DNA of 64,000 nt from Nitrospirota bacterium (GCA_963840455.1 CAWIYV010000010.1:64001-128000), one strand, 5' to 3'. Positions 1 through 64,000 are shown, counted from the stretch's first letter. The notes: generated from the letters alone by a model not told the origin. Translations and numbers: made by a program.

Positions 1-104
1 CGCGCTGCAGTGCGCGGCAACTTCGCAGGACCGCACCGGTGCATGCGCATAGCAATGGCAGCAAATCGGCAGGAATTGATGCCCTTGCCCGAACAGGCCT
101 GGTT

Positions 105-692
105 CTAGTGATAGGCGGACTTGTCGCCGATATCGTAGGCGAGGGGCTGGAAGACCTTGCGGAGCGTGAAGAGGACCAGCAGGGCCGCGATCAGGACCAG
201 GCCGGAAGACGCGCCCGTTCCCGAGAGAGCGCCGACCGCGACCAGCAGCAGGTAGAACGGCATGAGCATGGCGAGGAGATAGCCCTCGAAGAGCTGGAAG
301 CAGAACGCCTCCTTCGCGGTCACGAACCCCAGACAACCGGACAGAGATAGAAGGAGCAGCGGACCGTACGAACCCTGCATGAACGCGTCGGCAAGGGACC
401 CCTTGCCGACGAGAATAAGTGCGGCAAAACAGCCGAGGCTCAGGAAATACAGTCCCACCAGGTAGGTCTTGATCTTGCGGACATAGAGATGAATGAAGAA
501 CACGCTCATGCCAACTGAGGCATGGAGGCTGTAGCCAAGGAGGTTCGCCGCAGCAGTGCGCAGCGAAGCAGTTGCGAGGAGATAGGCCAGGCCGGCCATG
601 ATGATCGCAGACAGCACGATTCCCACACGGTAGAGCACGACTGTTATTTTATCTTCCCTCGTAAGAGGCTGGAATACCTGTCGTTCACCCAT
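105..692 (-). CDS. DUF2301-like integral membrane protein
   Basis: 195 aa, multiple TM helices, KEAFCF motif and C-terminal DIGDKS. Confidence 0.75.
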   Translation of the reverse strand: MGERQVFQPLTREDKITVVLYRVGIVLSAIIMAGLAYLLATASLRTAAANLLGYSLHASVGMSVFFIHLYVRKIKTYLVGLYFLSLGCFAALILVGKGSLADAFMQGSYGPLLLLSLSGCLGFVTAKEAFCFQLFEGYLLAMLMPFYLLLVAVGALSGTGASSGLVLIAALLVLFTLRKVFQPLAYDIGDKSAYH

Positions 693-788
693 TGTTTATC
701 TCTCCTCTACTTTTAAAATCCGCATTGATCCGCGTTAATCCGCGTCCAAATGTTCTTCTTCTGCTCCACTCACTATGCGATCTGGCAT

Positions 789-953
789 TCATCCCTTCTT
801 CTCTTTCTTCCAGAACACCAGGTCGTTCATCATGAGCTTCAGAAGCTCGCGGGGCGTCATTTGCGAGGTTTCCTTGCACCTGCAGGCGTCATCCTTCCCT
901 GCCCCTGCTTGCGCCTCTGCAGGTTTCTTCTCGCTCCCCTCGCTGCCTGCCAT
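789..953 (-). CDS. small hypothetical protein
   Basis: MAGSEG...CRCKETSQMTPRELLKLMMNDLVFWKK; co-oriented with neighbours. Confidence 0.5.
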   Translation of the reverse strand: MAGSEGSEKKPAEAQAGAGKDDACRCKETSQMTPRELLKLMMNDLVFWKKEKKG

Positions 954-1208
954 ATGAACGGTCCCGTGATGACGGGTAACCATCTTCAATTCCTCTGCGG
1001 TATATTACTCCTCCCGGAGGTAAGAGGCAACTCCTCAGGGGCCGGTCAAGCGGACGGGTCCGCATCAAGCGCATTCCTGTGCGGAGATTTTCCCTTGTAC
1101 ACATCTGAAGATAGGCCTGTTTGACCAATTGCTATTCGAAAGCTTTATTTTAACCAAACACCTGGCTATATCTGTAGGGAGGTGCGCAATGAAAGGCAAA
1201 GGATCATA

Positions 1209-1250
1209 GGGCAGGGAGAACCGCAGGAAGCCGTATGCACCCATCTTGAT
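1209..1250 (-). pseudogene. short NuoM/MrpD-like fragment
   Basis: reads KMGAYGFLRFSLP, a complex I subunit M motif, with no surrounding gene. Confidence 0.45.
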
Positions 1251-1286
1251 GGACGTCGCGGGCAGTAGATCCTTGCCTCGGATATC

Positions 1287-1545
1287 TACGTGAAGGTGGA
1301 AGGAAAAATCGAGACCGGCAGCCACACGGGCAGTAAGTTCAGTGTCGTCTCTTCATCGGGGGCGACGACGAAGTCCATCGGCGTCGACTATCGTTCTGCC
1401 AGTCTGGAGGGCACCCTTGCCGAAGAAGCATAGGTCGAAGTAAAACTGTACGGGTACAATGGCAGCTGGTTCCTCTCCAATAAGGTGGAGGTCGAAATCG
1501 AAGGGACCGTGACCGAGGACCGACAGACTGAGGTCAAGGGTCATA
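1287..1545 (+). pseudogene. DUF5666-like repeat protein remnant
   Basis: YVKVEGKI...VDYRSASLEGTL..*VEVK...KVEVEIEGTVT with internal TAG and no start. Confidence 0.35.
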
Positions 1546-1746
1546 CGATCTGTTTATGCATAGACACTTAGAGTAGCATGGCAACCGTAAGTGTTGCGTT
1601 TACTTATTGAACTCACAAGCTTTTGACGGGCAGCTTCGGGAACATTGCTGCATCCGTTGCGTTCTGCCGCCGGTCGCTGATTACGCGACCCGAGAAGCAA
1701 CACGCGCAATACTTTTCTATTTGCCGGTAAGCGGCATCGTTTCTCC

Positions 1747-2226
1747 TCACTTCCTGTCCGGCGGATTCTTCTCGGACGTGCTTCCGTGAGCCGGAGCAAC
1801 GGCCTGCGGCTTCCCCGCCTGCTGGGGCTTTCCTTCCTTCGTGCTTTTCTCCGCAGGCCTGGCAGCAGAGGCCGGCTCGGGAGTTGCCGGCAGTTCTTTT
1901 ACGATCCGCACGATCTTCGGATCGTCGATAAGGGGCGCGTACTTCGGAAGCGTGAATTCGATCACGTCCTTTTCGTTGACCAGAAGGCTGATCTCGTCGA
2001 CCTTCTTCGTGAATGTGGCCAGCAGCGCGCCGTCGGCTGTATTCACCGTCAGCAGCAGCGCATTCTCCTTTTTCTGCTTTGCCACAACGGTCCCCTTGAC
2101 CACAGTCGCTTTTCCCGTTGCCCATTCAGGGATGTAAGGCCGCACGTAGCCGGGCAGGAAGATCGTGCCCACGATACCCAGTACCAATCCGACAATGAGC
2201 AGAACCATGCTGGACGGCTTGTTCAT
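1747..2226 (-). CDS. hypothetical membrane-anchored protein
   Basis: 159 aa, N-terminal TM, GGAGG RBS, Pro/Ala-rich tail. Confidence 0.75.
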   Translation of the reverse strand: MNKPSSMVLLIVGLVLGIVGTIFLPGYVRPYIPEWATGKATVVKGTVVAKQKKENALLLTVNTADGALLATFTKKVDEISLLVNEKDVIEFTLPKYAPLIDDPKIVRIVKELPATPEPASAARPAEKSTKEGKPQQAGKPQAVAPAHGSTSEKNPPDRK

Positions 2227-2270
2227 GAAATGGCCTCCTGATAATTTTAGAAGGATTCCGTTGCGACCCC

Positions 2271-2531
2271 TCAGGGATCACCCTTCTTCCTAAGAAACAG
2301 CAGCAACCCGGCAACGATTATGGAGCTGAACGCAAAGAGATTGACAAGAGCAACGACCGCCAGCCTGATCCAGAACGCTTCTTCCTTATCGGTCACGCTG
2401 CGAAAGACGTCCGCGTAGCCGTTGATGTGTTTTTCATGGATAGCATAGCCGATAATAATGAAGAAGAAAAGCACGAGCACGCATAAAAAAACGGCGTATA
2501 CCAGCAGTATGTTCTTCCGTTGTTTGTTCAT
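2271..2531 (-). CDS. hypothetical two-TM membrane protein
   Basis: start MNKQRK after GGAGG; two hydrophobic helices. Confidence 0.6.
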   Translation of the reverse strand: MNKQRKNILLVYAVFLCVLVLFFFIIIGYAIHEKHINGYADVFRSVTDKEEAFWIRLAVVALVNLFAFSSIIVAGLLLFLRKKGDP

Positions 2532-2584
2532 GGTCCTTGAGAACCTCCGGCAGGGCCCGGGTGTCCTCCCCTTTTCGTCCTTCT

Positions 2585-2971
2585 TCAATCATCATGCGCG
2601 TTCTTCTTTTTTCCATCGTGCTCCGCATGCTTTTCTCGCTTCTTTCCCCCCTTGTGGCATTCATGGCACTTCTTTGGGTCCTTGGTACTGAAGGTCGTGG
2701 TGCCATTGTGGCAGGCGCCGCAGAGCCCGCCCCGGTCGAGTGCGGCCATAGTGATCTTCGCCGTCCCGTGCTTCATGCTGAACAGACCAGGATGGCAGTC
2801 TTTGCACGTGTAGCCCTTCTCGGCGTGCTCATCTCCTTCGAACAGGACTTCCCCCCTGCCGCCTCCGGGCCAGACCAGGGTCTTGCCGGGACCTACTGCC
2901 GAAGCATACCCCGCCAAGATGACCGGCGTGAAGAGCGCAGCAGCAATAACAGTGCTCTTTATCCACCCCAT
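2585..2971 (-). CDS. triheme cytochrome c (c7-type)
   Basis: signal peptide; three CxxCH motifs (CKDCH, CGACH, CHECH); GGAGG RBS. Confidence 0.85.
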   Translation of the reverse strand: MGWIKSTVIAAALFTPVILAGYASAVGPGKTLVWPGGGRGEVLFEGDEHAEKGYTCKDCHPGLFSMKHGTAKITMAALDRGGLCGACHNGTTTFSTKDPKKCHECHKGGKKREKHAEHDGKKKNAHDD

Positions 2972-3103
2972 GCATGCACCTCCCGACCGCTGGCGTTTGA
3001 ATATGTTCAACCTTTCTTTGCAGTTGCTGAAAATAAGGTACAATTAAATCAACAAATGGCGCAGTGCGAGGTTGAGGCTTTTGCTACCGAAAAGGAGACA
3101 CAT

Positions 3104-3325
3104 ATGCTTTGGACCATTTTTGTGATCCTCGCGATCTTATGGCTTCTGGGCCTGATCAGCGGCCATACCATTGGCGGATATATTCATATCCTCGCTGTCA
3201 TCGCAATCGTTGTCGTCCTGCCAGGCTGTTGCCGAAATCGCATGTATGCTTCGATAAGCTCAGCACGAGCGGACTGCCTTCTTACGTATCCTTGCCCTTT
3301 TTCCGGTACTTGTCCAGCGAAATGA
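3104..3325 (+). CDS. lmo0937-family small membrane protein with an atypical C-terminus
   Basis: AAGGAG RBS; MLWTIFVILAILWLLGLISGHTIGGYIHILAVIAIVVVL, then runs through a REP-like sequence (cttcgataagctcagcacgagcgg) into the convergent gene. Confidence 0.65.
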   Translation: MLWTIFVILAILWLLGLISGHTIGGYIHILAVIAIVVVLPGCCRNRMYASISSARADCLLTYPCPFSGTCPAK

Positions 3326-3698
3326 CCCGCTTCTGATCATCCTCTCCTGCTCCCGGCTTTGGCGACGCAGTAGGTTCCTTGTCCACATCGCCCCTCAGGA
3401 ACTGCACCCCTGCGTCCGGGGAGAACACGCCGATTAGGTCATCGTGATGGATATAGACATCTTCCTTGCGCGTACCGAAGGCGAGCATGCAGGAAAGATT
3501 CCCCTCTTCGTCCCAGTCCAGCTTGTTGTTGGTCTTGTCATTGAAAACCAGGATCAGACCGTGTTTTTTCTCGTCCTCGGTGAATCCCCGTTTGCCGATC
3601 CGTGTCCGTTCCGAATTGTTCACGATGAGGTAGACGCTGCCGAAATCGTTCCAGAGGTCGTAGAACAGCTTTTGCAGATACGAGACCTGTTTTTTCAT
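3282..3698 (-). CDS. SspB-like hypothetical protein
   Basis: IGKRGF..EK..GLILVF core and C-terminal VISLDKYRKK tail. Confidence 0.55.
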   Translation of the reverse strand: MKKQVSYLQKLFYDLWNDFGSVYLIVNNSERTRIGKRGFTEDEKKHGLILVFNDKTNNKLDWDEEGNLSCMLAFGTRKEDVYIHHDDLIGVFSPDAGVQFLRGDVDKEPTASPKPGAGEDDQKRVISLDKYRKKGKDT

Positions 3699-3792
3699 AC
3701 CAATGCTGATCCTCGGCTGCGGCTCCAATAGACTGCCTAATGAGATGAGAGTATAGGAAACTGTATGTGAAGTCAATAGAACGGCATTACAT

Positions 3793-4466
3793 TGTCAAGC
3801 TAAAGTAGAAATGTCCTATTCTTACCAAAATAGAAATGTCCGGTTTTTACGGTGCCGATAGAGGCTGCTCTCGACGTCGTCTAGGTGTGAGGGCGGGCCT
3901 CGTTTTCCAGGGATGATCGGTCGGAGGTATCCAAGGCTTCTTTGCTGGGAACAGGGGGAGTGGCCCCGGCGTTTCCCTTGGCAGCTGTTCCGTAATCATC
4001 CGATAGCGCAGGTCCTGGCCGTTGTAAGTGATATGCAAACTGCCGTCAAGACGCGCCTCCACGGTGACCTTCTTGGCCCGGGTCATCTGCTCGATCTGGT
4101 AAAGCTTGCCGTTGTACGCGATCGTAAAGTCGTTCTTGACCGTCCGCTCCTCCTTGATGCAGAAGATGCGGTCGAGTTCTCTTGCATGCGGGGCCGGCCG
4201 GTGCAGGTCGGCCTTGAGACGAGCCTGTTTCCGGAACCGACTGTTATGCTTCGGCAGATAGGCGTCCAGGAAGGTATTCGCCTCGTCGACGTTCTTGATC
4301 CCCCGAAGGCGCATCTCCCGGACTAAGCGGTCCTGCAGCGTCTTGAACAGTCGTTCCACCCTGCCCTTGGCCTCGGGAGAGTTGCCCTCCCCATTTTAGG
4401 GCATTGTAGCCGGAATTAGGACATTTCTACTTTGGCAGAATAGGACATTATCATTTTGGCATTACA
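3793..4466 (-). mobile_element. internally deleted IS (ISNCY/IS1202/IS481-like), non-autonomous
   Basis: TGT...ACA termini; ~48-bp imperfect inverted repeats with internal AAATGTCC repeats; only the transposase C-terminus is retained. Confidence 0.8.
3847..4385 (-). pseudogene. DDE transposase C-terminal fragment
   Basis: SPEAKGRVERLFKTLQDRL motif; the N-terminal DNA-binding region and first catalytic Asp residues are missing. Confidence 0.85.
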
Positions 4467-4698
4467 GACTGTTGACGGACCACCAGAGCAGCAACCATTC
4501 TCCCTCCTCTATTCGGGAAGTGTAATCCGTAACAGCATCCTGGCGGTAATCACAAAGCAACTAAATGAACCGCAAGGAAATCGCGTCTCAGCTCTCAATT
4601 GCACCACGGAACTACCCCATCATATTTTATCTGATGATACAAGGCGGGTGTTGGGCAAAAAGAAAAAAGAGCTGCAAGATGCAGCTCCTTGATATGAT

Positions 4699-4747
4699 TG
4701 GCGTCCCCAAGGGGATTCGAACCCCCGTTATCGCCGTGAAAGGGCGA
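4699..4747 (-). other. tRNA-Glu(TTC) 3' fragment, probable att site
   Basis: minus strand TCGCCCTTTCACGGCGATAACGGGGGTTCGAATCCCCTTGGGGACGCCA gives anticodon arm, T arm and CCA; the 5' acceptor strand (GTCCCC) is absent. Confidence 0.8.
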
Positions 4748-4816
4748 ATGACCTCAGGCCAAAAAAGGATACCCCTCATGTGGAGGTCAAACTGCTTCCG
4801 GTGAAAGATGAAATTG

Positions 4817-4845
4817 GAAAGGCCGGAGAGATGTCTCTCCGGCCT
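4817..4845 (-). terminator. intrinsic terminator (GGCCGGAGAG...CTCTCCGGCC family)
   Basis: GC hairpin followed by TTT on the minus strand, downstream of the RCC1-repeat gene. Confidence 0.6.
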
Positions 4846-4951
4846 AACATTAGACGCGGTGATCGCAGCATCAAGCCGCAAGGCATGAACCTGTTTTCCT
4901 ATACATTATTTCCTATGGTGCGGACCTGTCAAGCCGCGGTCAATCAACGTT

Positions 4952-6613
4952 CTACCTCTTATCATGGGGGACACACACTGTTTTCGTTTTTTTGGACTGG
5001 CGTCCCGCTTTATCAGTTACAACAACAGTAATGGTGTACGACCTGCCTTCCATATCCGTGTCCTCACGCCAGGATTCCAGCGGGATCGCATGTTCGAAGC
5101 CATGAAGAGGGGGCATCTTGTGGATTCCGTATTTGTCGGTTACGGTAATTATTGTTGAATCGATTTCCGATCCGCAATGGGTAACCGAGCCTCTGATCTT
5201 AACGTTCACCATTTTATGATTCGGCGGCCAGAAGCACGCCGAGTCTTCATCCAGATCAGAGCTCTCTGCTTTGTGAATATTGATGGTCATTACCTGCGGC
5301 GTCTCAGCGTTCCCTGCATTGTCAAGCGCGAAAAAGGTCACGGTATGGGTCCCATCGCTCACGATTGAAAACGAGGTCGAACATTCCGACACGATGGCGT
5401 CTTTTCCGTCAATGCTGTAATGTACCTCCTTCACACCCGAGCCACCGTCATTGTCTGTTGCGAGCAATGTCATCTGCACATCAGACACATACCGCCCGTT
5501 TGTTCCCAGTGTCCCGGTCACCAAGGTTGTCGTCATTGGCGGAGTGACATCCAGTATTGCAGGGCCGCAAATAGGCATAATACTCGTAAAGAGAGAGGAG
5601 ACGTTCAACTGGCCACCGCTACTATCACCGACAGCCACTATGGTCCCATCCCCTTTAAGCCCGACCGTGTGATTCGCGCCTGCTGCGATGGCCTTTATGT
5701 CCGTCCAGGTCAAGGCATCGGCATCCAGCTGGCCATAGTCATTATTTCCGACAGCCACTATGGTCCCGTCCTCTTGAAGCCCGACCGTGTGATACGCGCC
5801 TGCTGCGATGGCCTTTATGTTCTTCCAGGTCAAGACATCCAGCTGGCCATAGTCAACTCCGATAGCCACGACGGTCCCGTCCGTTTTAAGCCCGACCGTG
5901 TGATACGCGCCTGCTGCGATGGCCTTTATGTCCGTCCAGGAGGAGACATTCAGCTGGCCATAGTCATCTCCGATAGCCACGACGGTCCCGTCCGTTTTAA
6001 GCCCGACCGTGTGATACGCGCCTGCTGCGATGGCCTTTATGTCCGTCCAGGAGGAGACATTCAGCTGGCCATAGTCATCTCCGATAGCCACGACGGTCCC
6101 GTCCGTTTTAAGCCCGACCGTGTGATACGCGCCTGCTGCGATGGCCTTTATGTCCGTCCAGGAGGAGACATCCGTCTGGTCTTGGTTCGTAAATGCGGCA
6201 GTATATCCGGTAGCCACGACGTTCCCGTCCTCATCAAGCCCGACCGTATGATACCAGCCTGCTGCAATGGCCTTCATGTTCGTCCAGGAGGAGACATTCA
6301 GCTGGCCAAAGTCCTTATTTCCGACAGCCACGACGGTCTTATTTTTGTTAAGCCCGACCGTGTGATACGCGCCTGCTGAAATAGTTGCATCATCAGAGCA
6401 TTGAATTGCCGGGGCCGCGTCTGGGGGGGACAGGGACAGGGACGGGGCCGCGGCCTGTATGGGCTCGTTTTCAACAGTCCCATTCATGCAGGAAAAAAGT
6501 AGGGATGCCGCCGAAATGATCAGAACTGATCGCATAACATGCATGACAAGATGAAGCGTCCTTCCTTCCAAACTTAGGTTCATAGCAAGTAATGAAGCAA
6601 TAGGCTTTTTCAT
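4952..6613 (-). CDS. exported RCC1/BLIP-II-like beta-propeller protein with C-terminal Ig-like domains
   Basis: seven AG.YHTVGL..DGTVVA.G repeats; LLFSC lipobox-like segment; D..PP.T...YS.DG...DNAGN Ig-like domain; WPPNHKMV motif. Confidence 0.8.
   Translation of the reverse strand: MKKPIASLLAMNLSLEGRTLHLVMHVMRSVLIISAASLLFSCMNGTVENEPIQAAAPSLSLSPPDAAPAIQCSDDATISAGAYHTVGLNKNKTVVAVGNKDFGQLNVSSWTNMKAIAAGWYHTVGLDEDGNVVATGYTAAFTNQDQTDVSSWTDIKAIAAGAYHTVGLKTDGTVVAIGDDYGQLNVSSWTDIKAIAAGAYHTVGLKTDGTVVAIGDDYGQLNVSSWTDIKAIAAGAYHTVGLKTDGTVVAIGVDYGQLDVLTWKNIKAIAAGAYHTVGLQEDGTIVAVGNNDYGQLDADALTWTDIKAIAAGANHTVGLKGDGTIVAVGDSSGGQLNVSSLFTSIMPICGPAILDVTPPMTTTLVTGTLGTNGRYVSDVQMTLLATDNDGGSGVKEVHYSIDGKDAIVSECSTSFSIVSDGTHTVTFFALDNAGNAETPQVMTINIHKAESSDLDEDSACFWPPNHKMVNVKIRGSVTHCGSEIDSTIITVTDKYGIHKMPPLHGFEHAIPLESWREDTDMEGRSYTITVVVTDKAGRQSKKTKTVCVPHDKR
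5839..6171. repeat. three near-identical 111-bp tandem repeats inside the RCC1 gene
   Basis: gtccgtccaggaggagacat recurs at 5930, 6041 and 6152. Confidence 0.9.
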
Positions 6614-6715
6614 ACGGCCTCCTTTAAAAATGTAAAAATGCAAGTGGTTGCGTCCGGTTCATGAGAATTTAACGTATAATTTATATACATATAGTATTAG
6701 ATACTGATTTTTTGT

Positions 6716-6731
6716 TGCAATGTCGGTGCCA
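6716..6731 (-). promoter_or_regulatory. sigma54 (-24/-12) promoter
   Basis: minus strand TGGCAC-CGACA-TTGCA, consensus match ~100 bp upstream of the RCC1 gene in AT-rich DNA. Confidence 0.75.
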
Positions 6732-7087
6732 CTATACTTCTTAATATTATTAAATAGTTACAATAATATTCGGGCCAGTATTATGAAAAAATATACCCAC
6801 ATGGGAAACATATTACATACTACCAAAATTATTAGTTAGTCGAAATCCATCAAAATCGTGATGTTGTCGTTCTGGTCTTGCTCATTTCTGAGGGCATATG
6901 GGGGCAGGATGTACGGGGGTTGCGGTTCCTGAGATGACCGACTATACGTATTAAGATCTGGTTGCGATGATCGAAGAAAGTGGTCCTACCCAGAGCAATC
7001 TCATCCTTACAGAGATACGTCATGATGTTTATAATCGCATGAAACAGACGACATCCACATTTACGCTAAATTGAAAAGCCACCTCAA

Positions 7088-7297
7088 TTACTTTGGCCAG
7101 GGATAGGTCGCTTTAATTACGTTTCGGTAGTTCTCATCTAATGCAGGTTGCAATGCAATAAGCGCTTTAAACCGTCTGGCCATCTCAGTCACATGGCGTA
7201 CCTCGTCCGGAGTCAAGCCACTGCCAAGCAAATCTTTTTCACGGTAGGATAACCACTTCTTGATGACCTGATATCCACCGATAGCGTAGTCCCACAC
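7088..7297 (-). pseudogene. type ISP restriction-modification enzyme, C-terminal fragment
   Basis: VWDYAIGGYQVIKKWLSYRE motif; rest of gene missing. Confidence 0.7.
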
Positions 7298-7316
7298 GGG
7301 AAAGCCCCGGGAATAG

Positions 7317-7346
7317 AAAAGGCGGTTCCGAACCGTCAGAACCGCC
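7317..7346 (-). terminator. secA intrinsic terminator
   Basis: GGCGGTTC...GAACCGCC hairpin plus TTTT on the minus strand. Confidence 0.65.
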
Positions 7347-7430
7347 AAATCTAGCTAATTTCATTTGTGTGAGAATTTATTTCATTCGATGCGCACGGAA
7401 TTTCATACGATGCGCGAACTTACAAACGGC

Positions 7431-10106
7431 CTATGCGCCGTGGCACTTCTTATATTTCTTGCCGCTCCCGCAGGGGCAGGGGTCGTTCCTTCCCACCTTC
7501 TTGTCCGTGTGCACCGGCTGGGGCGCCGCCATCGCGTCGCCCGCGCCCACGAAGCTGAGCTGGGCCATCTGCCGCTTCTGCCGCCGTTCGATCTCCCGGT
7601 CGTCCTCCTTCGCCTGCTTGACCCGGAAGATGCTCTCCACCGTGGTCTCGACGATGCGGCCCTTCATCTCCTCGAACATGTCGAACCCCTCTTTCTTGTA
7701 TTCGATGAGGGGGTCCTTTTGACCATAGCCCCGGAGGCCCACGCCTTCCTTGAGATGGTCCATGGCGAGGAGGTGGTCCTTCCACTGGTGGTCCACTGCC
7801 TGGAGCATGAAGAGCTTCTCGAGCCGCCGCATCAGATCGGGGCCGATCTCGGACTCCTTGTCATTGTAGCTCTTCTCGAGCGCCTGCCAGATGACGTCGC
7901 GGAACTCATCGCGCGATTTGTCGCCCTGCTCCAGGTCCCCGAGGCGGAAGGAGAACTTCGCAACCAGCGTCTCCTTGAGGCCGACGAGGTCCCAGGTCTC
8001 GGGGTAGGCGTCCTCAGGGCAGTAGAAGCCGAAGAGGCCGTCGAACAGCTCCTCGGCCAGGCCGAGCACGTCCTCTTTGAGGTTCTCGCCCGCCAGGATC
8101 TGGCGGCGCTGCTCGTAGATGACCTTGCGCTGCTGGTTCATCACATCGTCGTATTCGAGGACGTGCTTCCGCATCTCAAAGTTATGGTCCTCAACGCGCT
8201 TCTGGGCGCTCTCGATGGAGCGGGAAACCATGCGGTGCTCGATGGGGACGTCCTCCTCCATACCAAGCCGCTCCATGAGCCCGGAGATCCGGTCGGAGCC
8301 GAAGATCCGGAGCAGGTCGTCCTCGAGCGCGAGGTAGAACCGCGACGAACCCGGATCGCCCTGGCGTCCCGACCGTCCGCGCAGCTGGTTGTCGATCCGC
8401 CGCGACTCGTGCCGCTCCGTGCCCAGGATATGCAGCCCGCCGGCTGCGATCACCTTCTCCTTCTCCGCAGCGCATTGCTGCCGGCACTGGATCAGGGTAG
8501 TCTCCCATTCCTCCGGCGTGTGCTCTTTTCCCTTCAGTATCTGGCGCGCCAGGCCCTCGGGATTGCCGCCCAGTACGATGTCCGTACCGCGGCCGGCCAT
8601 GTTCGTGGCGATGGTCACGGCAGCGTGGCGGCCCGCCTGGGCCACGATCTCGGCCTCCATCTCGTGGTACTTGGCGTTCAGCACCGTGTGCCTGATGCCC
8701 TTCTTCTTGAGCAGCGTAGACAGCAGCTCGGACTTGGCGATGGAGATCGTGCCGACGAGCACAGGCTGGCCGATCTTGTTCTTCTCCTCGATCTCGCTGA
8801 TCACAGCGTTGAATTTGCCCTTCTCGTTCTTGTAGATGAAGTCAGCGTTGTCGATCCGTATCATGTCCCGGTGCGTCGGGATCACCACCACATCGAGGTT
8901 GTAGATCTTCGAGAACTCGGCTGCCTCGGTATCGGCTGTGCCGGTCATGCCGGCCAGCTTGTTGTAAAGCCGGAAGTAGTTCTGGAAGGTGATGGAGGCG
9001 AGCGTCTGGTTCTCGTTCTCGATCTTGACGTTCTCCTTGGCCTCGATGGCCTGGTGCAGGCCGTCGCTCCACCGGCGGCCCGGCATGAGCCGGCCGGTGA
9101 ACTCGTCCACGATCATCACCTGGCCGTCCTTCACCACGTAGTCAACGTCGAGCTGGAACAGGGCGTGGGCCTTCAGGGCCTGGTGGACATGGTGCACCAG
9201 GTCCACGTTGGCGGGATCATAAAGGTTCCCGGCATTCAGCAGCTTCTCGACCCGTATATTGCCCTCCTCGGTGAGGGCTACGGTCTTGGTCTTCTCCTCG
9301 ATGGTGTAGTCTGCGTCCTTCTTGAGGCTCGGGATGATGCGGTTGATCTTGTAGTACTTATCGGTCGATTCCTCGGCCGGGCCGGAGATGATGAGCGGCG
9401 TTCGGGCCTCGTCGATCAGGATGGAGTCCACCTCGTCCACGATTGCGTAGTTCTGCTCGCGCTGAACGTAGTCCGCCAGGTCGAACTTCATGTTGTCCCG
9501 CAGGTAGTCGAAGCCGAACTCGTTGTTCGTGCCGTAGGTCACGTCGCTGTTGTACGACGCCTGCCGCTCCTCGTCGTCGAGGCCGTGGACGATGACGCCC
9601 ACGGTGAGGCCCAGGAACTGGTAGATGGGCCCCATCCACTGGGCGTCGCGTCTGGCGAGGTAGTCGTTCACCGTCACCACGTGCACGCCCCTGCCGGTGA
9701 GGCTGTTCAGATAGACTGGGAGCGTGGCGACCAGGGTCTTGCCCTCGCCGGTCCGCATCTCGGCGATCTTTCCCTCGTGCAGCACGATGCCGCCGATGAG
9801 CTGGACGTCGAAATGGCGCATGCCCAGAGTGCGCTTCGACGCCTCCCGAACGACGGCAAAGGCCTCGGGCAGGATCTCTTCGAGGACCGTCTTCTCCGCG
9901 CCGCGCAGCTCCACGGGATCTTCGATGCCTTCCGTGCGCTCCCGGATCAGCTTCTTGAATGCGTCCGTCTTTGCCTTGAGCTCCCCGTCAGTGAGCCGCG
10001 CAATGTCCGCTTCGAGCGCATTGATCGCCTCGACGCGCGACTGGATGCGCTTCAGGTCGCGTTCGTTCTTGGTGCCCAGAATCTTCTTGAGGATCGTTCC
10101 TATCAT
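7431..10106 (-). CDS. secA: preprotein translocase ATPase SecA
   Basis: 891 aa; [37 protein letters not shown]-terminal [18 protein letters not shown]. Confidence 0.99.
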
Positions 10107-10301
10107 GAGACTCCCATCTCAGCCATTGTGATCTTTCGTGAAGCACCCGTCATGATAATCACTTTCCCTTGTAAATTCAAGGGAAATATGCCTTGACCGC
10201 TTCTGGGGCGGCGCTCATCATCAGCTGAGACCACGCCCTTCCCCGCAGTGGGCATCCTATTTATTTCTTGACAGGGGCCGCGTTTACGTTAAAATGTACG
10301 C

Positions 10302-10634
10302 ATGAAAGCACTCCTGACGGACAAGTCCATTTTCGAGATGCAGGCGGAGATCTGTAAGACCCTCACCAATCCAAAGCGCATCGAGATCCTGAACGCCCTG
10401 AAGACAGACGAAAGGACCGTGACGGACTTGGTGAACATCCTGGGCGCGTCCAAGGCGAACGTCTCGCAGCACCTCGCGGTGATGCGCCACAAGGGTATCC
10501 TGACAACGAGGCGGGAAGGTGTGAATATCTTCTATCGCGTGGCTAATCCCAAGGTCATCGAGGCTTGTGCACTCATGAAGGAAGTGCTGTTCGAGCAGCA
10601 CGCGGCGAGGAAAAAGGCGGTTTCCGGCGCCTGA
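10302..10634 (+). CDS. ArsR/SmtB-family transcriptional regulator
   Basis: NPKRIEIL...SKANVSQHLAVMR...REG..I.Y winged HTH; two Cys. Confidence 0.9.
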   Translation: MKALLTDKSIFEMQAEICKTLTNPKRIEILNALKTDERTVTDLVNILGASKANVSQHLAVMRHKGILTTRREGVNIFYRVANPKVIEACALMKEVLFEQHAARKKAVSGA

Positions 10635-10740
10635 TTGCCTGCCATTTTTTTTAACCTTATAGTTGCAAATATTCTAAACTTGTATCTTTAGCACCCCGGT
10701 CATTTCTACCGGATTTATCACAGACGAAAGAAGGATGGTT

Positions 10741-11283
10741 ATGAAGACAGGCAGTGTTCAGGACGCAGACACACGGCCCGCGCAGTACATGAACCCTTAT
10801 GTTGCCGGGGTCGGGCTCGGGCTGGTGCTGCTAGCGGCATTCGTTATCGCAGGACGGGGTCTGGGGGCCTCAGGCGCTTTTGCCTCGGTGGTGAGCTACG
10901 TGGTCAGCTTGGTAGCGCCGGCCCATGCAGGGAACAACCCCTTCTACCAGAAATACCTGTCCCGGGCGTCCAATCCTTTCAAGGACTGGCTTTTCATTGA
11001 AGTGCTCGGTGTGATGATAGGCGGGTTTCTGTCCGGATACTTCACACGGCGGGTGGCCAAAACAATCGAGCGGGGCCCGAACATCTCCGACAAGGGCCGG
11101 CTCGCCCTGGCCTTCGGCGGCGGCATGCTCGTATCCTTCGGCGCACAGTTCGCCCGGGGCTGCACCAGCGGGCAGTCCATCACGGGAGGGGCGCTCCTGA
11201 ACCTGGGTAGCTGGGCGTTCACCATGTCGGTGTTCGCCGGGGCCTACGGCGCTGCGTACTTTCTGAGGAGGGAATGGAAATGA
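10741..11283 (+). CDS. YeeE/YedE-family sulfur-compound transporter subunit
   Basis: NPYVAG, GLGASG and FGAQFARGCTSG motifs; multi-TM. Confidence 0.9.
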   Translation: MKTGSVQDADTRPAQYMNPYVAGVGLGLVLLAAFVIAGRGLGASGAFASVVSYVVSLVAPAHAGNNPFYQKYLSRASNPFKDWLFIEVLGVMIGGFLSGYFTRRVAKTIERGPNISDKGRLALAFGGGMLVSFGAQFARGCTSGQSITGGALLNLGSWAFTMSVFAGAYGAAYFLRREWK

Positions 11284-11867
11284 CGGCACCGCTCATCACA
11301 TCCGGGGCCCTGAGCCCCTCGTACGATCTGTTCTTCGCGCTGCTGATCGGCATCGCCTTCGGGTTCTTCCTGGAGCGCGCAGGATTCGGCAGTGCGCGTA
11401 AGCTCGTTGCCCAGTTCTACCTCACCGACCTCTCGGTCTTCAAGGTCATGTTCACCGCGCTCGTGACCGCTATGGTGGGGGCCATCATTCTGAACCGCGT
11501 GGGGTTCCTCGATATCGGTGAGCTCCCCCTTATCGGGACGTACATCGTCCCTATGATGGTCGGCGGCCTGATCCTCGGCGTCGGTTTCGTCATCGGAGGA
11601 TATTGACCCGGCACCTCTGCCGTGGCGGTCGCCACGGGCAAGGTCGACGGCATGGTCTATGTGGGAGGCCTCCTGGCAGGCATGTTCGTCTATGCTGAGC
11701 TCTCGCCAGTCCTTATGCCGTTCGTGAACAGCACCAGCATGGGACAGATAACCATCCCGCAGTATTTCAACCTCCCGGTCTTCGGGGTGGTTGCCGCGGT
11801 CATCGTGATGGCCCTCGCCGGCTTTTACGGCGCGACCATCGTGGAGAAGAAGTTCGGAAGCCGCTGA
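11280..11867 (+). CDS. YeeE/YedE-family subunit, probable selenoprotein (Sec at TGA 11604-11606)
   Basis: ORFs 11274-11606 and 11622-11867 are in frame and join as GGY-TGA-PGTS, where the family has GYCPGT; ATGA overlap with the upstream gene; hairpin right after the TGA. Confidence 0.85.
11607..11640 (+). promoter_or_regulatory. putative bacterial SECIS element
   Basis: CCGTGGC-GGTC-GCCACGG stem-loop; loop begins 21 nt after UGA. Confidence 0.7.
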
Positions 11868-11890
11868 GCAGCACATTGCATCGGAGCGAC

Positions 11891-11932
11891 AACGGCCGCC
11901 GAGGGAGACCCTTCGGCGGCCGTTCTTTTTTT
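11891..11932 (+). terminator. intrinsic terminator of the arsR-yeeE operon
   Basis: AACGGCCGCCGA...TCGGCGGCCGTT plus T run. Confidence 0.85.
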
Positions 11933-12260
11933 CGAAGATCTTGTCGCTGCACCATGGTGCTCACGCTTCTCTCCCACCCCGGGCGGCTAGGCTGCGACGA
12001 CTGTGAGTATGCATGCCAATGCCCTACCCCTAACAAGAGCTGTCAAAAAAGCAACGCGGCAGAAGGGAACAAACTATTGAGCATGAACGAATATTATGGC
12101 ATGCCAACGCGGCTGAGCGATAAGCCGCCCAAAAGAGCGATTTTTTTCTACGGCCCGCCCCGCGCTGTTGCGCAGGCATGCCTTAGAGATTGTTCGCTCC
12201 AAAAGTCCTTGCTTCACTCGCTCGTAATGGAGATGTTCCTTTTGCAGCCGCACACACAAA

Positions 12261-12292
12261 GAAACCCCGGAGAGAGGGGTCTCCGGGGTTCC
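12261..12292 (-). terminator. terminator downstream of the cold-shock gene
   Basis: AACCCCGGAGA...TCTCCGGGGTT hairpin followed by T-rich tract on the minus strand. Confidence 0.65.
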
Positions 12293-12371
12293 GATCATGT
12301 CTGTCTGTGACTTTCTGCTGTACCGAGCTACCCGCGGCCAAGTCCGTCGCGAAACGCTTCGGTATGCCCGT

Positions 12372-12578
12372 TTAGGAATCCTTGCTTACATTTGCTGCCT
12401 GGGGCCCCTTCTCTCCCTGAATAACGTCAAAGGTGACGGGCTGGCCCTCGGAAAGAGTCTTGAAGCCTTCGCCCTGAATGGCCGAGTAATGCACGAAGAC
12501 GTCCCGTCCGCCGCCGTCCGGCTCGATGAAACCGAATCCTTTTGCCTCGTTGAACCACTTCACTTTCCCGTTCGACAT
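12372..12578 (-). CDS. cold-shock protein (CSD)
   Basis: [15 protein letters not shown]...DVFVHYSAI...GPQAANV; AAGGAGG RBS. Confidence 0.95.
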
Positions 12579-12790
12579 AAATCGTACTCCCTCCTTGCGT
12601 GTAGTTCCGCCCGCGGCCGTGGTTCCCCTTTTACCACTGCCGATCCCTGGCAAAACTACGGTTTTGAACAACAGAGATGAGCCTCATGTCTCCCCTGAGC
12701 TCAATTCCCCGAAAAGCCAGAAGTGTATGAACGTTTGAGTTCGCTGCCATAGGTATGATGGGATAAGCAAGGCCTGTACGCGCCCTTTTT

Positions 12791-13729
12791 TTAATTCAGA
12801 TATTTCCCCGGATTGACCGGAAGGCCGTTCAGGCGCACTTCGTAGTGGAGGTGAGGTCCGGTGCTGGAGCCGGAGTCGCCGGCATATGCAATGACGTCGC
12901 CACGCCGAACGCGCTGTCCGGCCTTCACGTTGAGGCGGGAATTATGAGCATAGAGCGTCTTGATGCCGTAGCCATGGCTGATCTCGACCATGTTGCCGTA
13001 ACCCGTGCCGAAACCGGCCTTGACCACCACGCCGTCGGCAGAGGCCACGACCGGCGTACCCGTCTGTGCCGCAATGTCCATGCCCTCATGGAACTTCTGG
13101 ATGCCGCTGAAGGGTGATATCCTGCTCCCGAAGCGGGAGGTGACCCAGCCGCGTACGGGCCAGACGGAAGGCGTAGATGCGTACAGCGATCGCTTGTCCT
13201 CGAAGTATTCGATCAGCACCTGCAGGCTGGCTTCCTGCCGGGATGCCGCTCCTTTAAGCTGGGTGAGTTCATCGCTCATTTCCTTGAGCGCCTCGGCCTG
13301 CTTCTTTTCACCGAGCGCTGTGAGGTTCTGAAGGCCAAGCTCGTCGGGGCCTCCGATGCCGAGCACCTGCTGGGCCTTGTCCCGGGGTCCGAGGCTCACC
13401 GCGCGGCGGAGCTTGGTATCCAGATCGCGGAGCAGGAACATCTGGCGCTTGTAGTCCAGAAGGTTCAGCGCGAAATTCTGCACCTGGGCCTTCTGCTGCA
13501 TGAGCTCTTCGCGCATGGATTGCAGTTCCCAGACCTTGTCCTTCACATCGTTATACTCATAGACCAGGTACAGCGAGAGCACCAGGACGCCGAGGAACGA
13601 TAGGAGAGAGGTCTTGATGGCAGACTTCGAAATGCGGAGGGTACGCACGGGGGAGTTCGGGCCGGGCACGACCATGATCGTAAAATATTCTTTTTTCTTG
13701 ATATTTCTCGCTTTCCCTGCCCTCATCAT
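12791..13729 (-). CDS. M23-family metallopeptidase
   Basis: N-terminal TM, coiled coil, HEGMD and HLH zinc motifs. Confidence 0.92.
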   Translation of the reverse strand: MMRAGKARNIKKKEYFTIMVVPGPNSPVRTLRISKSAIKTSLLSFLGVLVLSLYLVYEYNDVKDKVWELQSMREELMQQKAQVQNFALNLLDYKRQMFLLRDLDTKLRRAVSLGPRDKAQQVLGIGGPDELGLQNLTALGEKKQAEALKEMSDELTQLKGAASRQEASLQVLIEYFEDKRSLYASTPSVWPVRGWVTSRFGSRISPFSGIQKFHEGMDIAAQTGTPVVASADGVVVKAGFGTGYGNMVEISHGYGIKTLYAHNSRLNVKAGQRVRRGDVIAYAGDSGSSTGPHLHYEVRLNGLPVNPGKYLN

Positions 13730-13827
13730 CCCTCCGCAGTGAGAAGACGCACCCGTTACTGCATAGACAGTAGCATAGAGCCCGCTTTGATGTCAAGATT
13801 TTCTTTGAAAGACCGATTCTTCCGGCA

Positions 13828-14571
13828 CTATATATTGTAGGGCACCGCAGGGTGCTCCAATATCTTGTTTTTGATCTTGTTCTTGGGTCTTGGCTGACAT
13901 ACCTTGATCGTGCGCGGCAGAAATGGTTCGAGAGGGCAGCCGCTGCACCGGGGCGCGGTCTTCGTGCAGTGCATCTTTCCCAGCCTTACCAGGAGGGCGT
14001 GGTATTCATTGAACAGGCTTGTATCCCGCGGAAGGCTATCCATGAACAACTGCTGGACAACGTGGTAACCATCGTCCCCGCTCACCATCCCGTGCCTGCT
14101 GAAGATCCTCCTCGTGTAGGCATCCACCACGAAGACCGGATGTCCCGCTGCATAGAGCATGATTGCATCGGCCGTTTCCGGGCCGATCCCGTTCACCGAG
14201 AGAAGGCCTTTTCGCAGTTCTTCCGGATCATCCCGGAACATCCGGGCAAGGCTCCCTCCATACCGTTCGGTCAGAAAGGCCATGAGGTGGCTGAGGCGTT
14301 TCGCCTTGACGGTATAGTATCCGCTCGGCCTGATGAGGGCGGCAAGCTTGCGGCGGCCAAGACCTCGGAGGCGGACCACGGTCAGAGAGCCTCCCGACTT
14401 CAGATTAGTGATCGCTTTTTCGACATTGCCCCACGCGGTGTTCTGGGTGAGGACCGCACCCACCATCACCTCAAAGGGGGAGTCGCCGGGCCACCACTGC
14501 TGCGGTCCATATTTCTTGAAGAGGGCACCGTAGATGGCCATGAGCTGTTTCCGGGTCCTGTCCGCCTTCAT
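13828..14571 (-). CDS. endonuclease III-related HhH-GPD DNA glycosylase
   Basis: WWP..PFEV.VGAVLTQNT, GIGPETAD, VVDAYT, C-terminal Cys cluster. Confidence 0.9.
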   Translation of the reverse strand: MKADRTRKQLMAIYGALFKKYGPQQWWPGDSPFEVMVGAVLTQNTAWGNVEKAITNLKSGGSLTVVRLRGLGRRKLAALIRPSGYYTVKAKRLSHLMAFLTERYGGSLARMFRDDPEELRKGLLSVNGIGPETADAIMLYAAGHPVFVVDAYTRRIFSRHGMVSGDDGYHVVQQLFMDSLPRDTSLFNEYHALLVRLGKMHCTKTAPRCSGCPLEPFLPRTIKVCQPRPKNKIKNKILEHPAVPYNI

Positions 14572-14629
14572 GATCGATCCCTGCGGTATGCGGTCCGGTC
14601 CTCCGGCGGGTGCGCCGTCAACGGCCGCA

Positions 14630-14950
14630 TCACCCCTTCGTCGCATCCTTCACCCACGCAAGATAGGTCGGCAGGCCGGCCGCGATGGGCAAGGCGATGA
14701 TCTCCGGCACGGAATAGGTATGGAGCGTCTTGACCCGCGCAATGACCGCATCCATGAGCGGCATTCTGCTCTTGCAGATCAGGAGCGCCTCCACGGCATC
14801 CTGGGTCTTTCCTTCCCAGAAGAAGAACGAGCGCACTCCGGGAATGACGTTCACACAGGCAGCCAGGTGTTCGTCGACAAGCGTCCGGGCGATGGTTGCC
14901 GCCTCGTCAGATGAACCTGTGGTGATCAGAATGACGATCTCTTCGGCCAT
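14630..14950 (-). CDS. cutA: divalent-cation tolerance protein CutA
   Basis: LAACVN...S.F.WEG...H.Y.VPEII...YL.W. Confidence 0.93.
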   Translation of the reverse strand: MAEEIVILITTGSSDEAATIARTLVDEHLAACVNVIPGVRSFFFWEGKTQDAVEALLICKSRMPLMDAVIARVKTLHTYSVPEIIALPIAAGLPTYLAWVKDATKG

Positions 14951-15043
14951 GATCCCTCCTGGGTGAATGGTGTGCCAGATTCTCGCTACGCGAAGTCGTT
15001 CCCCGCCTCGTCATGTGATCGCACGGTCTTCAGCAGCAGCATC

Positions 15044-17068
15044 CTAGAACTTCATCCCGCCAAGCCCTTTGAGGTCCAGCATGACGAGATACTGCGTCTC
15101 GCCCGGCTTGTTCATATAGGAAAACCCCACGCCCCAGCACTGGGAGGCGTAATGGACTTTATATTCCTTCTGGGTGATGGTCCCGTTCTGTATATCGCGC
15201 CACATCTGGCCCTTCAGGTCCCACCTATCCAGTTTCAAACCGAGCCCGGTGATGAGGAATTGGGTCCGGGGATCTCGAAGGTACTGGTGGGTCATATCGA
15301 ACTGAACGGTCTCACCCTTGACCGTTACGCTCTCGGAGGAGGAGGAAAGCCTGTTGGTATACGTATCGTAGTTTGCGTTGGCAGAAACGGTGAGCAGCTT
15401 CGGCGTCTTGACGGCAAGTTCGCCTATGATCTCGGAGCGCGGGTGGGCGTTCACGAGGTCCTTGTTCCGCGCCTCGCCCACGTTATAGGACTGGGAGAGG
15501 CGAAAGACCATAAGATCGAAGGTCCGCACGTTCGCACCGTCCCTGTATCGGGCGGTGAGCCGGTTGATGAGGGATAGGGTCACCAGGTTCTCTTCCTGCA
15601 CGTCGTCCACAGCATCCAGGTGGGGGAAGTCGCCCTGGTCGATCCGGGGGATGTAGGAATACGAGACCGTCGGTTCGATGGAATGCCGGACCCGGCCGAT
15701 CCCGGACTCTTCGTCCTGTCCATAGACCTTCGAGAAGCGCGCGTTGAGGTCCGCACCGGCGTACGTATATTTCCGCTCCACCGGTTCGATGGTCGTCGCG
15801 CCCCGGTCATAGAAGGTGGCGCGGGCTCCTATGCGGGGCGTCAGGCTCAGACCGTATCCGCTCAGGACTGTCGTGAGCTCGGGCTTGAAGTCCGCCCGCA
15901 ACACATTCCCCCCGTCGCTGGACGTGAAGTTGGTCGCCAATCCTTCGAACCGGAGGTAGGCCAGCCGGACCAGCGGCTCACCGAAGATCGTGTACCGGAG
16001 TTCGGGCAGCTTCTGGACCGTCTTGTCATTCGGCTGGGTCAGGTCCGTTGAATACTGACCCAGGAGATAGAGCGAGGCCGTGTTCCACCGCTCCACGTAA
16101 AATGCGTTCGAATCGATATATGGCCGGGCGCGCAGCTCCAGTTTCTTCTCGAGATCGCGGTAATAGTTCTGGTCACTCACGAGGTTGACGTCCGCACGGA
16201 ACGAGAGGTCCTCGGCGAATTCCTCTCGGTGCTGGAACTGAAGCTCCCATTGGTTCGTTTTGGAATGGAAGTTGTTGAAGTAGTTGTAATAGGCCTTACC
16301 CTCCGAATCCCGGTTGTTCACATAGCGGTATTCGATCCCGGTCCCGTGGCCGGTCCGGTCGCGGTAGTCGGTGGTGAACGTCATGTCCCGGGAGTCGGAG
16401 ATGGCCCAGAAGAAGGTGTTTTTCATGAGGAAGCCGTCGCTGCTGCTGAAGCCAACGACCGGGATCAGCAGGCCGCTCTGCCGCTTGACCGGAAAGAGGA
16501 AATAGGGCGCGTACATAATCGGCAGGCCTTCCATATTGAACGACACATGACTGCCCGTGGCGTACTTGGCCAGGTCCACATCGAGCTCGCGCGCCTTGAG
16601 GTACCACTCCCCCTCGTCACAGGTGGTGAAGGTGCCGTTCTCCACGTGATACACGGTTTCGGAGCGCCGCTCGATACGGTCGCCCTTCAGATAAAAATTT
16701 TCCTTGCTCTTGTACAGCTGGCCTTTTGTGAAGAAGCCGACGCCCGTGGTCAGGTTCACCTCCAGCCGGTCCGCCATCACGGTGTCGCCCTTGTCCCGGA
16801 GATATACGTTCCCTTCGGCGACCGCCTCGCCGGTGCTGTTGTTCAGCACGATCCGGTCAGCCTCCAGCCGCATGTCCTGCTGGTCTATCCTCACATGGCC
16901 TTCGGCGGTGTAGATGTCGTTCGCCCGGTCGTGGTCCAACTTGTCCGCGGTCACGTTGACGGGGATCTTTTTTCTCAGAGGCTCCTCGGCGGACACAGTG
17001 CATAACGTTCCCGCTGCCAGGACCGCCGCAAGGACAAACACGGTGATGGGAACTGCTCGCCTGGTCAT
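15044..17068 (-). CDS. lptD: LPS-assembly protein LptD
   Basis: signal peptide, OstA-like N-domain, FTTC motif, beta-barrel with QCW near the C-terminus. Confidence 0.9.
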   Translation of the reverse strand: MTRRAVPITVFVLAAVLAAGTLCTVSAEEPLRKKIPVNVTADKLDHDRANDIYTAEGHVRIDQQDMRLEADRIVLNNSTGEAVAEGNVYLRDKGDTVMADRLEVNLTTGVGFFTKGQLYKSKENFYLKGDRIERRSETVYHVENGTFTTCDEGEWYLKARELDVDLAKYATGSHVSFNMEGLPIMYAPYFLFPVKRQSGLLIPVVGFSSSDGFLMKNTFFWAISDSRDMTFTTDYRDRTGHGTGIEYRYVNNRDSEGKAYYNYFNNFHSKTNQWELQFQHREEFAEDLSFRADVNLVSDQNYYRDLEKKLELRARPYIDSNAFYVERWNTASLYLLGQYSTDLTQPNDKTVQKLPELRYTIFGEPLVRLAYLRFEGLATNFTSSDGGNVLRADFKPELTTVLSGYGLSLTPRIGARATFYDRGATTIEPVERKYTYAGADLNARFSKVYGQDEESGIGRVRHSIEPTVSYSYIPRIDQGDFPHLDAVDDVQEENLVTLSLINRLTARYRDGANVRTFDLMVFRLSQSYNVGEARNKDLVNAHPRSEIIGELAVKTPKLLTVSANANYDTYTNRLSSSSESVTVKGETVQFDMTHQYLRDPRTQFLITGLGLKLDRWDLKGQMWRDIQNGTITQKEYKVHYASQCWGVGFSYMNKPGETQYLVMLDLKGLGGMKF

Positions 17069-17118
17069 GGCGTTCTCTGTGCTCCGCGTTCTGCGTTCCG
17101 CACTCCGCACGTCCTCCC

Positions 17119-18450
17119 TCATCCCTTCAACCCCCGCAGCATCACCGGCCCTTCTCCGGGCCTGAACGCCGCCCGCGCGTCCCCGACGGTATAGAGGGAG
17201 CCCGTGATGATGATGAGGTCGTCCCTGGCTGTCTCCCGGCGCGCCAGATCAATGGCCTCGGCCACGGACCCCGTGGAGGCCACGTCGCCGTGGAACGTGC
17301 TGATCTCCGCTGCCAGGGATGCGGTGTCGAGCGCCCGGGAATAGTTTGGCCGGGTCACCACTACCCGGTCGGCCAGGGGAACCAGCCTGTCGAGGATCCC
17401 CCGGAAGTCCTTGTCCTTCAGGATGCCCACGACCAGGACCATCCGGCGGTACGACCGCTTCAGATCCCGCAAGGCGTCTGCGAGGACCTGAGCCGATGCC
17501 GGATTATGGGCGCCGTCCAGATAGATGTCCGGACTCTGCGCCACCTGTTCAAGCCGTCCTTCCCACACTGCATCCTCGAGACCGGCCCGGAGGGCGGCTT
17601 CGGGGATCTTCATGCCTGCCTTGCCGATGCACTCGGCCGCGGCAAGCGCGATGCAGGCGTTCCCTACCTGGTGCCTGCCGAGCATGACGATCCGGAGGCG
17701 CGGCAGGCGAGCGAAGATGCCCCGGTAATCGAATTCCTGCTCCCGATCCGTAGCCACCTGTTCGGCGCCAAAATCCTGCGGCATCCGGAAGACCGGTGAT
17801 CCTGCCAGCCTAGCCTGCTGTTCGATCACCGCGAGGACCTCCGGCTGGACCGCGCCGGTCACTACCGGCACGCCTGGCTTGATGATCCCCGCCTTTTCTG
17901 AGGCGATCAGCCCGACGGTCGTTCCAAGGAACTCCGTGTGCTCCAGGTCGATGTTGGTGATCACCGAGACCAGCGGGGCGATCACGTTCGTGGAGTCCAG
18001 CCGTCCGCCCATCCCGGCCTCAACCACCGCGATGTCGACCCGCTCCTCCGCGAAGCAGGTGAAGGCCATTGCCGTCGTGACCTCGAAGAACGTCGGCGTC
18101 AGGGGCCCGCCGTCTGCGGACCGTACATTCTCGTACCTCGCCAGCACACGCTCAGCCAGCCCGACCACCCGCTCCTCGGTGACCGGAACGCCGTTGATCC
18201 TGATCCGCTCGGTAAAGCTCACCAGGTGCGGCGACGTATAGAGCCCCACACGGTATCCCGCCGCTCTGAGCATGCTGGCTAGAAAAGCGGCCGTCGATCC
18301 TTTGCCATTGGTTCCGGCGATGTGGACCGACTGGAACCGCCGCTGCGGGTCGCCCATAAGCCCCATCAGCTGGATGCTGTTGGACAGGCCGAACTTGATG
18401 CCGTGCTTCTGGAGGCCGAAAAGATAGTCGATGGTTTCCTGGTACGACAT
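17119..18450 (-). CDS. folC: folylpolyglutamate/dihydrofolate synthase
   Basis: HIAGTNGKGS, YTSPHL, EAGMGGRLDSTN, DGAHN, TGSLY. Confidence 0.97.
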   Translation of the reverse strand: MSYQETIDYLFGLQKHGIKFGLSNSIQLMGLMGDPQRRFQSVHIAGTNGKGSTAAFLASMLRAAGYRVGLYTSPHLVSFTERIRINGVPVTEERVVGLAERVLARYENVRSADGGPLTPTFFEVTTAMAFTCFAEERVDIAVVEAGMGGRLDSTNVIAPLVSVITNIDLEHTEFLGTTVGLIASEKAGIIKPGVPVVTGAVQPEVLAVIEQQARLAGSPVFRMPQDFGAEQVATDREQEFDYRGIFARLPRLRIVMLGRHQVGNACIALAAAECIGKAGMKIPEAALRAGLEDAVWEGRLEQVAQSPDIYLDGAHNPASAQVLADALRDLKRSYRRMVLVVGILKDKDFRGILDRLVPLADRVVVTRPNYSRALDTASLAAEISTFHGDVASTGSVAEAIDLARRETARDDLIIITGSLYTVGDARAAFRPGEGPVMLRGLKG

Positions 18451-18459
18451 GGCGAACCG

Positions 18460-19359
18460 CTATTGCGGCGCCTGCGGGGACGGCGGTGCAGGCTTGTCCT
18501 CGGGTTTGGTCACCGGTATCTCCGCTGCCGTGCTTTCAACGGCCTTTTCCGTGGGCTTGTCCACCGGCAGAGCCGCAGGTTGTTCCACGGGCAGCCGAGG
18601 GGGGGCGGAAACGGACTGGAGCTTCAGGACAAAGGGAAGCTGTTCGTCTTTCGCTGCCGATGCCAGACGGGACCGTTTGTAGCTGATCTTCCCGGCGTCC
18701 CGGATCCGGTCAAAGAAGGTGTACAGTTCATCGGGGGTGAGCCTGCCGGATACCTCATGGACCTGGTCGCTGAACCGCAACGAGGTGAGCAGGGGGTGCT
18801 CCTTCATGGCCTCGTTGATCCGCCTGACGCTCGCCTTCTCGCTCGCCTTCTCCACCGTGATGGTGATCAACAGTGGGTCGGCCTTCGGCGCCGTGACAAC
18901 CGGCGGCGACTGCTTCTTCGGCTCAGGCGCCGCGGGAGGGGCCGGCGGGGGCGTGGTGACCGATAGTGGCGCGGTCTCGAGCTTCGCGGCAGACGGCGGA
19001 AGCGGACCGGCATCGAGCTTCTCCAGGTCGGGATCGTGCACGAGCGGTGTGATGACGTAGAGATAGACAGCTACGGAAATAGCGACGACCGCCAGCAGCC
19101 TCAGCGGCCGGAAGAATATCCTGGTAATCCCTGAAAGGCCGGACACCCGTTCCTTCAGGCGCCCCGCCATCCCTTCGGGTGGTGATAGATAGTTCAGGAA
19201 CCGCTGCGTCTCGTCGATCTGCCGGAGCGAATCGATCTTGGAGCGGCAGACCGCGCAGGCGGCAAGGTGGCGCTCCACCCGCTTCTGTTGCGGCAGAAAA
19301 AGATGCCCCTTGAGGTATCGGGGAAGCAGGCTCCGCGTACGTTCACATTCCTTCTTCAT
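18460..19359 (-). CDS. zf-HC2 (anti-sigma-like) membrane protein
   Basis: N-terminal HLAACAVC motif, single TM, Pro-rich linker. Confidence 0.75.
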   Translation of the reverse strand: MKKECERTRSLLPRYLKGHLFLPQQKRVERHLAACAVCRSKIDSLRQIDETQRFLNYLSPPEGMAGRLKERVSGLSGITRIFFRPLRLLAVVAISVAVYLYVITPLVHDPDLEKLDAGPLPPSAAKLETAPLSVTTPPPAPPAAPEPKKQSPPVVTAPKADPLLITITVEKASEKASVRRINEAMKEHPLLTSLRFSDQVHEVSGRLTPDELYTFFDRIRDAGKISYKRSRLASAAKDEQLPFVLKLQSVSAPPRLPVEQPAALPVDKPTEKAVESTAAEIPVTKPEDKPAPPSPQAPQ

Positions 19360-19410
19360 TGATCATGTCCTCGTTATTTCTGTTCCGCGACCCGTATATC
19401 GCGCTCGACA

Positions 19411-20214
19411 TTACGCTCCTCCGACCTTCACCTGTTCGGCCGCCAGGTGGGCGTCCCCGAGAAAGAGCTTGCCGAGCTTCTCGAACCGCGCCGGCGTGTC
19501 GGTGACGAAATACCTCCGCTCTGCCGCACCCTGCCCCGGACGATGCCACTTGAGCTTGTCGAGCACCGCGGCAACTTCCTTGGCGGTCTCGGTGGCCGAA
19601 TCGATGAGCGTGATGCCAGGGCCCACGGCCCTTCCGATCACCTTCTTGAGGAGCGGGTAGTGCGTGCACCCCAGGACCAGCGTGTCGATGCCGCTTGTCC
19701 GGAAGAACGCGAGGTATTGCTCCGCCACGAGCTCCGCCACGTCGTTGTCCACCCAGCCTTCTTCCGCCAGCGGAACGAAGAGCGGGCAGGCCTTGCTGAT
19801 GACCTGGATGTCCGGATCCAGCCTGGTGATGGACCGTTCGTAGGCAGCGCTGCCGATGGTCGCCTCGGTGCCGATGACGCCGATCTTCTTCGTCCTCGTC
19901 GCGGCAACGGCAGCACGTGCCCCGGGATCGAGCACACCGATGATCGGAAGGGGAAACTCTTTCTTCACCGCGTCGAGGCTGACGGCCGATGCTGTATTGC
20001 ACGCCACGACCAGCATCTTGATCTCCTGGGACAGGAGGAACTGCGTGTTCTCGAAGCTGTAGCGGGTAACCGTCTCGGCGGACCGGATGCCGTAAGGAAC
20101 TCGCGCCGTGTCGCCCAAGTAGATGGTGTTCTCCCGGGGAAGCGCGGCCATAAGCTCTTTCAGGACCGTAAGACCGCCGATGCCGGAATCGAATATGCCA
20201 ATGGCTTTCTGCAT
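19411..20214 (-). CDS. murI: glutamate racemase
   Basis: FDSGIGG, ACNTAS, LGCTHYP. Confidence 0.97.
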   Translation of the reverse strand: MQKAIGIFDSGIGGLTVLKELMAALPRENTIYLGDTARVPYGIRSAETVTRYSFENTQFLLSQEIKMLVVACNTASAVSLDAVKKEFPLPIIGVLDPGARAAVAATRTKKIGVIGTEATIGSAAYERSITRLDPDIQVISKACPLFVPLAEEGWVDNDVAELVAEQYLAFFRTSGIDTLVLGCTHYPLLKKVIGRAVGPGITLIDSATETAKEVAAVLDKLKWHRPGQGAAERRYFVTDTPARFEKLGKLFLGDAHLAAEQVKVGGA

Positions 20215-20477
20215 AGTCAGGGAAGAACCAAGACAGTTGCCGCAGAGGTCGCGCAGAACATCTGACTTATTGAGGAATGCACATTTTTGCCCATATCATT
20301 TGCCATCGAGAACATACTCTGCTCTTGCGAAGGCGCAGGCACCAGCAGAGAGAAAGACCGGATTAACTGAGCATTTGATCGTTTCTCCGTGTACTCGGAG
20401 ACCTCCATGGCAACGTATTTAATGCGCCTCATAATTATGAATTTTCTCGTATTTGTCTGTATCAATCACCGACCGAT

Positions 20478-20550
20478 ATTCCTGAACGCTTTTATCGGGG
20501 ATCCAGGATGTTGGCCGGATTCCCGCTCAGTACCGTTGCAAGAATGACGA
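20478..20550. repeat. REP-like palindromic doublet (GATCCAG / GGATTCCCGC...GAATGAC family)
   Basis: similar to copies at 34897-34995, 37780-37903 and 46243-46312. Confidence 0.6.
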
Positions 20551-20646
20551 CAGGGGATTTCTGATGCTGTCAAATCTCGCATGAAACCTATGCTACGTTC
20601 TGAATGAACGATCTCAAACAGCTGCTGCCCGTCTCATTGAAGCTTA

Positions 20647-20710
20647 CTGTAGCAAGCTGCAGGAAATCTTCGATCCTCAGGGTAGAATGTTTTTTCTAAT
20701 CGCTCGCTCC
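20647..20710 (+). repeat. dispersed repeat (GYAGCAWGCTRC hairpin plus TCTTCGATCC...TCTRATCGCTC)
   Basis: similar to 53696-53760 (+) and 63545-63622 (-). Confidence 0.7.
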
Positions 20711-20812
20711 TGGATTCACGATGATACCGGAACACCGCTCATCCATCGTGCAATGTCGGGATGATGTCTATTGCCTTCCTCTGCGTCCTCTGCGGTGAGT
20801 ACGCCGTTCGCC

Positions 20813-21412
20813 TTACTGGGTCCTCACCAGGTCCATTCGTTTCACGAGCGAGCGGGACAGGTCGATGTGCCCCGCCAGGGTCTGGGCCTCCCTGCCGTCG
20901 ACAAGGACCCTGACTTGGCGAACCTCGGGGAAGTTCTGGGTCACGGTGTTCACCAGGGCATAGACAGCGAGAAGCTCCTCCTGCGCAGAGGCCCGGATCT
21001 CCTTCTGGCCCGCGGTGACAAGCGACAGGTCCAGATAGACGGTACCTGCTGCGTCGAGATACAGGGCCCGGAGCTTCAGCTCCTTCAGGACCGCTGCCTT
21101 CCCTCCTTGATCTCCGGCAAGGACAGCGGCAACCGCCTCCCGCGCCTGGAGCTGGACATCCGGCTCCCGTTTGACCGCGACAACGGCTGCGCCGAGCTTC
21201 CCCTCTGCGGGAAGGTACAACGTCGCCATGAACGGCTCGTTCGGCTTCGCTGCCGGTGCGGTCTCCTGCTGCTGTACCTGCACGGGCTGCGGCGCCCCTG
21301 CTGTTCGGAACCAGAGGTAGGCCCCGCCGCCGGCGGCGACCAGGGCAGTGGCTATAACGGCCATGGCCAGCCTTCCGCTGCCCGGCAGGCGTCTATCGTT
21401 TCTCTCTGACAT
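20813..21412 (-). CDS. GerMN domain protein
   Basis: N-terminal TM; VYLDLS...EEL.AVYALVNTV...V.VLVDG...TLAGHIDL. Confidence 0.88.
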   Translation of the reverse strand: MSERNDRRLPGSGRLAMAVIATALVAAGGGAYLWFRTAGAPQPVQVQQQETAPAAKPNEPFMATLYLPAEGKLGAAVVAVKREPDVQLQAREAVAAVLAGDQGGKAAVLKELKLRALYLDAAGTVYLDLSLVTAGQKEIRASAQEELLAVYALVNTVTQNFPEVRQVRVLVDGREAQTLAGHIDLSRSLVKRMDLVRTQ

Positions 21413-22415
21413 AGTGTCCGATCTCCCGGGCGATAGCCTCGGCCGCCTTCCCGCGGTTCATGGCCATGCCGGTCTCTATGAGCACGGCAGCCGCATCAAC
21501 GGCCTTGAGCTGGGCAAGCGGCGCCTGCTCCGGCTCAGCAGCCTCGCTCGCCGTCAGCACCCGGACCATGCTCCTGCCGAACCTGCCGCTTTCCTGGGCG
21601 TGCCTGGCCTGCTGGGTCCCCCAGAGCACCTGCTGCTGCTCGCTCATAGCGTCATACCCCAGGAAATCGGAGGGACCGCCGGAGGAGGATGATGTCTGGC
21701 CCTCGTCGGGATCAAGAATGAAAACGCGGGCGTCATGCCCGAGCGCAACGTGCAGGCTCACGAACAGAACGGCGCCGGCGGCGTTGGCGAACCCAGACCG
21801 CTCGTCCGGGGTCATTTGCTGGTCCTGCTCCCGCGTGAGGAGCACCGTCATCTTTATGCCGCTCGCTTTCAGAATTTTCCTGACGGCGTTTGCCAGATCG
21901 AGCGTGAGCGCTTTTTCCACGCCCTGGACCGCGACGATGCCGGTATCCGCGCCTCCGTGCCCCGCATCGATCACGACAACGGGGGCCTTTGCCGCAAGGG
22001 CCTCCGGCACCTCTGCGGGCGCCGCGCCCCGACGCACGTCGACGACGATCCGGTCGGGCCCGCGAAGAACGAAATCCTTGGCGTCGCCGGCCGCCGGGCC
22101 AAGTGTGATGATGATCGATCGGTGGTCGCGTTCCTGGCGAAGCTCCATGCCCTTCACTACGCCGTCGTTGATCAACGGGAGCTGCGGCGACCTGAGGACG
22201 AACGGCCCGCCGTAGGAGCTGAAATAGAGCGTCTTCCCGTCGCCCGATCTCGTCAGGACATAGGGTGCCGCCTCTTCGGCCTCGAACACGATGCGCGTGA
22301 AGCCGGGGTAGGTAAAATACCGGACACCCCTGACCGTAAGCCCCTTGTCCGCAAGAGCAGCGGCCGCGGGGACAGCGATCAGGAACGCGCAGAGAATTCC
22401 AGCAATGGTCCGCAT
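21393..22415 (-). CDS. AMIN-domain N-acetylmuramoyl-L-alanine amidase (Amidase_3)
   Basis: signal peptide, TRIVFE / PDRIVVD AMIN domain, IDAGHGG, EK, SLH, LIETG. Confidence 0.88.
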   Translation of the reverse strand: MRTIAGILCAFLIAVPAAAALADKGLTVRGVRYFTYPGFTRIVFEAEEAAPYVLTRSGDGKTLYFSSYGGPFVLRSPQLPLINDGVVKGMELRQERDHRSIIITLGPAAGDAKDFVLRGPDRIVVDVRRGAAPAEVPEALAAKAPVVVIDAGHGGADTGIVAVQGVEKALTLDLANAVRKILKASGIKMTVLLTREQDQQMTPDERSGFANAAGAVLFVSLHVALGHDARVFILDPDEGQTSSSSGGPSDFLGYDAMSEQQQVLWGTQQARHAQESGRFGRSMVRVLTASEAAEPEQAPLAQLKAVDAAAVLIETGMAMNRGKAAEAIAREIGHYVREKR

Positions 22416-22579
22416 ACAGGCAGGCATAGTAACATAGCCGAAATAATTGTGCAAGGAAAAGCCCTGTAATAACGCCGGAGTAGCGCTGTCCCGCCGACAG
22501 AGAAAAAGCGCAGCGGTCGGTTGCCGGCTGTCAGGGCCCGTAGCCCCAAGACATGGCTGGAAGGCTTAAAAGGAATTGC

Positions 22580-22744
22580 ATAGACGTCAAGTTCGACATC
22601 GTCCCGAAGATGGCTGTAAATAGGCCTTCCGCGCGGCGAAGGCAAGGTCACCTGCGGCACCTGCCACGACCCGCATACGAACACCAACGGCAGCTAGCTC
22701 CGGATGAAGACCATGGACCTGGGCCAGGCATGCTCATCCCGTTA
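22580..22744 (+). pseudogene. doubled-CxxCH cytochrome c remnant
   Basis: EGKVTCGTCHDPHTNTNGS*LRMKTMDLGQAC; internal TAG, second heme motif decayed. Confidence 0.5.
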
Positions 22745-22753
22745 AAGCAGGCC

Positions 22754-22972
22754 TCAATCCTCTTCCACGCGGTAGCCGAGCTTTTCGATGCTGTCCCGCG
22801 TGAGCTTCTGCACCTGCTCTTCCGGTATTTTCCGCTCATCAAAATCGACGGCAACCGCTCCGTTCTCCACGTCCACGGCAATGACGCCGTCCATGCCGCC
22901 GATGAACCGCCGGAGCGCAAGCGAACATTCCCCGCAGAACTGTTTCTGCACCTTGAAATAGGCCTTCGTCAT
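22754..22972 (-). CDS. heavy-metal-associated (HMA/CopZ-like) protein
   Basis: 72 aa with CGEC and C-terminal IEKLGY. Confidence 0.8.
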   Translation of the reverse strand: MTKAYFKVQKQFCGECSLALRRFIGGMDGVIAVDVENGAVAVDFDERKIPEEQVQKLTRDSIEKLGYRVEED

Positions 22973-23138
22973 TGTCACCCTCCCGCACGCTGTCCCCGGG
23001 AGTATGATAATCCCGCACAACCGCACCGTCAAGCGGTAGGTCTGCCTCGATCATGGATCATTTGACTATTCCGGCATTTTCTGCTACTTTTTAGTTAAGA
23101 GACAAGAGAGAAAAAAGAGAGGATGGAGGAACGACACC

Positions 23139-23672
23139 ATGAAGATCACACCCCAGATCACGCTTAAGAACGTGCCGCATTCCGAAGCAGTAGAAGCAAA
23201 GATCCGCGAAAAGATAGGGAAATTGGACCAGTTCTCCGACAGGATCATGGGCTGCAGGGTCACGGTCGAGGAGTCCCAGCGCAGGCAGCACCAGGGCAAA
23301 CTCTACTCGGTCCGCGTCGACATCACTGTTCCGGGCAAGGAGCTGGTCGTGAACCGCATGGAGAACGAGGACCTCTATGTCGCTGTCCGGGACGCGTTCG
23401 ACGCGGCGAAGCGCCAGCTCGAGGAGCACTCCCGCAAGCGGCGCGGCGACGTCAAGGCCCACGCCGAGTCGCCCCGCGGCAAGGTTGCCAAGATATTCCC
23501 CTTCGACGGGTACGGATTCATCGTCACGAACGACGGGCGGGAGATCTACTTCCACCGCAACAGCGTCATCGAGCCGACCTTCGACCGTCTTGAAGAAGGC
23601 GCCGAGGTGGCGTTCCTGGAGGAACAGGGAAAGGAAGGGCCGCAAGCTGTCCGCGTCGCGGCAAGCAGGTAG
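23139..23672 (+). CDS. HPF/RaiA-family protein fused to a cold-shock domain
   Basis: S30AE-type N-domain (DLYVAVRDAF) plus GYGFI...EIYFHRNSV...GPQA. Confidence 0.9.
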   Translation: MKITPQITLKNVPHSEAVEAKIREKIGKLDQFSDRIMGCRVTVEESQRRQHQGKLYSVRVDITVPGKELVVNRMENEDLYVAVRDAFDAAKRQLEEHSRKRRGDVKAHAESPRGKVAKIFPFDGYGFIVTNDGREIYFHRNSVIEPTFDRLEEGAEVAFLEEQGKEGPQAVRVAASR

Positions 23673-24118
23673 GAACTACGCGGGGTACTCTCCGACATGG
23701 GGAAGATGAAGCCTGTGATGAGTTGATTCATATCCCGGCTGCTATCGTTGAAGGGCCGGGATATTTTTTTCTCCGGGAATACGTCATCGAGGACGGGAAC
23801 AGGCGTACCCTTGTACCTGTGCGGCCTGATCTCCCCGCCATCCACCTTATGAGGCAGAAAACCGTCCTCACGTCCCACCGCACTGCATATTCGTTCTGCT
23901 CCTTGTCATAGCAGAGTTCGAACCCGAGACACCATCGCAATCATCGAACCAGTCCGTCAGATCTATGCCCTTAGAGGAAAAGGGACCTCCACCGTGCATC
24001 ACCGGCGACCTGTCAAACATCGCGGCTTTCCTTCAATCTTGCATTCCTTCGAATGGAGAGCGTCGAAGTGATCGGCACGTGATCCATAAAAGCCGAGATG
24101 TGTGTCAAAAAAGCTTTT

Positions 24119-24934
24119 TCATGCCTTCGTGCCGATGGTGAACAGCACGCCAACGTCCAGCCATATCCCCTCCGTCGTCGCGAGCGCGGCAATCTCCTCA
24201 AGATGTTCCCTCCGGAACCGTTCCTGCTCAAATGGCGTGAGCTGGCCCACGAGCCTGCGGAACCCGGCGTTCCAGATGACTTCCCACCAGGCATGCGCAT
24301 CTTCGAGAAAATATCCGACGTTCCTAGCCACCACCTGGACATCCCGGAACCCCGCCTGTTCGAACAGGTCCCGGCATCCCGCCTCTGTCGCGATGCGCTT
24401 CCAGGTATGGGTCGGTTCTTGCACGCCACAGCCAGCGAGCCGGTCGAACATCAGGTCCACAAGCGGACGGAATAGATCTTCCTTAAATCCGGAGATCGCA
24501 ACCTGACCGCCAGACTTGACCGTTCCCGCGATATGCGCCAGTTGGCCGGCCATGTCTTCGACAAAAAATATCCCGAATGCGCAAACCGCAACATCAAACT
24601 GGCTCGCCGGAAAGCCCAATTCCTGCATGTCCCGCTCGATGAACTCTATGTTCCGGACATTCATTGAAGCGGCCTTCCTGCGTGCCTGTTCCAGCATGCC
24701 CGGAGAAAAATCCACTGCCGTCACACGGCCTTTGGGCAGGCGGCCGGCCAAAGCCAGCGCTGCATGGCCCGTGCCGGTTGCAACATCGAGGACCTGCTCG
24801 TCACCATGAAGGCTAAGGATGGCGGCAAGGTGTTCAGCGCTCTCGGGAAAGAACCTTAGCGCATTACCGTCGTAGCCGGTCGAGACGGTGTTGAAGGTTT
24901 CCTTGAGGAATGCTTTGCGCTGTTGTTCGTCCAC
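24119..24934 (-). CDS. class I SAM-dependent methyltransferase
   Basis: VLDVATGTG, VDFSPGML, FDVAVCAFG. Confidence 0.9.
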   Translation of the reverse strand: MDEQQRKAFLKETFNTVSTGYDGNALRFFPESAEHLAAILSLHGDEQVLDVATGTGHAALALAGRLPKGRVTAVDFSPGMLEQARRKAASMNVRNIEFIERDMQELGFPASQFDVAVCAFGIFFVEDMAGQLAHIAGTVKSGGQVAISGFKEDLFRPLVDLMFDRLAGCGVQEPTHTWKRIATEAGCRDLFEQAGFRDVQVVARNVGYFLEDAHAWWEVIWNAGFRRLVGQLTPFEQERFRREHLEEIAALATTEGIWLDVGVLFTIGTKA

Positions 24935-25065
24935 GGGAGGGAGTTTCCGGACCGCCTGTCCTCGTTCCTTATCAGAACCGGCAGGACCCGAGGGAAGGCA
25001 TGGTCAAACCGGAACGGCCAACGCCGGCAACGGGAGCAGCGCCGGTGCGCTCTCGGGAAAGATTG

Positions 25066-26526
25066 TCAGGTGGTTTCGCGGAGGGGGATCTTCAGCTTCT
25101 GACCGGTACGGATCACGCGGCCGCTTTTCAGGTTGTTCGCGTCCATGATCCGATTGATGCTGGTATGATATCTGATCGCGATAGTGGACAAGGTCTCTCC
25201 CCGCCGCACGCGATGAACGACAAACGAGGACTTCGGCGGGGACCATTTCGGCAGCGTCGCTGCGGCTGCCACGACCGCTTCCCGCGACCCCGGCGGGACC
25301 TTCAGGTCATAGGCGGTTCCGGGCGTGGCAGCATGACGCAGCTCCGGGTTCAGCACTGCCAGGTCTTCGTACGCGCAGCCGGCCTTCTCGGCAAGCTTTT
25401 CCAGATGGACCGGCCGATCGATCACCGCGATCTCGTAGGGAAACGGATTGTCCGTTCCTTCAAGCGTGAATCCGTATTTTGCCGGGTCCTTCACGATGGC
25501 CAGGACCGCGAGGAACCGGGGATAGTATCTGGCCGTCTCCCGCGGAAGCCGTTCATAGAGGTCCCAGAAATTATCCAGGTAGTTGATCTTCTGCTGCCGG
25601 ATGACCCGCAGAACATTGCCTTCCCCGCAGTTGTACGCGGCAAGGACCGTCGCCCAATCGCCGAAGATCTGGTGCAGTTCGTTCAGATAGGCAATGGCTG
25701 CCCTGGTGGACTTTTCCGGATCCAGCCGCTCATCGACCCATTCGTTCCGCTTCAGGCCGAACTTGTAGCCTGTTGACGGGATGAACTGCCAGAGGCCGAG
25801 CGCCCGGGCCCGGGAGAGGGCTTTCGTCTTGAATCCGCTCTCGATGAGCGGAAGCCAGGCAAGGTCCTCGGGCATTCCGGCGTCCCGGATCATCTGCGCG
25901 AACTGTTCCCGGTACCTGCCGGACCTCTCGTAGGATTCCAGGAAAAAATCACGCTCCACGGTCTGAAAGAGCCTGATCTCCCGCTCCACATGATCATTGA
26001 TCGTGATCGGGATCTCTTTGCCGTTGCCGTTCACCGACGTGAACCGGGAAGCGTAGATCTCCGTCAGCCGCTTGGAGATCACGAACCGGAGGTCCTCCTT
26101 CTGCTGGACGGCCTTGGCGTCGGCATCTGAGGGCACCTTCAGGATGACGGCATAGGCCTGGTCGAGCGCTTCGATCGCCCGGTCCCGGTCCCCCGCCGCC
26201 CAGTGCTCCTGGGACGCGTCGATCAGCTCCAGTGCGGCATCGAGAACGCTCTCATCAGTCGGATCAACGTCCGTGTCGTCCTCCGCCGCGGCCTCGGGGT
26301 CCCCGGCTACAGCGTCACCCTCGGTCCGCAGCGGGGAGATTGGCGGCTCAGCCACCACCGGTGATGCTTCGGGGGCATAGGACACCGGCGACTCAGCAAC
26401 CATCGGTGACGCTTCGGGGGCATAGGACACCGGTGCCTGACCGGCCGGCAATGACGAGCAGCCCATCCCGGATGTAGAGACGAAAAGAAAGAGAGAAACG
26501 ATATATGGCGAGGATTTCGTAAGCAT
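25066..26526 (-). CDS. MltD-like lytic transglycosylase with LysM domain
   Basis: lipoprotein-like N-terminus; IESGF, A.GLWQF, AAYNCGEG; C-terminal LysM (VRRGETLSTIA). Confidence 0.92.
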   Translation of the reverse strand: MLTKSSPYIVSLFLFVSTSGMGCSSLPAGQAPVSYAPEASPMVAESPVSYAPEASPVVAEPPISPLRTEGDAVAGDPEAAAEDDTDVDPTDESVLDAALELIDASQEHWAAGDRDRAIEALDQAYAVILKVPSDADAKAVQQKEDLRFVISKRLTEIYASRFTSVNGNGKEIPITINDHVEREIRLFQTVERDFFLESYERSGRYREQFAQMIRDAGMPEDLAWLPLIESGFKTKALSRARALGLWQFIPSTGYKFGLKRNEWVDERLDPEKSTRAAIAYLNELHQIFGDWATVLAAYNCGEGNVLRVIRQQKINYLDNFWDLYERLPRETARYYPRFLAVLAIVKDPAKYGFTLEGTDNPFPYEIAVIDRPVHLEKLAEKAGCAYEDLAVLNPELRHAATPGTAYDLKVPPGSREAVVAAAATLPKWSPPKSSFVVHRVRRGETLSTIAIRYHTSINRIMDANNLKSGRVIRTGQKLKIPLRETT

Positions 26527-26862
26527 TGCTTTTGTCCGATACTACGATATCATCCGGCAAAATGCAAAGGTTTTATGAACAGGAGCGTTTTTTCTTCGGC
26601 GGCCGCAGAGGGCGAATGGCGGGGGGAATATCCATGACAGGCGTACATGGGTGCGCTGCGAAAAAAAGAACGGATGGGCAAGAGCTGTCAGGCTGTGGTA
26701 CACCGGTTCCAGGAGCGAGCGCACTCCCGCAGCTTGCTTCAGGGAGCTTCAACGGGGGCCTCGTTGGGGTCAGACGTCACCGGTGATGGACTTCTGAACA
26801 CTGCCACAAGATAGTGGATCCAGATATTCTCACAAAGTCTTCGCGGCCCTGTACAATCTCCT

Positions 26863-27822
26863 CTACCAGCTTCCCGACGCTCCGCCGCCGCCTGATGACC
26901 CGCCCCCGCCGGAAAAGCCGCCGCCGCCGCCCGAGCTCCAGCCTCCACCCCCGCCAAAGCCGCCGGACATGAACGTGAATCCGCCGATGGAGGTGCGGCC
27001 CTTGGAACGGAGGTCCGCCCCCGCCTTCCTGTACCAGTCCGAGTTCCTGAGCATGAGCTTGGCAATGGGGAAGCCCGCCAGATAGGTGATGAGCAGAGTG
27101 AGCGCGCCTGACGTACCGACCACCATGATCGGGAACATAGCCCAGAAAGGGATGAGAAAAAAGTAGAGGAACCACCCGGCCCCGGGCGTCACGATGCCGA
27201 TGACGGTGAACAGACCGATGATGCCGAAGATGAACGCGCCGATGAGGATCCGCTCGGTGAGAGACATGTCCGGGGGCTCGATGTGGAGGCCCGAAGAGGT
27301 CTTGCCCACTCCACCTGCGCTGCCTTCGCCGGACGGTGCTTCGCCTTTCTCCAGAAGGTCGAGAATGGCCTGCACGCCGGCATCGATGCCGCCGTTGTAG
27401 TCCCCGGTCTTGAAACGGGGCGTCATGACGTTCCGGACGATCCTGCCGGCCGCGAGGTCGGTGAGCGTGCCTTCGAGACCGTATCCGACCTCGATGCGCA
27501 TGCGCCGGTCCTTCGGCGCCACGATGATCAGGACGCCGTTGTCCTTGCCTTTCTTGCCGAGCTTCCAGGACTCGAAGACCTTGACGGCGTATTCCTCGAT
27601 GTTCTCGCCTTCAAGCGAGGGGACCGTGAGCACGGCAATCTGGTCGCCTGTCCTTTCCTCGTGCGCCTTGAGCCGCTCTGTGATCGACCGTCGTGTACCG
27701 TCGTTCAGGACCTCCGCGTTGTCGGTCACGCGGCCGGAGAGGAAAGGCACCTCCAGCGCCGCGGAACTGATAGCCGACAGGAGCATTGCCGCCAGGAGCG
27801 TGTTCTTGAGAATTATTCTCAT
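26863..27822 (-). CDS. TPM-domain protein (YgcG-like)
   Basis: RVTDNA, DNGVL, RIEVGYGLEG, Gly-rich tail ending GASGSW. Confidence 0.92.
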   Translation of the reverse strand: MRIILKNTLLAAMLLSAISSAALEVPFLSGRVTDNAEVLNDGTRRSITERLKAHEERTGDQIAVLTVPSLEGENIEEYAVKVFESWKLGKKGKDNGVLIIVAPKDRRMRIEVGYGLEGTLTDLAAGRIVRNVMTPRFKTGDYNGGIDAGVQAILDLLEKGEAPSGEGSAGGVGKTSSGLHIEPPDMSLTERILIGAFIFGIIGLFTVIGIVTPGAGWFLYFFLIPFWAMFPIMVVGTSGALTLLITYLAGFPIAKLMLRNSDWYRKAGADLRSKGRTSIGGFTFMSGGFGGGGGWSSGGGGGFSGGGGSSGGGGASGSW

Positions 27823-28469
27823 GAGCCTTTCTCCTCGACGATCGCATTGGGGAGCTCGTCCTCGGCCGCAGCCGCAACCGCCGTGGCTCCCAGGACCTCT
27901 TCCAGGCCGGCCAGCCCCGCTTCAAAGGCTATCGCGACCCGGCCCGACGCGAGAAGCGACGTCATGCGCGTGATGATCCCCTGCGAAGCCTCCCGGCCGA
28001 GGCGTTTGGACAACCCGGTGTCGGGAAGCATGATGACCTGCCGCTCGAACAGGCTGACGAGCAGCAGGATGCCCCTCCGCCCGCGCGTGGCGAAGACCTC
28101 GCGGGAGAGGAACAGGGACTCTGCGTACTGCCGCGTCTCCACCTCTGCGCGATGGGCATCGAGGAAGAGGCGGGCAAAGCCCGGCAGGCTGACGCAGGCC
28201 AGCGCGCAGGCAGCGCCGGCGATGAGCGTGGCCGTCACGGCGAGCAGCACCGCGGTCGATGAGTGCCATCCGGGCCGCAGCAGGTCCAGCGCGGTGACCG
28301 CAAGGCCGGCACCGGCCGCTCCCAGCGCGAATGCCTTCCAGGGTAGTTCGGCATAGACGTCGCTGCGCTCGACGACTGCGAGCACGATCTGGGTGCCTGT
28401 CCGCTTCTCTGCATCGGCGATGCGCCTGTCAAGCTGCTGCCGTTCCTGTTCGGTCAGGGGATGTTTCAT
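27819..28469 (-). CDS. TPM-domain membrane protein
   Basis: AEKRT...GILL.VS.FERQV...D.G...DELPN; lies in the lemA operon. Confidence 0.88.
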   Translation of the reverse strand: MKHPLTEQERQQLDRRIADAEKRTGTQIVLAVVERSDVYAELPWKAFALGAAGAGLAVTALDLLRPGWHSSTAVLLAVTATLIAGAACALACVSLPGFARLFLDAHRAEVETRQYAESLFLSREVFATRGRRGILLLVSLFERQVIMLPDTGLSKRLGREASQGIITRMTSLLASGRVAIAFEAGLAGLEEVLGATAVAAAAEDELPNAIVEEKGS

Positions 28470-28627
28470 GAGGTGATTGCTCCGATAAAGTCAAAGAACG
28501 CCAATGAACAACCTTTGACACAGATAAAAGCTGATCAATGACCATGAAGCAGCCTGATCAGGCTGGGTGTCTTCATGCGTCTTCATAGCATCATTCAAAA
28601 TCTACAGCGCCGGAAATGAACCCGTCG

Positions 28628-29215
28628 TTACATCTCTACCTTCGGCGCTTTCGCCGCGCCTTCCTCGGCTTTAAAGGATTCCTTCAGCTTCAGGTGGAGC
28701 AGCAGGCTGTTCGTCAGGTTGTTCGGAAAGATCCGGATGGAGGTGTTGAAGGTCTCCACGGCCTTGTTGTACCGCGAGCGCGCCACGTTGATCCGGTTCT
28801 CCGTTCCTTCCAGCTGGCCCTGCAGGTCCATGAAGTTCTGGTTCGCCTTGAGATCGGGATACTTCTCGACCACGACCATGAGCCGTGACAGCGAACTGCT
28901 GAGCGCGCCCTGGGCCTGCTGGAACTGCGCCAGCGCCTGCGGGTCCTCGAGCATGGCACTCGATATCTTCACCTGGCCGACCTTTGCCCGGGCCTCGGTC
29001 ACGGCGGTCAAGGTCTCCCGCTCGTGCTTCGCGTAGGCTTTGACGACCGTCACGAGGTTCGGGATCAGGTCGGCACGGCGCTGGTATGCCGATTCCACGT
29101 CCCCCCACGCCGCCTTGACCGCCTCCTCGTTGGCCTGCATGGCGTTGTACCCGCAGCCGGAAAGTAGCGAGGCGATCGAAACAATGAGCATGGCCAGCAC
29201 GATACGGATCTTCAT
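28628..29215 (-). CDS. lemA: LemA family protein
   Basis: [36 protein letters not shown]. Confidence 0.95.
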
Positions 29216-29373
29216 GTGTTCCTCCTTAATATTGGCCTTCCGCTTTCAGGGTTCGACCTGCCGGCGGTTTTGCCTGCCGGCAGGCTGACCAGTAATGGAT
29301 ACTGCGAAGACGTTCCCTTGCCGCAAAACGCACGAAGCTGGCTGTCTTCGCATCAATGCGGTCGTGTCACCGA

Positions 29374-29559
29374 TCACTCGATCTTCTTGAACATCTTCTT
29401 GCCCGCGCCGCAGGACGGGCACTTCCAGTCATCAGGCAGGTCCTCGAACCGCGTGCCTGGAGGGATCTTGCCTTTCCGGTCACCTTTTGCGGGATTATAA
29501 ATGTAACCGCAGTTACCTATCTGGCACTGCCACATGCCGCCGAGATCTTCATCTGACAT
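29374..29559 (-). CDS. rubredoxin
   Basis: [10 protein letters not shown]...[16 protein letters not shown]; AGGAGG RBS. Confidence 0.92.
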
Positions 29560-29605
29560 GCAATTCCTCCTGAGGATGCTTCTCCCCGATAGCGCATCCC
29601 CTGCT

Positions 29606-30349
29606 TCACGCTTGTCCCGCTGCCGGACCGGACGGGATGATACCCGCACCGAGCTGCTCATGGATGAAAAACCGGAGCAAGGCGCTGTCCGTGGGCGCAA
29701 TGTCCACGAACTTCATCCCCATGCCCGGTTCGCAAAAAGGCCCCTTCTCGAAGGAGACGATGTACAGCACTTCCGCCCGGAGGTCCACCGTCCGGTCCCC
29801 GAAGGAGATGCTCACCCCGGTGCGCGCCTTCACCGCCCGGGGTTCCAGGGTCCGGAAGAACATCCCGTATTGCGACAGGACCGTGACGTATCCCTCGGTC
29901 CCGCCGTGCTCGTCCCGCAGCTCCGCCGGCAGGGCGGTGGGGATCCGGATGTTCTTGCGCGAGCCACCCTCGGTCGCCTTCTGGATGACCTGGAACACAT
30001 CGTCCGGGTTGACGGGAGTCCGGAGCAGGCCGGCCAGTTCGCCCCGCGAGAGCTGTTTTTCGAGGTCCCGGTCCTGTCCGCTCACCACCAGGATGAGCGG
30101 CATGTCCCGGAACCGGACATCGGCCTTGAGCCGCGCCGCCAGCTCTTTGCCGACCGCCCCTCCCTCGGCAAAAACTGCCGCGGCAGGCGCCACGCACAGG
30201 AACTCGACGCCCTCACGGGCGCTGCTCGTGCTCGCAACGGTGTAGCCGAACCGCTGCAGGAGCATGCTGAGGGTGAACCGGTCGTTCCAGTCCGAGTCCA
30301 CCACCAGGATATACCGCATCTGCCCGCTCACCAGTGCAGGTTCGCTCAT
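29606..30349 (-). CDS. REC-like + PilZ domain protein
   Basis: ILVVD receiver fold with Glu at the phospho-site; RKNIR and GMGMKF PilZ motifs. Confidence 0.85.
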
Positions 30350-30493
30350 AGTAATTCTCCGCAGACGAAGAAAAGGATGCAGACGAAAGGTCAGGGAATG
30401 TTGCTAACGCAGGGCCTCCAACGGAACAACTGCCGGTCCTCGATGACCTTGACGGCCGCGAACATCGCGCGAAGTACGATTCCGGGCCTCCGC

Positions 30494-31252
30494 CTATTCG
30501 CTTTCCGCCGCGATGCCGCGCGTCACCTCGTCGTGAATGAACTTCCGGAGGATCTCGCGTGTCTCAGGCGCGATCACCGTGAACCTGACTGCCATGCCCG
30601 GGTCCCGGAACGGCCCTTCACCGGCCCGGCGACTATGCATGACCACAGCGTCGGCATTAAGGTTGCGGCCATTGATGTTCAGCTCGATAGACACCCGTTC
30701 GTTCCGGCGGGGCGGCTTGAACATCCGCACGAACACGCCGTTCTCCGAGATGTTCATGATGTATTCGCCTTTGGCGGCGTCCAGGAGGACCTTGTTCACG
30801 GAGGCCGGGAGCGTGGTCGGAATGCGGAGATACGCGCGGGGCGTGGCCTCGACAACCGCTTGGACGGCCCGGTACAGGTCCTCGGTGTGGACCGGCTTCG
30901 TGAGGCAGAGCACGCCCCCGCCGATCTCGACCGGCCGTGTTTCCACATGCGCATCGGGCCCGGGAAGGAGGAGGAGAATGGGCAGCGTGCGGACGTCGCC
31001 CTTTACATTCCTCAGCATATCCAGACCGCTCATATCGGGAAGGACCAGATCGGTGATCACGAGCGCCGGCAGGGCCACCGCGATGATATCGAGCGCCTGT
31101 TTCGCTGTCTGCGCGGTGCAGACCTGATAGGCGAACCGCTGCAGCAGCATGGAGATGCTGAACAGGTCGTCCGTGCTTGAGGTGACGACCAGAATGAAGC
31201 GGCGGGGCTTGCTGGCGATGCTCTTCAGCGTCTCGCCCGTGTTCTTTTCCAT
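30494..31252 (-). CDS. REC + PilZ domain protein
   Basis: VITDLVLPDMSG, TKP; RAYLR, NISENG, GMAVRF. Confidence 0.88.
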   Translation of the reverse strand: MEKNTGETLKSIASKPRRFILVVTSSTDDLFSISMLLQRFAYQVCTAQTAKQALDIIAVALPALVITDLVLPDMSGLDMLRNVKGDVRTLPILLLLPGPDAHVETRPVEIGGGVLCLTKPVHTEDLYRAVQAVVEATPRAYLRIPTTLPASVNKVLLDAAKGEYIMNISENGVFVRMFKPPRRNERVSIELNINGRNLNADAVVMHSRRAGEGPFRDPGMAVRFTVIAPETREILRKFIHDEVTRGIAAESE

Positions 31253-31279
31253 CAGCGCACCTTCCCGGACCTCGGCTTG

Positions 31280-31741
31280 TTATCGCCGTTTCGCCTTTAC
31301 CGGCACCACCAGCACTTTGCAGGGCGCGTGGCCGATGACCCGCGACACGGTGCTGCCCATCATGAGCCGGGTGAGCCCCGTTCGGCCGTGGCTGCCCATC
31401 ACAATGGTGCTGACCTTGCGCTTCGCCGCCTCGGCGACGATCAGTTTATAGGGCTCATCGCCCCAATGCAGGACGGTCTCGCAGGCGACGCCGGCCTTCG
31501 CCGCCTTCGCCTTGACGCCCGCGAGATATTTCCTGATGCTCCCCTCGAGCTTCTCAGCGGCGTGCGCATCCCAGAGCTCGACCTCGGTGCTCACCTCGAA
31601 CACGTGCATGACGATCAGCGTGCTCGAACAAGCTGCGGCGATATTAACCGCCTCCTGCAGCGCGGCTGCGCTGAACCCGGACCCGTCGGTAGCCACCAGC
31701 AGTTTTTCGAACCCCGGTGTCGGACATACGTTCTTCTTCAT
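31280..31741 (-). CDS. universal stress protein
   Basis: LLVATDGS, IVMGSHGRTG...MGS....V...APC.VLVV. Confidence 0.95.
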   Translation of the reverse strand: MKKNVCPTPGFEKLLVATDGSGFSAAALQEAVNIAAACSSTLIVMHVFEVSTEVELWDAHAAEKLEGSIRKYLAGVKAKAAKAGVACETVLHWGDEPYKLIVAEAAKRKVSTIVMGSHGRTGLTRLMMGSTVSRVIGHAPCKVLVVPVKAKRR

Positions 31742-31970
31742 GGAAGACCTCCTGGCCCTGCGGGTCATATGTCGTCGTTATCCGCTCTCCGGAAAGCGGG
31801 GGCGATGGGCAGAACAGGAACGCCCTTCAGCCAGCTCCTTCCGATGCGAAGAGGATACCTCACTTTCCCGGAAGGGTCAAGGGAATGCGCGGGAAACGGA
31901 TCGCGAAAAAAACCGGCAAAGTTACCTCGGCCGGCTTTACGATCCCGCTTAATAATGAGTACAGTTGCTC

Positions 31971-32753
31971 CTATTTCCCAGGGACCGGACAGGCCTCCCC
32001 GCCTTTGTGTAGTTGAACCAGTTCGCGAAGTCTCTCCTTCCTTGCAGGCGAAAGCCCCAGGCTGTCAAGCTCCTTGAGGAGCGCGGGAAGGGAGCCTTCG
32101 CCGCCCAAATAGCCGTTCACGCGTGCCACGGCGGTCGAGGCAACGAAGTCGGATGCCCGGGGATAGACCTTCCGGAGATCTTCCTCGAACTCGGGGAACT
32201 GCTGGAGCGAGTGTTTCTGGTGATAGTTCTCGGCGAGCGTGAAGCCGCGGTAGGGAACGATCTCGGTATATATGGTGCTCCTCCGCTCTTTTGCAAGCCG
32301 GGCCTTTGTCTCCTCAGCCAGCCTCCGCTGCTCTTCCGTGTGAAAAAAGATGATGGAGGCGTACTGGCGGTACCAGTTCCGGCGCGTGGGATCGTGGCCT
32401 GTCCAGAAGACATCGAGCAATTCACGGTAGGTGATCTTCGCCGGGTCGTAGTCGACCTGGGCCGTCTCGGTGTGGTCGCCCATGTTGCGGTAGGTAGGAT
32501 CAGGCTTCTCGCCGCCCGCGTACCCGACCCGCGTGCGCACGACTCCAGGCAGGCTCCCGAACCGGGAGTCAGGGCCCCAGAATCAGCCCAGGGCAAAGGT
32601 TGCGGTCTCCAGCACCGCCGGAATGACGCGGTCAATGGGCGGCAGCTCCGCAGCGAATATGGTGCTTTTCATGGCATGCTCACCCCTTCCGGTAATGTAC
32701 CAGCTGGCGGCCAGCGCACACAGCAGGCCGATGCAAAGGACGATGCGCTTCAC
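31971..32753 (-). CDS. msrA: peptide-methionine (S)-S-oxide reductase MsrA, probable selenoprotein with signal peptide (Sec at TGA 32583-32585)
   Basis: GTG start 4 nt after the msrB stop; ETATFALG-TGA-FWG in frame with TRVGYAGG, DHTE and AENYHQK. Confidence 0.9.
32550..32582 (-). promoter_or_regulatory. putative bacterial SECIS element
   Basis: minus strand CTCCC-GGTTC-GGGAG stem-loop; loop begins 20 nt after UGA. Confidence 0.65.
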
Positions 32754-32757
32754 GTCT

Positions 32758-33300
32758 TCACTTCCCTGCAGGCACGAACTTCAGGGCGGCTGAGTTCATG
32801 CAGTACCGCTTGCCCGTGGGCGGCGGCCCGTCCTTGAACACGTGGCCAAGGTGGGCGTCGCACCGTGCACACAGCACCTCGACACGCTCCATGAACCACG
32901 ACCTGTCCGTCTCGAGCCGCACGTTGTGCTCCGAGATGGGCTGCCAGAAGCTGGGCCAGCCCGTCCCGGACTCGAACTTCGCATCCGACCGGAACAGGTC
33001 CGTGCCGCAGCAGACGCACTGATAAATGCCTTTGTCCTTGGTCGAGGCATACCTGCCGGAGAAGGCCGGCTCGGTGCCTTTCTTCCGGGTGATCTTGAAC
33101 TCCTCCGGCAAGAGCAGTTTCCGCCATTCGTCGTCGGTCTTTACGACGCGGTCGACTTCCTCAACCTTGTCCGTCCGGTGGTCATAGATCAGGACCTTTC
33201 CCGTTGTGCTCATATTCTTCTCCCCCGCAATACCCGGACGCCAGGGCAGGACCAGCATGCCCAGGAGCCCTACGATGAACTGATTTCGTGTCATGGCCAT
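32758..33300 (-). CDS. msrB: peptide-methionine (R)-S-oxide reductase MsrB, exported
   Basis: GTEPAF, GTGWPSF, two CxxC, HLGHVF, RYCMNS; Tat-like leader TRNQF. Confidence 0.95.
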   Translation of the reverse strand: MAMTRNQFIVGLLGMLVLPWRPGIAGEKNMSTTGKVLIYDHRTDKVEEVDRVVKTDDEWRKLLLPEEFKITRKKGTEPAFSGRYASTKDKGIYQCVCCGTDLFRSDAKFESGTGWPSFWQPISEHNVRLETDRSWFMERVEVLCARCDAHLGHVFKDGPPPTGKRYCMNSAALKFVPAGK

Positions 33301-33489
33301 ATCCCCTTCTCCGGGCCGCTTGCCGCCCGGTATATCATCTTTTTATAATATCTCTCTTCCCGCCCGCAAAGGCAAGAAAAACAGAGGACTTTGTCCATCC
33401 CGTATAGACAGCCCCAGGGGATGCAGTAAGGCCCGGGAAGGAGCTCTCCCCGGGCCGGATGCGGTCCGTGCTATGGGTCCTGCCGCGTA

Positions 33490-34119
33490 TCAGCGGCGGC
33501 AGGACACGATCGCGCACAGGGCCCCGCTTGCGGCTTCCTGTTCCAGCAGGCCCTCTATGCCCTTGCCGTATACGGCGTCTACGGCTTTCACTAATGCCGG
33601 GGAGAGGTGTCGCGAAGGGCCCCGCCGCAAGGTATTGCACCGGAAGGCTAGCGCATCGTCGACAAGCGACAGCACTTCCTTTCCCTCGGAGAAGTTCATC
33701 GGCCAGAGCAGGCACGCCTTCGGTTTCACCTGCTCCGGCGAAAGCCCGAGCGCCTCTGCGGCTGCGTGCAGGGAACACCGGACCTTCCCGCCCGACCGGA
33801 ACGCGAGCAGGCAAAGGCCTTCGTCGTCCGTGTCGATGGCGAACAGGCCTGACTCAACCTTATCGAAGATGTTATCGTATCCGCCGCCGGTTTTGAGATG
33901 GGGACAGAACCCGGCTGCCTCGGGCAGGACCCGGATGATCCGTTCGAGCTCCGTCACGGTCACGCAGACCTCGTAGGCCGAGCAGCAGCAGAGCTCGCCG
34001 CGTAGGCATCCATCACAGGCATGATCGATGGACAGGATCGATGAGAGGTCGACGTGCAGGACGTGCGGTCGCATGCGCTTTGCTTGGGGGAGCTTCTTTG
34101 ATCTTTTCTTTGCGGCCAT
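33490..34119 (-). CDS. Cys-rich hypothetical protein (DUF3109/YkgJ-like)
   Basis: CDGC...CC, RCSLH, KPKACLLWP. Confidence 0.65.
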   Translation of the reverse strand: MAAKKRSKKLPQAKRMRPHVLHVDLSSILSIDHACDGCLRGELCCCSAYEVCVTVTELERIIRVLPEAAGFCPHLKTGGGYDNIFDKVESGLFAIDTDDEGLCLLAFRSGGKVRCSLHAAAEALGLSPEQVKPKACLLWPMNFSEGKEVLSLVDDALAFRCNTLRRGPSRHLSPALVKAVDAVYGKGIEGLLEQEAASGALCAIVSCRR

Positions 34120-34235
34120 TGTCTGAGAGGCCTGCCTTCTCGGTTACGTAGTCGCACCGTTCGGCCGAGATACTTCGCTGCTCTAGGACGTTTTTAACAG
34201 CCCGTTAACCATCTTCTCGATTTTCCAGCATTCCG

Positions 34236-34514
34236 CTAGAGCGTCATCAACACCAGTTCGTGGTCGTTCAACTCCTGGTAGATCGCATTCAGCTGGTCCC
34301 TGCTTTGGGCGGTGAAGGTGGCCGTGATAGACAGGTATTTACCGCCGCTGCTCCTCCGGCTGGTGAATGTTGCACTGTCGAGATCAGGCACATGCTTTTT
34401 GAGGATGGCGTGAACTGCCGGATATAATCCGTCGGTGTTTGCCCCCATGACCTTGAGCGGAAAGAGGCAGGGAAACTTCAGTCCACCGGCATGGGCATCA
34501 ATGGTGTCGTTCAT
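34236..34514 (-). CDS. DUF493/YbeD family protein
   Basis: FPC.FPLKVMG...SSGGKYLSIT...IYQEL...V.MTL. Confidence 0.88.
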   Translation of the reverse strand: MNDTIDAHAGGLKFPCLFPLKVMGANTDGLYPAVHAILKKHVPDLDSATFTSRRSSGGKYLSITATFTAQSRDQLNAIYQELNDHELVLMTL

Positions 34515-34545
34515 GTTACCTCGGCGCTCTCTTTTTCCGGTTACG

Positions 34546-34785
34546 TTACTTCGCTGTGTCTGTGGACTCCCGTGCGCATTGGAGATAGAGCTCTTCGACC
34601 TTTTTTCTCGCCCAGGGGGTCTTTCTCAGGAACTGCAGGCTCGACCTGATGCTCGGTTCGCTCGTGAAGCACCGGATATTCACGGACCTTCCCATCCGTT
34701 CCCAGCCGTACTGCTCCACCAGCCGGGTCAGGATCATTTCCAGGGTCATACCGTGCAGGGGGTCGTTGTTCGATGGTCCAATCAT
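34546..34785 (-). CDS. VF530/DUF2132 family protein
   Basis: DPLHGMTLE...YGW...[22 protein letters not shown]. Confidence 0.88.
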
Positions 34786-34896
34786 ATCGCTGGTCAAGCC
34801 ATCTGGTGGACGGTGATGTCCTTGGTCATAGCCTGGCCTCATTGTGTAAGGATCTCTTTCAACCTGTTGAAAAAAACTTGTATGACGTCCTAATCC

Positions 34897-34995
34897 GTCG
34901 TCCCCGTGAAACTTATCCTCGAATGCTTTTATCGAGGAACGAGGATCCGGAAACTGTTTGAAAACCCTGGATTCCCGCCTACGCGGGAATGACGG
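34897..34995. repeat. REP-like palindromic doublet
   Basis: ends ctggattcccgcctacgcgggaatgac (ATTCCC-N8-GGGAAT type). Confidence 0.7.
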
Positions 34996-35022
34996 AAAGG
35001 GGAATGGTCATTCAAGAGTCTG

Positions 35023-35931
35023 CTATTCCTTGCCGGCGCGTACCAGCACGTTCTCGATGAGCTGCTTGGCCGCGCCACGATCCTTGACCCGCACAGCGCC
35101 GGCGAGAAATCTGCCTGTTTGCTGGACGACCACTGCACCATACAGCGGGTCAACTGCCTCCAGGGACATCCGGCCCGAAGACTCGGTCACGCGAACGTTG
35201 CTGCCCCCGGTCTTGAGATAGGCCTGGTATTGATCGAAGGCCGCGCGTGCGGCATCGGTTGACTTCTCCAGCAGGAGAAAGACCTGCGCCTCGTCGCTAC
35301 CCAAGACCGCGTCCGCGATGAGGCCGCGTCGGAAGAAATCATACCCGAGCAGACTCGAAGCGATATATCGCTCGCTCTTTTTTACTACCGCAGGGACGAG
35401 GAACGCGTCGAGCTCCTTGGGACGTGCCGTGCTCTGCGGGAGCTTCTGCGCTATGGCCTTGCCGCAGGCGAGCAGCACATCCTGGCTTATGGTCGTTGCG
35501 CCCGTGACCTGGAGCCGCACGAGATACCGGTCCTGATAGAAGAGCATTTGGGACGAGGAAATCGTACCATCGGCGCCAATCGCGGCACCGGTGGAGTTCT
35601 TCCTGCGGTAGTTGGCGAATATGCCGAAGGCGTCGAGCAGGGAGCCCATGGCATAGACATCGGCATCGAGCGCGATCTTCGGGTCCTTCCTGCTCTCGTA
35701 CCGCGCGTAGGCAAGCTTTTCGAACCCGTAAGGGAAATAGAGCTCTGATTCGCCGTTGATGCGGTCGAAGAGGCTGTCTTTGTCGTACAGCGTCACCTTG
35801 CCGTCCATGACCCAGCCATCGGCGCACGCGGGTGCGGGCAGGAGCTTGTCCATGGCCTGTTCAGCGCTCTGGACCGGAAACGAGGTGCAGAGCAGGCATA
35901 TAATTATAAGGATGATGTGGGAGATGCGCAT
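35023..35931 (-). CDS. exported DUF6599-like protein
   Basis: signal peptide; Y..DSLFDRING.SELY..YGF...DAFGIF. Confidence 0.75.
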   Translation of the reverse strand: MRISHIILIIICLLCTSFPVQSAEQAMDKLLPAPACADGWVMDGKVTLYDKDSLFDRINGESELYFPYGFEKLAYARYESRKDPKIALDADVYAMGSLLDAFGIFANYRRKNSTGAAIGADGTISSSQMLFYQDRYLVRLQVTGATTISQDVLLACGKAIAQKLPQSTARPKELDAFLVPAVVKKSERYIASSLLGYDFFRRGLIADAVLGSDEAQVFLLLEKSTDAARAAFDQYQAYLKTGGSNVRVTESSGRMSLEAVDPLYGAVVVQQTGRFLAGAVRVKDRGAAKQLIENVLVRAGKE

Positions 35932-36419
35932 TGGTTCTGCTCACTGTGGACAAGTTCGCACGCAAAGTAACGCACACCCTCTAAAGGATTTGGATAGTAG
36001 CCCTCGATCTCCCGGAAGCAGAGAGATTCATAAAGAGCTTGCGCCTCAGCCATGCTTGGCAATGTATCCAATACCATTCTCGAATAACCTAGTTTCTGTG
36101 CGGAACGAATCCCCGATTCGGCCAGGCGCCTTCCGAGACCTACCCCACGATATTGCGGCTTGACATAGAGCCGCTTCATTTCGCAAATAACGGTGTCTCG
36201 GCTTCGGACTGCGACACAACCAACTGATTCCCTGTTTGTCCGGGCGAGCAGCAAAAATCCTAGAGGAGGGCCATAGATCATAGGCAGGCTAGCGATTTCC
36301 GCCGAGAAGTTCTGAAAGCAGAGATCAACGCCCAAGGCCATGGCGTATTCTTCGATCAGGGTTTTTCCCGCCGCATAGTCCTCAGGGCTCGTTGCTTCCT
36401 TTATTTCAGCCTGACCCAT
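35904..36419 (-). CDS. GNAT acetyltransferase
   Basis: LCFQNF..E...LP..Y, CEMKRLYV...RG.GLG, LDTL..M..A..LY. Confidence 0.9.
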   Translation of the reverse strand: MGQAEIKEATSPEDYAAGKTLIEEYAMALGVDLCFQNFSAEIASLPMIYGPPLGFLLLARTNRESVGCVAVRSRDTVICEMKRLYVKPQYRGVGLGRRLAESGIRSAQKLGYSRMVLDTLPSMAEAQALYESLCFREIEGYYPNPLEGVRYFACELVHSEQNQCASPTSSL

Positions 36420-36540
36420 TGTCGTTTTACCGTATCAGTGGTTGTATTGTTTCAGCCTTGATTTAAGAACCTTGGAATAGCCAAACGATCTGACAGGATG
36501 CCATGAAAGCGCTCCTCTGCCTGATCGTATCCTGCCTTCT

Positions 36541-37722
36541 CTACGCAAGCATCATCCGCGCCCGCTCCATCTTCGCCGCGATGTTCAGCCCCTTGGCGCA
36601 CTGCGCCGTGCAGACAGGACATTCCAGGCATGCGTCGGCGGACGCGTGTGCCGGAAGCTCGCGGTACGTGGACAGGGCGAGCCCGCGGTCCTGATATCCC
36701 CCTTCCGCGTACATGAGGGAACGGTTTATGGTGCTGATCTCCACGCCTTTGGGGCAGGTCCCTTCGCAGGTTCCGCAGAGGTCGCAATAGAAGCCCGCAA
36801 TAGCGGCATGGTATTTCCGCAGGATGCGCTCGTCCGCATACTGGAACGTCATGCCCATGACCGCGATGTTCTCCCTGAACTGGGCCATGTCCTTCATGCC
36901 CGGGATGGCCATAGTGACGTTCGGGTTCTGGAGCGCCCACTTGAGCGCTGCCTGGTGGGGGCTGATCTTGCCGAGCGCCTCGGTCTTGTACCCGCCCGCC
37001 TGCGTCTTCATGGCGATGATCCCGACACCTGCCTTGGCGGCGCGTGCGATCGCCTCGCCGACCTCTTTGGGGCTTTCGAAGTTGTATTTCACCAGGCAAG
37101 TGTCGAAGAACCGGTCCTTGTCGTCCACCAGCGCGTTCAGCACCTCGGTCTCGTTCTTGTGCGTTGTCACGCCGCAGAACCGCACCTTGCCCTGCTTCTT
37201 CAGGGCCGCCAGCGCCTCGCGCGTCTCGGGAACGAATATCCGTTCCTTGCCCTCGAGATTGTGGAGCTGGATCACGTCGATATGGTCGGTCTCGAGCGTC
37301 TTGAGGCTCGTCTCGACGTCGCGGATAATGTCTTCCTTCGACCGCGAGCCAGGCAGGGTTTTGGTCGCCACGTACACCTTGTCGCGCCTGCCCTTCAGGG
37401 CCTTTGCCACGATCTCCTCGTTCCTGCCATCCATGTACTTGCGTGCTGTGTCAATGTAGTTCACGCCGTTGTCAAAGGCGATCTTGAGCACCTCGGGCTC
37501 CGGCGTCAGCATGGCGCCGAAGCTCACGACCGAGATCTTGAGGCCTGTCCGTCCCAGGGTGCGGTAGAACGGCTGGGGGAAGACAAAAGGCGCGTTCTCG
37601 GCGTAGTGCACCGCTGCCTCGGCAAGGACATCACCCCCGAGGATCGCCGAGGTCGTCCCGACCAGGCCGACCTTCAGGAACTCCCTGCGGTGCATTCCTG
37701 TATTCTGCTTTCCTTTGCTCAT
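36541..37722 (-). CDS. Tat-exported aldo/keto reductase with 4Fe-4S C-terminal domain
   Basis: RREFLK leader; RTLGRTG, IDTA..Y, IIAMK; CDLCGTCEGTCP and CLECPVC...C. Confidence 0.92.
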   Translation of the reverse strand: MSKGKQNTGMHRREFLKVGLVGTTSAILGGDVLAEAAVHYAENAPFVFPQPFYRTLGRTGLKISVVSFGAMLTPEPEVLKIAFDNGVNYIDTARKYMDGRNEEIVAKALKGRRDKVYVATKTLPGSRSKEDIIRDVETSLKTLETDHIDVIQLHNLEGKERIFVPETREALAALKKQGKVRFCGVTTHKNETEVLNALVDDKDRFFDTCLVKYNFESPKEVGEAIARAAKAGVGIIAMKTQAGGYKTEALGKISPHQAALKWALQNPNVTMAIPGMKDMAQFRENIAVMGMTFQYADERILRKYHAAIAGFYCDLCGTCEGTCPKGVEISTINRSLMYAEGGYQDRGLALSTYRELPAHASADACLECPVCTAQCAKGLNIAAKMERARMMLA

Positions 37723-37779
37723 AAGGACCTCCTTAATTATCAATGGTCTTATTATTATAATCTGTACATCCCACCGACC

Positions 37780-37903
37780 GTCATCCCCTGCTGGATTCGC
37801 GCGAGGGCGGGACCCGAGTCTCGCCCTCGAATGCTTATATCGAGGATCCTGTATTTTACAAGCTGAACCTGGACTCTCGCTCTGAACCACTGCGGGAATG
37901 ACG
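37780..37903. repeat. REP-like palindromic doublet
   Basis: gtcatcccc...ctcgaatgcttatatcgaggatcc...ctggac...gcgggaatgac. Confidence 0.6.
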
Positions 37904-38327
37904 ATAGTGAAGCCACGAATATATCTATTTTTTATAACACCATCACTAATTATTGGAAAGGAAGACCTCGCTGAAGCTTGCGGAAGTTCTGTTCCCGCCT
38001 GGGAAAAGAGTACTCTACTTTGCGGCAGGGGTCAAGTGATCGACCGCGTTGATCCCTCTTGAATCCATGAGCGAGAGCAGCATTGTTCACGATACCGTGG
38101 GCGTCCAGGAAGGTGAAGATCTTTGACACGGAAGTGGCGCATTTGTAGTACGATAACGGCGGATAAGGAAGAACACTTCGACACCCCGGAACGCAAGAAT
38201 AAGGACCTCGGGCAAGGATCATTCCCTGGGAACCACTAGGGAAAATAACAACGGCCGGAAGGATGTGCCCTCCGGCCGTTCTGTATCGTTCCGTCGCGGA
38301 CAGACCGCCCTGCTCAGTGGATCGCGG

Positions 38328-38585
38328 TCATTTCTTCGCAACGGACTCCCGCATCACGATCGGCGCGCACCGGTTGCCGATCTCCTTTGCCAGATCTTCC
38401 CCGAGAAAGAGGACCACGGCCTTCCTGACCTTGTCGCACGCCTGGGCCGCGGTAAGCTTATCGGCCGACCACTCCTCGAGAATGCCGTCGATACGTCCCA
38501 TGAAGATGTTGCTCGCCCGTCCGGCCAGGACCTCGTGGATCACCTTGCGGACCTGATCCACGCTTTCCTTTGCTGCAGGGCTCAT
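38328..38585 (-). CDS. small hypothetical protein
   Basis: start overlaps the upstream stop; terminator-like hairpin at 38250-38280. Confidence 0.65.
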   Translation of the reverse strand: MSPAAKESVDQVRKVIHEVLAGRASNIFMGRIDGILEEWSADKLTAAQACDKVRKAVVLFLGEDLAKEIGNRCAPIVMRESVAKK

Positions 38586-38878
38586 AGACCGAGGTCCTCG
38601 ACGATCTTGAAGAAGAGCTTGGTGACGATGACGACGAAGATCGCGCCGGCCAGGAAGATCACGCCGACCAGGATGTCCTTGATGTCCTGCGGCAGCAACC
38701 GGAAGAACGGCGTCGACAGGTAGCCGACCGTGAACATTACGATGAGCCCGGACAGGATGTTCCACGTCTCCTTGACCTTTCCGCCCGGGATCTTGCTCTT
38801 CAAGGCAAAGGAGCTGTACAGCGCGTACAGCATGACCAGGATCGCGGCCACGCTCAGGACCAAAAACAGTGATTCCAT
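38582..38878 (-). CDS. three-TM hypothetical membrane protein
   Basis: GGAGG RBS; three hydrophobic helices. Confidence 0.75.
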   Translation of the reverse strand: MESLFLVLSVAAILVMLYALYSSFALKSKIPGGKVKETWNILSGLIVMFTVGYLSTPFFRLLPQDIKDILVGVIFLAGAIFVVIVTKLFFKIVEDLGL

Positions 38879-39072
38879 GGGTGCAACCTCCTCTAGATTG
38901 ACTTCATTACGATCATTGCAGTTCAGCTATCATACAACATTTTTTCAGAACGGGTCAACTTGTATCTGCCTCATCGGGAGATGTTGTCCCTTTCCGCCGC
39001 CTGATCATCTCCCTAGGTTGTGATATACTTGAGTAAGCGATCCGGCCAGTCCTCGTAGAGGAGGTCCTCCCA

Positions 39073-39492
39073 ATGAAAAGCATGCTCGCCGCGTTATACG
39101 CGAAACCCCTTGCCAGCTACCTCATCGCCGCGCTGATCGCGGTCTCCGCCTTCGCAACCCCCGCCGAGGCGATGCTCCTGCCCACGGGAACTCCTGCTTC
39201 TGCGCCCATCGACCGGGCGGCTGATCTCGCTCTGATCCAGAGGACGCTGGAGGCCCAGGTGCTGCAGCAGCGTTTGACGGAATACGGGCTGACGCAGGAG
39301 CAGACCCTCGCGCGGCTGAACGCCCTCTCGGACGCACAGGTCCACCAGTTCGCCTCGCGCATCGAGATGCTGCAGGCCGGAGGCAGGCACGGCACCGTCG
39401 ATGTCGAGGTGGTTCTCATCATCCTGCTCCTCGTGCTGCTCATCCTGATCATCGTCGAGAACGCCCCCGCTGACCAGGGCTACGCTGTCTGA
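39073..39492 (+). CDS. PA2779-family protein
   Basis: signal peptide; L..YGL......RL.ALSD.Q...A.....AGG plus hydrophobic tail. Confidence 0.8.
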   Translation: MKSMLAALYAKPLASYLIAALIAVSAFATPAEAMLLPTGTPASAPIDRAADLALIQRTLEAQVLQQRLTEYGLTQEQTLARLNALSDAQVHQFASRIEMLQAGGRHGTVDVEVVLIILLLVLLILIIVENAPADQGYAV

Positions 39493-39648
39493 TCTTCTCT
39501 CCAGATGATCGAGGCCGTGAGCAGGTTGATCCCGTTCACGGCCTTCTTATGGTCAGCCTCGCCTCCCCTCTGCAACTCTCACCATTTATGTTGCCGGATG
39601 AAAGAAAAGCCCCTTCGATCAACCGTCGCGAAAATCTAAAGGCAGAGG

Positions 39649-40194
39649 TCAGGAGGGGCCCATGAACGGTTGCAGGTCCACGTGCACGGTCTCATTGCCG
39701 TCGGATACCCAGACCTGACCGTCCTGGATAGTGTATTGCAGTTTCATCGTGCGCTGCGACATTTTTGCCAGGGCCGGGGACACGGCTGCCGGTAGATTGA
39801 TCACCGTAAGGTTCCTGGTCCGCTCAAAGCCTTTACCGACCTGGCCCCACCACACAGTGGCGCTATGACCGCTGTAGCTGTAAATGAACACCTGCCGGGC
39901 GCGGCCGCAGGCCCTGCGGACCAGTTTTTCATCGGGCTGGCCCACGTCGATCCAGAGTTCGATAGCGCCGGTGAGGTCCTTCAGCCACAAGTCTGGCTCG
40001 TCATCGTTGCCGATCTTATTGCCAAAGGCGAGGGCCTCATGGGCGTGCAGGGCGAACGCAAGGAGGCGCACCATCATGCGCTCGTCCGTCTCCGATGGAT
40101 GGCGGGCGATAGTGACGGTGTGGTCATGGTAGTAGCCGCGGTCCATGTCCGAGATCTGCAACTCAGCTTTGAAGATGGTCGATTTCAGCGCCAT
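39649..40194 (-). CDS. yaeQ: YaeQ family protein
   Basis: MALKSTIFKA, ARHPSET.ERMMVRLLA, DEPDLW, WIDVGQPD. Confidence 0.93.
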   Translation of the reverse strand: MALKSTIFKAELQISDMDRGYYHDHTVTIARHPSETDERMMVRLLAFALHAHEALAFGNKIGNDDEPDLWLKDLTGAIELWIDVGQPDEKLVRRACGRARQVFIYSYSGHSATVWWGQVGKGFERTRNLTVINLPAAVSPALAKMSQRTMKLQYTIQDGQVWVSDGNETVHVDLQPFMGPS

Positions 40195-40440
40195 AGTGAT
40201 GGCAGACTACCTGAAGAGCAGGTGAATTGCAAGATAGCAGAATTGATCGAACGTCTTCGCGGACCGCAACCGGAAACCTTGTCGTAGCGAGCGGCCGCAT
40301 TAAGCCCGAGGAATCATTTCGCATACCGCGTTTTTTTGCGGAAAGATAAGCTGTGCACTAAATTTAGCAGAGGATTATGATATGTTAAAGTAAAGAATAA
40401 GGATATTTACGAGTCCCCATGACAACGAAAGGGAACGACC

Positions 40441-40932
40441 ATGAAGATCGAGTTCTCCACCCAGGAATACCGCGATCTGCTTGACATCCTGCACGTAGCC
40501 GACGTCGTCATGTCCGGACATCGGCGTGACGAGGACGCACGCACCGAGCGTCACCGCGCGCTCATCCAGAAGTTTTATGCCCTCGCACAGGGCGAAGGTC
40601 TCGACCGGCTGTTCACCCGCATCGAAGGCACGCAGGAATATGCCCCAGCCGCGGAGTTCGAGGAAAACACGTTGTCCCATCCGTTGATCGATGAGTTCGG
40701 CGATCATCTCTTCTGGGACGAGTTGATCTCACGGCTCTCTATTAGGGACGCGGCGCTGATAACGGGCGGGATCGAGCGACTCAACACATTGGGCGACAGC
40801 GATCGCCAGCATCTGGAAGGACCCATCCGGCAGCGATATATTGAAGAATTCTCGGCGAATGGCATTGCAAACTTGGAGGTCGTAGAACGTCCCGGTACCG
40901 GCTGGGAAATGCCGGCAAAGACGTCTGACTGA
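40441..40932 (+). CDS. acidic hypothetical protein
   Basis: 163 aa ORF with plausible RBS; FWDELI.RL..RD motif. Confidence 0.7.
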   Translation: MKIEFSTQEYRDLLDILHVADVVMSGHRRDEDARTERHRALIQKFYALAQGEGLDRLFTRIEGTQEYAPAAEFEENTLSHPLIDEFGDHLFWDELISRLSIRDAALITGGIERLNTLGDSDRQHLEGPIRQRYIEEFSANGIANLEVVERPGTGWEMPAKTSD

Positions 40933-41069
40933 TCGTGCTGTTCCTGCGGGAAAGACGGCAGCCGCAGCGCTGAGATCATATGGATCGAGGCAAACCGCAA
41001 CGACCGAAGCGTACTCTGTCTACGGCACGACGTAGCGAACCACCTATATAGGTATTCAACAGCCCCGGC

Positions 41070-41513
41070 TCAAAGGAACTGCTCCACCCACCGGACCATG
41101 TCGATCTTTTCCTTTGGTGCGCCGTCGATCCGGGCAAGCTGCCGACCGTTCCGGAACAGGATGAAGGTGGGCGTGGCCATGGCTTCAAACCGCTGAGCAA
41201 GGGGAAGCTCTTGCTGGATGTTCACCATGAGGACCTTGAGCCTGCCCGCCTTCCACCGGGCAAGGTCGCGCACCACGGGGTCCACCATCTGGCAGTAGCC
41301 GCACGTCGGGCTCCAGAATTCCACGAGCAGGAGTTCCCGCCAGTCATTCATTTCCAAGTCAAAGGTGGCTGCTGTGACGTTTACCGGCGCAGCAGGGTAG
41401 TTCAGGGCGGTCTTGCATTTGCCGCAGATCGGACGACTCGCGAGCTTTTCCCCAGGGACGCGATTCAGCGTGCCGCAGGATGAGCACCGAAGGATAACGG
41501 TAGTGGACGGCAT
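41070..41513 (-). CDS. thioredoxin 2-like protein (N-terminal Zn-binding CxxC pair)
   Basis: CSSC..NR...CGKC plus FWSPTCGYC and TPT. Confidence 0.9.
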   Translation of the reverse strand: MPSTTVILRCSSCGTLNRVPGEKLASRPICGKCKTALNYPAAPVNVTAATFDLEMNDWRELLLVEFWSPTCGYCQMVDPVVRDLARWKAGRLKVLMVNIQQELPLAQRFEAMATPTFILFRNGRQLARIDGAPKEKIDMVRWVEQFL

Positions 41514-41631
41514 GCAAAAGGTCTCCTCCAATTGAATTCAGGTCAACAAACCCGATCTCCCCCGCATGCACCCTGCCGTTCCAGCGTGACAGCCTTCTTC
41601 CCCGGCGATCCGTGTGCTCCTTGAGGGCGGG

Positions 41632-41979
41632 TCAATATCCTAGTGGATCCCAGGTCCGGAAACCATTCACTTCTTCACCGGGGTTCGGTAGACCTGCGAT
41701 CTTCCATGCCCTGACCGGATCATTGAACTGATCAGCAACGCAAGACCGCGACTGGTGTACGTTCTTGCATATAGAGCGAATGATGGGGAAAAAATGGTGC
41801 TTCCCATAATAGGTTCGCAGGTACTTCAGGATATCGAGCTGCTCTTTTGTTAATACTTCGATGCCCTCACGTGCGGCAAGGGCAGTCGCCACCTCTTCCG
41901 TCCAATCCCCAGGCTCCTCAAGAAACCCATCGGCATCAACGGAAATCCATGCACCCTTCTGCGCGATCATGGCATGCAT
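41632..41979 (-). CDS. TusE/DsrC-like protein lacking the C-terminal Cys
   Basis: DADGFL...WTEEVA..LA..EGI, AWKIAGLP.P. Confidence 0.85.
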   Translation of the reverse strand: MHAMIAQKGAWISVDADGFLEEPGDWTEEVATALAAREGIEVLTKEQLDILKYLRTYYGKHHFFPIIRSICKNVHQSRSCVADQFNDPVRAWKIAGLPNPGEEVNGFRTWDPLGY

Positions 41980-42243
41980 ACCTCACTGGCTCGCAACAAC
42001 TCCCGCTCTGGGATGTCCGCGATATTGCTGAGTCGATGCCGCTCACCGTTGGCCGCAGGTTCGCTCAACTCCCTCCGGACCCCGCGCTCTATGCCGTATA
42101 TTATACCATATTCATCCGATATAAACAGCGTGCGCCTGGGCATCCGGTTCCTTACGATGCCCGGGCGCGAAATGCAGGGCAACAGGGGCCACGTAGTGTG
42201 TTGCCGCCGTTGTCACGGGGAACGACGCGCTTCTGGCACGGCG

Positions 42244-43017
42244 TCACAAGGTATTGAGGTAGGCGATAAGGTCTTCCGCCTCATCGTGGGACAGGTAAGC
42301 AAAGGAAGGCATCCGCCCGAGGGGCTGCTTGAGCTGGAACCTGATGCTCTCTGCCGTTGCCGGGTTACCGCTCACCGGGAGCTTCGGGTTCTTGAGCAGG
42401 CCCTGCAGTCCCGGACCCACGACCGTGCGCGTGCTCTTCGGATCATGGCAGGCTGCGCAGCGGGACACGAACAGCACCCGTCCGCGTTCGATGCTCCTGC
42501 GGTCGGTCCTGACCGCTCCGCTTTCAAGGCCGCCGATCTCCTTCACCGCGAGGAAGGGGCCGCTGAGCGCGTAGGAGGCGCTCCGGTCCATGGTCCGGTC
42601 CTGTCCGAGGCGGCTTACGGCAAGGTAGTAACCGGCCGATATCCCGACGAGCACGAAGCTCAGGATGCCGATAATCGTGCCGATGGCCTTCGCCTGCTCG
42701 TAGAACCGCCGGAACCGGCGCAGGAACTGCACCTTCACCATGAGCAGCGCCGCAATGGCAAGGGCCAGCAGGATATGGAGCGACGCCCGAGGGGAAGGCT
42801 CGGTCCTGGCGGCCATCGCGAATGCAGCGCAAAGGTAGGAAACGGCCAGGAAGAGGACGACAAAGACATACCCGGCAACGCGGTGGCGCCGCTTGTGCGC
42901 TGCCGCCCGATCAGCATCCGGGGTTTGGCCGAAGACGGCGTACATGGCATACATGCCGTAGACCGCCGACAGCAGCATCAGAAGGGATAAGGCAGATTTA
43001 AGGAAGAAGATCGTCAC
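42244..43017 (-). CDS. membrane protein with C-terminal monoheme cytochrome c
   Basis: four TM helices with His, then CAACH, GP.L, MP.F...DL.AYL. Confidence 0.85.
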   Translation of the reverse strand: MTIFFLKSALSLLMLLSAVYGMYAMYAVFGQTPDADRAAAHKRRHRVAGYVFVVLFLAVSYLCAAFAMAARTEPSPRASLHILLALAIAALLMVKVQFLRRFRRFYEQAKAIGTIIGILSFVLVGISAGYYLAVSRLGQDRTMDRSASYALSGPFLAVKEIGGLESGAVRTDRRSIERGRVLFVSRCAACHDPKSTRTVVGPGLQGLLKNPKLPVSGNPATAESIRFQLKQPLGRMPSFAYLSHDEAEDLIAYLNTL

Positions 43018-43553
43018 GATACCGGCTCCGGGGCTCAGGAGGACTCTTGAAAGACTCTATCAGATAGCGAAGGCCCTGTCAAACAGCGACGAGAAGCAGA
43101 TCACGGTGATGCTCTGTGATGTTCTATTTCACCGTTAAACAACTGCACAATTTTCTTGCGTGCGCGTCGCGGGGTTGATGGCGGATATTCGTTTTCCATC
43201 CGCCCGAGAGTGATCATCGGCTCTCCGTGTTGCAACCTTCGTATTAAAGGTCGCGGCGCGACGCCGACAGGTGTCATTGACGCCCGCTCCATTCGGTGCT
43301 ATCCTTTAATCGAGGAGTGTAATTGTCCCGTATATATTCAAGGGAAGCAGACGGCCGGAAAGACGGATAACGCAAAAGAAAGCGCCTGTATTCAAAAAAA
43401 TCGGCACCATGAGGTAAGACCGGATGATGATAGAGAAAGCGGTACTTTTGCCCGTTGGGTGAACTCCTCATTCTAGAACCTGTCGTTATCCGACTTCTAT
43501 CCGATCTCATCAGTGTCAAACGCAGTTTTTAGGTAGAAAGGTGGTGGATTCAT

Positions 43554-44333
43554 ATGTCAGGAGCAACGATCTGGAAAGGATATATCCACTTCGGGGAAAC
43601 GGACGTGCCCGTGAAGCTGCATTCCGCGGTCAGGGAAGAACGGATCCAGTTTCACCTCCTTCATACGCAGGATCACGCGAGACTGCGGCAGCAGATGATC
43701 TGTTCGCTTGAAAAACAACCGGTGCCGGTGGAAGAGCAGTCCAAAGGGTTTGAAGTGGAGAAAGGAAAATATATCATCGTTGATCCGGAAGAGCTCGAAC
43801 AGATCGTTCCTGAAGCCAACCGCATGATCGAGGTCCACGAGTTCGTCAAGGCCGCGCAGATTGATCCCCTCTTCGTTAATCGCGTGTACTACCTGGAGCC
43901 GGACACAACGGGTATCCAGGGAAAAGGGTATGCGACACTTGTCAGGGCCATGCAGGAGCTGGACGTTGCGGGCATCTGCACCTGGACCATGAGAAAGCGT
44001 TCCTATTTCGGGGCCGTGCAAGCGAGCGGAAAGGTCCTGCGCCTGAATACGCTCCGGTATGCCGACGAAGTGGTCTCCGCGGCATCCCTTGGTCTGCAGG
44101 AAGTTCCCTTGTCCGAAAGAGAACTGGCGATCGGGAGCGAATTGGTCGATAAGTTGTCCGCTCCTTTCGATCCGCGGAAGTTCGAGGACGAACACAGGAA
44201 AAAGCTGCAGGAGATGATCGAGAAAAAAGCCCGCGGAGAGAACATCGCGGTACTGTCCCCCAGGCGCCTGAAACCCACGGAACCGGACCAGCTGCTCCAG
44301 GTCCTTGAAGCAAGTTTGAAGAAGGCCGCCTAA
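43554..44333 (+). CDS. ku: NHEJ protein Ku (copy 1)
   Basis: IWKG.I.FG...VPVKL, KGFE, YYLEP, LRYADEV, L.ASL. Confidence 0.9.
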   Translation: MSGATIWKGYIHFGETDVPVKLHSAVREERIQFHLLHTQDHARLRQQMICSLEKQPVPVEEQSKGFEVEKGKYIIVDPEELEQIVPEANRMIEVHEFVKAAQIDPLFVNRVYYLEPDTTGIQGKGYATLVRAMQELDVAGICTWTMRKRSYFGAVQASGKVLRLNTLRYADEVVSAASLGLQEVPLSERELAIGSELVDKLSAPFDPRKFEDEHRKKLQEMIEKKARGENIAVLSPRRLKPTEPDQLLQVLEASLKKAA

Positions 44334-44469
44334 GGGGAATGTTATTTTTTTGATAGGATACCAGGGTTGGCAGGATGAACAGGAGGAAGCGAAGAATCAG
44401 CTTTTATCTGAGAGTGCTGGCATCCCGCCCAGTATCGTTAGTTTCGATTTTGCAGGCAAGGAGAACGAA

Positions 44470-45255
44470 ATGGCTGTTCAGGGAATATGGAGCGGAACGA
44501 TCAGTTTCAGCCTGGTGGCGATCCCGGTTCGGCTGGTTACGGCCGTCGAGACCGGCCATGTGTCCTTTCACCTGCTCCACAGCAGGGATTACTCCCGCCT
44601 CTCGCGAAGAATGTTCTGTCCGGAAGAGAATGTGATGGTATCCCCTGATGAGATCATCAGGGGATACGAGATCGTGCCCGACAAGTACATTCTGATGACG
44701 GACGAGGAACTGGAGTCCGTGACCCCGGAGCGGAGCCGCACGATCGAGATCATCGAGTTCATCGACCTGAAGGAAGTGGACCCGATCTATTATGATCACC
44801 CCTACTATCTCGTTCCTTCGAAGGGCGGCGAAAAAGCGTATCAACTGCTGGTCGAGATCATGCGCCGGACGAACAAGGCCGGGCTCGCAAAATTCGTGCT
44901 GGCTGAACGGGAGTATCTGGTGGCGGTCTTCAGCAGGGATGGAGCGCTGGCCCTGACCACCCTTCATTACAGCGACGAAGTGCTTCCCGGTGAAGATCTT
45001 TCACCGAAGAACGGGACTGTCGAGGCTGAAGAGGAGGCTCGGATGAAAAACAGCATTGAGCGTATGATCGAAGAATTTGACCCGGGGAAATATGCGGATG
45101 GGCGAAGGAAAAGGATCATGGCCCTCCTGGAGGCAAAGGCGAAGGAAAAAGGCACGGTGCAGGCCCCAGCCGTGGATGAAGGAGAGGGAGAGGGTCCGGC
45201 TGACCTGGTCGCTGCGCTGGAGGAGAGCATGCGGAAAGTGAAGGCGAGCTCATGA
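44470..45255 (+). CDS. ku: NHEJ protein Ku (copy 2)
   Basis: WSGTISFSLVAIPV, RGYE, DPIYYD.PYYL, LHYSDEV, DL.AALEES. Confidence 0.93.
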   Translation: MAVQGIWSGTISFSLVAIPVRLVTAVETGHVSFHLLHSRDYSRLSRRMFCPEENVMVSPDEIIRGYEIVPDKYILMTDEELESVTPERSRTIEIIEFIDLKEVDPIYYDHPYYLVPSKGGEKAYQLLVEIMRRTNKAGLAKFVLAEREYLVAVFSRDGALALTTLHYSDEVLPGEDLSPKNGTVEAEEEARMKNSIERMIEEFDPGKYADGRRKRIMALLEAKAKEKGTVQAPAVDEGEGEGPADLVAALEESMRKVKASS

Positions 45256-46157
45256 GCCGGACATTCGTCGATATGGCAGGGAGGAGACTCCCCTTATCGA
45301 ACCTGGAAAAGGAGCTCTATCCCTCCTATGGTTTTACGAAGGCCCAGGTCCTGGAATACTACCGCGCTATCGCGCCTTTCATGCTGCCCCATTTGTCGGA
45401 CCGGGCAGTGACCTTGAAACGCTATCCAGCAGGCGTGGAAAAGGATTTCTTTTTCGAGAAGCGCTGCCCTTCGCACCATCCGGAGTGGGTGAGAACAGCG
45501 GAGGTCGCCCAGCATGACGGAGAGCCGATAGCCTTCTGTCTGGTCAATGATCTGGCAACACTGATATGGGTGGAGAACCTTGCGTCTCTTGAGCTCCATG
45601 TGCCTCTGGCCAGGGCCGGCTCGCCGCAGACGCCCGACTCCATGGTCTTCGACCTCGATCCCGGCGAAGAAGCGAACATCCTCCACTGTTCCCGGGTGGC
45701 GCTGATCCTTCGGGACCTGCTCTCCCGAATGGGGCTTGAAACGTATATAAAAACCTCGGGCAACAAGGGGCTTCATGTATTTGTCCCGTTGAACCGGAAA
45801 GGGACAACCTTTGAAGATACCAAGACGTTCTCGAAGGCCGTCGCAGGGATCATGCAAAAACATTATCCTGACCTGGTGACCGCGAACATGGCGAAGCAAG
45901 AGCGGAGAGCGAAGGTCTTTATCAACTGGTCCCAGAACGATGCTTCGAAGACGATGATCTGCGTCTATTCCCTTCGTGCCCGGGAAAAGCCATTTGTTTC
46001 GTTCCCGCTCGAATGGAGGGAGCTGGAGGAGCTGGTCGGGCTTGACGACCCGGCGAGGCTTCAGGTCATGCATGCGGAGGCCAGGATCTGGGTCGAAAGA
46101 AAGGGCGACCTTTTTCGAGAAGTGCTCGTAAAAGAGCAGAAGCTGCCGCATCTGTAA
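45252..46157 (+). CDS. LigD polymerase/primase domain (stand-alone)
   Basis: LSNLEK..YP, RYP.G, FFEK, FDLDP, KTSGNKGLH, YSLR. Confidence 0.93.
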   Translation: MSRTFVDMAGRRLPLSNLEKELYPSYGFTKAQVLEYYRAIAPFMLPHLSDRAVTLKRYPAGVEKDFFFEKRCPSHHPEWVRTAEVAQHDGEPIAFCLVNDLATLIWVENLASLELHVPLARAGSPQTPDSMVFDLDPGEEANILHCSRVALILRDLLSRMGLETYIKTSGNKGLHVFVPLNRKGTTFEDTKTFSKAVAGIMQKHYPDLVTANMAKQERRAKVFINWSQNDASKTMICVYSLRAREKPFVSFPLEWRELEELVGLDDPARLQVMHAEARIWVERKGDLFREVLVKEQKLPHL

Positions 46158-46160
46158 AGT

Positions 46161-46392
46161 TAGCCGAGGGCACACAGAGGTCACAGAGAAAGGCCATACT
46201 ATTTAGGCGGTTGGTGAATAAGTCATGGATGACCAATCCATTCGTCATGCCCGCAAAAACGGGCATCCAGCAAAGCTTGAAAGCCCTGGATTCCCGCCTG
46301 CGCGGGAATGATAGTAAAGGATCGAGAGAGTAGTTATTCACCAGCTTCCATGGTTTCTCTTTCCTCTGTGTTCTCGGTGACCTCTGCGGCGA
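46161..46392. repeat. nested palindromic structure: CAGAGG-rich outer arms around a REP-like doublet
   Basis: outer arms 46161-46190 and 46355-46392 are imperfectly complementary; inner doublet at 46243-46312. Confidence 0.6.
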
Positions 46393-46406
46393 AGGGTATT
46401 TTCAAC

Positions 46407-48011
46407 ATGGGACTGACTGAATACACATCGAAACGGGAATTCGGGAAAACGCCCGAACCCAAACCGGGCTCTCCCCCCGAGAAGGGCCGTCTTCTGTTCG
46501 TTGTTCACAAGCACGCGGCACGGGCGCTTCATTATGATCTCAGGCTGGAGCTGGATGGGGTGCTGAAGAGCTGGGCAGTGCCGAAGGGCCCCTCTCTGGA
46601 GCCGTCCGCAAAGAGGCTTGCCGTCATGGTTGAAGACCACCCGTTCGATTACAAGGACTTCGAGGGCGTCATCCCGGAAGGCAATTACGGCGCAGGAAGC
46701 GTCATCATCTGGGACCGGGGATTTTATCATCACCCCTCCACGCGAGATGAAGACGAGAGCGAGAAGCTTCTTCGGGACGGTTTAGAAAAAGGCGATATGA
46801 AGTTCGTCCTTCATGGGGAAAAACTTCACGGCGAATTCGCTCTGGTGAGAACCGGAAAGGGCGGGAAGTCATGGCTGCTTCTGAAGAAAAACGATCGCAG
46901 TGCTGCCAAAGGGGACATCCTCAAGGAGAACCGTTCCGTAGAGTCCCATAAGACCTTGGAGGAGATGCTCGAAGCCGGCGGGTCGAGATCCTTCCAGCAA
47001 AGGAAATTGAACCAAATCCGTGTTCACGAGGCAATGGAAAGCGAAGACCTGAAGGACGCGCCAATCAAACCGATGCCGCACGACATAGAGCCGATGCTCG
47101 CGACCGTGACCGGCGAACCGTTCGATCATCAGGATTGGATCTTTGAAGTGAAATGGGACGGGTACCGGGCAATTGCCGAGATCCGGGAGGACGGCGTTTC
47201 GCTTTATTCCCGGAATGGGATCTCGTTCCTTAGGAAGTTTTCACCAATTGCGGAGTCACTTCGGAAACTCAGATTTGACGCTGTGCTTGACGGCGAGATC
47301 GTGGTCGTGGATGACCAGGGACGCTCTGATTTTCAGGCCCTCCAGCACTACCAGGACACAAGGAGCGGCCGTTTGCTCTACTATATTTTCGATCTGCTCT
47401 ACTTCCAGGGACACGATCTGACGGGCCTGCCGCTGCAGAGAAGGAAGGAGCTGCTGAAAAAGGTCCTCCCCTCCTCTCCGAACATACGATTGAGCGATCA
47501 CGTAGGGAAAGAGGGCGTCCTGTTCTTCAGCGTCGTCAAAGACAAGGGACTGGAAGGGATCGTCGCCAAGCATGCTCAAAGTGCCTACGAAACAGGCAGA
47601 AGGAGCCGGCAGTGGCTGAAGGTTAAGACGCGGCTCACGCAGGAGGGCGTGATCGCAGGCTTTACAGAGCCGGGGGGCAGCAGAAAATATTTCGGCGCCC
47701 TTGTCCTGGGCCACTACGATGGGGACTCGCTGGTCTCCATCGGACAGGTGGGAAGCGGATTTACCGAGAAAGATCTGAAGGATATCCGCGAAAAGCTGGG
47801 GGCCCTGGTCCAGAAGAAGTGCCCCTTTCCGGCGGCGCCGGAGACCAGTGCTCCGGTCACCTGGGTAAGGCCTGAGTTGGTCTGCGAGGTTGCATTATCC
47901 GGCTGGACCGGGGATGCCGTCATGAGGCACCCGGTTTTCCTGCGGCTGCGCGAGGATAAGGCGGCCCGCGATGTGGTGCGCGAGAAGCCCGAAGGAGATG
48001 ATGATACCTGA
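46407..48011 (+). CDS. ligD: LigD phosphoesterase + ATP-dependent ligase
   Basis: KR.F.KTPEP, H.A..LHYDLRLE, SWAVPKGP; EVKWDGYR, DGE, EGI.AK, WLKVK, RHPVF. Confidence 0.95.
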   Translation: MGLTEYTSKREFGKTPEPKPGSPPEKGRLLFVVHKHAARALHYDLRLELDGVLKSWAVPKGPSLEPSAKRLAVMVEDHPFDYKDFEGVIPEGNYGAGSVIIWDRGFYHHPSTRDEDESEKLLRDGLEKGDMKFVLHGEKLHGEFALVRTGKGGKSWLLLKKNDRSAAKGDILKENRSVESHKTLEEMLEAGGSRSFQQRKLNQIRVHEAMESEDLKDAPIKPMPHDIEPMLATVTGEPFDHQDWIFEVKWDGYRAIAEIREDGVSLYSRNGISFLRKFSPIAESLRKLRFDAVLDGEIVVVDDQGRSDFQALQHYQDTRSGRLLYYIFDLLYFQGHDLTGLPLQRRKELLKKVLPSSPNIRLSDHVGKEGVLFFSVVKDKGLEGIVAKHAQSAYETGRRSRQWLKVKTRLTQEGVIAGFTEPGGSRKYFGALVLGHYDGDSLVSIGQVGSGFTEKDLKDIREKLGALVQKKCPFPAAPETSAPVTWVRPELVCEVALSGWTGDAVMRHPVFLRLREDKAARDVVREKPEGDDDT

Positions 48012-48197
48012 TCTGGTCAGGCAGGAACCGAAAATCTTAGACAGGATTATGGCCGCAGGCAACAGGCAGGATGATAAATCGGATTTCAATCTTAAATCCC
48101 GGAATCCTCTTATCCTGTTAAAAGGATTTGAGGTTGAATCTGCCCTTGTTGGTGGTTACCGGGGTGATCGGGAAATCAAAGAAAGGGGGGCCATACC

Positions 48198-48938
48198 ATG
48201 ATGAGTATCTATGCCGGCACAAGCGGATTTGCACACAAGGAATGGAAGGGAAATTTCTATCCGGAGAAGATCTCGCCCAAAGAAATGCTCCGGTTCTACG
48301 CCGGACGTCTCAACACGGTGGAGATCAACAACACCTTTTATCACATGCCCAATGCAGGCGTGCTCACGTCCTGGGCGGAGCAGGTCCCGCCTGATTTTGT
48401 TTTCGCGCTCAAAGCCCCGCAGGTCATAACGCACATGAAACAGTTGAGACAGGTGAGCTCTGAGAGCAGGTATCTCTTCAACTCGCTGTCGGTCCTGGAG
48501 CGGAAACTGGGGCCGGTCCTCTTTCAGTTTCCGGCGAGTTTTCGGGAGAACCGGTCAGTACTCGAGGATTTTCTCGCCCTGGTCCCCCGCGGTACGGCCT
48601 GCGCATTCGATTTCCGCAGCCCTTCCTGGCTCACTGCCGAAACGCTGAGCCTTCTTCGTGAAAAAGGGTGCAGCTGGTGTCTCGAGGATACTGACGAGAA
48701 ACCGGTGCTGGAGATCATCAGCACGGCGGCCTGGGGGTACCTGCGCCTCCGCCGGTCCGATTATACGGACGCTGACTTGTCGGAATGGGCGGAACGGATC
48801 CTTGCCCAGCAATGGGAGCGGGCCTTTGTTTACTTTAAACACGAGGTCAAAGGAGCAGAACTGGCGATGCGTTTCCAAGCGCTTGTCGACTCAAGGCTTG
48901 GCGGGAAAGAACTCAAGACAGCCGGGATGCGTACCTGA
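48198..48938 (+). CDS. DUF72 family protein
   Basis: GTSGF...W.G.FYP, VEINNTFY, F.LKA...ITH, LFQFP, YLRL. Confidence 0.92.
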   Translation: MMSIYAGTSGFAHKEWKGNFYPEKISPKEMLRFYAGRLNTVEINNTFYHMPNAGVLTSWAEQVPPDFVFALKAPQVITHMKQLRQVSSESRYLFNSLSVLERKLGPVLFQFPASFRENRSVLEDFLALVPRGTACAFDFRSPSWLTAETLSLLREKGCSWCLEDTDEKPVLEIISTAAWGYLRLRRSDYTDADLSEWAERILAQQWERAFVYFKHEVKGAELAMRFQALVDSRLGGKELKTAGMRT

Positions 48939-50861
48939 GATACAAGACGTTCGTACTTCTCCACCGAACAGCTCCACGATCCTCTGTACCAGTGCGGGCA
49001 GCGACGGGTCCCGTGCACCCATGAGAAGAACACAGTCTCCTGATCTTGCATCGGCTCGCAATCTTGTCATGAGCTCTTCGCGATCCTTGATTGCTTGTGC
49101 ATGGAATGCCACGTTACCGAGGCCGGCGATGATATTATCCGAGGATATATCCTTTTGCGCCGTGCCTCCGGCATAATAGATCGGCAGGAGATAGAGCGAG
49201 TCGTTCTGCCGGAAACACGTTCGAAAGGTTTCGATGTATTCGTCCTTCAAAAAACGTGTCGGACCGAAGCCGTGCGGCTGGTACACGGAGATGATGCGCT
49301 CCGATAGGCCCCGGCTGGCCTGGACAACAGCCGCGATCTTTGCCGGATTGTGCGCAAAGTCATCCACCACATGAACGCCCAGCTTTGTCCTGGCAACGGA
49401 AAAGCGCCGGGCAACGCCCTCGTAGTTCCTGACCGCGCCGGCAAGGACCGTTTTGTCGCATCCGAGCTCCTCGCACACACAGAGCGCTGCAGCCAGGTTC
49501 TCGAGGTTATGCTCGCCCGGAAGCGGCAGATGATACTCCGAGCCATTGCGATAGAGCTTCACCGAGGTCGCCAGAAGTTCTTCCCGGTCCGGCCGCCACG
49601 AGGCCGAACTATTCCTGCCGAAGCGGATGTCCGCGGGGAGGGAAAAAAGGAATGGATCATCGGCATTCGAGATTGTCCGACCGGACTGCGAAGCGAGCAC
49701 TGCGAACATTGCCGTTATTTCGTCCACGCTCTTGTGGTCCTTCGAGACGTTCAGGATGACCGACACCTCGGGCCAGTACTTCACGAGCGTGCCGTCGCTC
49801 TCGTCGGCCTCAACCACGAGGAGGTCCGAACCGCCGCTCCAGGCATTGCCGATCATCCCCTGCCTCTCGAGCCTCCGCAGGCCCGCGCCGCTGATGAGCG
49901 ACGGCGACTTTTCGCAGGCCGTCAGGAACTCGAAGATCATCGCGGTTACCGTGGACTTGCCGCTCGTTCCGGCGACGGCAATGGTCTTTTTCGTATCGAT
50001 GATCGCGGCGAGCAGGTCGGACCGGTGAACAATGGGAATGCGGCGGCTGGCTGCGGCAGCGATGTCGGAGTTCGTATCCTCGATGGCTGTCGAGACGCAG
50101 ACGATATCAATGTCAGCGGTCACGCCCGACCCGTCCTGGCGAGCGATAATACAGCCGAGCCCTTCGAGTGATCGCCGGATGGCGGCGGTATCCTCGCTTG
50201 TATGGAACCGGTCGGAGCCCGAGACCACTATCCCCTGGAAGCGCAGATACTGCGCCAGCGCGCTCATGCCGCTGCCAAAGATGCCGGTTAAATGGACGCT
50301 GCGGCATTGGTGTTCGCCGATAACGAGTGCCGGAGGATCGATGTAAACGAGCGTGCCTTCTTTCACCGTGTCGAACAGGCGGATCACGTCAAGATTGCGC
50401 ATGCAGACACAGCCGTGGGACAGGGGCGTGCCGACCAGGTCCTCCCGGCCGGTGCCATGGATATAGATGTAGCGCTCATAGGAATCCACGCCCGACCCCT
50501 TGTTGATCCCTTCCTCGAGGCCTTCAAGCCGCAGGATGCGGGTCAGGATGAGGTTGTCGCCGTTCTGCTTGTGGTCCCAGTCCTCTCCCGCGTCCTCGCG
50601 GTCCCGGAACACGCGGCCCGCAGGCGCGCCGGTGCCATACTTCTCGCAGAGCCGGTGAACGCCGAGCGGGGTCTTGAGCGAGTTCTCGCGGTTGCCGTTC
50701 CCGAAGCGGGACGTGGAGCAGTCGTACCGCTCCACGATGGTGTCGTTCGAGCAGATGAAGAGCACCTGCTCCTCGATGGACACGACGATATAGCGGTCCT
50801 GCGGGCTCGTAAGATGCTTCCTTATATAGGTATGAATGCGGCGCAGTCGGGATTGGTCCAT
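48891..50861 (-). CDS. YkuD (L,D-peptidase) domain fused to a MurC/Mpl-like ligase
   Basis: TPLG.H, ILTRIL.L.G.E.G.N, YIYIHGT, SHGCV.M followed in the same frame by GIFGSGMSALA, AGTSGKST, EADESD, DDFAHNP, QPHGFG. Confidence 0.9.
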   Translation of the reverse strand: MDQSRLRRIHTYIRKHLTSPQDRYIVVSIEEQVLFICSNDTIVERYDCSTSRFGNGNRENSLKTPLGVHRLCEKYGTGAPAGRVFRDREDAGEDWDHKQNGDNLILTRILRLEGLEEGINKGSGVDSYERYIYIHGTGREDLVGTPLSHGCVCMRNLDVIRLFDTVKEGTLVYIDPPALVIGEHQCRSVHLTGIFGSGMSALAQYLRFQGIVVSGSDRFHTSEDTAAIRRSLEGLGCIIARQDGSGVTADIDIVCVSTAIEDTNSDIAAAASRRIPIVHRSDLLAAIIDTKKTIAVAGTSGKSTVTAMIFEFLTACEKSPSLISGAGLRRLERQGMIGNAWSGGSDLLVVEADESDGTLVKYWPEVSVILNVSKDHKSVDEITAMFAVLASQSGRTISNADDPFLFSLPADIRFGRNSSASWRPDREELLATSVKLYRNGSEYHLPLPGEHNLENLAAALCVCEELGCDKTVLAGAVRNYEGVARRFSVARTKLGVHVVDDFAHNPAKIAAVVQASRGLSERIISVYQPHGFGPTRFLKDEYIETFRTCFRQNDSLYLLPIYYAGGTAQKDISSDNIIAGLGNVAFHAQAIKDREELMTRLRADARSGDCVLLMGARDPSLPALVQRIVELFGGEVRTSCISGTHPGCLEFFPAKP

Positions 50862-51038
50862 GGCAATTGAAGGGACAGGTTCGAACCTGTCCCGAAAGGC
50901 AAGATACTGCATTTTAAGGAAAACGACAAGAGGGAATGTTCAGATAGGGGCCCGCGGGGCAGGATGGATTGGATCGTAGCGGGTGATCGGCAGGATGCTA
51001 CGCGATCGGTCGGAGCCCGGCGCAAAAGCCGGGCCGTG

Positions 51039-51257
51039 CTATTTCCGGCCTACCCCCTTCTCTTCCTCGCTCGAGAGTATCCGGGACTCTTTGGTCTTTG
51101 TGTTCACCTCGACGCAGTACTCCATCTCTTTCCCGTTCAGGTAGATCTTAGTGCGCACGTACCTGATCGTGTCGCACTGAGGGCAGAACTCCATTGGCCC
51201 GCAAAGCTTGAACTCCTGTTGTTCCATTTCACGGCCGCATTTCTCACAGGCATTCAT
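51039..51257 (-). CDS. small zinc-ribbon-like protein
   Basis: CEKC and CPQC pairs; GAGG RBS; hairpin downstream. Confidence 0.6.
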   Translation of the reverse strand: MNACEKCGREMEQQEFKLCGPMEFCPQCDTIRYVRTKIYLNGKEMEYCVEVNTKTKESRILSSEEEKGVGRK

Positions 51258-51391
51258 TGTGGCCTCTGTCTATAGTGATGAAAAGGGTCTTAATAATTAA
51301 GCCTAGCCCTTGACTACCCTGGGGTCTCGTTAGAACAATTTCCCGAGGCCCAGGAACACGTCCATGTCAAGAGGAAGGCCGGGGAGGTTGG

Positions 51392-51562
51392 GTAGCCTGC
51401 CATGAGCTCATAGGTCTTCCTGCCGAACAGGAGCGTGCCCCCGGTCTTCGCATTCTCCGCGGCAAATGCACCGAGCTCCGCATCCTTGTGGACCCAGCTG
51501 ATGTCGCTGTTCATGTCCGCGAAGAAGCCATCCAGCGACAGGTTATTGAAAACAACCAGTTC
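51392..51562 (-). pseudogene. DHFR/RibD-C family N-terminal fragment
   Basis: LVVFNNLSLDGFFAD....ISW...LLFGRKTYELMAGY, then truncated. Confidence 0.7.
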
Positions 51563-51629
51563 CGCTCTCTGGTCTTTTCACGAATACGGTGATGAGGCAG
51601 CTCGGGAACTTGACTCCGCCAGGCTTCCC

Positions 51630-52541
51630 TTACTCGGCGATATACCGGGACAGTCCCGCAGGTCCTGTCAGCGGCAGCTCCAGAAGGATCTCGATCCTGC
51701 CGTCCTGCAGTTCCCGCTCGCGCACCACCGTATATCCCTTGACGAAGCCCTGGATCCGTTCAGAGTATTTCCCGCCGGCCATCATGGACCCGACGCTGCG
51801 CCCGCCGTCGATCTTGATCTGTTCGATCATTCGTAGCAGGTTTCTCTGCCCATCGGCAAGGGCCGCGCGCTGAGCCATCGCCCTAGCCGCACCGGCGTTC
51901 CCGACGTCCTTGGGCGGAGATCCGACACCGGTGGCGCGGATCTTCCCCGCAGCCCAGTCAACGCCGTCGGTGGCAACGATGGGAAGAAGAACAGCGTTCT
52001 GCCGTACCCGCTGATTCTCGGGGATCGTGACGGGTGCAACGTCCTGGGCATGTCCTGGCGCTGTCGCCCGCACTTCGTACTCGCCCGCGGGCAGGTCCCT
52101 GAACTCGTACCTGCCCTCCTGGTCAATGTGGCTGGCTGCTCGCTCCTTTCCCTCATGGATGAGCTTCACTTCGCTGTCGCGTAGCGGCGGGATGACCCTG
52201 CCTGCCAGGACCGCCTTGCCCGATCCCGGCACGATCAGAATGGACGGGATCACGGTCGTCTCTCCCGGCTTCACAACGACGTTCTCCAGGCGGATCGGGA
52301 AAGACGAGACAGGAGCTGACACCATGATCGTATAGGTCCCTGCCGCGAGCGGCAGCCTGAACTTCCCGTCCTGCCCTCCGGCGCGCGTCATAGCGATGAC
52401 CTTGCCTTCCTGGATCGCAGAGACCTGCGCCGTCGCGTCGCTCGGCACCAATGTCCCTTCGACCGCACCCTCTTGGGCGGCGCCGCCGGCAAAGGATGAA
52501 AGAACCACCAAGATGAGGATCAGCGTGATAGATATTCGCAT
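51630..52541 (-). CDS. exported protein with two carboxypeptidase-regulatory-like Ig domains and an LPP20-like C-domain
   Basis: signal peptide; DG.F...L..G.Y twice; VDW..G.IRATG.G...MA.RAA..D..RNL. Confidence 0.75.
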   Translation of the reverse strand: MRISITLILILVVLSSFAGGAAQEGAVEGTLVPSDATAQVSAIQEGKVIAMTRAGGQDGKFRLPLAAGTYTIMVSAPVSSFPIRLENVVVKPGETTVIPSILIVPGSGKAVLAGRVIPPLRDSEVKLIHEGKERAASHIDQEGRYEFRDLPAGEYEVRATAPGHAQDVAPVTIPENQRVRQNAVLLPIVATDGVDWAAGKIRATGVGSPPKDVGNAGAARAMAQRAALADGQRNLLRMIEQIKIDGGRSVGSMMAGGKYSERIQGFVKGYTVVRERELQDGRIEILLELPLTGPAGLSRYIAE

Positions 52542-52767
52542 TGTTCCCTCCTTGAATAGTTCAAGTATAACACAGGCATTGCAGGGATACCGCGCACCCA
52601 TCTCTCCCCGCGGCACATCGTGGCTGGCCCTAATCCTTCCGTCGGTATGCAGAATGTGCTTTGAGCTATGAGCAGCAAGGTGTGGAAAGGAATTTCAAGC
52701 CGGGGACGTGACGCTATTGAATTTTTCTCCAGAAGATGCGTGAGATATCAGGCCTGTGGCCGAGCGC

Positions 52768-53619
52768 TTAGTCGGACAGTTCAGAAGAGGGGGATGACCC
52801 CTCGGTCGTCCGGACCGGGAATTCCGGGCTCCCGGCCGGCGCGGGCCCTGTGGTGTCCTGCTCCGGGGCGATCCCCTCCATAAGCTCCTGCTTGATGAAC
52901 TCCCGGACGAACTCCCGCTCCCGGTCGCCTATCTTCAGGAATTTCACGGCCATTCCCGGGATCTTCCGCTTGTTCTCGCCGAAGTGGCTGAACAGGACCT
53001 GCCCCTCGACCCGGATGGGCCATCCGGGTGCGTTCGGCAGGTGGAAGGTGAACGGGAGGACCATCCCGATGGACAGGGGCACCAGCGTGCTCACGAACAT
53101 CCCGCGCTCCGAGATGGCGGTGATGAGGTCGCTCCGGCCGCTATCCGCGGAACGCCCGTCCTCCAATTCCACGTCAAGCTTGGTTGTCAGCCTCAGGAAC
53201 CTGCGCGGCCGCTTCTGCGTGGCCTCGACGGTCGCATACAGGTCTTCCAGGCTGCAGGGGTGGCGCAGGAACGCCGAGCATCCTGCTGCCTCGCAGGCCT
53301 GTTGTATGTCCGGGGAGCGGTTGGAGGTATAGATGATGAAGGGGACGCCGCGCGTCCTAGGGTCGCGCCTGACCCGCGTAAGGAGCTCGAGCCCGGTCAT
53401 TTGCGGAAGGTCGTGGTTGGCGATGATGACGAGCGGGACCGTTAGGCCAAGGAACAGAACAGCATCCTCCGCGGTCTTCGCCATGATTACCTGGTAATGG
53501 AGCCGCTGCAGGAATATGCTGGTGTAGAACTGCCGCATGGGCCTGGCATCCACGACCAGGATGACCTGCTGGTTCGCCGACGTGTCCTTCGGCGCATGCT
53601 GGGGAACAGTATTGTCCAT
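52768..53619 (-). CDS. REC-like + PilZ domain protein
   Basis: ILVVD receiver with Asn at the phospho-site; RRFLR, ISERGMFV, GMAVKF. Confidence 0.85.
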   Translation of the reverse strand: MDNTVPQHAPKDTSANQQVILVVDARPMRQFYTSIFLQRLHYQVIMAKTAEDAVLFLGLTVPLVIIANHDLPQMTGLELLTRVRRDPRTRGVPFIIYTSNRSPDIQQACEAAGCSAFLRHPCSLEDLYATVEATQKRPRRFLRLTTKLDVELEDGRSADSGRSDLITAISERGMFVSTLVPLSIGMVLPFTFHLPNAPGWPIRVEGQVLFSHFGENKRKIPGMAVKFLKIGDREREFVREFIKQELMEGIAPEQDTTGPAPAGSPEFPVRTTEGSSPSSELSD

Positions 53620-53695
53620 GCTCTCCTCCTCCGGCTGGCCGGGCCCCCGTAGGGCCGGTTTGCGAGGGGCCGATGCATAAAAGTGCATTGAAGCT

Positions 53696-53760
53696 CCCTG
53701 CAGCATGCTGCAGGGAATCTTCGATCCTCAAGGAATTAGCGTTATTCTGATCGCTCACCA
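53696..53760 (+). repeat. dispersed repeat, copy 2
   Basis: ccctgcagcatgctgcagggaatcttcgatcc...tctgatcgctc. Confidence 0.7.
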
Positions 53761-53930
53761 ACCCCCTGCACTCGCGGTTCCACTCGTAAACGCAGGGGGC
53801 AAGACCCCGAAGTAAACTGCGTGGATTGAGCTCTCTCCTAGGTTCAGTGGCTGAGGGTACTCCGGACGGAGGTTCCTGTCAACAGGTTCGATGGGACATT
53901 TTTAAGATACCCTGGGCTCGTACCGGGAGC

Positions 53931-54239
53931 TCAGCAGCGGGTGATCAGGACCGTGACGCCTGCTGCCACAGCAAGGACCGCGAGAATGACGCCGCTTCCA
54001 GTGAAGCGAACGTGCAAGAGCGACATCAGGCCGCCCGCGACCAGCCAGACCCCGAAAAGGATGCTCCCTATATGCGTACTGATCTTTTCGCTGCTGTCCG
54101 CGATGAAGAACAGGATGCCGGTCACGATGCCGAGTACGGCGAGGATGATGCCACTTTTCGAGAACGAGATGCCGCCGAGATGGACCAGTCCCGTGAGGAC
54201 CAGCCAGATGCCAAGAAGGATGTTCATCCAGGTCTTCAT
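53931..54239 (-). CDS. four-TM small membrane protein, copy 1 (intact)
   Basis: 102 aa, internal two-fold repeat (G.WLV..GL......F..SG.ILAVL....G). Confidence 0.8.
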   Translation of the reverse strand: MKTWMNILLGIWLVLTGLVHLGGISFSKSGIILAVLGIVTGILFFIADSSEKISTHIGSILFGVWLVAGGLMSLLHVRFTGSGVILAVLAVAAGVTVLITRC

Positions 54240-54392
54240 AAGGAGGTTCCGTGAGGCAAGTGATTAGCAACCGATACAAATGTTAATTATGAGGCCTGAC
54301 GCCCGATATCCGTGCCCCTTTTTGTTGTTGAAACTTTTTTTTAATGATATAATCCTCCGCAAAAGACAAAAGGGAATATCTGGCCCGCAACC

Positions 54393-55289
54393 ATGGCACT
54401 TCTTAAAAGAATAATTTTTGGATCTTTGATGGCATTAGTCGCCTGCTTCCACGGTTTTGGGGCTTCAGCAGAAGAGGCTGTAAAGGAATTCAGGGTCGGG
54501 CTCATCGGCGTGGATGCGGGACAGATCCTGCAGGATTTCGATCCCTTCGTGGAATATTTGAGAATCCGTCTCAGGCGTTCCGGGATTCGGGATGTAACGG
54601 TCTTCGTCGCAAAGGACCTTGACCAGATGCACACCCGTATACAAGAAGGAAAGCTGGACTTCATTCTCACCTCCCCTTTCCCGATTGTTGAAATGGAGCG
54701 CGATAAACTCGTACCCTCGGTCCTCGCCTGGCAGGGAGCGGCCCGTGAATACTCCGCGGTATTTTTTGTACGAAAACGGAGCTCCCTGCAAGATCTGAGC
54801 GACCTGCAGGGAAAGACGGTCGTTTTCGGGACACCTTCGTCCACAGCGGCATACGCCATGGCTAAAGCCGAACTGAAAAAGAACAAATTATCCATGAGCG
54901 AATCGACGGACGAACATGCGCCCGAATATGCGATTCGGTATGAGTTTGCCGGCGAGGCGATCAACCAGGCATTCCGGGTCATCCTGAACCGGGCGGACGC
55001 CGGCGTTTTCAGCAGCAGCGACTGGTTGGAGCTTCCCCGGAAGGAACGGTCCAAATTACGGATCATTCACCGTACAACGCCGGTCACCCACCTGCTCGGC
55101 TCGTTCCACCCGTCTTTTCCGCCGGCCCTCAGGGAAGTCGTTGAGAAAACGCTGATCGATATGTCCGGGAACGGGAAGGGACGGACTGCATTGGCCACGG
55201 CGTTGAATATGACAAAATTTGAACGGCTGACGGAGGAAGACAGGCGCTCCTTTCACCATCTTAAACAGCTTCTGTCTGCCGCGGAGTAA
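54393..55289 (+). CDS. PhnD-like periplasmic substrate-binding protein
   Basis: signal peptide; Y.AVFFVRK.S....LSDLQGKT..FG...ST motif. Confidence 0.85.
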   Translation: MALLKRIIFGSLMALVACFHGFGASAEEAVKEFRVGLIGVDAGQILQDFDPFVEYLRIRLRRSGIRDVTVFVAKDLDQMHTRIQEGKLDFILTSPFPIVEMERDKLVPSVLAWQGAAREYSAVFFVRKRSSLQDLSDLQGKTVVFGTPSSTAAYAMAKAELKKNKLSMSESTDEHAPEYAIRYEFAGEAINQAFRVILNRADAGVFSSSDWLELPRKERSKLRIIHRTTPVTHLLGSFHPSFPPALREVVEKTLIDMSGNGKGRTALATALNMTKFERLTEEDRRSFHHLKQLLSAAE

Positions 55290-55292
55290 ATC

Positions 55293-56654
55293 ATGAGGAT
55301 CAACATCAACAAGAAATACGCTCTCTTCTTCGGTATCAGCAGCGTCGCGATCATGCTGATCCTGGTCGCATCCTTCGCCTTTATTGTGGTCAAGAAAGGG
55401 GCGACGCTCAAGAAGAACATCAAAGTCAATGACGCCGTCTTTTACCGGGAGAGCCAGGGAAAAACGCTCTTCAATATCGCCCAGTACCTGAGTCAGCATC
55501 TTTTCATTCCTCTGTATCAAACCGATATCGGCGCAGTCAACCGCCTGATCAACGACATGAAGCTCGGACTGCCGTTCAAATCGTTTGTCGTGGCCGACTC
55601 GAAGGGCATGATTCTGACCGATGGGTCCCGCCAGAATAACGCTTTTGGAACAAAGCTTGACGTGAACTTGGAGCGGCTGAAGAAACAACCGATCATTGTG
55701 GAAAATACCGAGCAGGGGGAACGCATTTCTTTTGCGATTAAATCAAAAGAACACGTCGCCGGATACGGCCAGCTCATCTATTCGAACGAACCCCTGATGG
55801 CCGCGATAGCAAAAATCCACTCCCTATTCGATTCGGAATGGATGGACTTCGGGGCGGTGTTCCTGCGGATCAGCCTGATCGGCATCGCGGCATCGCTGGC
55901 TGTAGCGGCGCTGCTGAGCTTTCTGTTTTCCGGCACCATCTCCCGTCCGCTCATCCTTCTGAGGCACGCCGCAAACCGCGTCGCGCAAGGCGACCTTGAT
56001 TGCCGCGTTGAAATCGATACCCATGACGAGATAGGAGAACTGGCGGCAACCTTCAACCAGATGGTCGCGGACATGAAGCGGTCGACCGAACAGCTTCAAG
56101 AGGCCAACCGGAAACTTCACGAGGTCTCCATCACGGACGGCCTTACCGGCCTGTGCAATTACGCGCACTTCATGGACGAGCTGAAAAAGGAGGAGGCCCG
56201 GGCCCGGCGGAGCAATTCGAACTTCGGTGTCATCCTCTTCGATCTCGATCTGTTCAAGGAGGTGAACGATACCTACGGCCATGAAAAAGGGAACATCCTG
56301 CTCAGGGCGGTGTCCGACATCCTGAAGGCGAATGCACGGCGAATGGATACCGTGGCGCGCTACGGAGGCGAGGAGTTCGCCATGCTCATGCCGGACAGCA
56401 AAGGTGCGGAGCGGGAGGTGGCTGAGCGCATACGGAAAAAGATCGAAAGCACGGATTTCACGGGTATCGCAGACACCCCCCTCAGGATCACGATCAGCGG
56501 GGGCGTCTGCACCTATCCCCGGGACGCACAGAGCGTGAACGAGCTGCTCGACAAGGCTGACAAGGGATTGTATACGGCAAAGACCGGCGGCAGGAACAAG
56601 ACGTGTTATTGCGAACCGCTCGGCACCTCGCAGGGGCAGGCGGGAAGCTCCTAG
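55293..56654 (+). CDS. membrane diguanylate cyclase (periplasmic domain, HAMP, GGDEF)
   Basis: two TMs; HAMP (DEIGELA..FN.M); DLD.FK.VND.YGH..G, RRMD I-site, GGEEF. Confidence 0.95.
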   Translation: MRININKKYALFFGISSVAIMLILVASFAFIVVKKGATLKKNIKVNDAVFYRESQGKTLFNIAQYLSQHLFIPLYQTDIGAVNRLINDMKLGLPFKSFVVADSKGMILTDGSRQNNAFGTKLDVNLERLKKQPIIVENTEQGERISFAIKSKEHVAGYGQLIYSNEPLMAAIAKIHSLFDSEWMDFGAVFLRISLIGIAASLAVAALLSFLFSGTISRPLILLRHAANRVAQGDLDCRVEIDTHDEIGELAATFNQMVADMKRSTEQLQEANRKLHEVSITDGLTGLCNYAHFMDELKKEEARARRSNSNFGVILFDLDLFKEVNDTYGHEKGNILLRAVSDILKANARRMDTVARYGGEEFAMLMPDSKGAEREVAERIRKKIESTDFTGIADTPLRITISGGVCTYPRDAQSVNELLDKADKGLYTAKTGGRNKTCYCEPLGTSQGQAGSS

Positions 56655-56875
56655 GCATCAGACCTTGCCGGCGATAACTCAATCTTTACGTCTGACTGTT
56701 CGCACCCCTCAACCAGCGCGCGCGATTGTCAGACTGGAGAGGTCGGCATGATGACGCTGTTAAACCACAATGGGGGCATTTGGGGGAACGTTTTTTCTAT
56801 CCATGATTTATTAGAGGTAGCGGGAGTAAAGCAATCTTAGCCTTATTGATCTGACCACGGCCTCTTGCTCGATGC

Positions 56876-57185
56876 TCAGCGGCGGGTGATCAGGACCGTG
56901 ATACCTGCTGCCACGCCAAGGACCGCGAGAATGACGCCGCTTCCGGTGAAAGCGAACGTGAAAGAGCGACACCAGGCCGCCCGCGACCAGCCAGACCCCG
57001 AGAAGGATGCTCCCTATATGCGTACTGATCTTTTCGCTGCTGTCCGCGATGAAGAACAGGATGCCGGTCACGATGCCGAGTACGGCGAGGATGATGCCAC
57101 TTTTCGAGAACGAGATGCCGCCGAGATGGACCAGTCCCGAGAGGACCAGCCAGATGCCAAAAAGGATGTTCGCCCAGGTCTTCAT
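56876..57185 (-). pseudogene. four-TM small membrane protein, copy 2 (+1 frameshift)
   Basis: 310 bp versus 309 bp; extra A at 56949-56951. Confidence 0.8.
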
Positions 57186-57316
57186 AAAGAGCCTCCGTGC
57201 GGGAAGTAGCCTGCCTCCAGGAGGAGCGTTCATGATGAATCGTGACACAAGGTAGGCCTCCCGATAACGTGAGAATATAGGAATTGGTTTGGTGCGTTAA
57301 CTGCTCAACGAAAATT

Positions 57317-57375
57317 AAAAGGCCGAGAGGTAATTCCTCCGGCCTTCTGTCAATTCAAGCAATGTGACAACTCAA
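57317..57375 (-). repeat. conserved non-coding element, copy E1
   Basis: GGCCG..AGG...CCTCCGGCC hairpin plus TGTGACAACTCA. Confidence 0.6.
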
Positions 57376-57516
57376 GTATAAACATGAACGATGCGGTGCT
57401 GGGCAAAGATCAAACTGCACGACCTGACCCTAAGTAGTCCTTGATAACTGACTGGGGACTCTCTGATCAGGTCAATTTGGCCCGCAACGTCCCCTCTGCC
57501 TGCACAGATGAGGCGA

Positions 57517-58200
57517 TTAGAACGAGGATATTTCTCGTTCCTTACCGCGGGAAGGGTTCTGACTGACAAGGGCCTCGATGGCGCGCTGCGCAGCGGGGTC
57601 AATACGGGAGAACCGTACGCCGTAGCGGCCCCCGTCATTCCTCACGATCTCCGCCTGCATCGAGAAGGACCTCGCGGGGGCAAGGTCGAGCGAATACCGC
57701 AGCAGGTCGCCCCGGTGCAGCTCGGCATCGGCTTTGATCAGCATGCCCGTCACGCTGATGTTCTCGGTGAGGCAATCTATGGACATACGCGTGGCCCCGC
57801 TGATCCGGGCGCTGAACTGCGCGTGGAAACTGCTGCGGGCGGGAATGCTCAGGAGCTCGTTGACCTTCCGGCGAAGCACGTCTCCGCGAAGCGGCAGCGT
57901 CAGGACAGCATTGGCCCTGCACTGGGCGGCCTCCCCGAGCTCGATCTCGTTGTTGCGGCAGCACACGATGATCGAGACATCGCGCAGTTCCCCGTCATCC
58001 CGGATCTGGGTGCAGAACTGCTTGGTGCTCATGCCCGAGCCGTAGAGCTCGGTGATGATGAGGGCCGCCTTCTCCTTGCGGTGGATCTTCAGGGCGTCGG
58101 CGTTCGAATATGCCGTGAGCACCTCGAGGTCGGACAGCTCCTCGAAGAAATCAAGGCCTACGTTCTGCTTGACGCGGTCGGTGAAGATGATCTTTTTCAT
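57517..58200 (-). CDS. REC-like + PilZ domain protein
   Basis: receiver fold with Glu at the phospho-site; NISVTGML, YGVRF; RxxxR degenerate. Confidence 0.8.
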   Translation of the reverse strand: MKKIIFTDRVKQNVGLDFFEELSDLEVLTAYSNADALKIHRKEKAALIITELYGSGMSTKQFCTQIRDDGELRDVSIIVCCRNNEIELGEAAQCRANAVLTLPLRGDVLRRKVNELLSIPARSSFHAQFSARISGATRMSIDCLTENISVTGMLIKADAELHRGDLLRYSLDLAPARSFSMQAEIVRNDGGRYGVRFSRIDPAAQRAIEALVSQNPSRGKEREISSF

Positions 58201-58444
58201 GACAAGTGCCTCCCCCCAAGCACGGGATATTCCCGCGTGAGTGCCGGTACGAGGCGAAGGTCTGCAAGACGAACAGGGAGATAAAGGACGAGCAGAGTGT
58301 CGAGAGCGCGCCGCATCCTGCCGTGCAGGTGTTAGAGAAATGATAACACCGATCTACTCCGCTTTCCATACAATATTTATGGTCTTTTTTTTGGACGGAG
58401 AGGCGGAGGCTGGCCGATAGACTCCGCATCAGAATCCGGAGCGC

Positions 58445-59134
58445 TCAATGCTGCGCAACGCTCGCAACTGCGTCCCCCAGGCACTCCACATCGGGCAGGG
58501 CCACCATTGCAGCCGCCTTCCTGGCATCCCTGATCTCCTGGGCATTCAACTGCCATCCGTAGGTCTTCGACCGCATCAGGTTTTCATCAGAGTCCTGGCG
58601 ATGGGGCAGGGACAAGCCGTGACCGCACTCATGGGCGGCTGTGCGCGCTGCTGGATGCCGGGCGGGATGTTCGGCAGGCCTTAGAATGGGCGTGTCGCGC
58701 ACCTGGATGTCGTGGTCGCTCCGAAAGTACCCGTTCAGACCAGTGCCTCCCTGCAGTACCGGCTTGAACCAGATGTCCATGCCCTGCTCCAGGGGCTCGT
58801 CATCCAGAACAATCTGCATTATGAAAAAGATCCCGGCCTGGGACAGCCAGATATGGTTGATCTCGTCCAGGATATCCTTGAACTCCTGCGGGTTGCGCCC
58901 GCTTTCTCCGAGATGGACGCGGAGCGGGATGCGATAGACAGGGCCCAGAGGAAACGATGGGGCAAGGCAGCCATCGATGTGGACAGAGGCCAGCTGTTGC
59001 TGGGCAGTGTCTTGCGCAGCGGATACAGCATCCAGGGAGAGCAACACAAGAACTACCATCGACAGAAGTGCGGTGTTTTTCAGGACTGCCTGAAGCCGAT
59101 CCCGATGTTGATAGTACCCCTTGACAATGATCAC
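58445..59134 (-). CDS. exported metzincin-like zinc metalloprotease
   Basis: hydrophobic leader; HECGHGLSLPH and NLM Met-turn. Confidence 0.75.
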   Translation of the reverse strand: MIIVKGYYQHRDRLQAVLKNTALLSMVVLVLLSLDAVSAAQDTAQQQLASVHIDGCLAPSFPLGPVYRIPLRVHLGESGRNPQEFKDILDEINHIWLSQAGIFFIMQIVLDDEPLEQGMDIWFKPVLQGGTGLNGYFRSDHDIQVRDTPILRPAEHPARHPAARTAAHECGHGLSLPHRQDSDENLMRSKTYGWQLNAQEIRDARKAAAMVALPDVECLGDAVASVAQH

Positions 59135-59253
59135 GGTATCTCCGCCTGAAGAGGATGGTACAGCACAGGGAATGCTAACTCTGAACACGGGGATATTGCA
59201 ATACTGAAAGAAGACCTCATTCATGATGACGAGACCGGTACCTAAACATAAAC

Positions 59254-59336
59254 AGAAGGCCGGAGAGATCATCTCTCCGGCCTTTTCATTAATACAGTAT
59301 GCGACATCTCAATAACTACGGAATAAAGTCTAAACC
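59254..59336 (-). repeat. conserved non-coding element, copy E2
   Basis: hairpin plus TGCGACATCTCAATAACTACGGAAT..AGTCT.AACC. Confidence 0.7.
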
Positions 59337-59397
59337 AACCACCACCCTGCAGCAGCCGGTGCCGGATGACTGACAGACACTGCCTTGCCGGGCGGTG

Positions 59398-59610
59398 CTA
59401 AGTATCAGGCCGTGAGTGGACTGACGGCCAACCGGCTTCGTATCCAATAACAGTTCCATCGTTCTCTGCATACCAAAGATTCGTCCTGCACGCAGACAGC
59501 CGCGTCTTGCCTGTCGAACGATCCCTCGCCTTCAGTATCCGCCTGAAGAGAGAAAGTCCGACGAAGTTCAACAGGCGAAGGTCGCGTATATGCTTCATGT
59601 GAACGTTCAT
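59398..59610 (-). CDS. possible small ORF downstream of a sigma54 promoter
   Basis: lies between the promoter and the E2 terminator hairpin; no recognisable family. Confidence 0.3.
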   Translation of the reverse strand: MNVHMKHIRDLRLLNFVGLSLFRRILKARDRSTGKTRLSACRTNLWYAENDGTVIGYEAGWPSVHSRPDT

Positions 59611-59666
59611 GGGAACCACTCTTTCCTGAAAAAAGCACGCCCTGTACTACTCTTTGCCGAATGAAA

Positions 59667-59682
59667 AGCAAGACCTGTGCCA
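59667..59682 (-). promoter_or_regulatory. sigma54 (-24/-12) promoter
   Basis: minus strand TGGCAC-AGGTC-TTGCT consensus match. Confidence 0.7.
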
Positions 59683-59921
59683 CATGAAAACCTGGAGATA
59701 TCAGCAGGATAGCAGGAACAAGGGTAGGGGGGGAAACCGACAGGCGCGATTTGATAGGTTATATGGCCGGCTATACTGGGCCAGGAAAATTCCCTCTGAA
59801 TTCCTCACCTGATCATCGTCGGAATCAAAAAATCAATCCACTACCTCAAGCCAGACCCCGGATCGTCTATAGTAATGTCCACAGTAACGTTAAGATTTGA
59901 TCCCATATTCTTATTCTTAGC

Positions 59922-60788
59922 CTATATAATGACCTTTTGATCACGGACCCTGAGATGGGCGGTACATGTCCTTGCCACGAGCGGGTTCGCGAGTTCGGGC
60001 GGGATCCCCAGGTCCTTCAGGACGCATTCGGACAGTTCCTGCAGATCCGGATGGCTGCTCTGGTGCGAACACCGTCTGACCGCATCATGGATGCGCTGCA
60101 GGTACTCCAGGCCCGCATCCATGCGATCGTAGGCCATGGCCCCGGTGCTCGGTTCGTCCCAGGAAGGAAGAAGAAAACGGATGCCCTGCACCGCCTTCAG
60201 TCTTTTTATAGAGGCGACCGAGGCCAGGACATCCTCGTAGATCGGCAGTTCGCCCGGGACCGGGATGGCGTCTCCCGAGAAGAGCACATTGTATCCGAGC
60301 AGCAGGATGGAGAGCGAGCCTCGCGAATGGCCCGGCGTGTACAGCACGTTCAATTTCAGGCCGCAGCCCAGGTCAAAGACCTCGCCGTCTTCGAGCAGCC
60401 TGTTCACGGCAAGCGATCCGGCGACGAGCGTATCGAAATCAGGCACAGGCCGCTCCCCGGCCTGAAGCTGAACGTTCTCGATCCATGCCCTTTCCGCGGG
60501 ATGAGCTGCGACCGAGCACGCCGTTTCTCCCTTAATGGTCCTGGATGCGCCGATATGGTCCGGATGAGCATGCGTCTGGATGATCAGCGAAATATCGCTT
60601 ACTTTCCGGCCCGTACTTCGCACATAGTCGAAGATCGCCTGCTCCGCTGACGCCACGCCGGTGTCGATAAGAAAGACCCCCTGCGTGCCGTAGATGAGAT
60701 AGACGTAGACGAACCGGTCCACGAACCCCTGCGGCATCAGGATGCGGAACGGGACCTTGATAGCGTGAACGTGCCTGTCGATCTGCAA
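59922..60788 (-). CDS. MBL-fold metallo-hydrolase
   Basis: LIDTG, THAHPDHIG, TPGHS, FSGD; the last His motif reads LPSWD; TTG start after GGAGAA. Confidence 0.88.
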   Translation of the reverse strand: MQIDRHVHAIKVPFRILMPQGFVDRFVYVYLIYGTQGVFLIDTGVASAEQAIFDYVRSTGRKVSDISLIIQTHAHPDHIGASRTIKGETACSVAAHPAERAWIENVQLQAGERPVPDFDTLVAGSLAVNRLLEDGEVFDLGCGLKLNVLYTPGHSRGSLSILLLGYNVLFSGDAIPVPGELPIYEDVLASVASIKRLKAVQGIRFLLPSWDEPSTGAMAYDRMDAGLEYLQRIHDAVRRCSHQSSHPDLQELSECVLKDLGIPPELANPLVARTCTAHLRVRDQKVII

Positions 60789-60860
60789 GGTAGTGAATGT
60801 TCTCCGCGAGCATACTATCGAATCTAATAACATTATGCAAGGCGAAACAGGAAAGGAATG

Positions 60861-60942
60861 AAAAGGCCGGAGAGCATATCCCTCCGGCTTTTGTCGATCA
60901 CAGCGATGTGACATCGCAATAACTACGGAATCAGGTCTGACC
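60861..60942 (-). repeat. conserved non-coding element, copy E3
   Basis: hairpin plus TGTGACATCGCAATAACTACGGAATCAGGTCTGACC. Confidence 0.7.
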
Positions 60943-60976
60943 GCTTACGACTATTACGAATGTCCACAGCCTAGGC

Positions 60977-61284
60977 TCAGAGGCGGGTGATCAGGGCCGT
61001 GACGCCTGCTGCCACAGCAAGGACCGCGAGAATGACGCCGCTTCCGGTGAAGCGAACGTGCAAGAGCGACATCAGACCGCCCGCGACCAGCCAGACCCCG
61101 AGAAAGATGCTGCTATCTGCGTAGCGAGCTTTTCGCTTCCGTCCGCGATGAAGAACAGGATACCGGTCACGATGCCGAATACGGCGAGGATGACGCCGCT
61201 TTTCGAGAAGGAGATGCCACCGAGATGGACCAGACCCGTGAGGACCAGCCAGATGCCAAGAAGGATGTTCGCCCAGGTCTTCAT
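60977..61284 (-). pseudogene. four-TM small membrane protein, copy 3 (-1 frameshift)
   Basis: 308 bp; gctgcta versus gcttccta in copy 4, near 61110. Confidence 0.8.
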
Positions 61285-61632
61285 AAGGAGACTCCGTGCG
61301 GTAAGTGATCAGCTTCCGGTAAGAATGTTAATTATGATGCCTGATCCTGGACGGACTTGAATCTTGTTCTTTACGCGTGCAACTTTTTTATCCTTTTCTG
61401 AATACCGTGAAAATATACCCCGTTTATTATGGGCTCTCCCTCTTGACTCCTGCTATAATTTAATCATGCAGTTTTCGGTACCCCTTAATTGATAGACCCT
61501 GACAAGGAATGCACGCGAACACAAAGAGGATGAAAGTGATTAAAATTGTTTATGGTTATGATCAGGGAGTTGTTTACCTTATATTAACCTTGCAAGCGCA
61601 TGCTTGCACATCTAACGAGTAGGAGGAAAGAA

Positions 61633-61944
61633 ATGAAGAAAGTTATTTTTTTGACAGGAGTATTAGTTCTTGGGTTGGCTTCGTTTTCGGGACAGGCCGC
61701 ACTCGCCGGCGAAACAACAGGTGAATATATCGACGATGCTACGATCACTACACAGGTTAAGGGGATAATCGCTAATGACATGGAGAGTCGTTTTTTCAAG
61801 ATCGAAGTGACGACAACAAAGGGAGAAGTTGTTCTCAAGGGATCTGTGAACAGCAATGATACCGAAGCACGGCTGGTAGGAAAGATCAAAGAGATCAAGG
61901 GCGTCAAATCCGTGAAGAGCCTCTTGAAGGTGGAAAAGAAATAA
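61633..61944 (+). CDS. BON domain protein (OsmY-like)
   Basis: AGGAGG RBS, signal peptide, GEYIDDATIT..VK, I.V.T..G.V.L.G.V, GVKSV. Confidence 0.92.
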   Translation: MKKVIFLTGVLVLGLASFSGQAALAGETTGEYIDDATITTQVKGIIANDMESRFFKIEVTTTKGEVVLKGSVNSNDTEARLVGKIKEIKGVKSVKSLLKVEKK

Positions 61945-61978
61945 TGACGAAGAGGCATTCTGTGAAAGGGTAGGCTTT

Positions 61979-62030
61979 GGGGTCAGATCTTTATCGTCAA
62001 CATCGATGTCAACAATAAAGATTTGGCCCC
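61979..62030. repeat. inverted repeat GGGGTCAGATCTTTAT...ATAAAGATTTGGCCCC
   Basis: 16-bp imperfect arms; related GGGTCAG...CTGACCC arms at 62674-62725. Confidence 0.65.
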
Positions 62031-62204
62031 TTTTATTGAACATTTATTATGAGTGGCAGGACAAAGGAAGGAGGTGCATGTCAAACCGCAAGACTTGATC
62101 CTAATAACCGTCCTACTCCCCCAATCGTCAAAGAAAGCAGCGTAGCAACAAAGGCGATCTAGCCCTCAGATATCTCCTTCCCCTTAAGACATGTAGTTGA
62201 ATGA

Positions 62205-62300
62205 CAAACACCGAAGTCAGGCAGGTTCACACGTTCGTCATGGTTCGTGAAAAGGACGTGCTCGATAACCTCGCGGACATGATCCTCGGCTTCTGTCACC
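62205..62300 (-). pseudogene. GPW/gp25 baseplate-family fragment
   Basis: EDHVREVIEHVLFT...ERVNLPDFG motif; truncated. Confidence 0.55.
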
Positions 62301-62542
62301 GAAACGCCATGCGTCCTTGGGTTCGAACACCGCCCTTTGCGGCCTGTCGTACAGGCTCTCCGCCACAAACAGGCGGAGGTGTCGCACCGGCACATATTTC
62401 TACTGGCAGCGTGAAGCTATGCCAGCATTCGGTAATCGTGTACCGCTTCTGGCGGTCGGGAAATGACCCGCCAGATCATCATGTGCTAAGCCTTGTCCGG
62501 CAACGGGAACAAGCGACGTCCTGTGCGGGCATGAGTTGGCGG

Positions 62543-62627
62543 CATGCCCTTTCCGCGGGATGAGCTGCGACCGCACACGCCATTTTTCCCTTAATGGTCC
62601 TGGATGCGCCGATATGGTCCGGATGAG
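62543..62627 (-). pseudogene. 85-bp duplicate of the MBL gene segment 60484-60568
   Basis: near-identical sequence covering the HPDHIG motif. Confidence 0.85.
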
Positions 62628-62761
62628 TTGGTCATGACCACCGGCATAGCCCGTGTTTTGCTTAAGCCCCATAGGGTCAGGGCGTCTCGGGGACGATAGT
62701 ATATCCCCTATGCCTTTTCTGACCCCCTACGTCCCCCGGCCCTCAGCCTCTTGCAGGGAGC

Positions 62762-63070
62762 TCAGAGGCGGGTGATCAGGACCATGAAGCCTGCTGCCAA
62801 GGCAAGGACCGCGAGAATGACGCCGCTCCCGGCGAAGTGTATGTGAAAGAGCGAGACCAGACCGCCCGCGACCAGCCAGACCCCGAGAAAGATGCTTCCT
62901 ATCTGCGTAGCGAGCTTTTCGCTTCTGTCCGCGATGAAGAACAGGATACCGGTCACGATACCGAGCGCGGCGAGGATGACGCCGCTTTTCGAGAAGGAGA
63001 TGCCACCGAGATGGACCAGGCCCGTGAGGACCAGCCAGATGCCAAGAAGGATGTTCGCCCAGGTCTTCAT
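62762..63070 (-). CDS. four-TM small membrane protein, copy 4 (intact)
   Basis: 102 aa, GGAGG RBS; paralogue of 53931-54239. Confidence 0.82.
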   Translation of the reverse strand: MKTWANILLGIWLVLTGLVHLGGISFSKSGVILAALGIVTGILFFIADRSEKLATQIGSIFLGVWLVAGGLVSLFHIHFAGSGVILAVLALAAGFMVLITRL

Positions 63071-63267
63071 AAGGAGCCTCCGTGCGGGAAGTAATTAGCC
63101 TCCAGTAAGAATGGACCGGTCATGTGCGAGCAGGATGGAGCGCGCCGATCCAGGCAGCAGGTAACAGCCCAGGGTAGGGTAGAGGTACAAACTATATATA
63201 GAGTAAACCTGGTACAAGTATAGCACCGCTGCAACCCGCAGAAGCTTCAGGGTATCTCTATAACAAT

Positions 63268-63342
63268 AAAGGCCGGAGAGCTCCCTCTCTCCGGCCACTT
63301 AGGTTTCATAAAAATTAGGATCTCAATATTTAAGTCTGAACC
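63268..63342 (-). repeat. conserved non-coding element, copy E4 (diverged)
   Basis: hairpin plus ATCTCAATA...AAGTCTGAACC. Confidence 0.55.
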
Positions 63343-63354
63343 CAGATAGACCGT

Positions 63355-63511
63355 GAGATCGATCAGCACATCGAAAAGGCTCTACCAATACGGCAGGCAG
63401 ACGATGGACCAGCAGCTCATTCAGCTTTGCAGAGACGAACCCATAACGCTCGATGAGGCAAAGCGCATCACCCGCTCAAAAGACCTTGAGCGAAAACTGA
63501 TATTCAGTTAA
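63355..63511 (+). pseudogene. PilT/PilU-like ATPase C-terminal fragment
   Basis: QYGRQTMDQQLIQL....ITLDEA matches the GMQT.DQ.L..L...I..EEA tail. Confidence 0.5.
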
Positions 63512-63544
63512 GACGCGAAAAATAGACTGAATAAGAGCGAGCGC

Positions 63545-63622
63545 ATTCCCCGTAGCTTGGCTACGGGATTAGCGAGCGATTAGAATAACAATAACTTCCT
63601 TGCGGATCGAAGACTCCCTCAG
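63545..63622 (-). repeat. dispersed repeat, copy 3
   Basis: reverse complement GAGTCTTCGATCCGCAAGGAA...TTCTAATCGCTCGCTAATCCCGTAGCCAAGCTACGGGGAAT. Confidence 0.7.
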
Positions 63623-63625
63623 TCA

Positions 63626-64000
63626 TCATCTCGAGCCCGGTCCCGGACCGCCTCTTCTTTCGTGATGGCCGGAGGGGCACCGCCAGATCTTTTCGCCCGG
63701 GTACCAGATCATTTTCTTATAACAGACCGGGCAGGACTTCTTGTTGGCACCTGACTGGCCACCGGACCGTGATGGGCCCTTTTTCGATCCCGCGGGCTCG
63801 TTTACCATGGATGCCGGTTCGATAGAGGACGAGGCGGCCTCGTCGGTCAACCCCGGAGTCTCGGCGGGTGTCGGTGCGTCCATCGGTTCGCTCTTCTGTT
63901 CGCTCGTACCCTGGACCGCACCCGTAGATGGTTCTTCATGTCCGCAGGTAAAGCACTGCCAGATGTTCTCAAGCTCGAGCAGGTGGAACGGCCCCCCGCA
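63626..64000 (-). CDS. partial zinc-ribbon repeat protein (5' end outside the window)
   Basis: open frame to the window edge: CGG...IWQCFTCGHEE and CPVC...IWRCPSGHHE. Confidence 0.65.
   Translation of the reverse strand, partial: CGGPFHLLELENIWQCFTCGHEEPSTGAVQGTSEQKSEPMDAPTPAETPGLTDEAASSSIEPASMVNEPAGSKKGPSRSGGQSGANKKSCPVCYKKMIWYPGEKIWRCPSGHHERRGGPGPGSR

Follow-up and report, generated by a model that had tools for sequence, protein, structure and literature searches.

Integron cassettes lie in one orientation, are mostly promoterless, and form an array adjoining the gene for the tyrosine recombinase IntI; attC sites are imperfect palindromes of 57-141 nt with R''-L'' and L'-R' boxes. In IS26 translocatable units, cargo together with one repeat sits between two direct repeat copies and moves to another. 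In the minimal mobile element, as characterised in PMC3787668, closest relatives differ in the genes that lie between conserved genes, mobility genes are absent, and homologous recombination within the conserved flanks is held responsible for the exchange. Among the flexible genomic islands described in PMC4033161, additive islands have integrases or transposases flanking their cassettes, and replacement islands carry gene clusters of similar assigned function.

We analysed a 64,000-nt stretch (the window) of contig C10 from the chromosome of an uncultured Nitrospirota bacterium (G000; genome 4.03 Mb). A sequence-only reading had described, in the region of 53931-63622, a modular array in which a membrane-protein gene (M) and a non-coding element (E) recur around unrelated cargo. 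The array was real (Table 1). All M copies were direct repeats on the minus strand, with start-to-start spacings of 2946, 4099, and 1786 nt. The repeat R at the array edges was dispersed, with 279 BLAST matches over 11 contigs.

Table 1. Features of the array on contig C10, in window coordinates.
Feature	Position	Strand	Description
R1	53687..53848	+	copy of genome-wide dispersed repeat, left array edge; 85% identical to extended coordinate 72656-72817
M1	53931-54239	-	membrane-protein gene, intact 102-aa ORF
Cargo 1	54393..56654	+	phosphonate-type SBP (54393-55289), then HAMP-GGDEF DGC (55293-56654)
M2	56876-57185	-	one extra T near 3' end, frameshift
E1	57318-57347	.	degenerate hairpin, downstream of REC-PilZ b
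REC-PilZ b	57517..58200	-	Pfam PilZ, E 2.7e-13; conserved in G003, G005, G001
Zincin-motif protein	58445..59272	-	HECGHGLSLPH readable in translation; true start probably internal to ORF
E2	59256..59331 (hairpin 59256-59285)	-	terminator hairpin and shared 33-nt flank
Sigma-54 promoter consensus, exact	59667-59682	-	upstream of small ORF 59398-59619
MBL-fold hydrolase	59922..60914	-	Pfam Lactamase_B, E 4e-25
E3	60863..60938 (hairpin 60863-60892)	-	terminator hairpin and flank shared with E2; 83 nt downstream of M3
M3	60977-61284	-	one base short; 70-aa ORF
BON-domain protein (cargo 2)	61600..61944	+	Pfam BON, E 6.6e-13
gp25-like gene fragment (gp25')	62159..62395	-	weak Pfam GPW_gp25, E 7.6e-4, below curated cut-off
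MBL' (85-nt stub, second MBL copy)	62543-62627	-	95% identical to 60484-60568
M4	62762-63070	-	intact 102-aa ORF
E4	63271-63296	.	terminator hairpin
PilT/T2SSE ATPase gene 3' stub (PilT')	63353-63511	+	matches complete genes of G005 and G019 at their 3' ends
R2	63526..63619	-	inverted copy of dispersed repeat R

M is a 309-nt gene for a 102-aa membrane protein. When all four units were searched by BLAST in the complete genome, only these four places, within 53931-63070, matched. The copies were 87.8-94.3% identical in pairs over 334-371 nt. Their homology covered the coding sequence and 28-62 nt upstream, with a variable upstream limit, and faded no more than about 25 nt past the stop. The positional counterpart of M2 in a metagenome locus (L040) was intact and 96.4% identical, that of M4 (L044) was 96.1% identical, and a third locus (L057) was frameshifted at the same spot as M3. 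Among 28 full-length copies, 18 were intact, one was open with a GTG start, and nine were disrupted; four further copies were partial. M is a protein-coding family subject to purifying selection, with a median dN/dS of 0.26 (152 pairs among the 18 intact copies). In the M tree, M1 and M2 grouped apart from M3 and M4, with one of the two G003 copies in each group. M1 matched M2 more closely (95.5% identity) than it matched its own positional counterparts (92.7%, gap excluded), which weakly suggested gene conversion between M1 and M2. M resembled DUF308/HdeD-like proteins in being short, with paired hydrophobic helices and an internal repeat. Against DUF308 (PF03729; cut-off 25), the M2 ORF with its frameshift scored 25.9 bits, whereas the intact M1 and M4 stayed below that cut-off and had no Pfam match above cut-off and no NCBIfam match. 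The nearest atlas clusters were unnamed and mostly from Chloroflexota. Four helices were predicted for M1 in a low-confidence structure model, and M is, as modelled, an ordinary but uncharacterised family of small, putatively four-helix membrane-protein genes.

E is a hairpin of the intrinsic-terminator type, GGCCGGAGAG-loop-CTCTCCGGCC, with 9-13 perfect stem pairs, loops of 3-6 nt, a total length of 23-29 nt, and flanking A- and T-tracts. It had no fixed relation to M. E2, E3, and E4 scored as terminator-like on the minus strand; the flank shared by E2 and E3 was 88% identical, and E2 was kept at the same position in the closest congener (G003). The family extended past the window (extended coordinates 65188, 67004, 70686, 72865, 75123, and 77654). 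Allowing no more than one mismatch in each 10-nt arm, a search that leaves E1 and E3 outside, we found 11 matches in the 4.03 Mb, eight of them within 21 kb at C10:121000-142000, and a REP/MITE-type dispersed repeat was rejected on this count and clustering. Congeners carried 3-7 exact copies per genome. E10 sat past the stop codon of groEL, a gene that the same hairpin also followed in G001 and G005. Since three E copies (E6, E7, and E8) carried remnants of the groEL 3' end, E appeared to have spread by segmental duplication. With its GC-rich stem-loop, T-run, and position 3' of a gene, E has the makings of an intrinsic (rho-independent) terminator and is assigned as such from sequence.

The genes between the repeats were mutually unrelated by Pfam, and most of the labels first given to them were borne out: SBP (E 7.8e-41), DGC as HAMP-GGDEF (E 4.4e-43), REC-PilZ, MBL, and BON by Pfam domains, and the sigma54 promoter, MBL fragment, and PilT fragment by the matches in Table 1. 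The full T2SSE/PilT genes lay at L015:14084-15151 (G005) and L032:7715-8782 (G019). Two labels stood in part. For the gp25 fragment a Pfam match was present but fell short of the curated cut-off; the fragment shared 71% identity with an ORF of 146 aa from G019. For the metzincin the motif could be read, but Pfam and NCBIfam gave no match. The MBL ORF as listed overlaps E3, so its real start is probably further in. The SBP, DGC, and BON genes were on the plus strand and the others on the minus strand. Cargo GC was 0.48-0.54 (0.53-0.54 for SBP and DGC) versus about 0.58 for the contigs. Duplicated gene tails repeatedly bracketed cargo: MBL', the groEL tails at E6, E7, and E8, and a 135-nt DGC tail in G019. 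There were 94 local direct-repeat segments genome-wide, so the process was not unique to the M locus.

We found that cargo varied between M units when the array was compared with two relatives (G003 and G005) and with 22 metagenome loci. Gene order was not identical even in the closest congener, which had M, REC-PilZ, a metzincin-like gene, MBL, and a second M. It aligned with 57511-61074 as one block (88.7%) with one M per side, and lacked 54246-57510 (SBP, DGC, and M2) and 61075-62725 (the 5' part of M3, BON, gp25', and MBL'). Across the 22 metagenome loci and five genome loci, the neighbours of M were a single reshuffled set of genes: REC-PilZ a and b, metzincin-like, MBL, SBP/DGC, zinc-ribbon, BON, gp25', SurA-like, and AsmA. 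In one locus (L044) the zinc-ribbon gene stood directly beside M and the PilT stub was absent. The congener G003 also kept a 98-nt 3' fragment of M beside its right-hand M, so an in-register crossover between M3 and M4 does not account for its difference; another locus (L041) lacked 53647-56859, with end points outside M1. Neither of these two breakpoints was an in-register M x M crossover. The interval between AsmA and DUF1579 held almost completely different genes in G019, G003, and this genome, and in this the locus was like flexible genomic islands, where a spot present in all strains holds different genes. It differed from additive islands, because flanking integrases or transposases were absent, and from replacement islands, because its cargo was functionally mixed. 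It shared with the minimal mobile element closest relatives that differ in the genes between conserved genes, and the lack of mobility genes. The conserved flank here is, however, itself a paralogous gene with several copies within the region, so that several intervals are chained and the flank is duplicated around cargo; recombination in the flanks is a possibility here, and this organism is not known to be naturally transformable.

The SBP and DGC pair shared 88% identity with its counterpart in G019 and 85% with that in G022, both genomes of other genera, an excess over the identities of HtpG (75% in both) and S41 peptidase (73-74%). It was not found in five congeners, which gave short GGDEF-motif matches only, and it looks horizontally acquired on these comparisons. 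The G022 case is firmer evidence than that of G019, as the genes flanking the pair in G022 were only 70-76% identical. Beside M the pair occurred in two settings, between M1 and M2 here and between PilT and M in L046, where M abutted the zinc-ribbon gene. In G019 and G022 there was no M nearby, so the pair moves without M. PilT and the pair were adjacent in G019 and L046 and are 6.7 kb apart here, a separation that needs at least one further rearrangement. AsmA and DUF1579, which lie on the same G019 contig as the pair, were also 85-86% identical to those here, and the identity of the pair to its G019 copy could stem from a mis-binned MAG contig.

The earlier statement that no integrase or transposase is visible in the window held: no such domain was found among 58 ORFs of 1-52616 or the ORFs of 52768-64000. 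The same was true of 25 ORFs in the 19 kb beyond 64000 and of 85 ORFs of the relatives' loci. PF00589 had six matches in the genome; the only two full-length tyrosine recombinases were on other contigs (C1 and C9), and the nearest trace on the same contig was a fragment about 380 kb away. An integron with adjacent IntI was rejected on the lack of a PF00589 match, both within the window and in the 19 kb beyond it. A composite transposon or IS was likewise rejected: no transposase domain was present, the M copies were direct repeats with variable upstream limits, and the inverted R copies at the array ends are members of a repeat family for which BLAST gave hundreds of matches. The array did resemble an integron or CALIN in that hairpins stand between unrelated genes at intervals of 1.6-3.7 kb with no integrase nearby, and E or M could in principle be the site of an integrase encoded elsewhere. 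We consider such a site-specific array very improbable. The E hairpins are short, perfect palindromes with A- and T-tracts, no attC-like structure was found, and Rfam gave no match in 50000-64000 up to an E-value of 1. Array genes lie on both strands with an exact sigma-54 consensus among them. Three E copies are plainly a groEL 3' end with its terminator, a hairpin conserved after groEL in G001 and G005, and such tails speak of duplication and not of site-specific capture.

That the copies are mis-joins or collapsed or expanded repeats is hardly credible. Because the sole groEL of the genome carries a frameshift, the assembly may contain single-base indel errors, and the M2 and M3 frameshifts could be among them. 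Every M junction was nevertheless seen in independent assemblies: M1 in L050, M4 in L044, M2 in L040 (upstream) and a contig of run X6 (downstream, 56010-56937), and M3 in L061 and another X6 contig (60484-61042), with L058 adding to these. Since both flanks of each M copy recur, the array is not an assembly artefact, and the copies differ by 6-12%, too much for collapse. Duplication and decay, which the sequence-only reading had offered as the simpler alternative, account for the frameshifted M2 and M3, the MBL', PilT, and gp25' fragments, and the groEL tails at three E copies, and they fit the 74% identical BON paralogue on C9 and the many local direct repeats of the genome. As the sole process, in-place tandem or segmental duplication of resident genes with differential loss and no horizontal input is improbable: the genes between the repeats are unrelated, cargo GC is below that of the contigs, and the SBP and DGC pair, missing from the congeners and too similar in two other genera, is left unexplained.

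A further reading, possible but rather unlikely, is cassette exchange anchored at M by homologous recombination without a site-specific recombinase. Recombination between two M copies, or two modules of terminator and gene tail, would release a circle of cargo and one anchor, which would re-enter by a single crossover at any anchor copy, in the same or another genome, so that the cargo would end up with an anchor copy at either side. The array is like IS26 translocatable units in placing cargo and one repeat unit between direct copies; unlike IS26, the repeat is a membrane-protein gene without transposase, and movement would have to be driven by general recombination alone. Direct repeats do bracket cargo, as in M1/SBP and DGC/M2, M4 with MBL'/gp25' and BON/M3 with MBL, DGC/Band7 and an unknown gene/DGC tail in G019, and the groEL tail with E, repeated four times. 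M1/M2 and M3/M4 are sister pairs, and the two settings of the SBP and DGC pair beside M and the zinc-ribbon gene beside M in L044 also fit. However, the breakpoints of G003 and L041 are either out of register or beyond the anchor, the pair occurs without M in G019 and G022, and short contigs cannot separate circle junctions from linear ones. If exchange of this kind did occur, an ordinary small gene and terminator or gene-tail modules would be portable homology anchors across Nitrospirota genomes, with an integron-like outcome driven by general recombination.

Since relatives carry different gene combinations, the region is probably an ordinary flexible and recombination-prone one, in which local duplication, horizontal replacement, and deletion have acted, and not a dedicated cassette or gene-capture machine. 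The hotspot idea stands as to shuffling and variable cargo. Its cassette system with M and E as dedicated landmarks does not: the E copies are terminators, partly groEL-derived, M is a selected gene with variable upstream limits, cargo lies in both orientations, no recombinase is nearby, and the two breakpoints were not in register. On the reading of an ordinary variable region, two old M paralogues would have occupied the locus, a left type, represented by M1/M2, and a right type, represented by M3/M4, each now present twice in this lineage, with the extra copy bracketing DNA that the nearest congener lacks. Local segmental duplication would copy a gene or gene tail with its terminator, foreign or ectopic genes such as SBP and DGC would enter, and deletion would leave stubs (MBL', PilT', gp25', the groEL tails, and frameshifted or truncated M). 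The E terminators would have travelled with the duplications, and insulation of adjacent genes may be the reason for their persistence. The repeated M copies and terminator modules would offer 85-370 nt of homology to the host's general recombination, so cargo between the repeats could easily be lost, swapped, or moved. We infer this succession of events, as well as the part played in it by homologous recombination; paralogous genes and terminator modules are, on the best reading, passive homology and scars. The local clustering of one terminator sequence at C10:121000-142000 was extreme (binomial P about 9e-17), which is unusual for plain duplication.

The modular array of a recurring membrane-protein gene (M) and a recurring hairpin element (E), noticed in the sequence-only reading, was confirmed in the source genome (G000; 4.03 Mb, 14 contigs), and relatives of the window proteins are labelled Nitrospirae/Nitrospirota MAGs in the source databases. 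M is a 309-nt gene encoding a 102-aa hydrophobic protein. Its four copies are direct repeats on the minus strand within 53931-63070 and were 87.8-94.3% identical to one another over 334-371 nt. The repeat unit consisted of the coding sequence and 28-62 nt upstream, a limit that varied by copy, and homology faded at most about 25 nt past the stop codon. No fifth copy was found when the four units were compared by BLAST with the whole G000 genome.

Coordinates of array features and related elements (L001, DNA past the window end; extended coordinates, L001 positions plus 64000)
Feature	Position	Strand	Remark
M1	window 53931-54239	-	open reading frame
M2	window 56876-57185	-	one extra T close to 3' end
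M3	window 60977-61284	-	one base missing; 70-aa ORF
M4	window 62762-63070	-	open reading frame
E copy	extended 65188		past window end
E copy	extended 67004		past window end
E copy	extended 70686		past window end
E copy	extended 72865		past window end
E copy	extended 75123		past window end
E copy	extended 77654		past window end
E-type hairpin	C4:120184		outside array
E-type hairpin	C4:129653		outside array
E-type hairpin	window 4821		outside array
groEL 3' coding-tail remnant	L001:2999-3139		beside terminator hairpin far from groEL
groEL 3' coding-tail remnant	L001:6740-6767		beside terminator hairpin far from groEL
groEL 3' coding-tail remnant	L001:8860-9009		beside terminator hairpin far from groEL
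groEL	L001:13710-15369 (extended 77710-79369)	-	single gene
Zinc-ribbon gene	window 63626-64000 on to extended 64762 (L062:227-1363)	-	
R copy	window 53687-53848		
R copy	window 63526-63619		inverted
R copy	L001:909-1095		
R copy	L001:8648-8833		
DGC 3' tail	L032:11054-11188 (G019:C65)		135 nt; bracket, 93% identical
DGC 3' tail	L032:13749-13883 (G019:C65)		135 nt; bracket, 93% identical

At E ≤1e-3, 116 proteins matched M1, nearly all of 101-102 aa, and close copies (E <1e-30) occurred, among 41 genomes searched, only in G000, three of its five congeners and G010. Intact M had no Pfam family above cut-off and no NCBIfam match, a protein atlas search returned unnamed clusters only, and the sole Pfam match, a borderline DUF308, fell on the frameshifted M2 ORF. 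A low-confidence model (mean pLDDT 53.3) consisted of four helices. The median dN/dS was 0.26 (152 pairs among 18 intact copies). In a decay census drawn from G000, three congeners and 22 metagenome loci, the 28 full-length copies comprised 18 intact, 1 open with a GTG start and 9 disrupted, with 4 partial copies in addition. M is a gene under selection and does not behave as a dedicated recombination site. Since the only groEL gene of G000 is also frameshifted, the single-base indels in this genome may be assembly errors; the frameshift of M3 recurred at the same spot on an independent metagenome contig (L057). The locus defines an unannotated, predicted four-helix membrane protein family, often adjoining REC-PilZ signalling genes. 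The direct neighbour of M was very often a REC-PilZ or PilZ gene (window 52768-53706 and 57517-58200; L015, L014, L040, L041, L050 and L056), and a functional link between M and cyclic-di-GMP receptors may exist. Two early readings were dropped. The flanks of M in metagenome locus L041 first seemed much more diverged than M itself (65-71%, tblastn), until BLASTN put them at 80-90%, leaving no anomaly; strong gene conversion of M1 by M2 was unproven once a 21-nt deletion in the counterparts was excluded.

Synteny with congeners and metagenome contigs revealed different neighbour sets around M, as the proposal of variable cargo between M units had anticipated. The nearest congener (G003, ~88% identity) aligned as one block, 57511-61074, which held REC-PilZ b, a zincin-motif gene, E2, MBL and E3 with a single M on either side; it lacked both 54246-57510 (SBP, DGC, M2, E1) and 61075-62725 (the 5' part of M3, BON, and the gp25 and MBL fragments). 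G005 carried a lone M, with REC-PilZ b on one side and a PilZ/MBL pair on the other, and in G004 M adjoined a SurA-like gene and also a PIN/Fic pair. Public metagenomes yielded many structural variants; the orders found included REC-PilZ b, M, REC-PilZ a; zinc-ribbon gene, M, MBL fragment, gp25 fragment; zinc-ribbon gene, M, DGC, SBP, PilT; metzincin-like gene, M, AsmA; and SurA-like gene, M. In the M tree, M1/M2 grouped apart from M3/M4, with one G003 copy in each group, which fits a scheme in which two old paralogues would each have been doubled around new cargo in the G000 lineage. An AsmA-family gene lay between a CarboxypepD_reg gene and M in G003 (L014:8100-10082), with small remnants there in L058, and was present in G000 on contig C11 only (C11:619013-621108). 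A ~400-nt piece of C11:838290-838689 recurred within M loci L049 and L059.

Most cargo assignments were upheld: phosphonate-type SBP, HAMP-GGDEF cyclase, REC-PilZ, MBL-fold hydrolase and BON, an 85-nt MBL stub matching a segment of the MBL gene at 95% identity, a PilT stub corresponding to the 3' end of a PilT-type ATPase gene present at full length in G005 and G019, and an exact sigma-54 promoter consensus at 59667-59682. The gp25 label was weak (E 7.6e-4, below the Pfam cut-off), as was the metzincin label, for which the motif HECGHGLSLPH was the sole basis. A 52-nt palindrome 3' of the BON gene (61979-62030) also matched G019:C61 and G004:C16. The 378-aa zinc-ribbon protein, whose N-terminal half is a coiled coil and which has two CxxC zinc ribbons, was considered as a recombinase and rejected, having no Pfam family at cut-off and only zinc-ribbon fragments as best matches (E 0.002-0.06). 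Its gene adjoined M in G000, L044 and L046, and two copies were present in G003.

The SBP+DGC pair (54356-56696) was 88% identical over 2341 nt to G019 and 85% over ~2270 nt to G022, genomes of other genera to which G000 showed 75% identity for HtpG, 73-74% for S41 peptidase and 84% for groEL; the genes flanking the pair in G022 were 70-76% identical. The pair was not found in the five congeners (88-100% complete), which gave only short GGDEF-motif matches, and its interval had a GC content of 0.53-0.54 versus ~0.58. The excess of identity over housekeeping and flanking genes, the failure to find a counterpart in the five congeners and the lower GC point to a recent horizontal movement of this two-gene unit. 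It is possible that the G019 contig was mis-binned, as AsmA and DUF1579 on that contig were also 85-86% identical. SBP+DGC also occurred in settings without M. PilT abuts SBP in G019 and in L046, and the PilT stub of G000 lies 6.7 kb off, next to the zinc-ribbon gene, so that one or more additional rearrangements must have taken place.

E is a GC-rich perfect hairpin, GGCCGGAGAG-loop-CTCTCCGGCC, with a 5' A-tract and a 3' T-tract, and E2, E3 and E4 gave terminator-like calls on the minus strand. Allowing at most one mismatch per arm, the genome held 11 matches, 8 of them within 21 kb (P ~9e-17), a count that leaves out the more degenerate E1 and E3. The last copy of the extended array is the groEL terminator, and the same hairpin was found 3' of groEL in G001 and G005. 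E6, E7 and E8 stood beside 30-75 nt leftovers from the 3' end of groEL (coding tail GGMGG...GGGMY; stop codon kept in one), and these copies therefore arose by duplication of a gene tail together with its terminator. The position of E relative to M was not fixed: M2 and M4 have an E 130-200 nt upstream, M3 has one 83 nt downstream, and M1 has none beside it. Judged by its sequence, E would be a terminator, and it does not behave as a dedicated recombination site. The groEL gene itself (one tblastn match in G000) is split over two overlapping frames; the frameshift, after ...TVAKE, reflects an indel error of the assembly or else an essential gene that is broken.

The window lacked an integrase or transposase, as first noted, in the 58 ORFs of 1-52616 and in the ORFs of 52768-64000; the search beyond 64000, where a recombinase might have been sought, gave none in the 25 ORFs of the next 19 kb, and none was found in 85 ORFs of relatives' loci. 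The two full-length tyrosine recombinases of G000 are both on other contigs. An integron-like system is unlikely, because no recombinase was found nearby, attC sites are longer and less perfect than these hairpins, both strands carry cargo, and an Rfam scan of 50000-64000 (E ≤1) gave no match. A recurrent pattern was cargo flanked by a direct duplication of the adjoining gene or gene tail. SBP+DGC lies between M copies, BON and the gp25 fragment lie between copies of M plus an MBL piece, the groEL tail with its terminator recurs four times, and in G019 two genes are enclosed by copies of a DGC 3' tail. These two genes were a Band7/zinc-ribbon gene and an unknown gene, the same pattern in another genus. 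Such brackets are expected from single-crossover integration of DNA carrying a homologous segment, and also from segmental duplication followed by differential deletion.

Homologous recombination at M would be plausible given the repeats. Neither of the two breakpoints examined was in register inside M: G003 keeps a 98-nt M 3' fragment next to its right-hand M, and L041 lacks 53647-56859, both end points lying outside M1. We consider it rather unlikely that M and the terminator modules act as homology anchors for recombinase-free cassette exchange. The idea of a shuffling hotspot held, with variable and partly foreign cargo bounded by M copies; a role of M and E as dedicated recombination landmarks did not. 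M is under selection, E is a putative terminator, and duplication with decay accounts for much of the pattern. End joining could be a source of the out-of-register deletion scars; an end-joining repair set (43554-48011; two Ku genes, LigD primase-polymerase, and LigD ligase with a phosphoesterase domain) lies 6 kb from the array, a proximity that may be coincidence. Genome-wide, 94 local direct-repeat segments were counted, many inside repeat-protein genes; C4:102000-130000 and C11:836000-869000 were other direct-repeat-rich stretches.

Chromosomes commonly contain variable regions devoid of mobility genes, the turnover of which is poorly understood. The locus shows such a region in compact form in an uncultured Nitrospirota lineage that resembles sulfate reducers and occurs in wetland and freshwater habitats; here the edges of gained and lost genes are marked by internal repeats, namely the paralogous gene M and copied terminators with gene tails. 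If anchor-mediated exchange were true, it would offer a simple integrase-free route for gene capture; otherwise the locus keeps its value as a catalogue of the scars that duplication and deletion leave. Among known systems, the nearest counterparts are the minimal mobile elements of Neisseria, outlined as variable content at a fixed place without mobility genes (PMC3787668), and flexible genomic islands, likewise variable at a fixed place and, in the replacement type, without mobility genes (PMC4033161). Unlike in both, as far as these outlines go, the conserved anchor here is itself a paralogous gene, with several copies within the region and duplicates on both sides of cargo, so that several variable intervals are chained together.

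Part of the window stretch was contained in 20 of the 23 listed sequencing runs, with a maximum of 0.43 of sampled words, and no RNA run was among the listed runs containing window sequence. Contigs of runs X1, X5, X6 and X8 were short pieces, none of which spanned the array; an X5 joint from 54105 to 57338 had a 24-nt side, was out of register and was not used. A replication origin or terminus near the locus, considered from a turn in GC skew, was rejected, as the skew was negative all along the contig with a local bump only. The dispersed repeat R, which contains the hairpin CCCTGCAG-CATG-CTGCAGGG, gave 247-474 BLAST matches on 11 contigs and numerous matches in each of the five congeners, and inverted R copies happen to flank the array coordinates.
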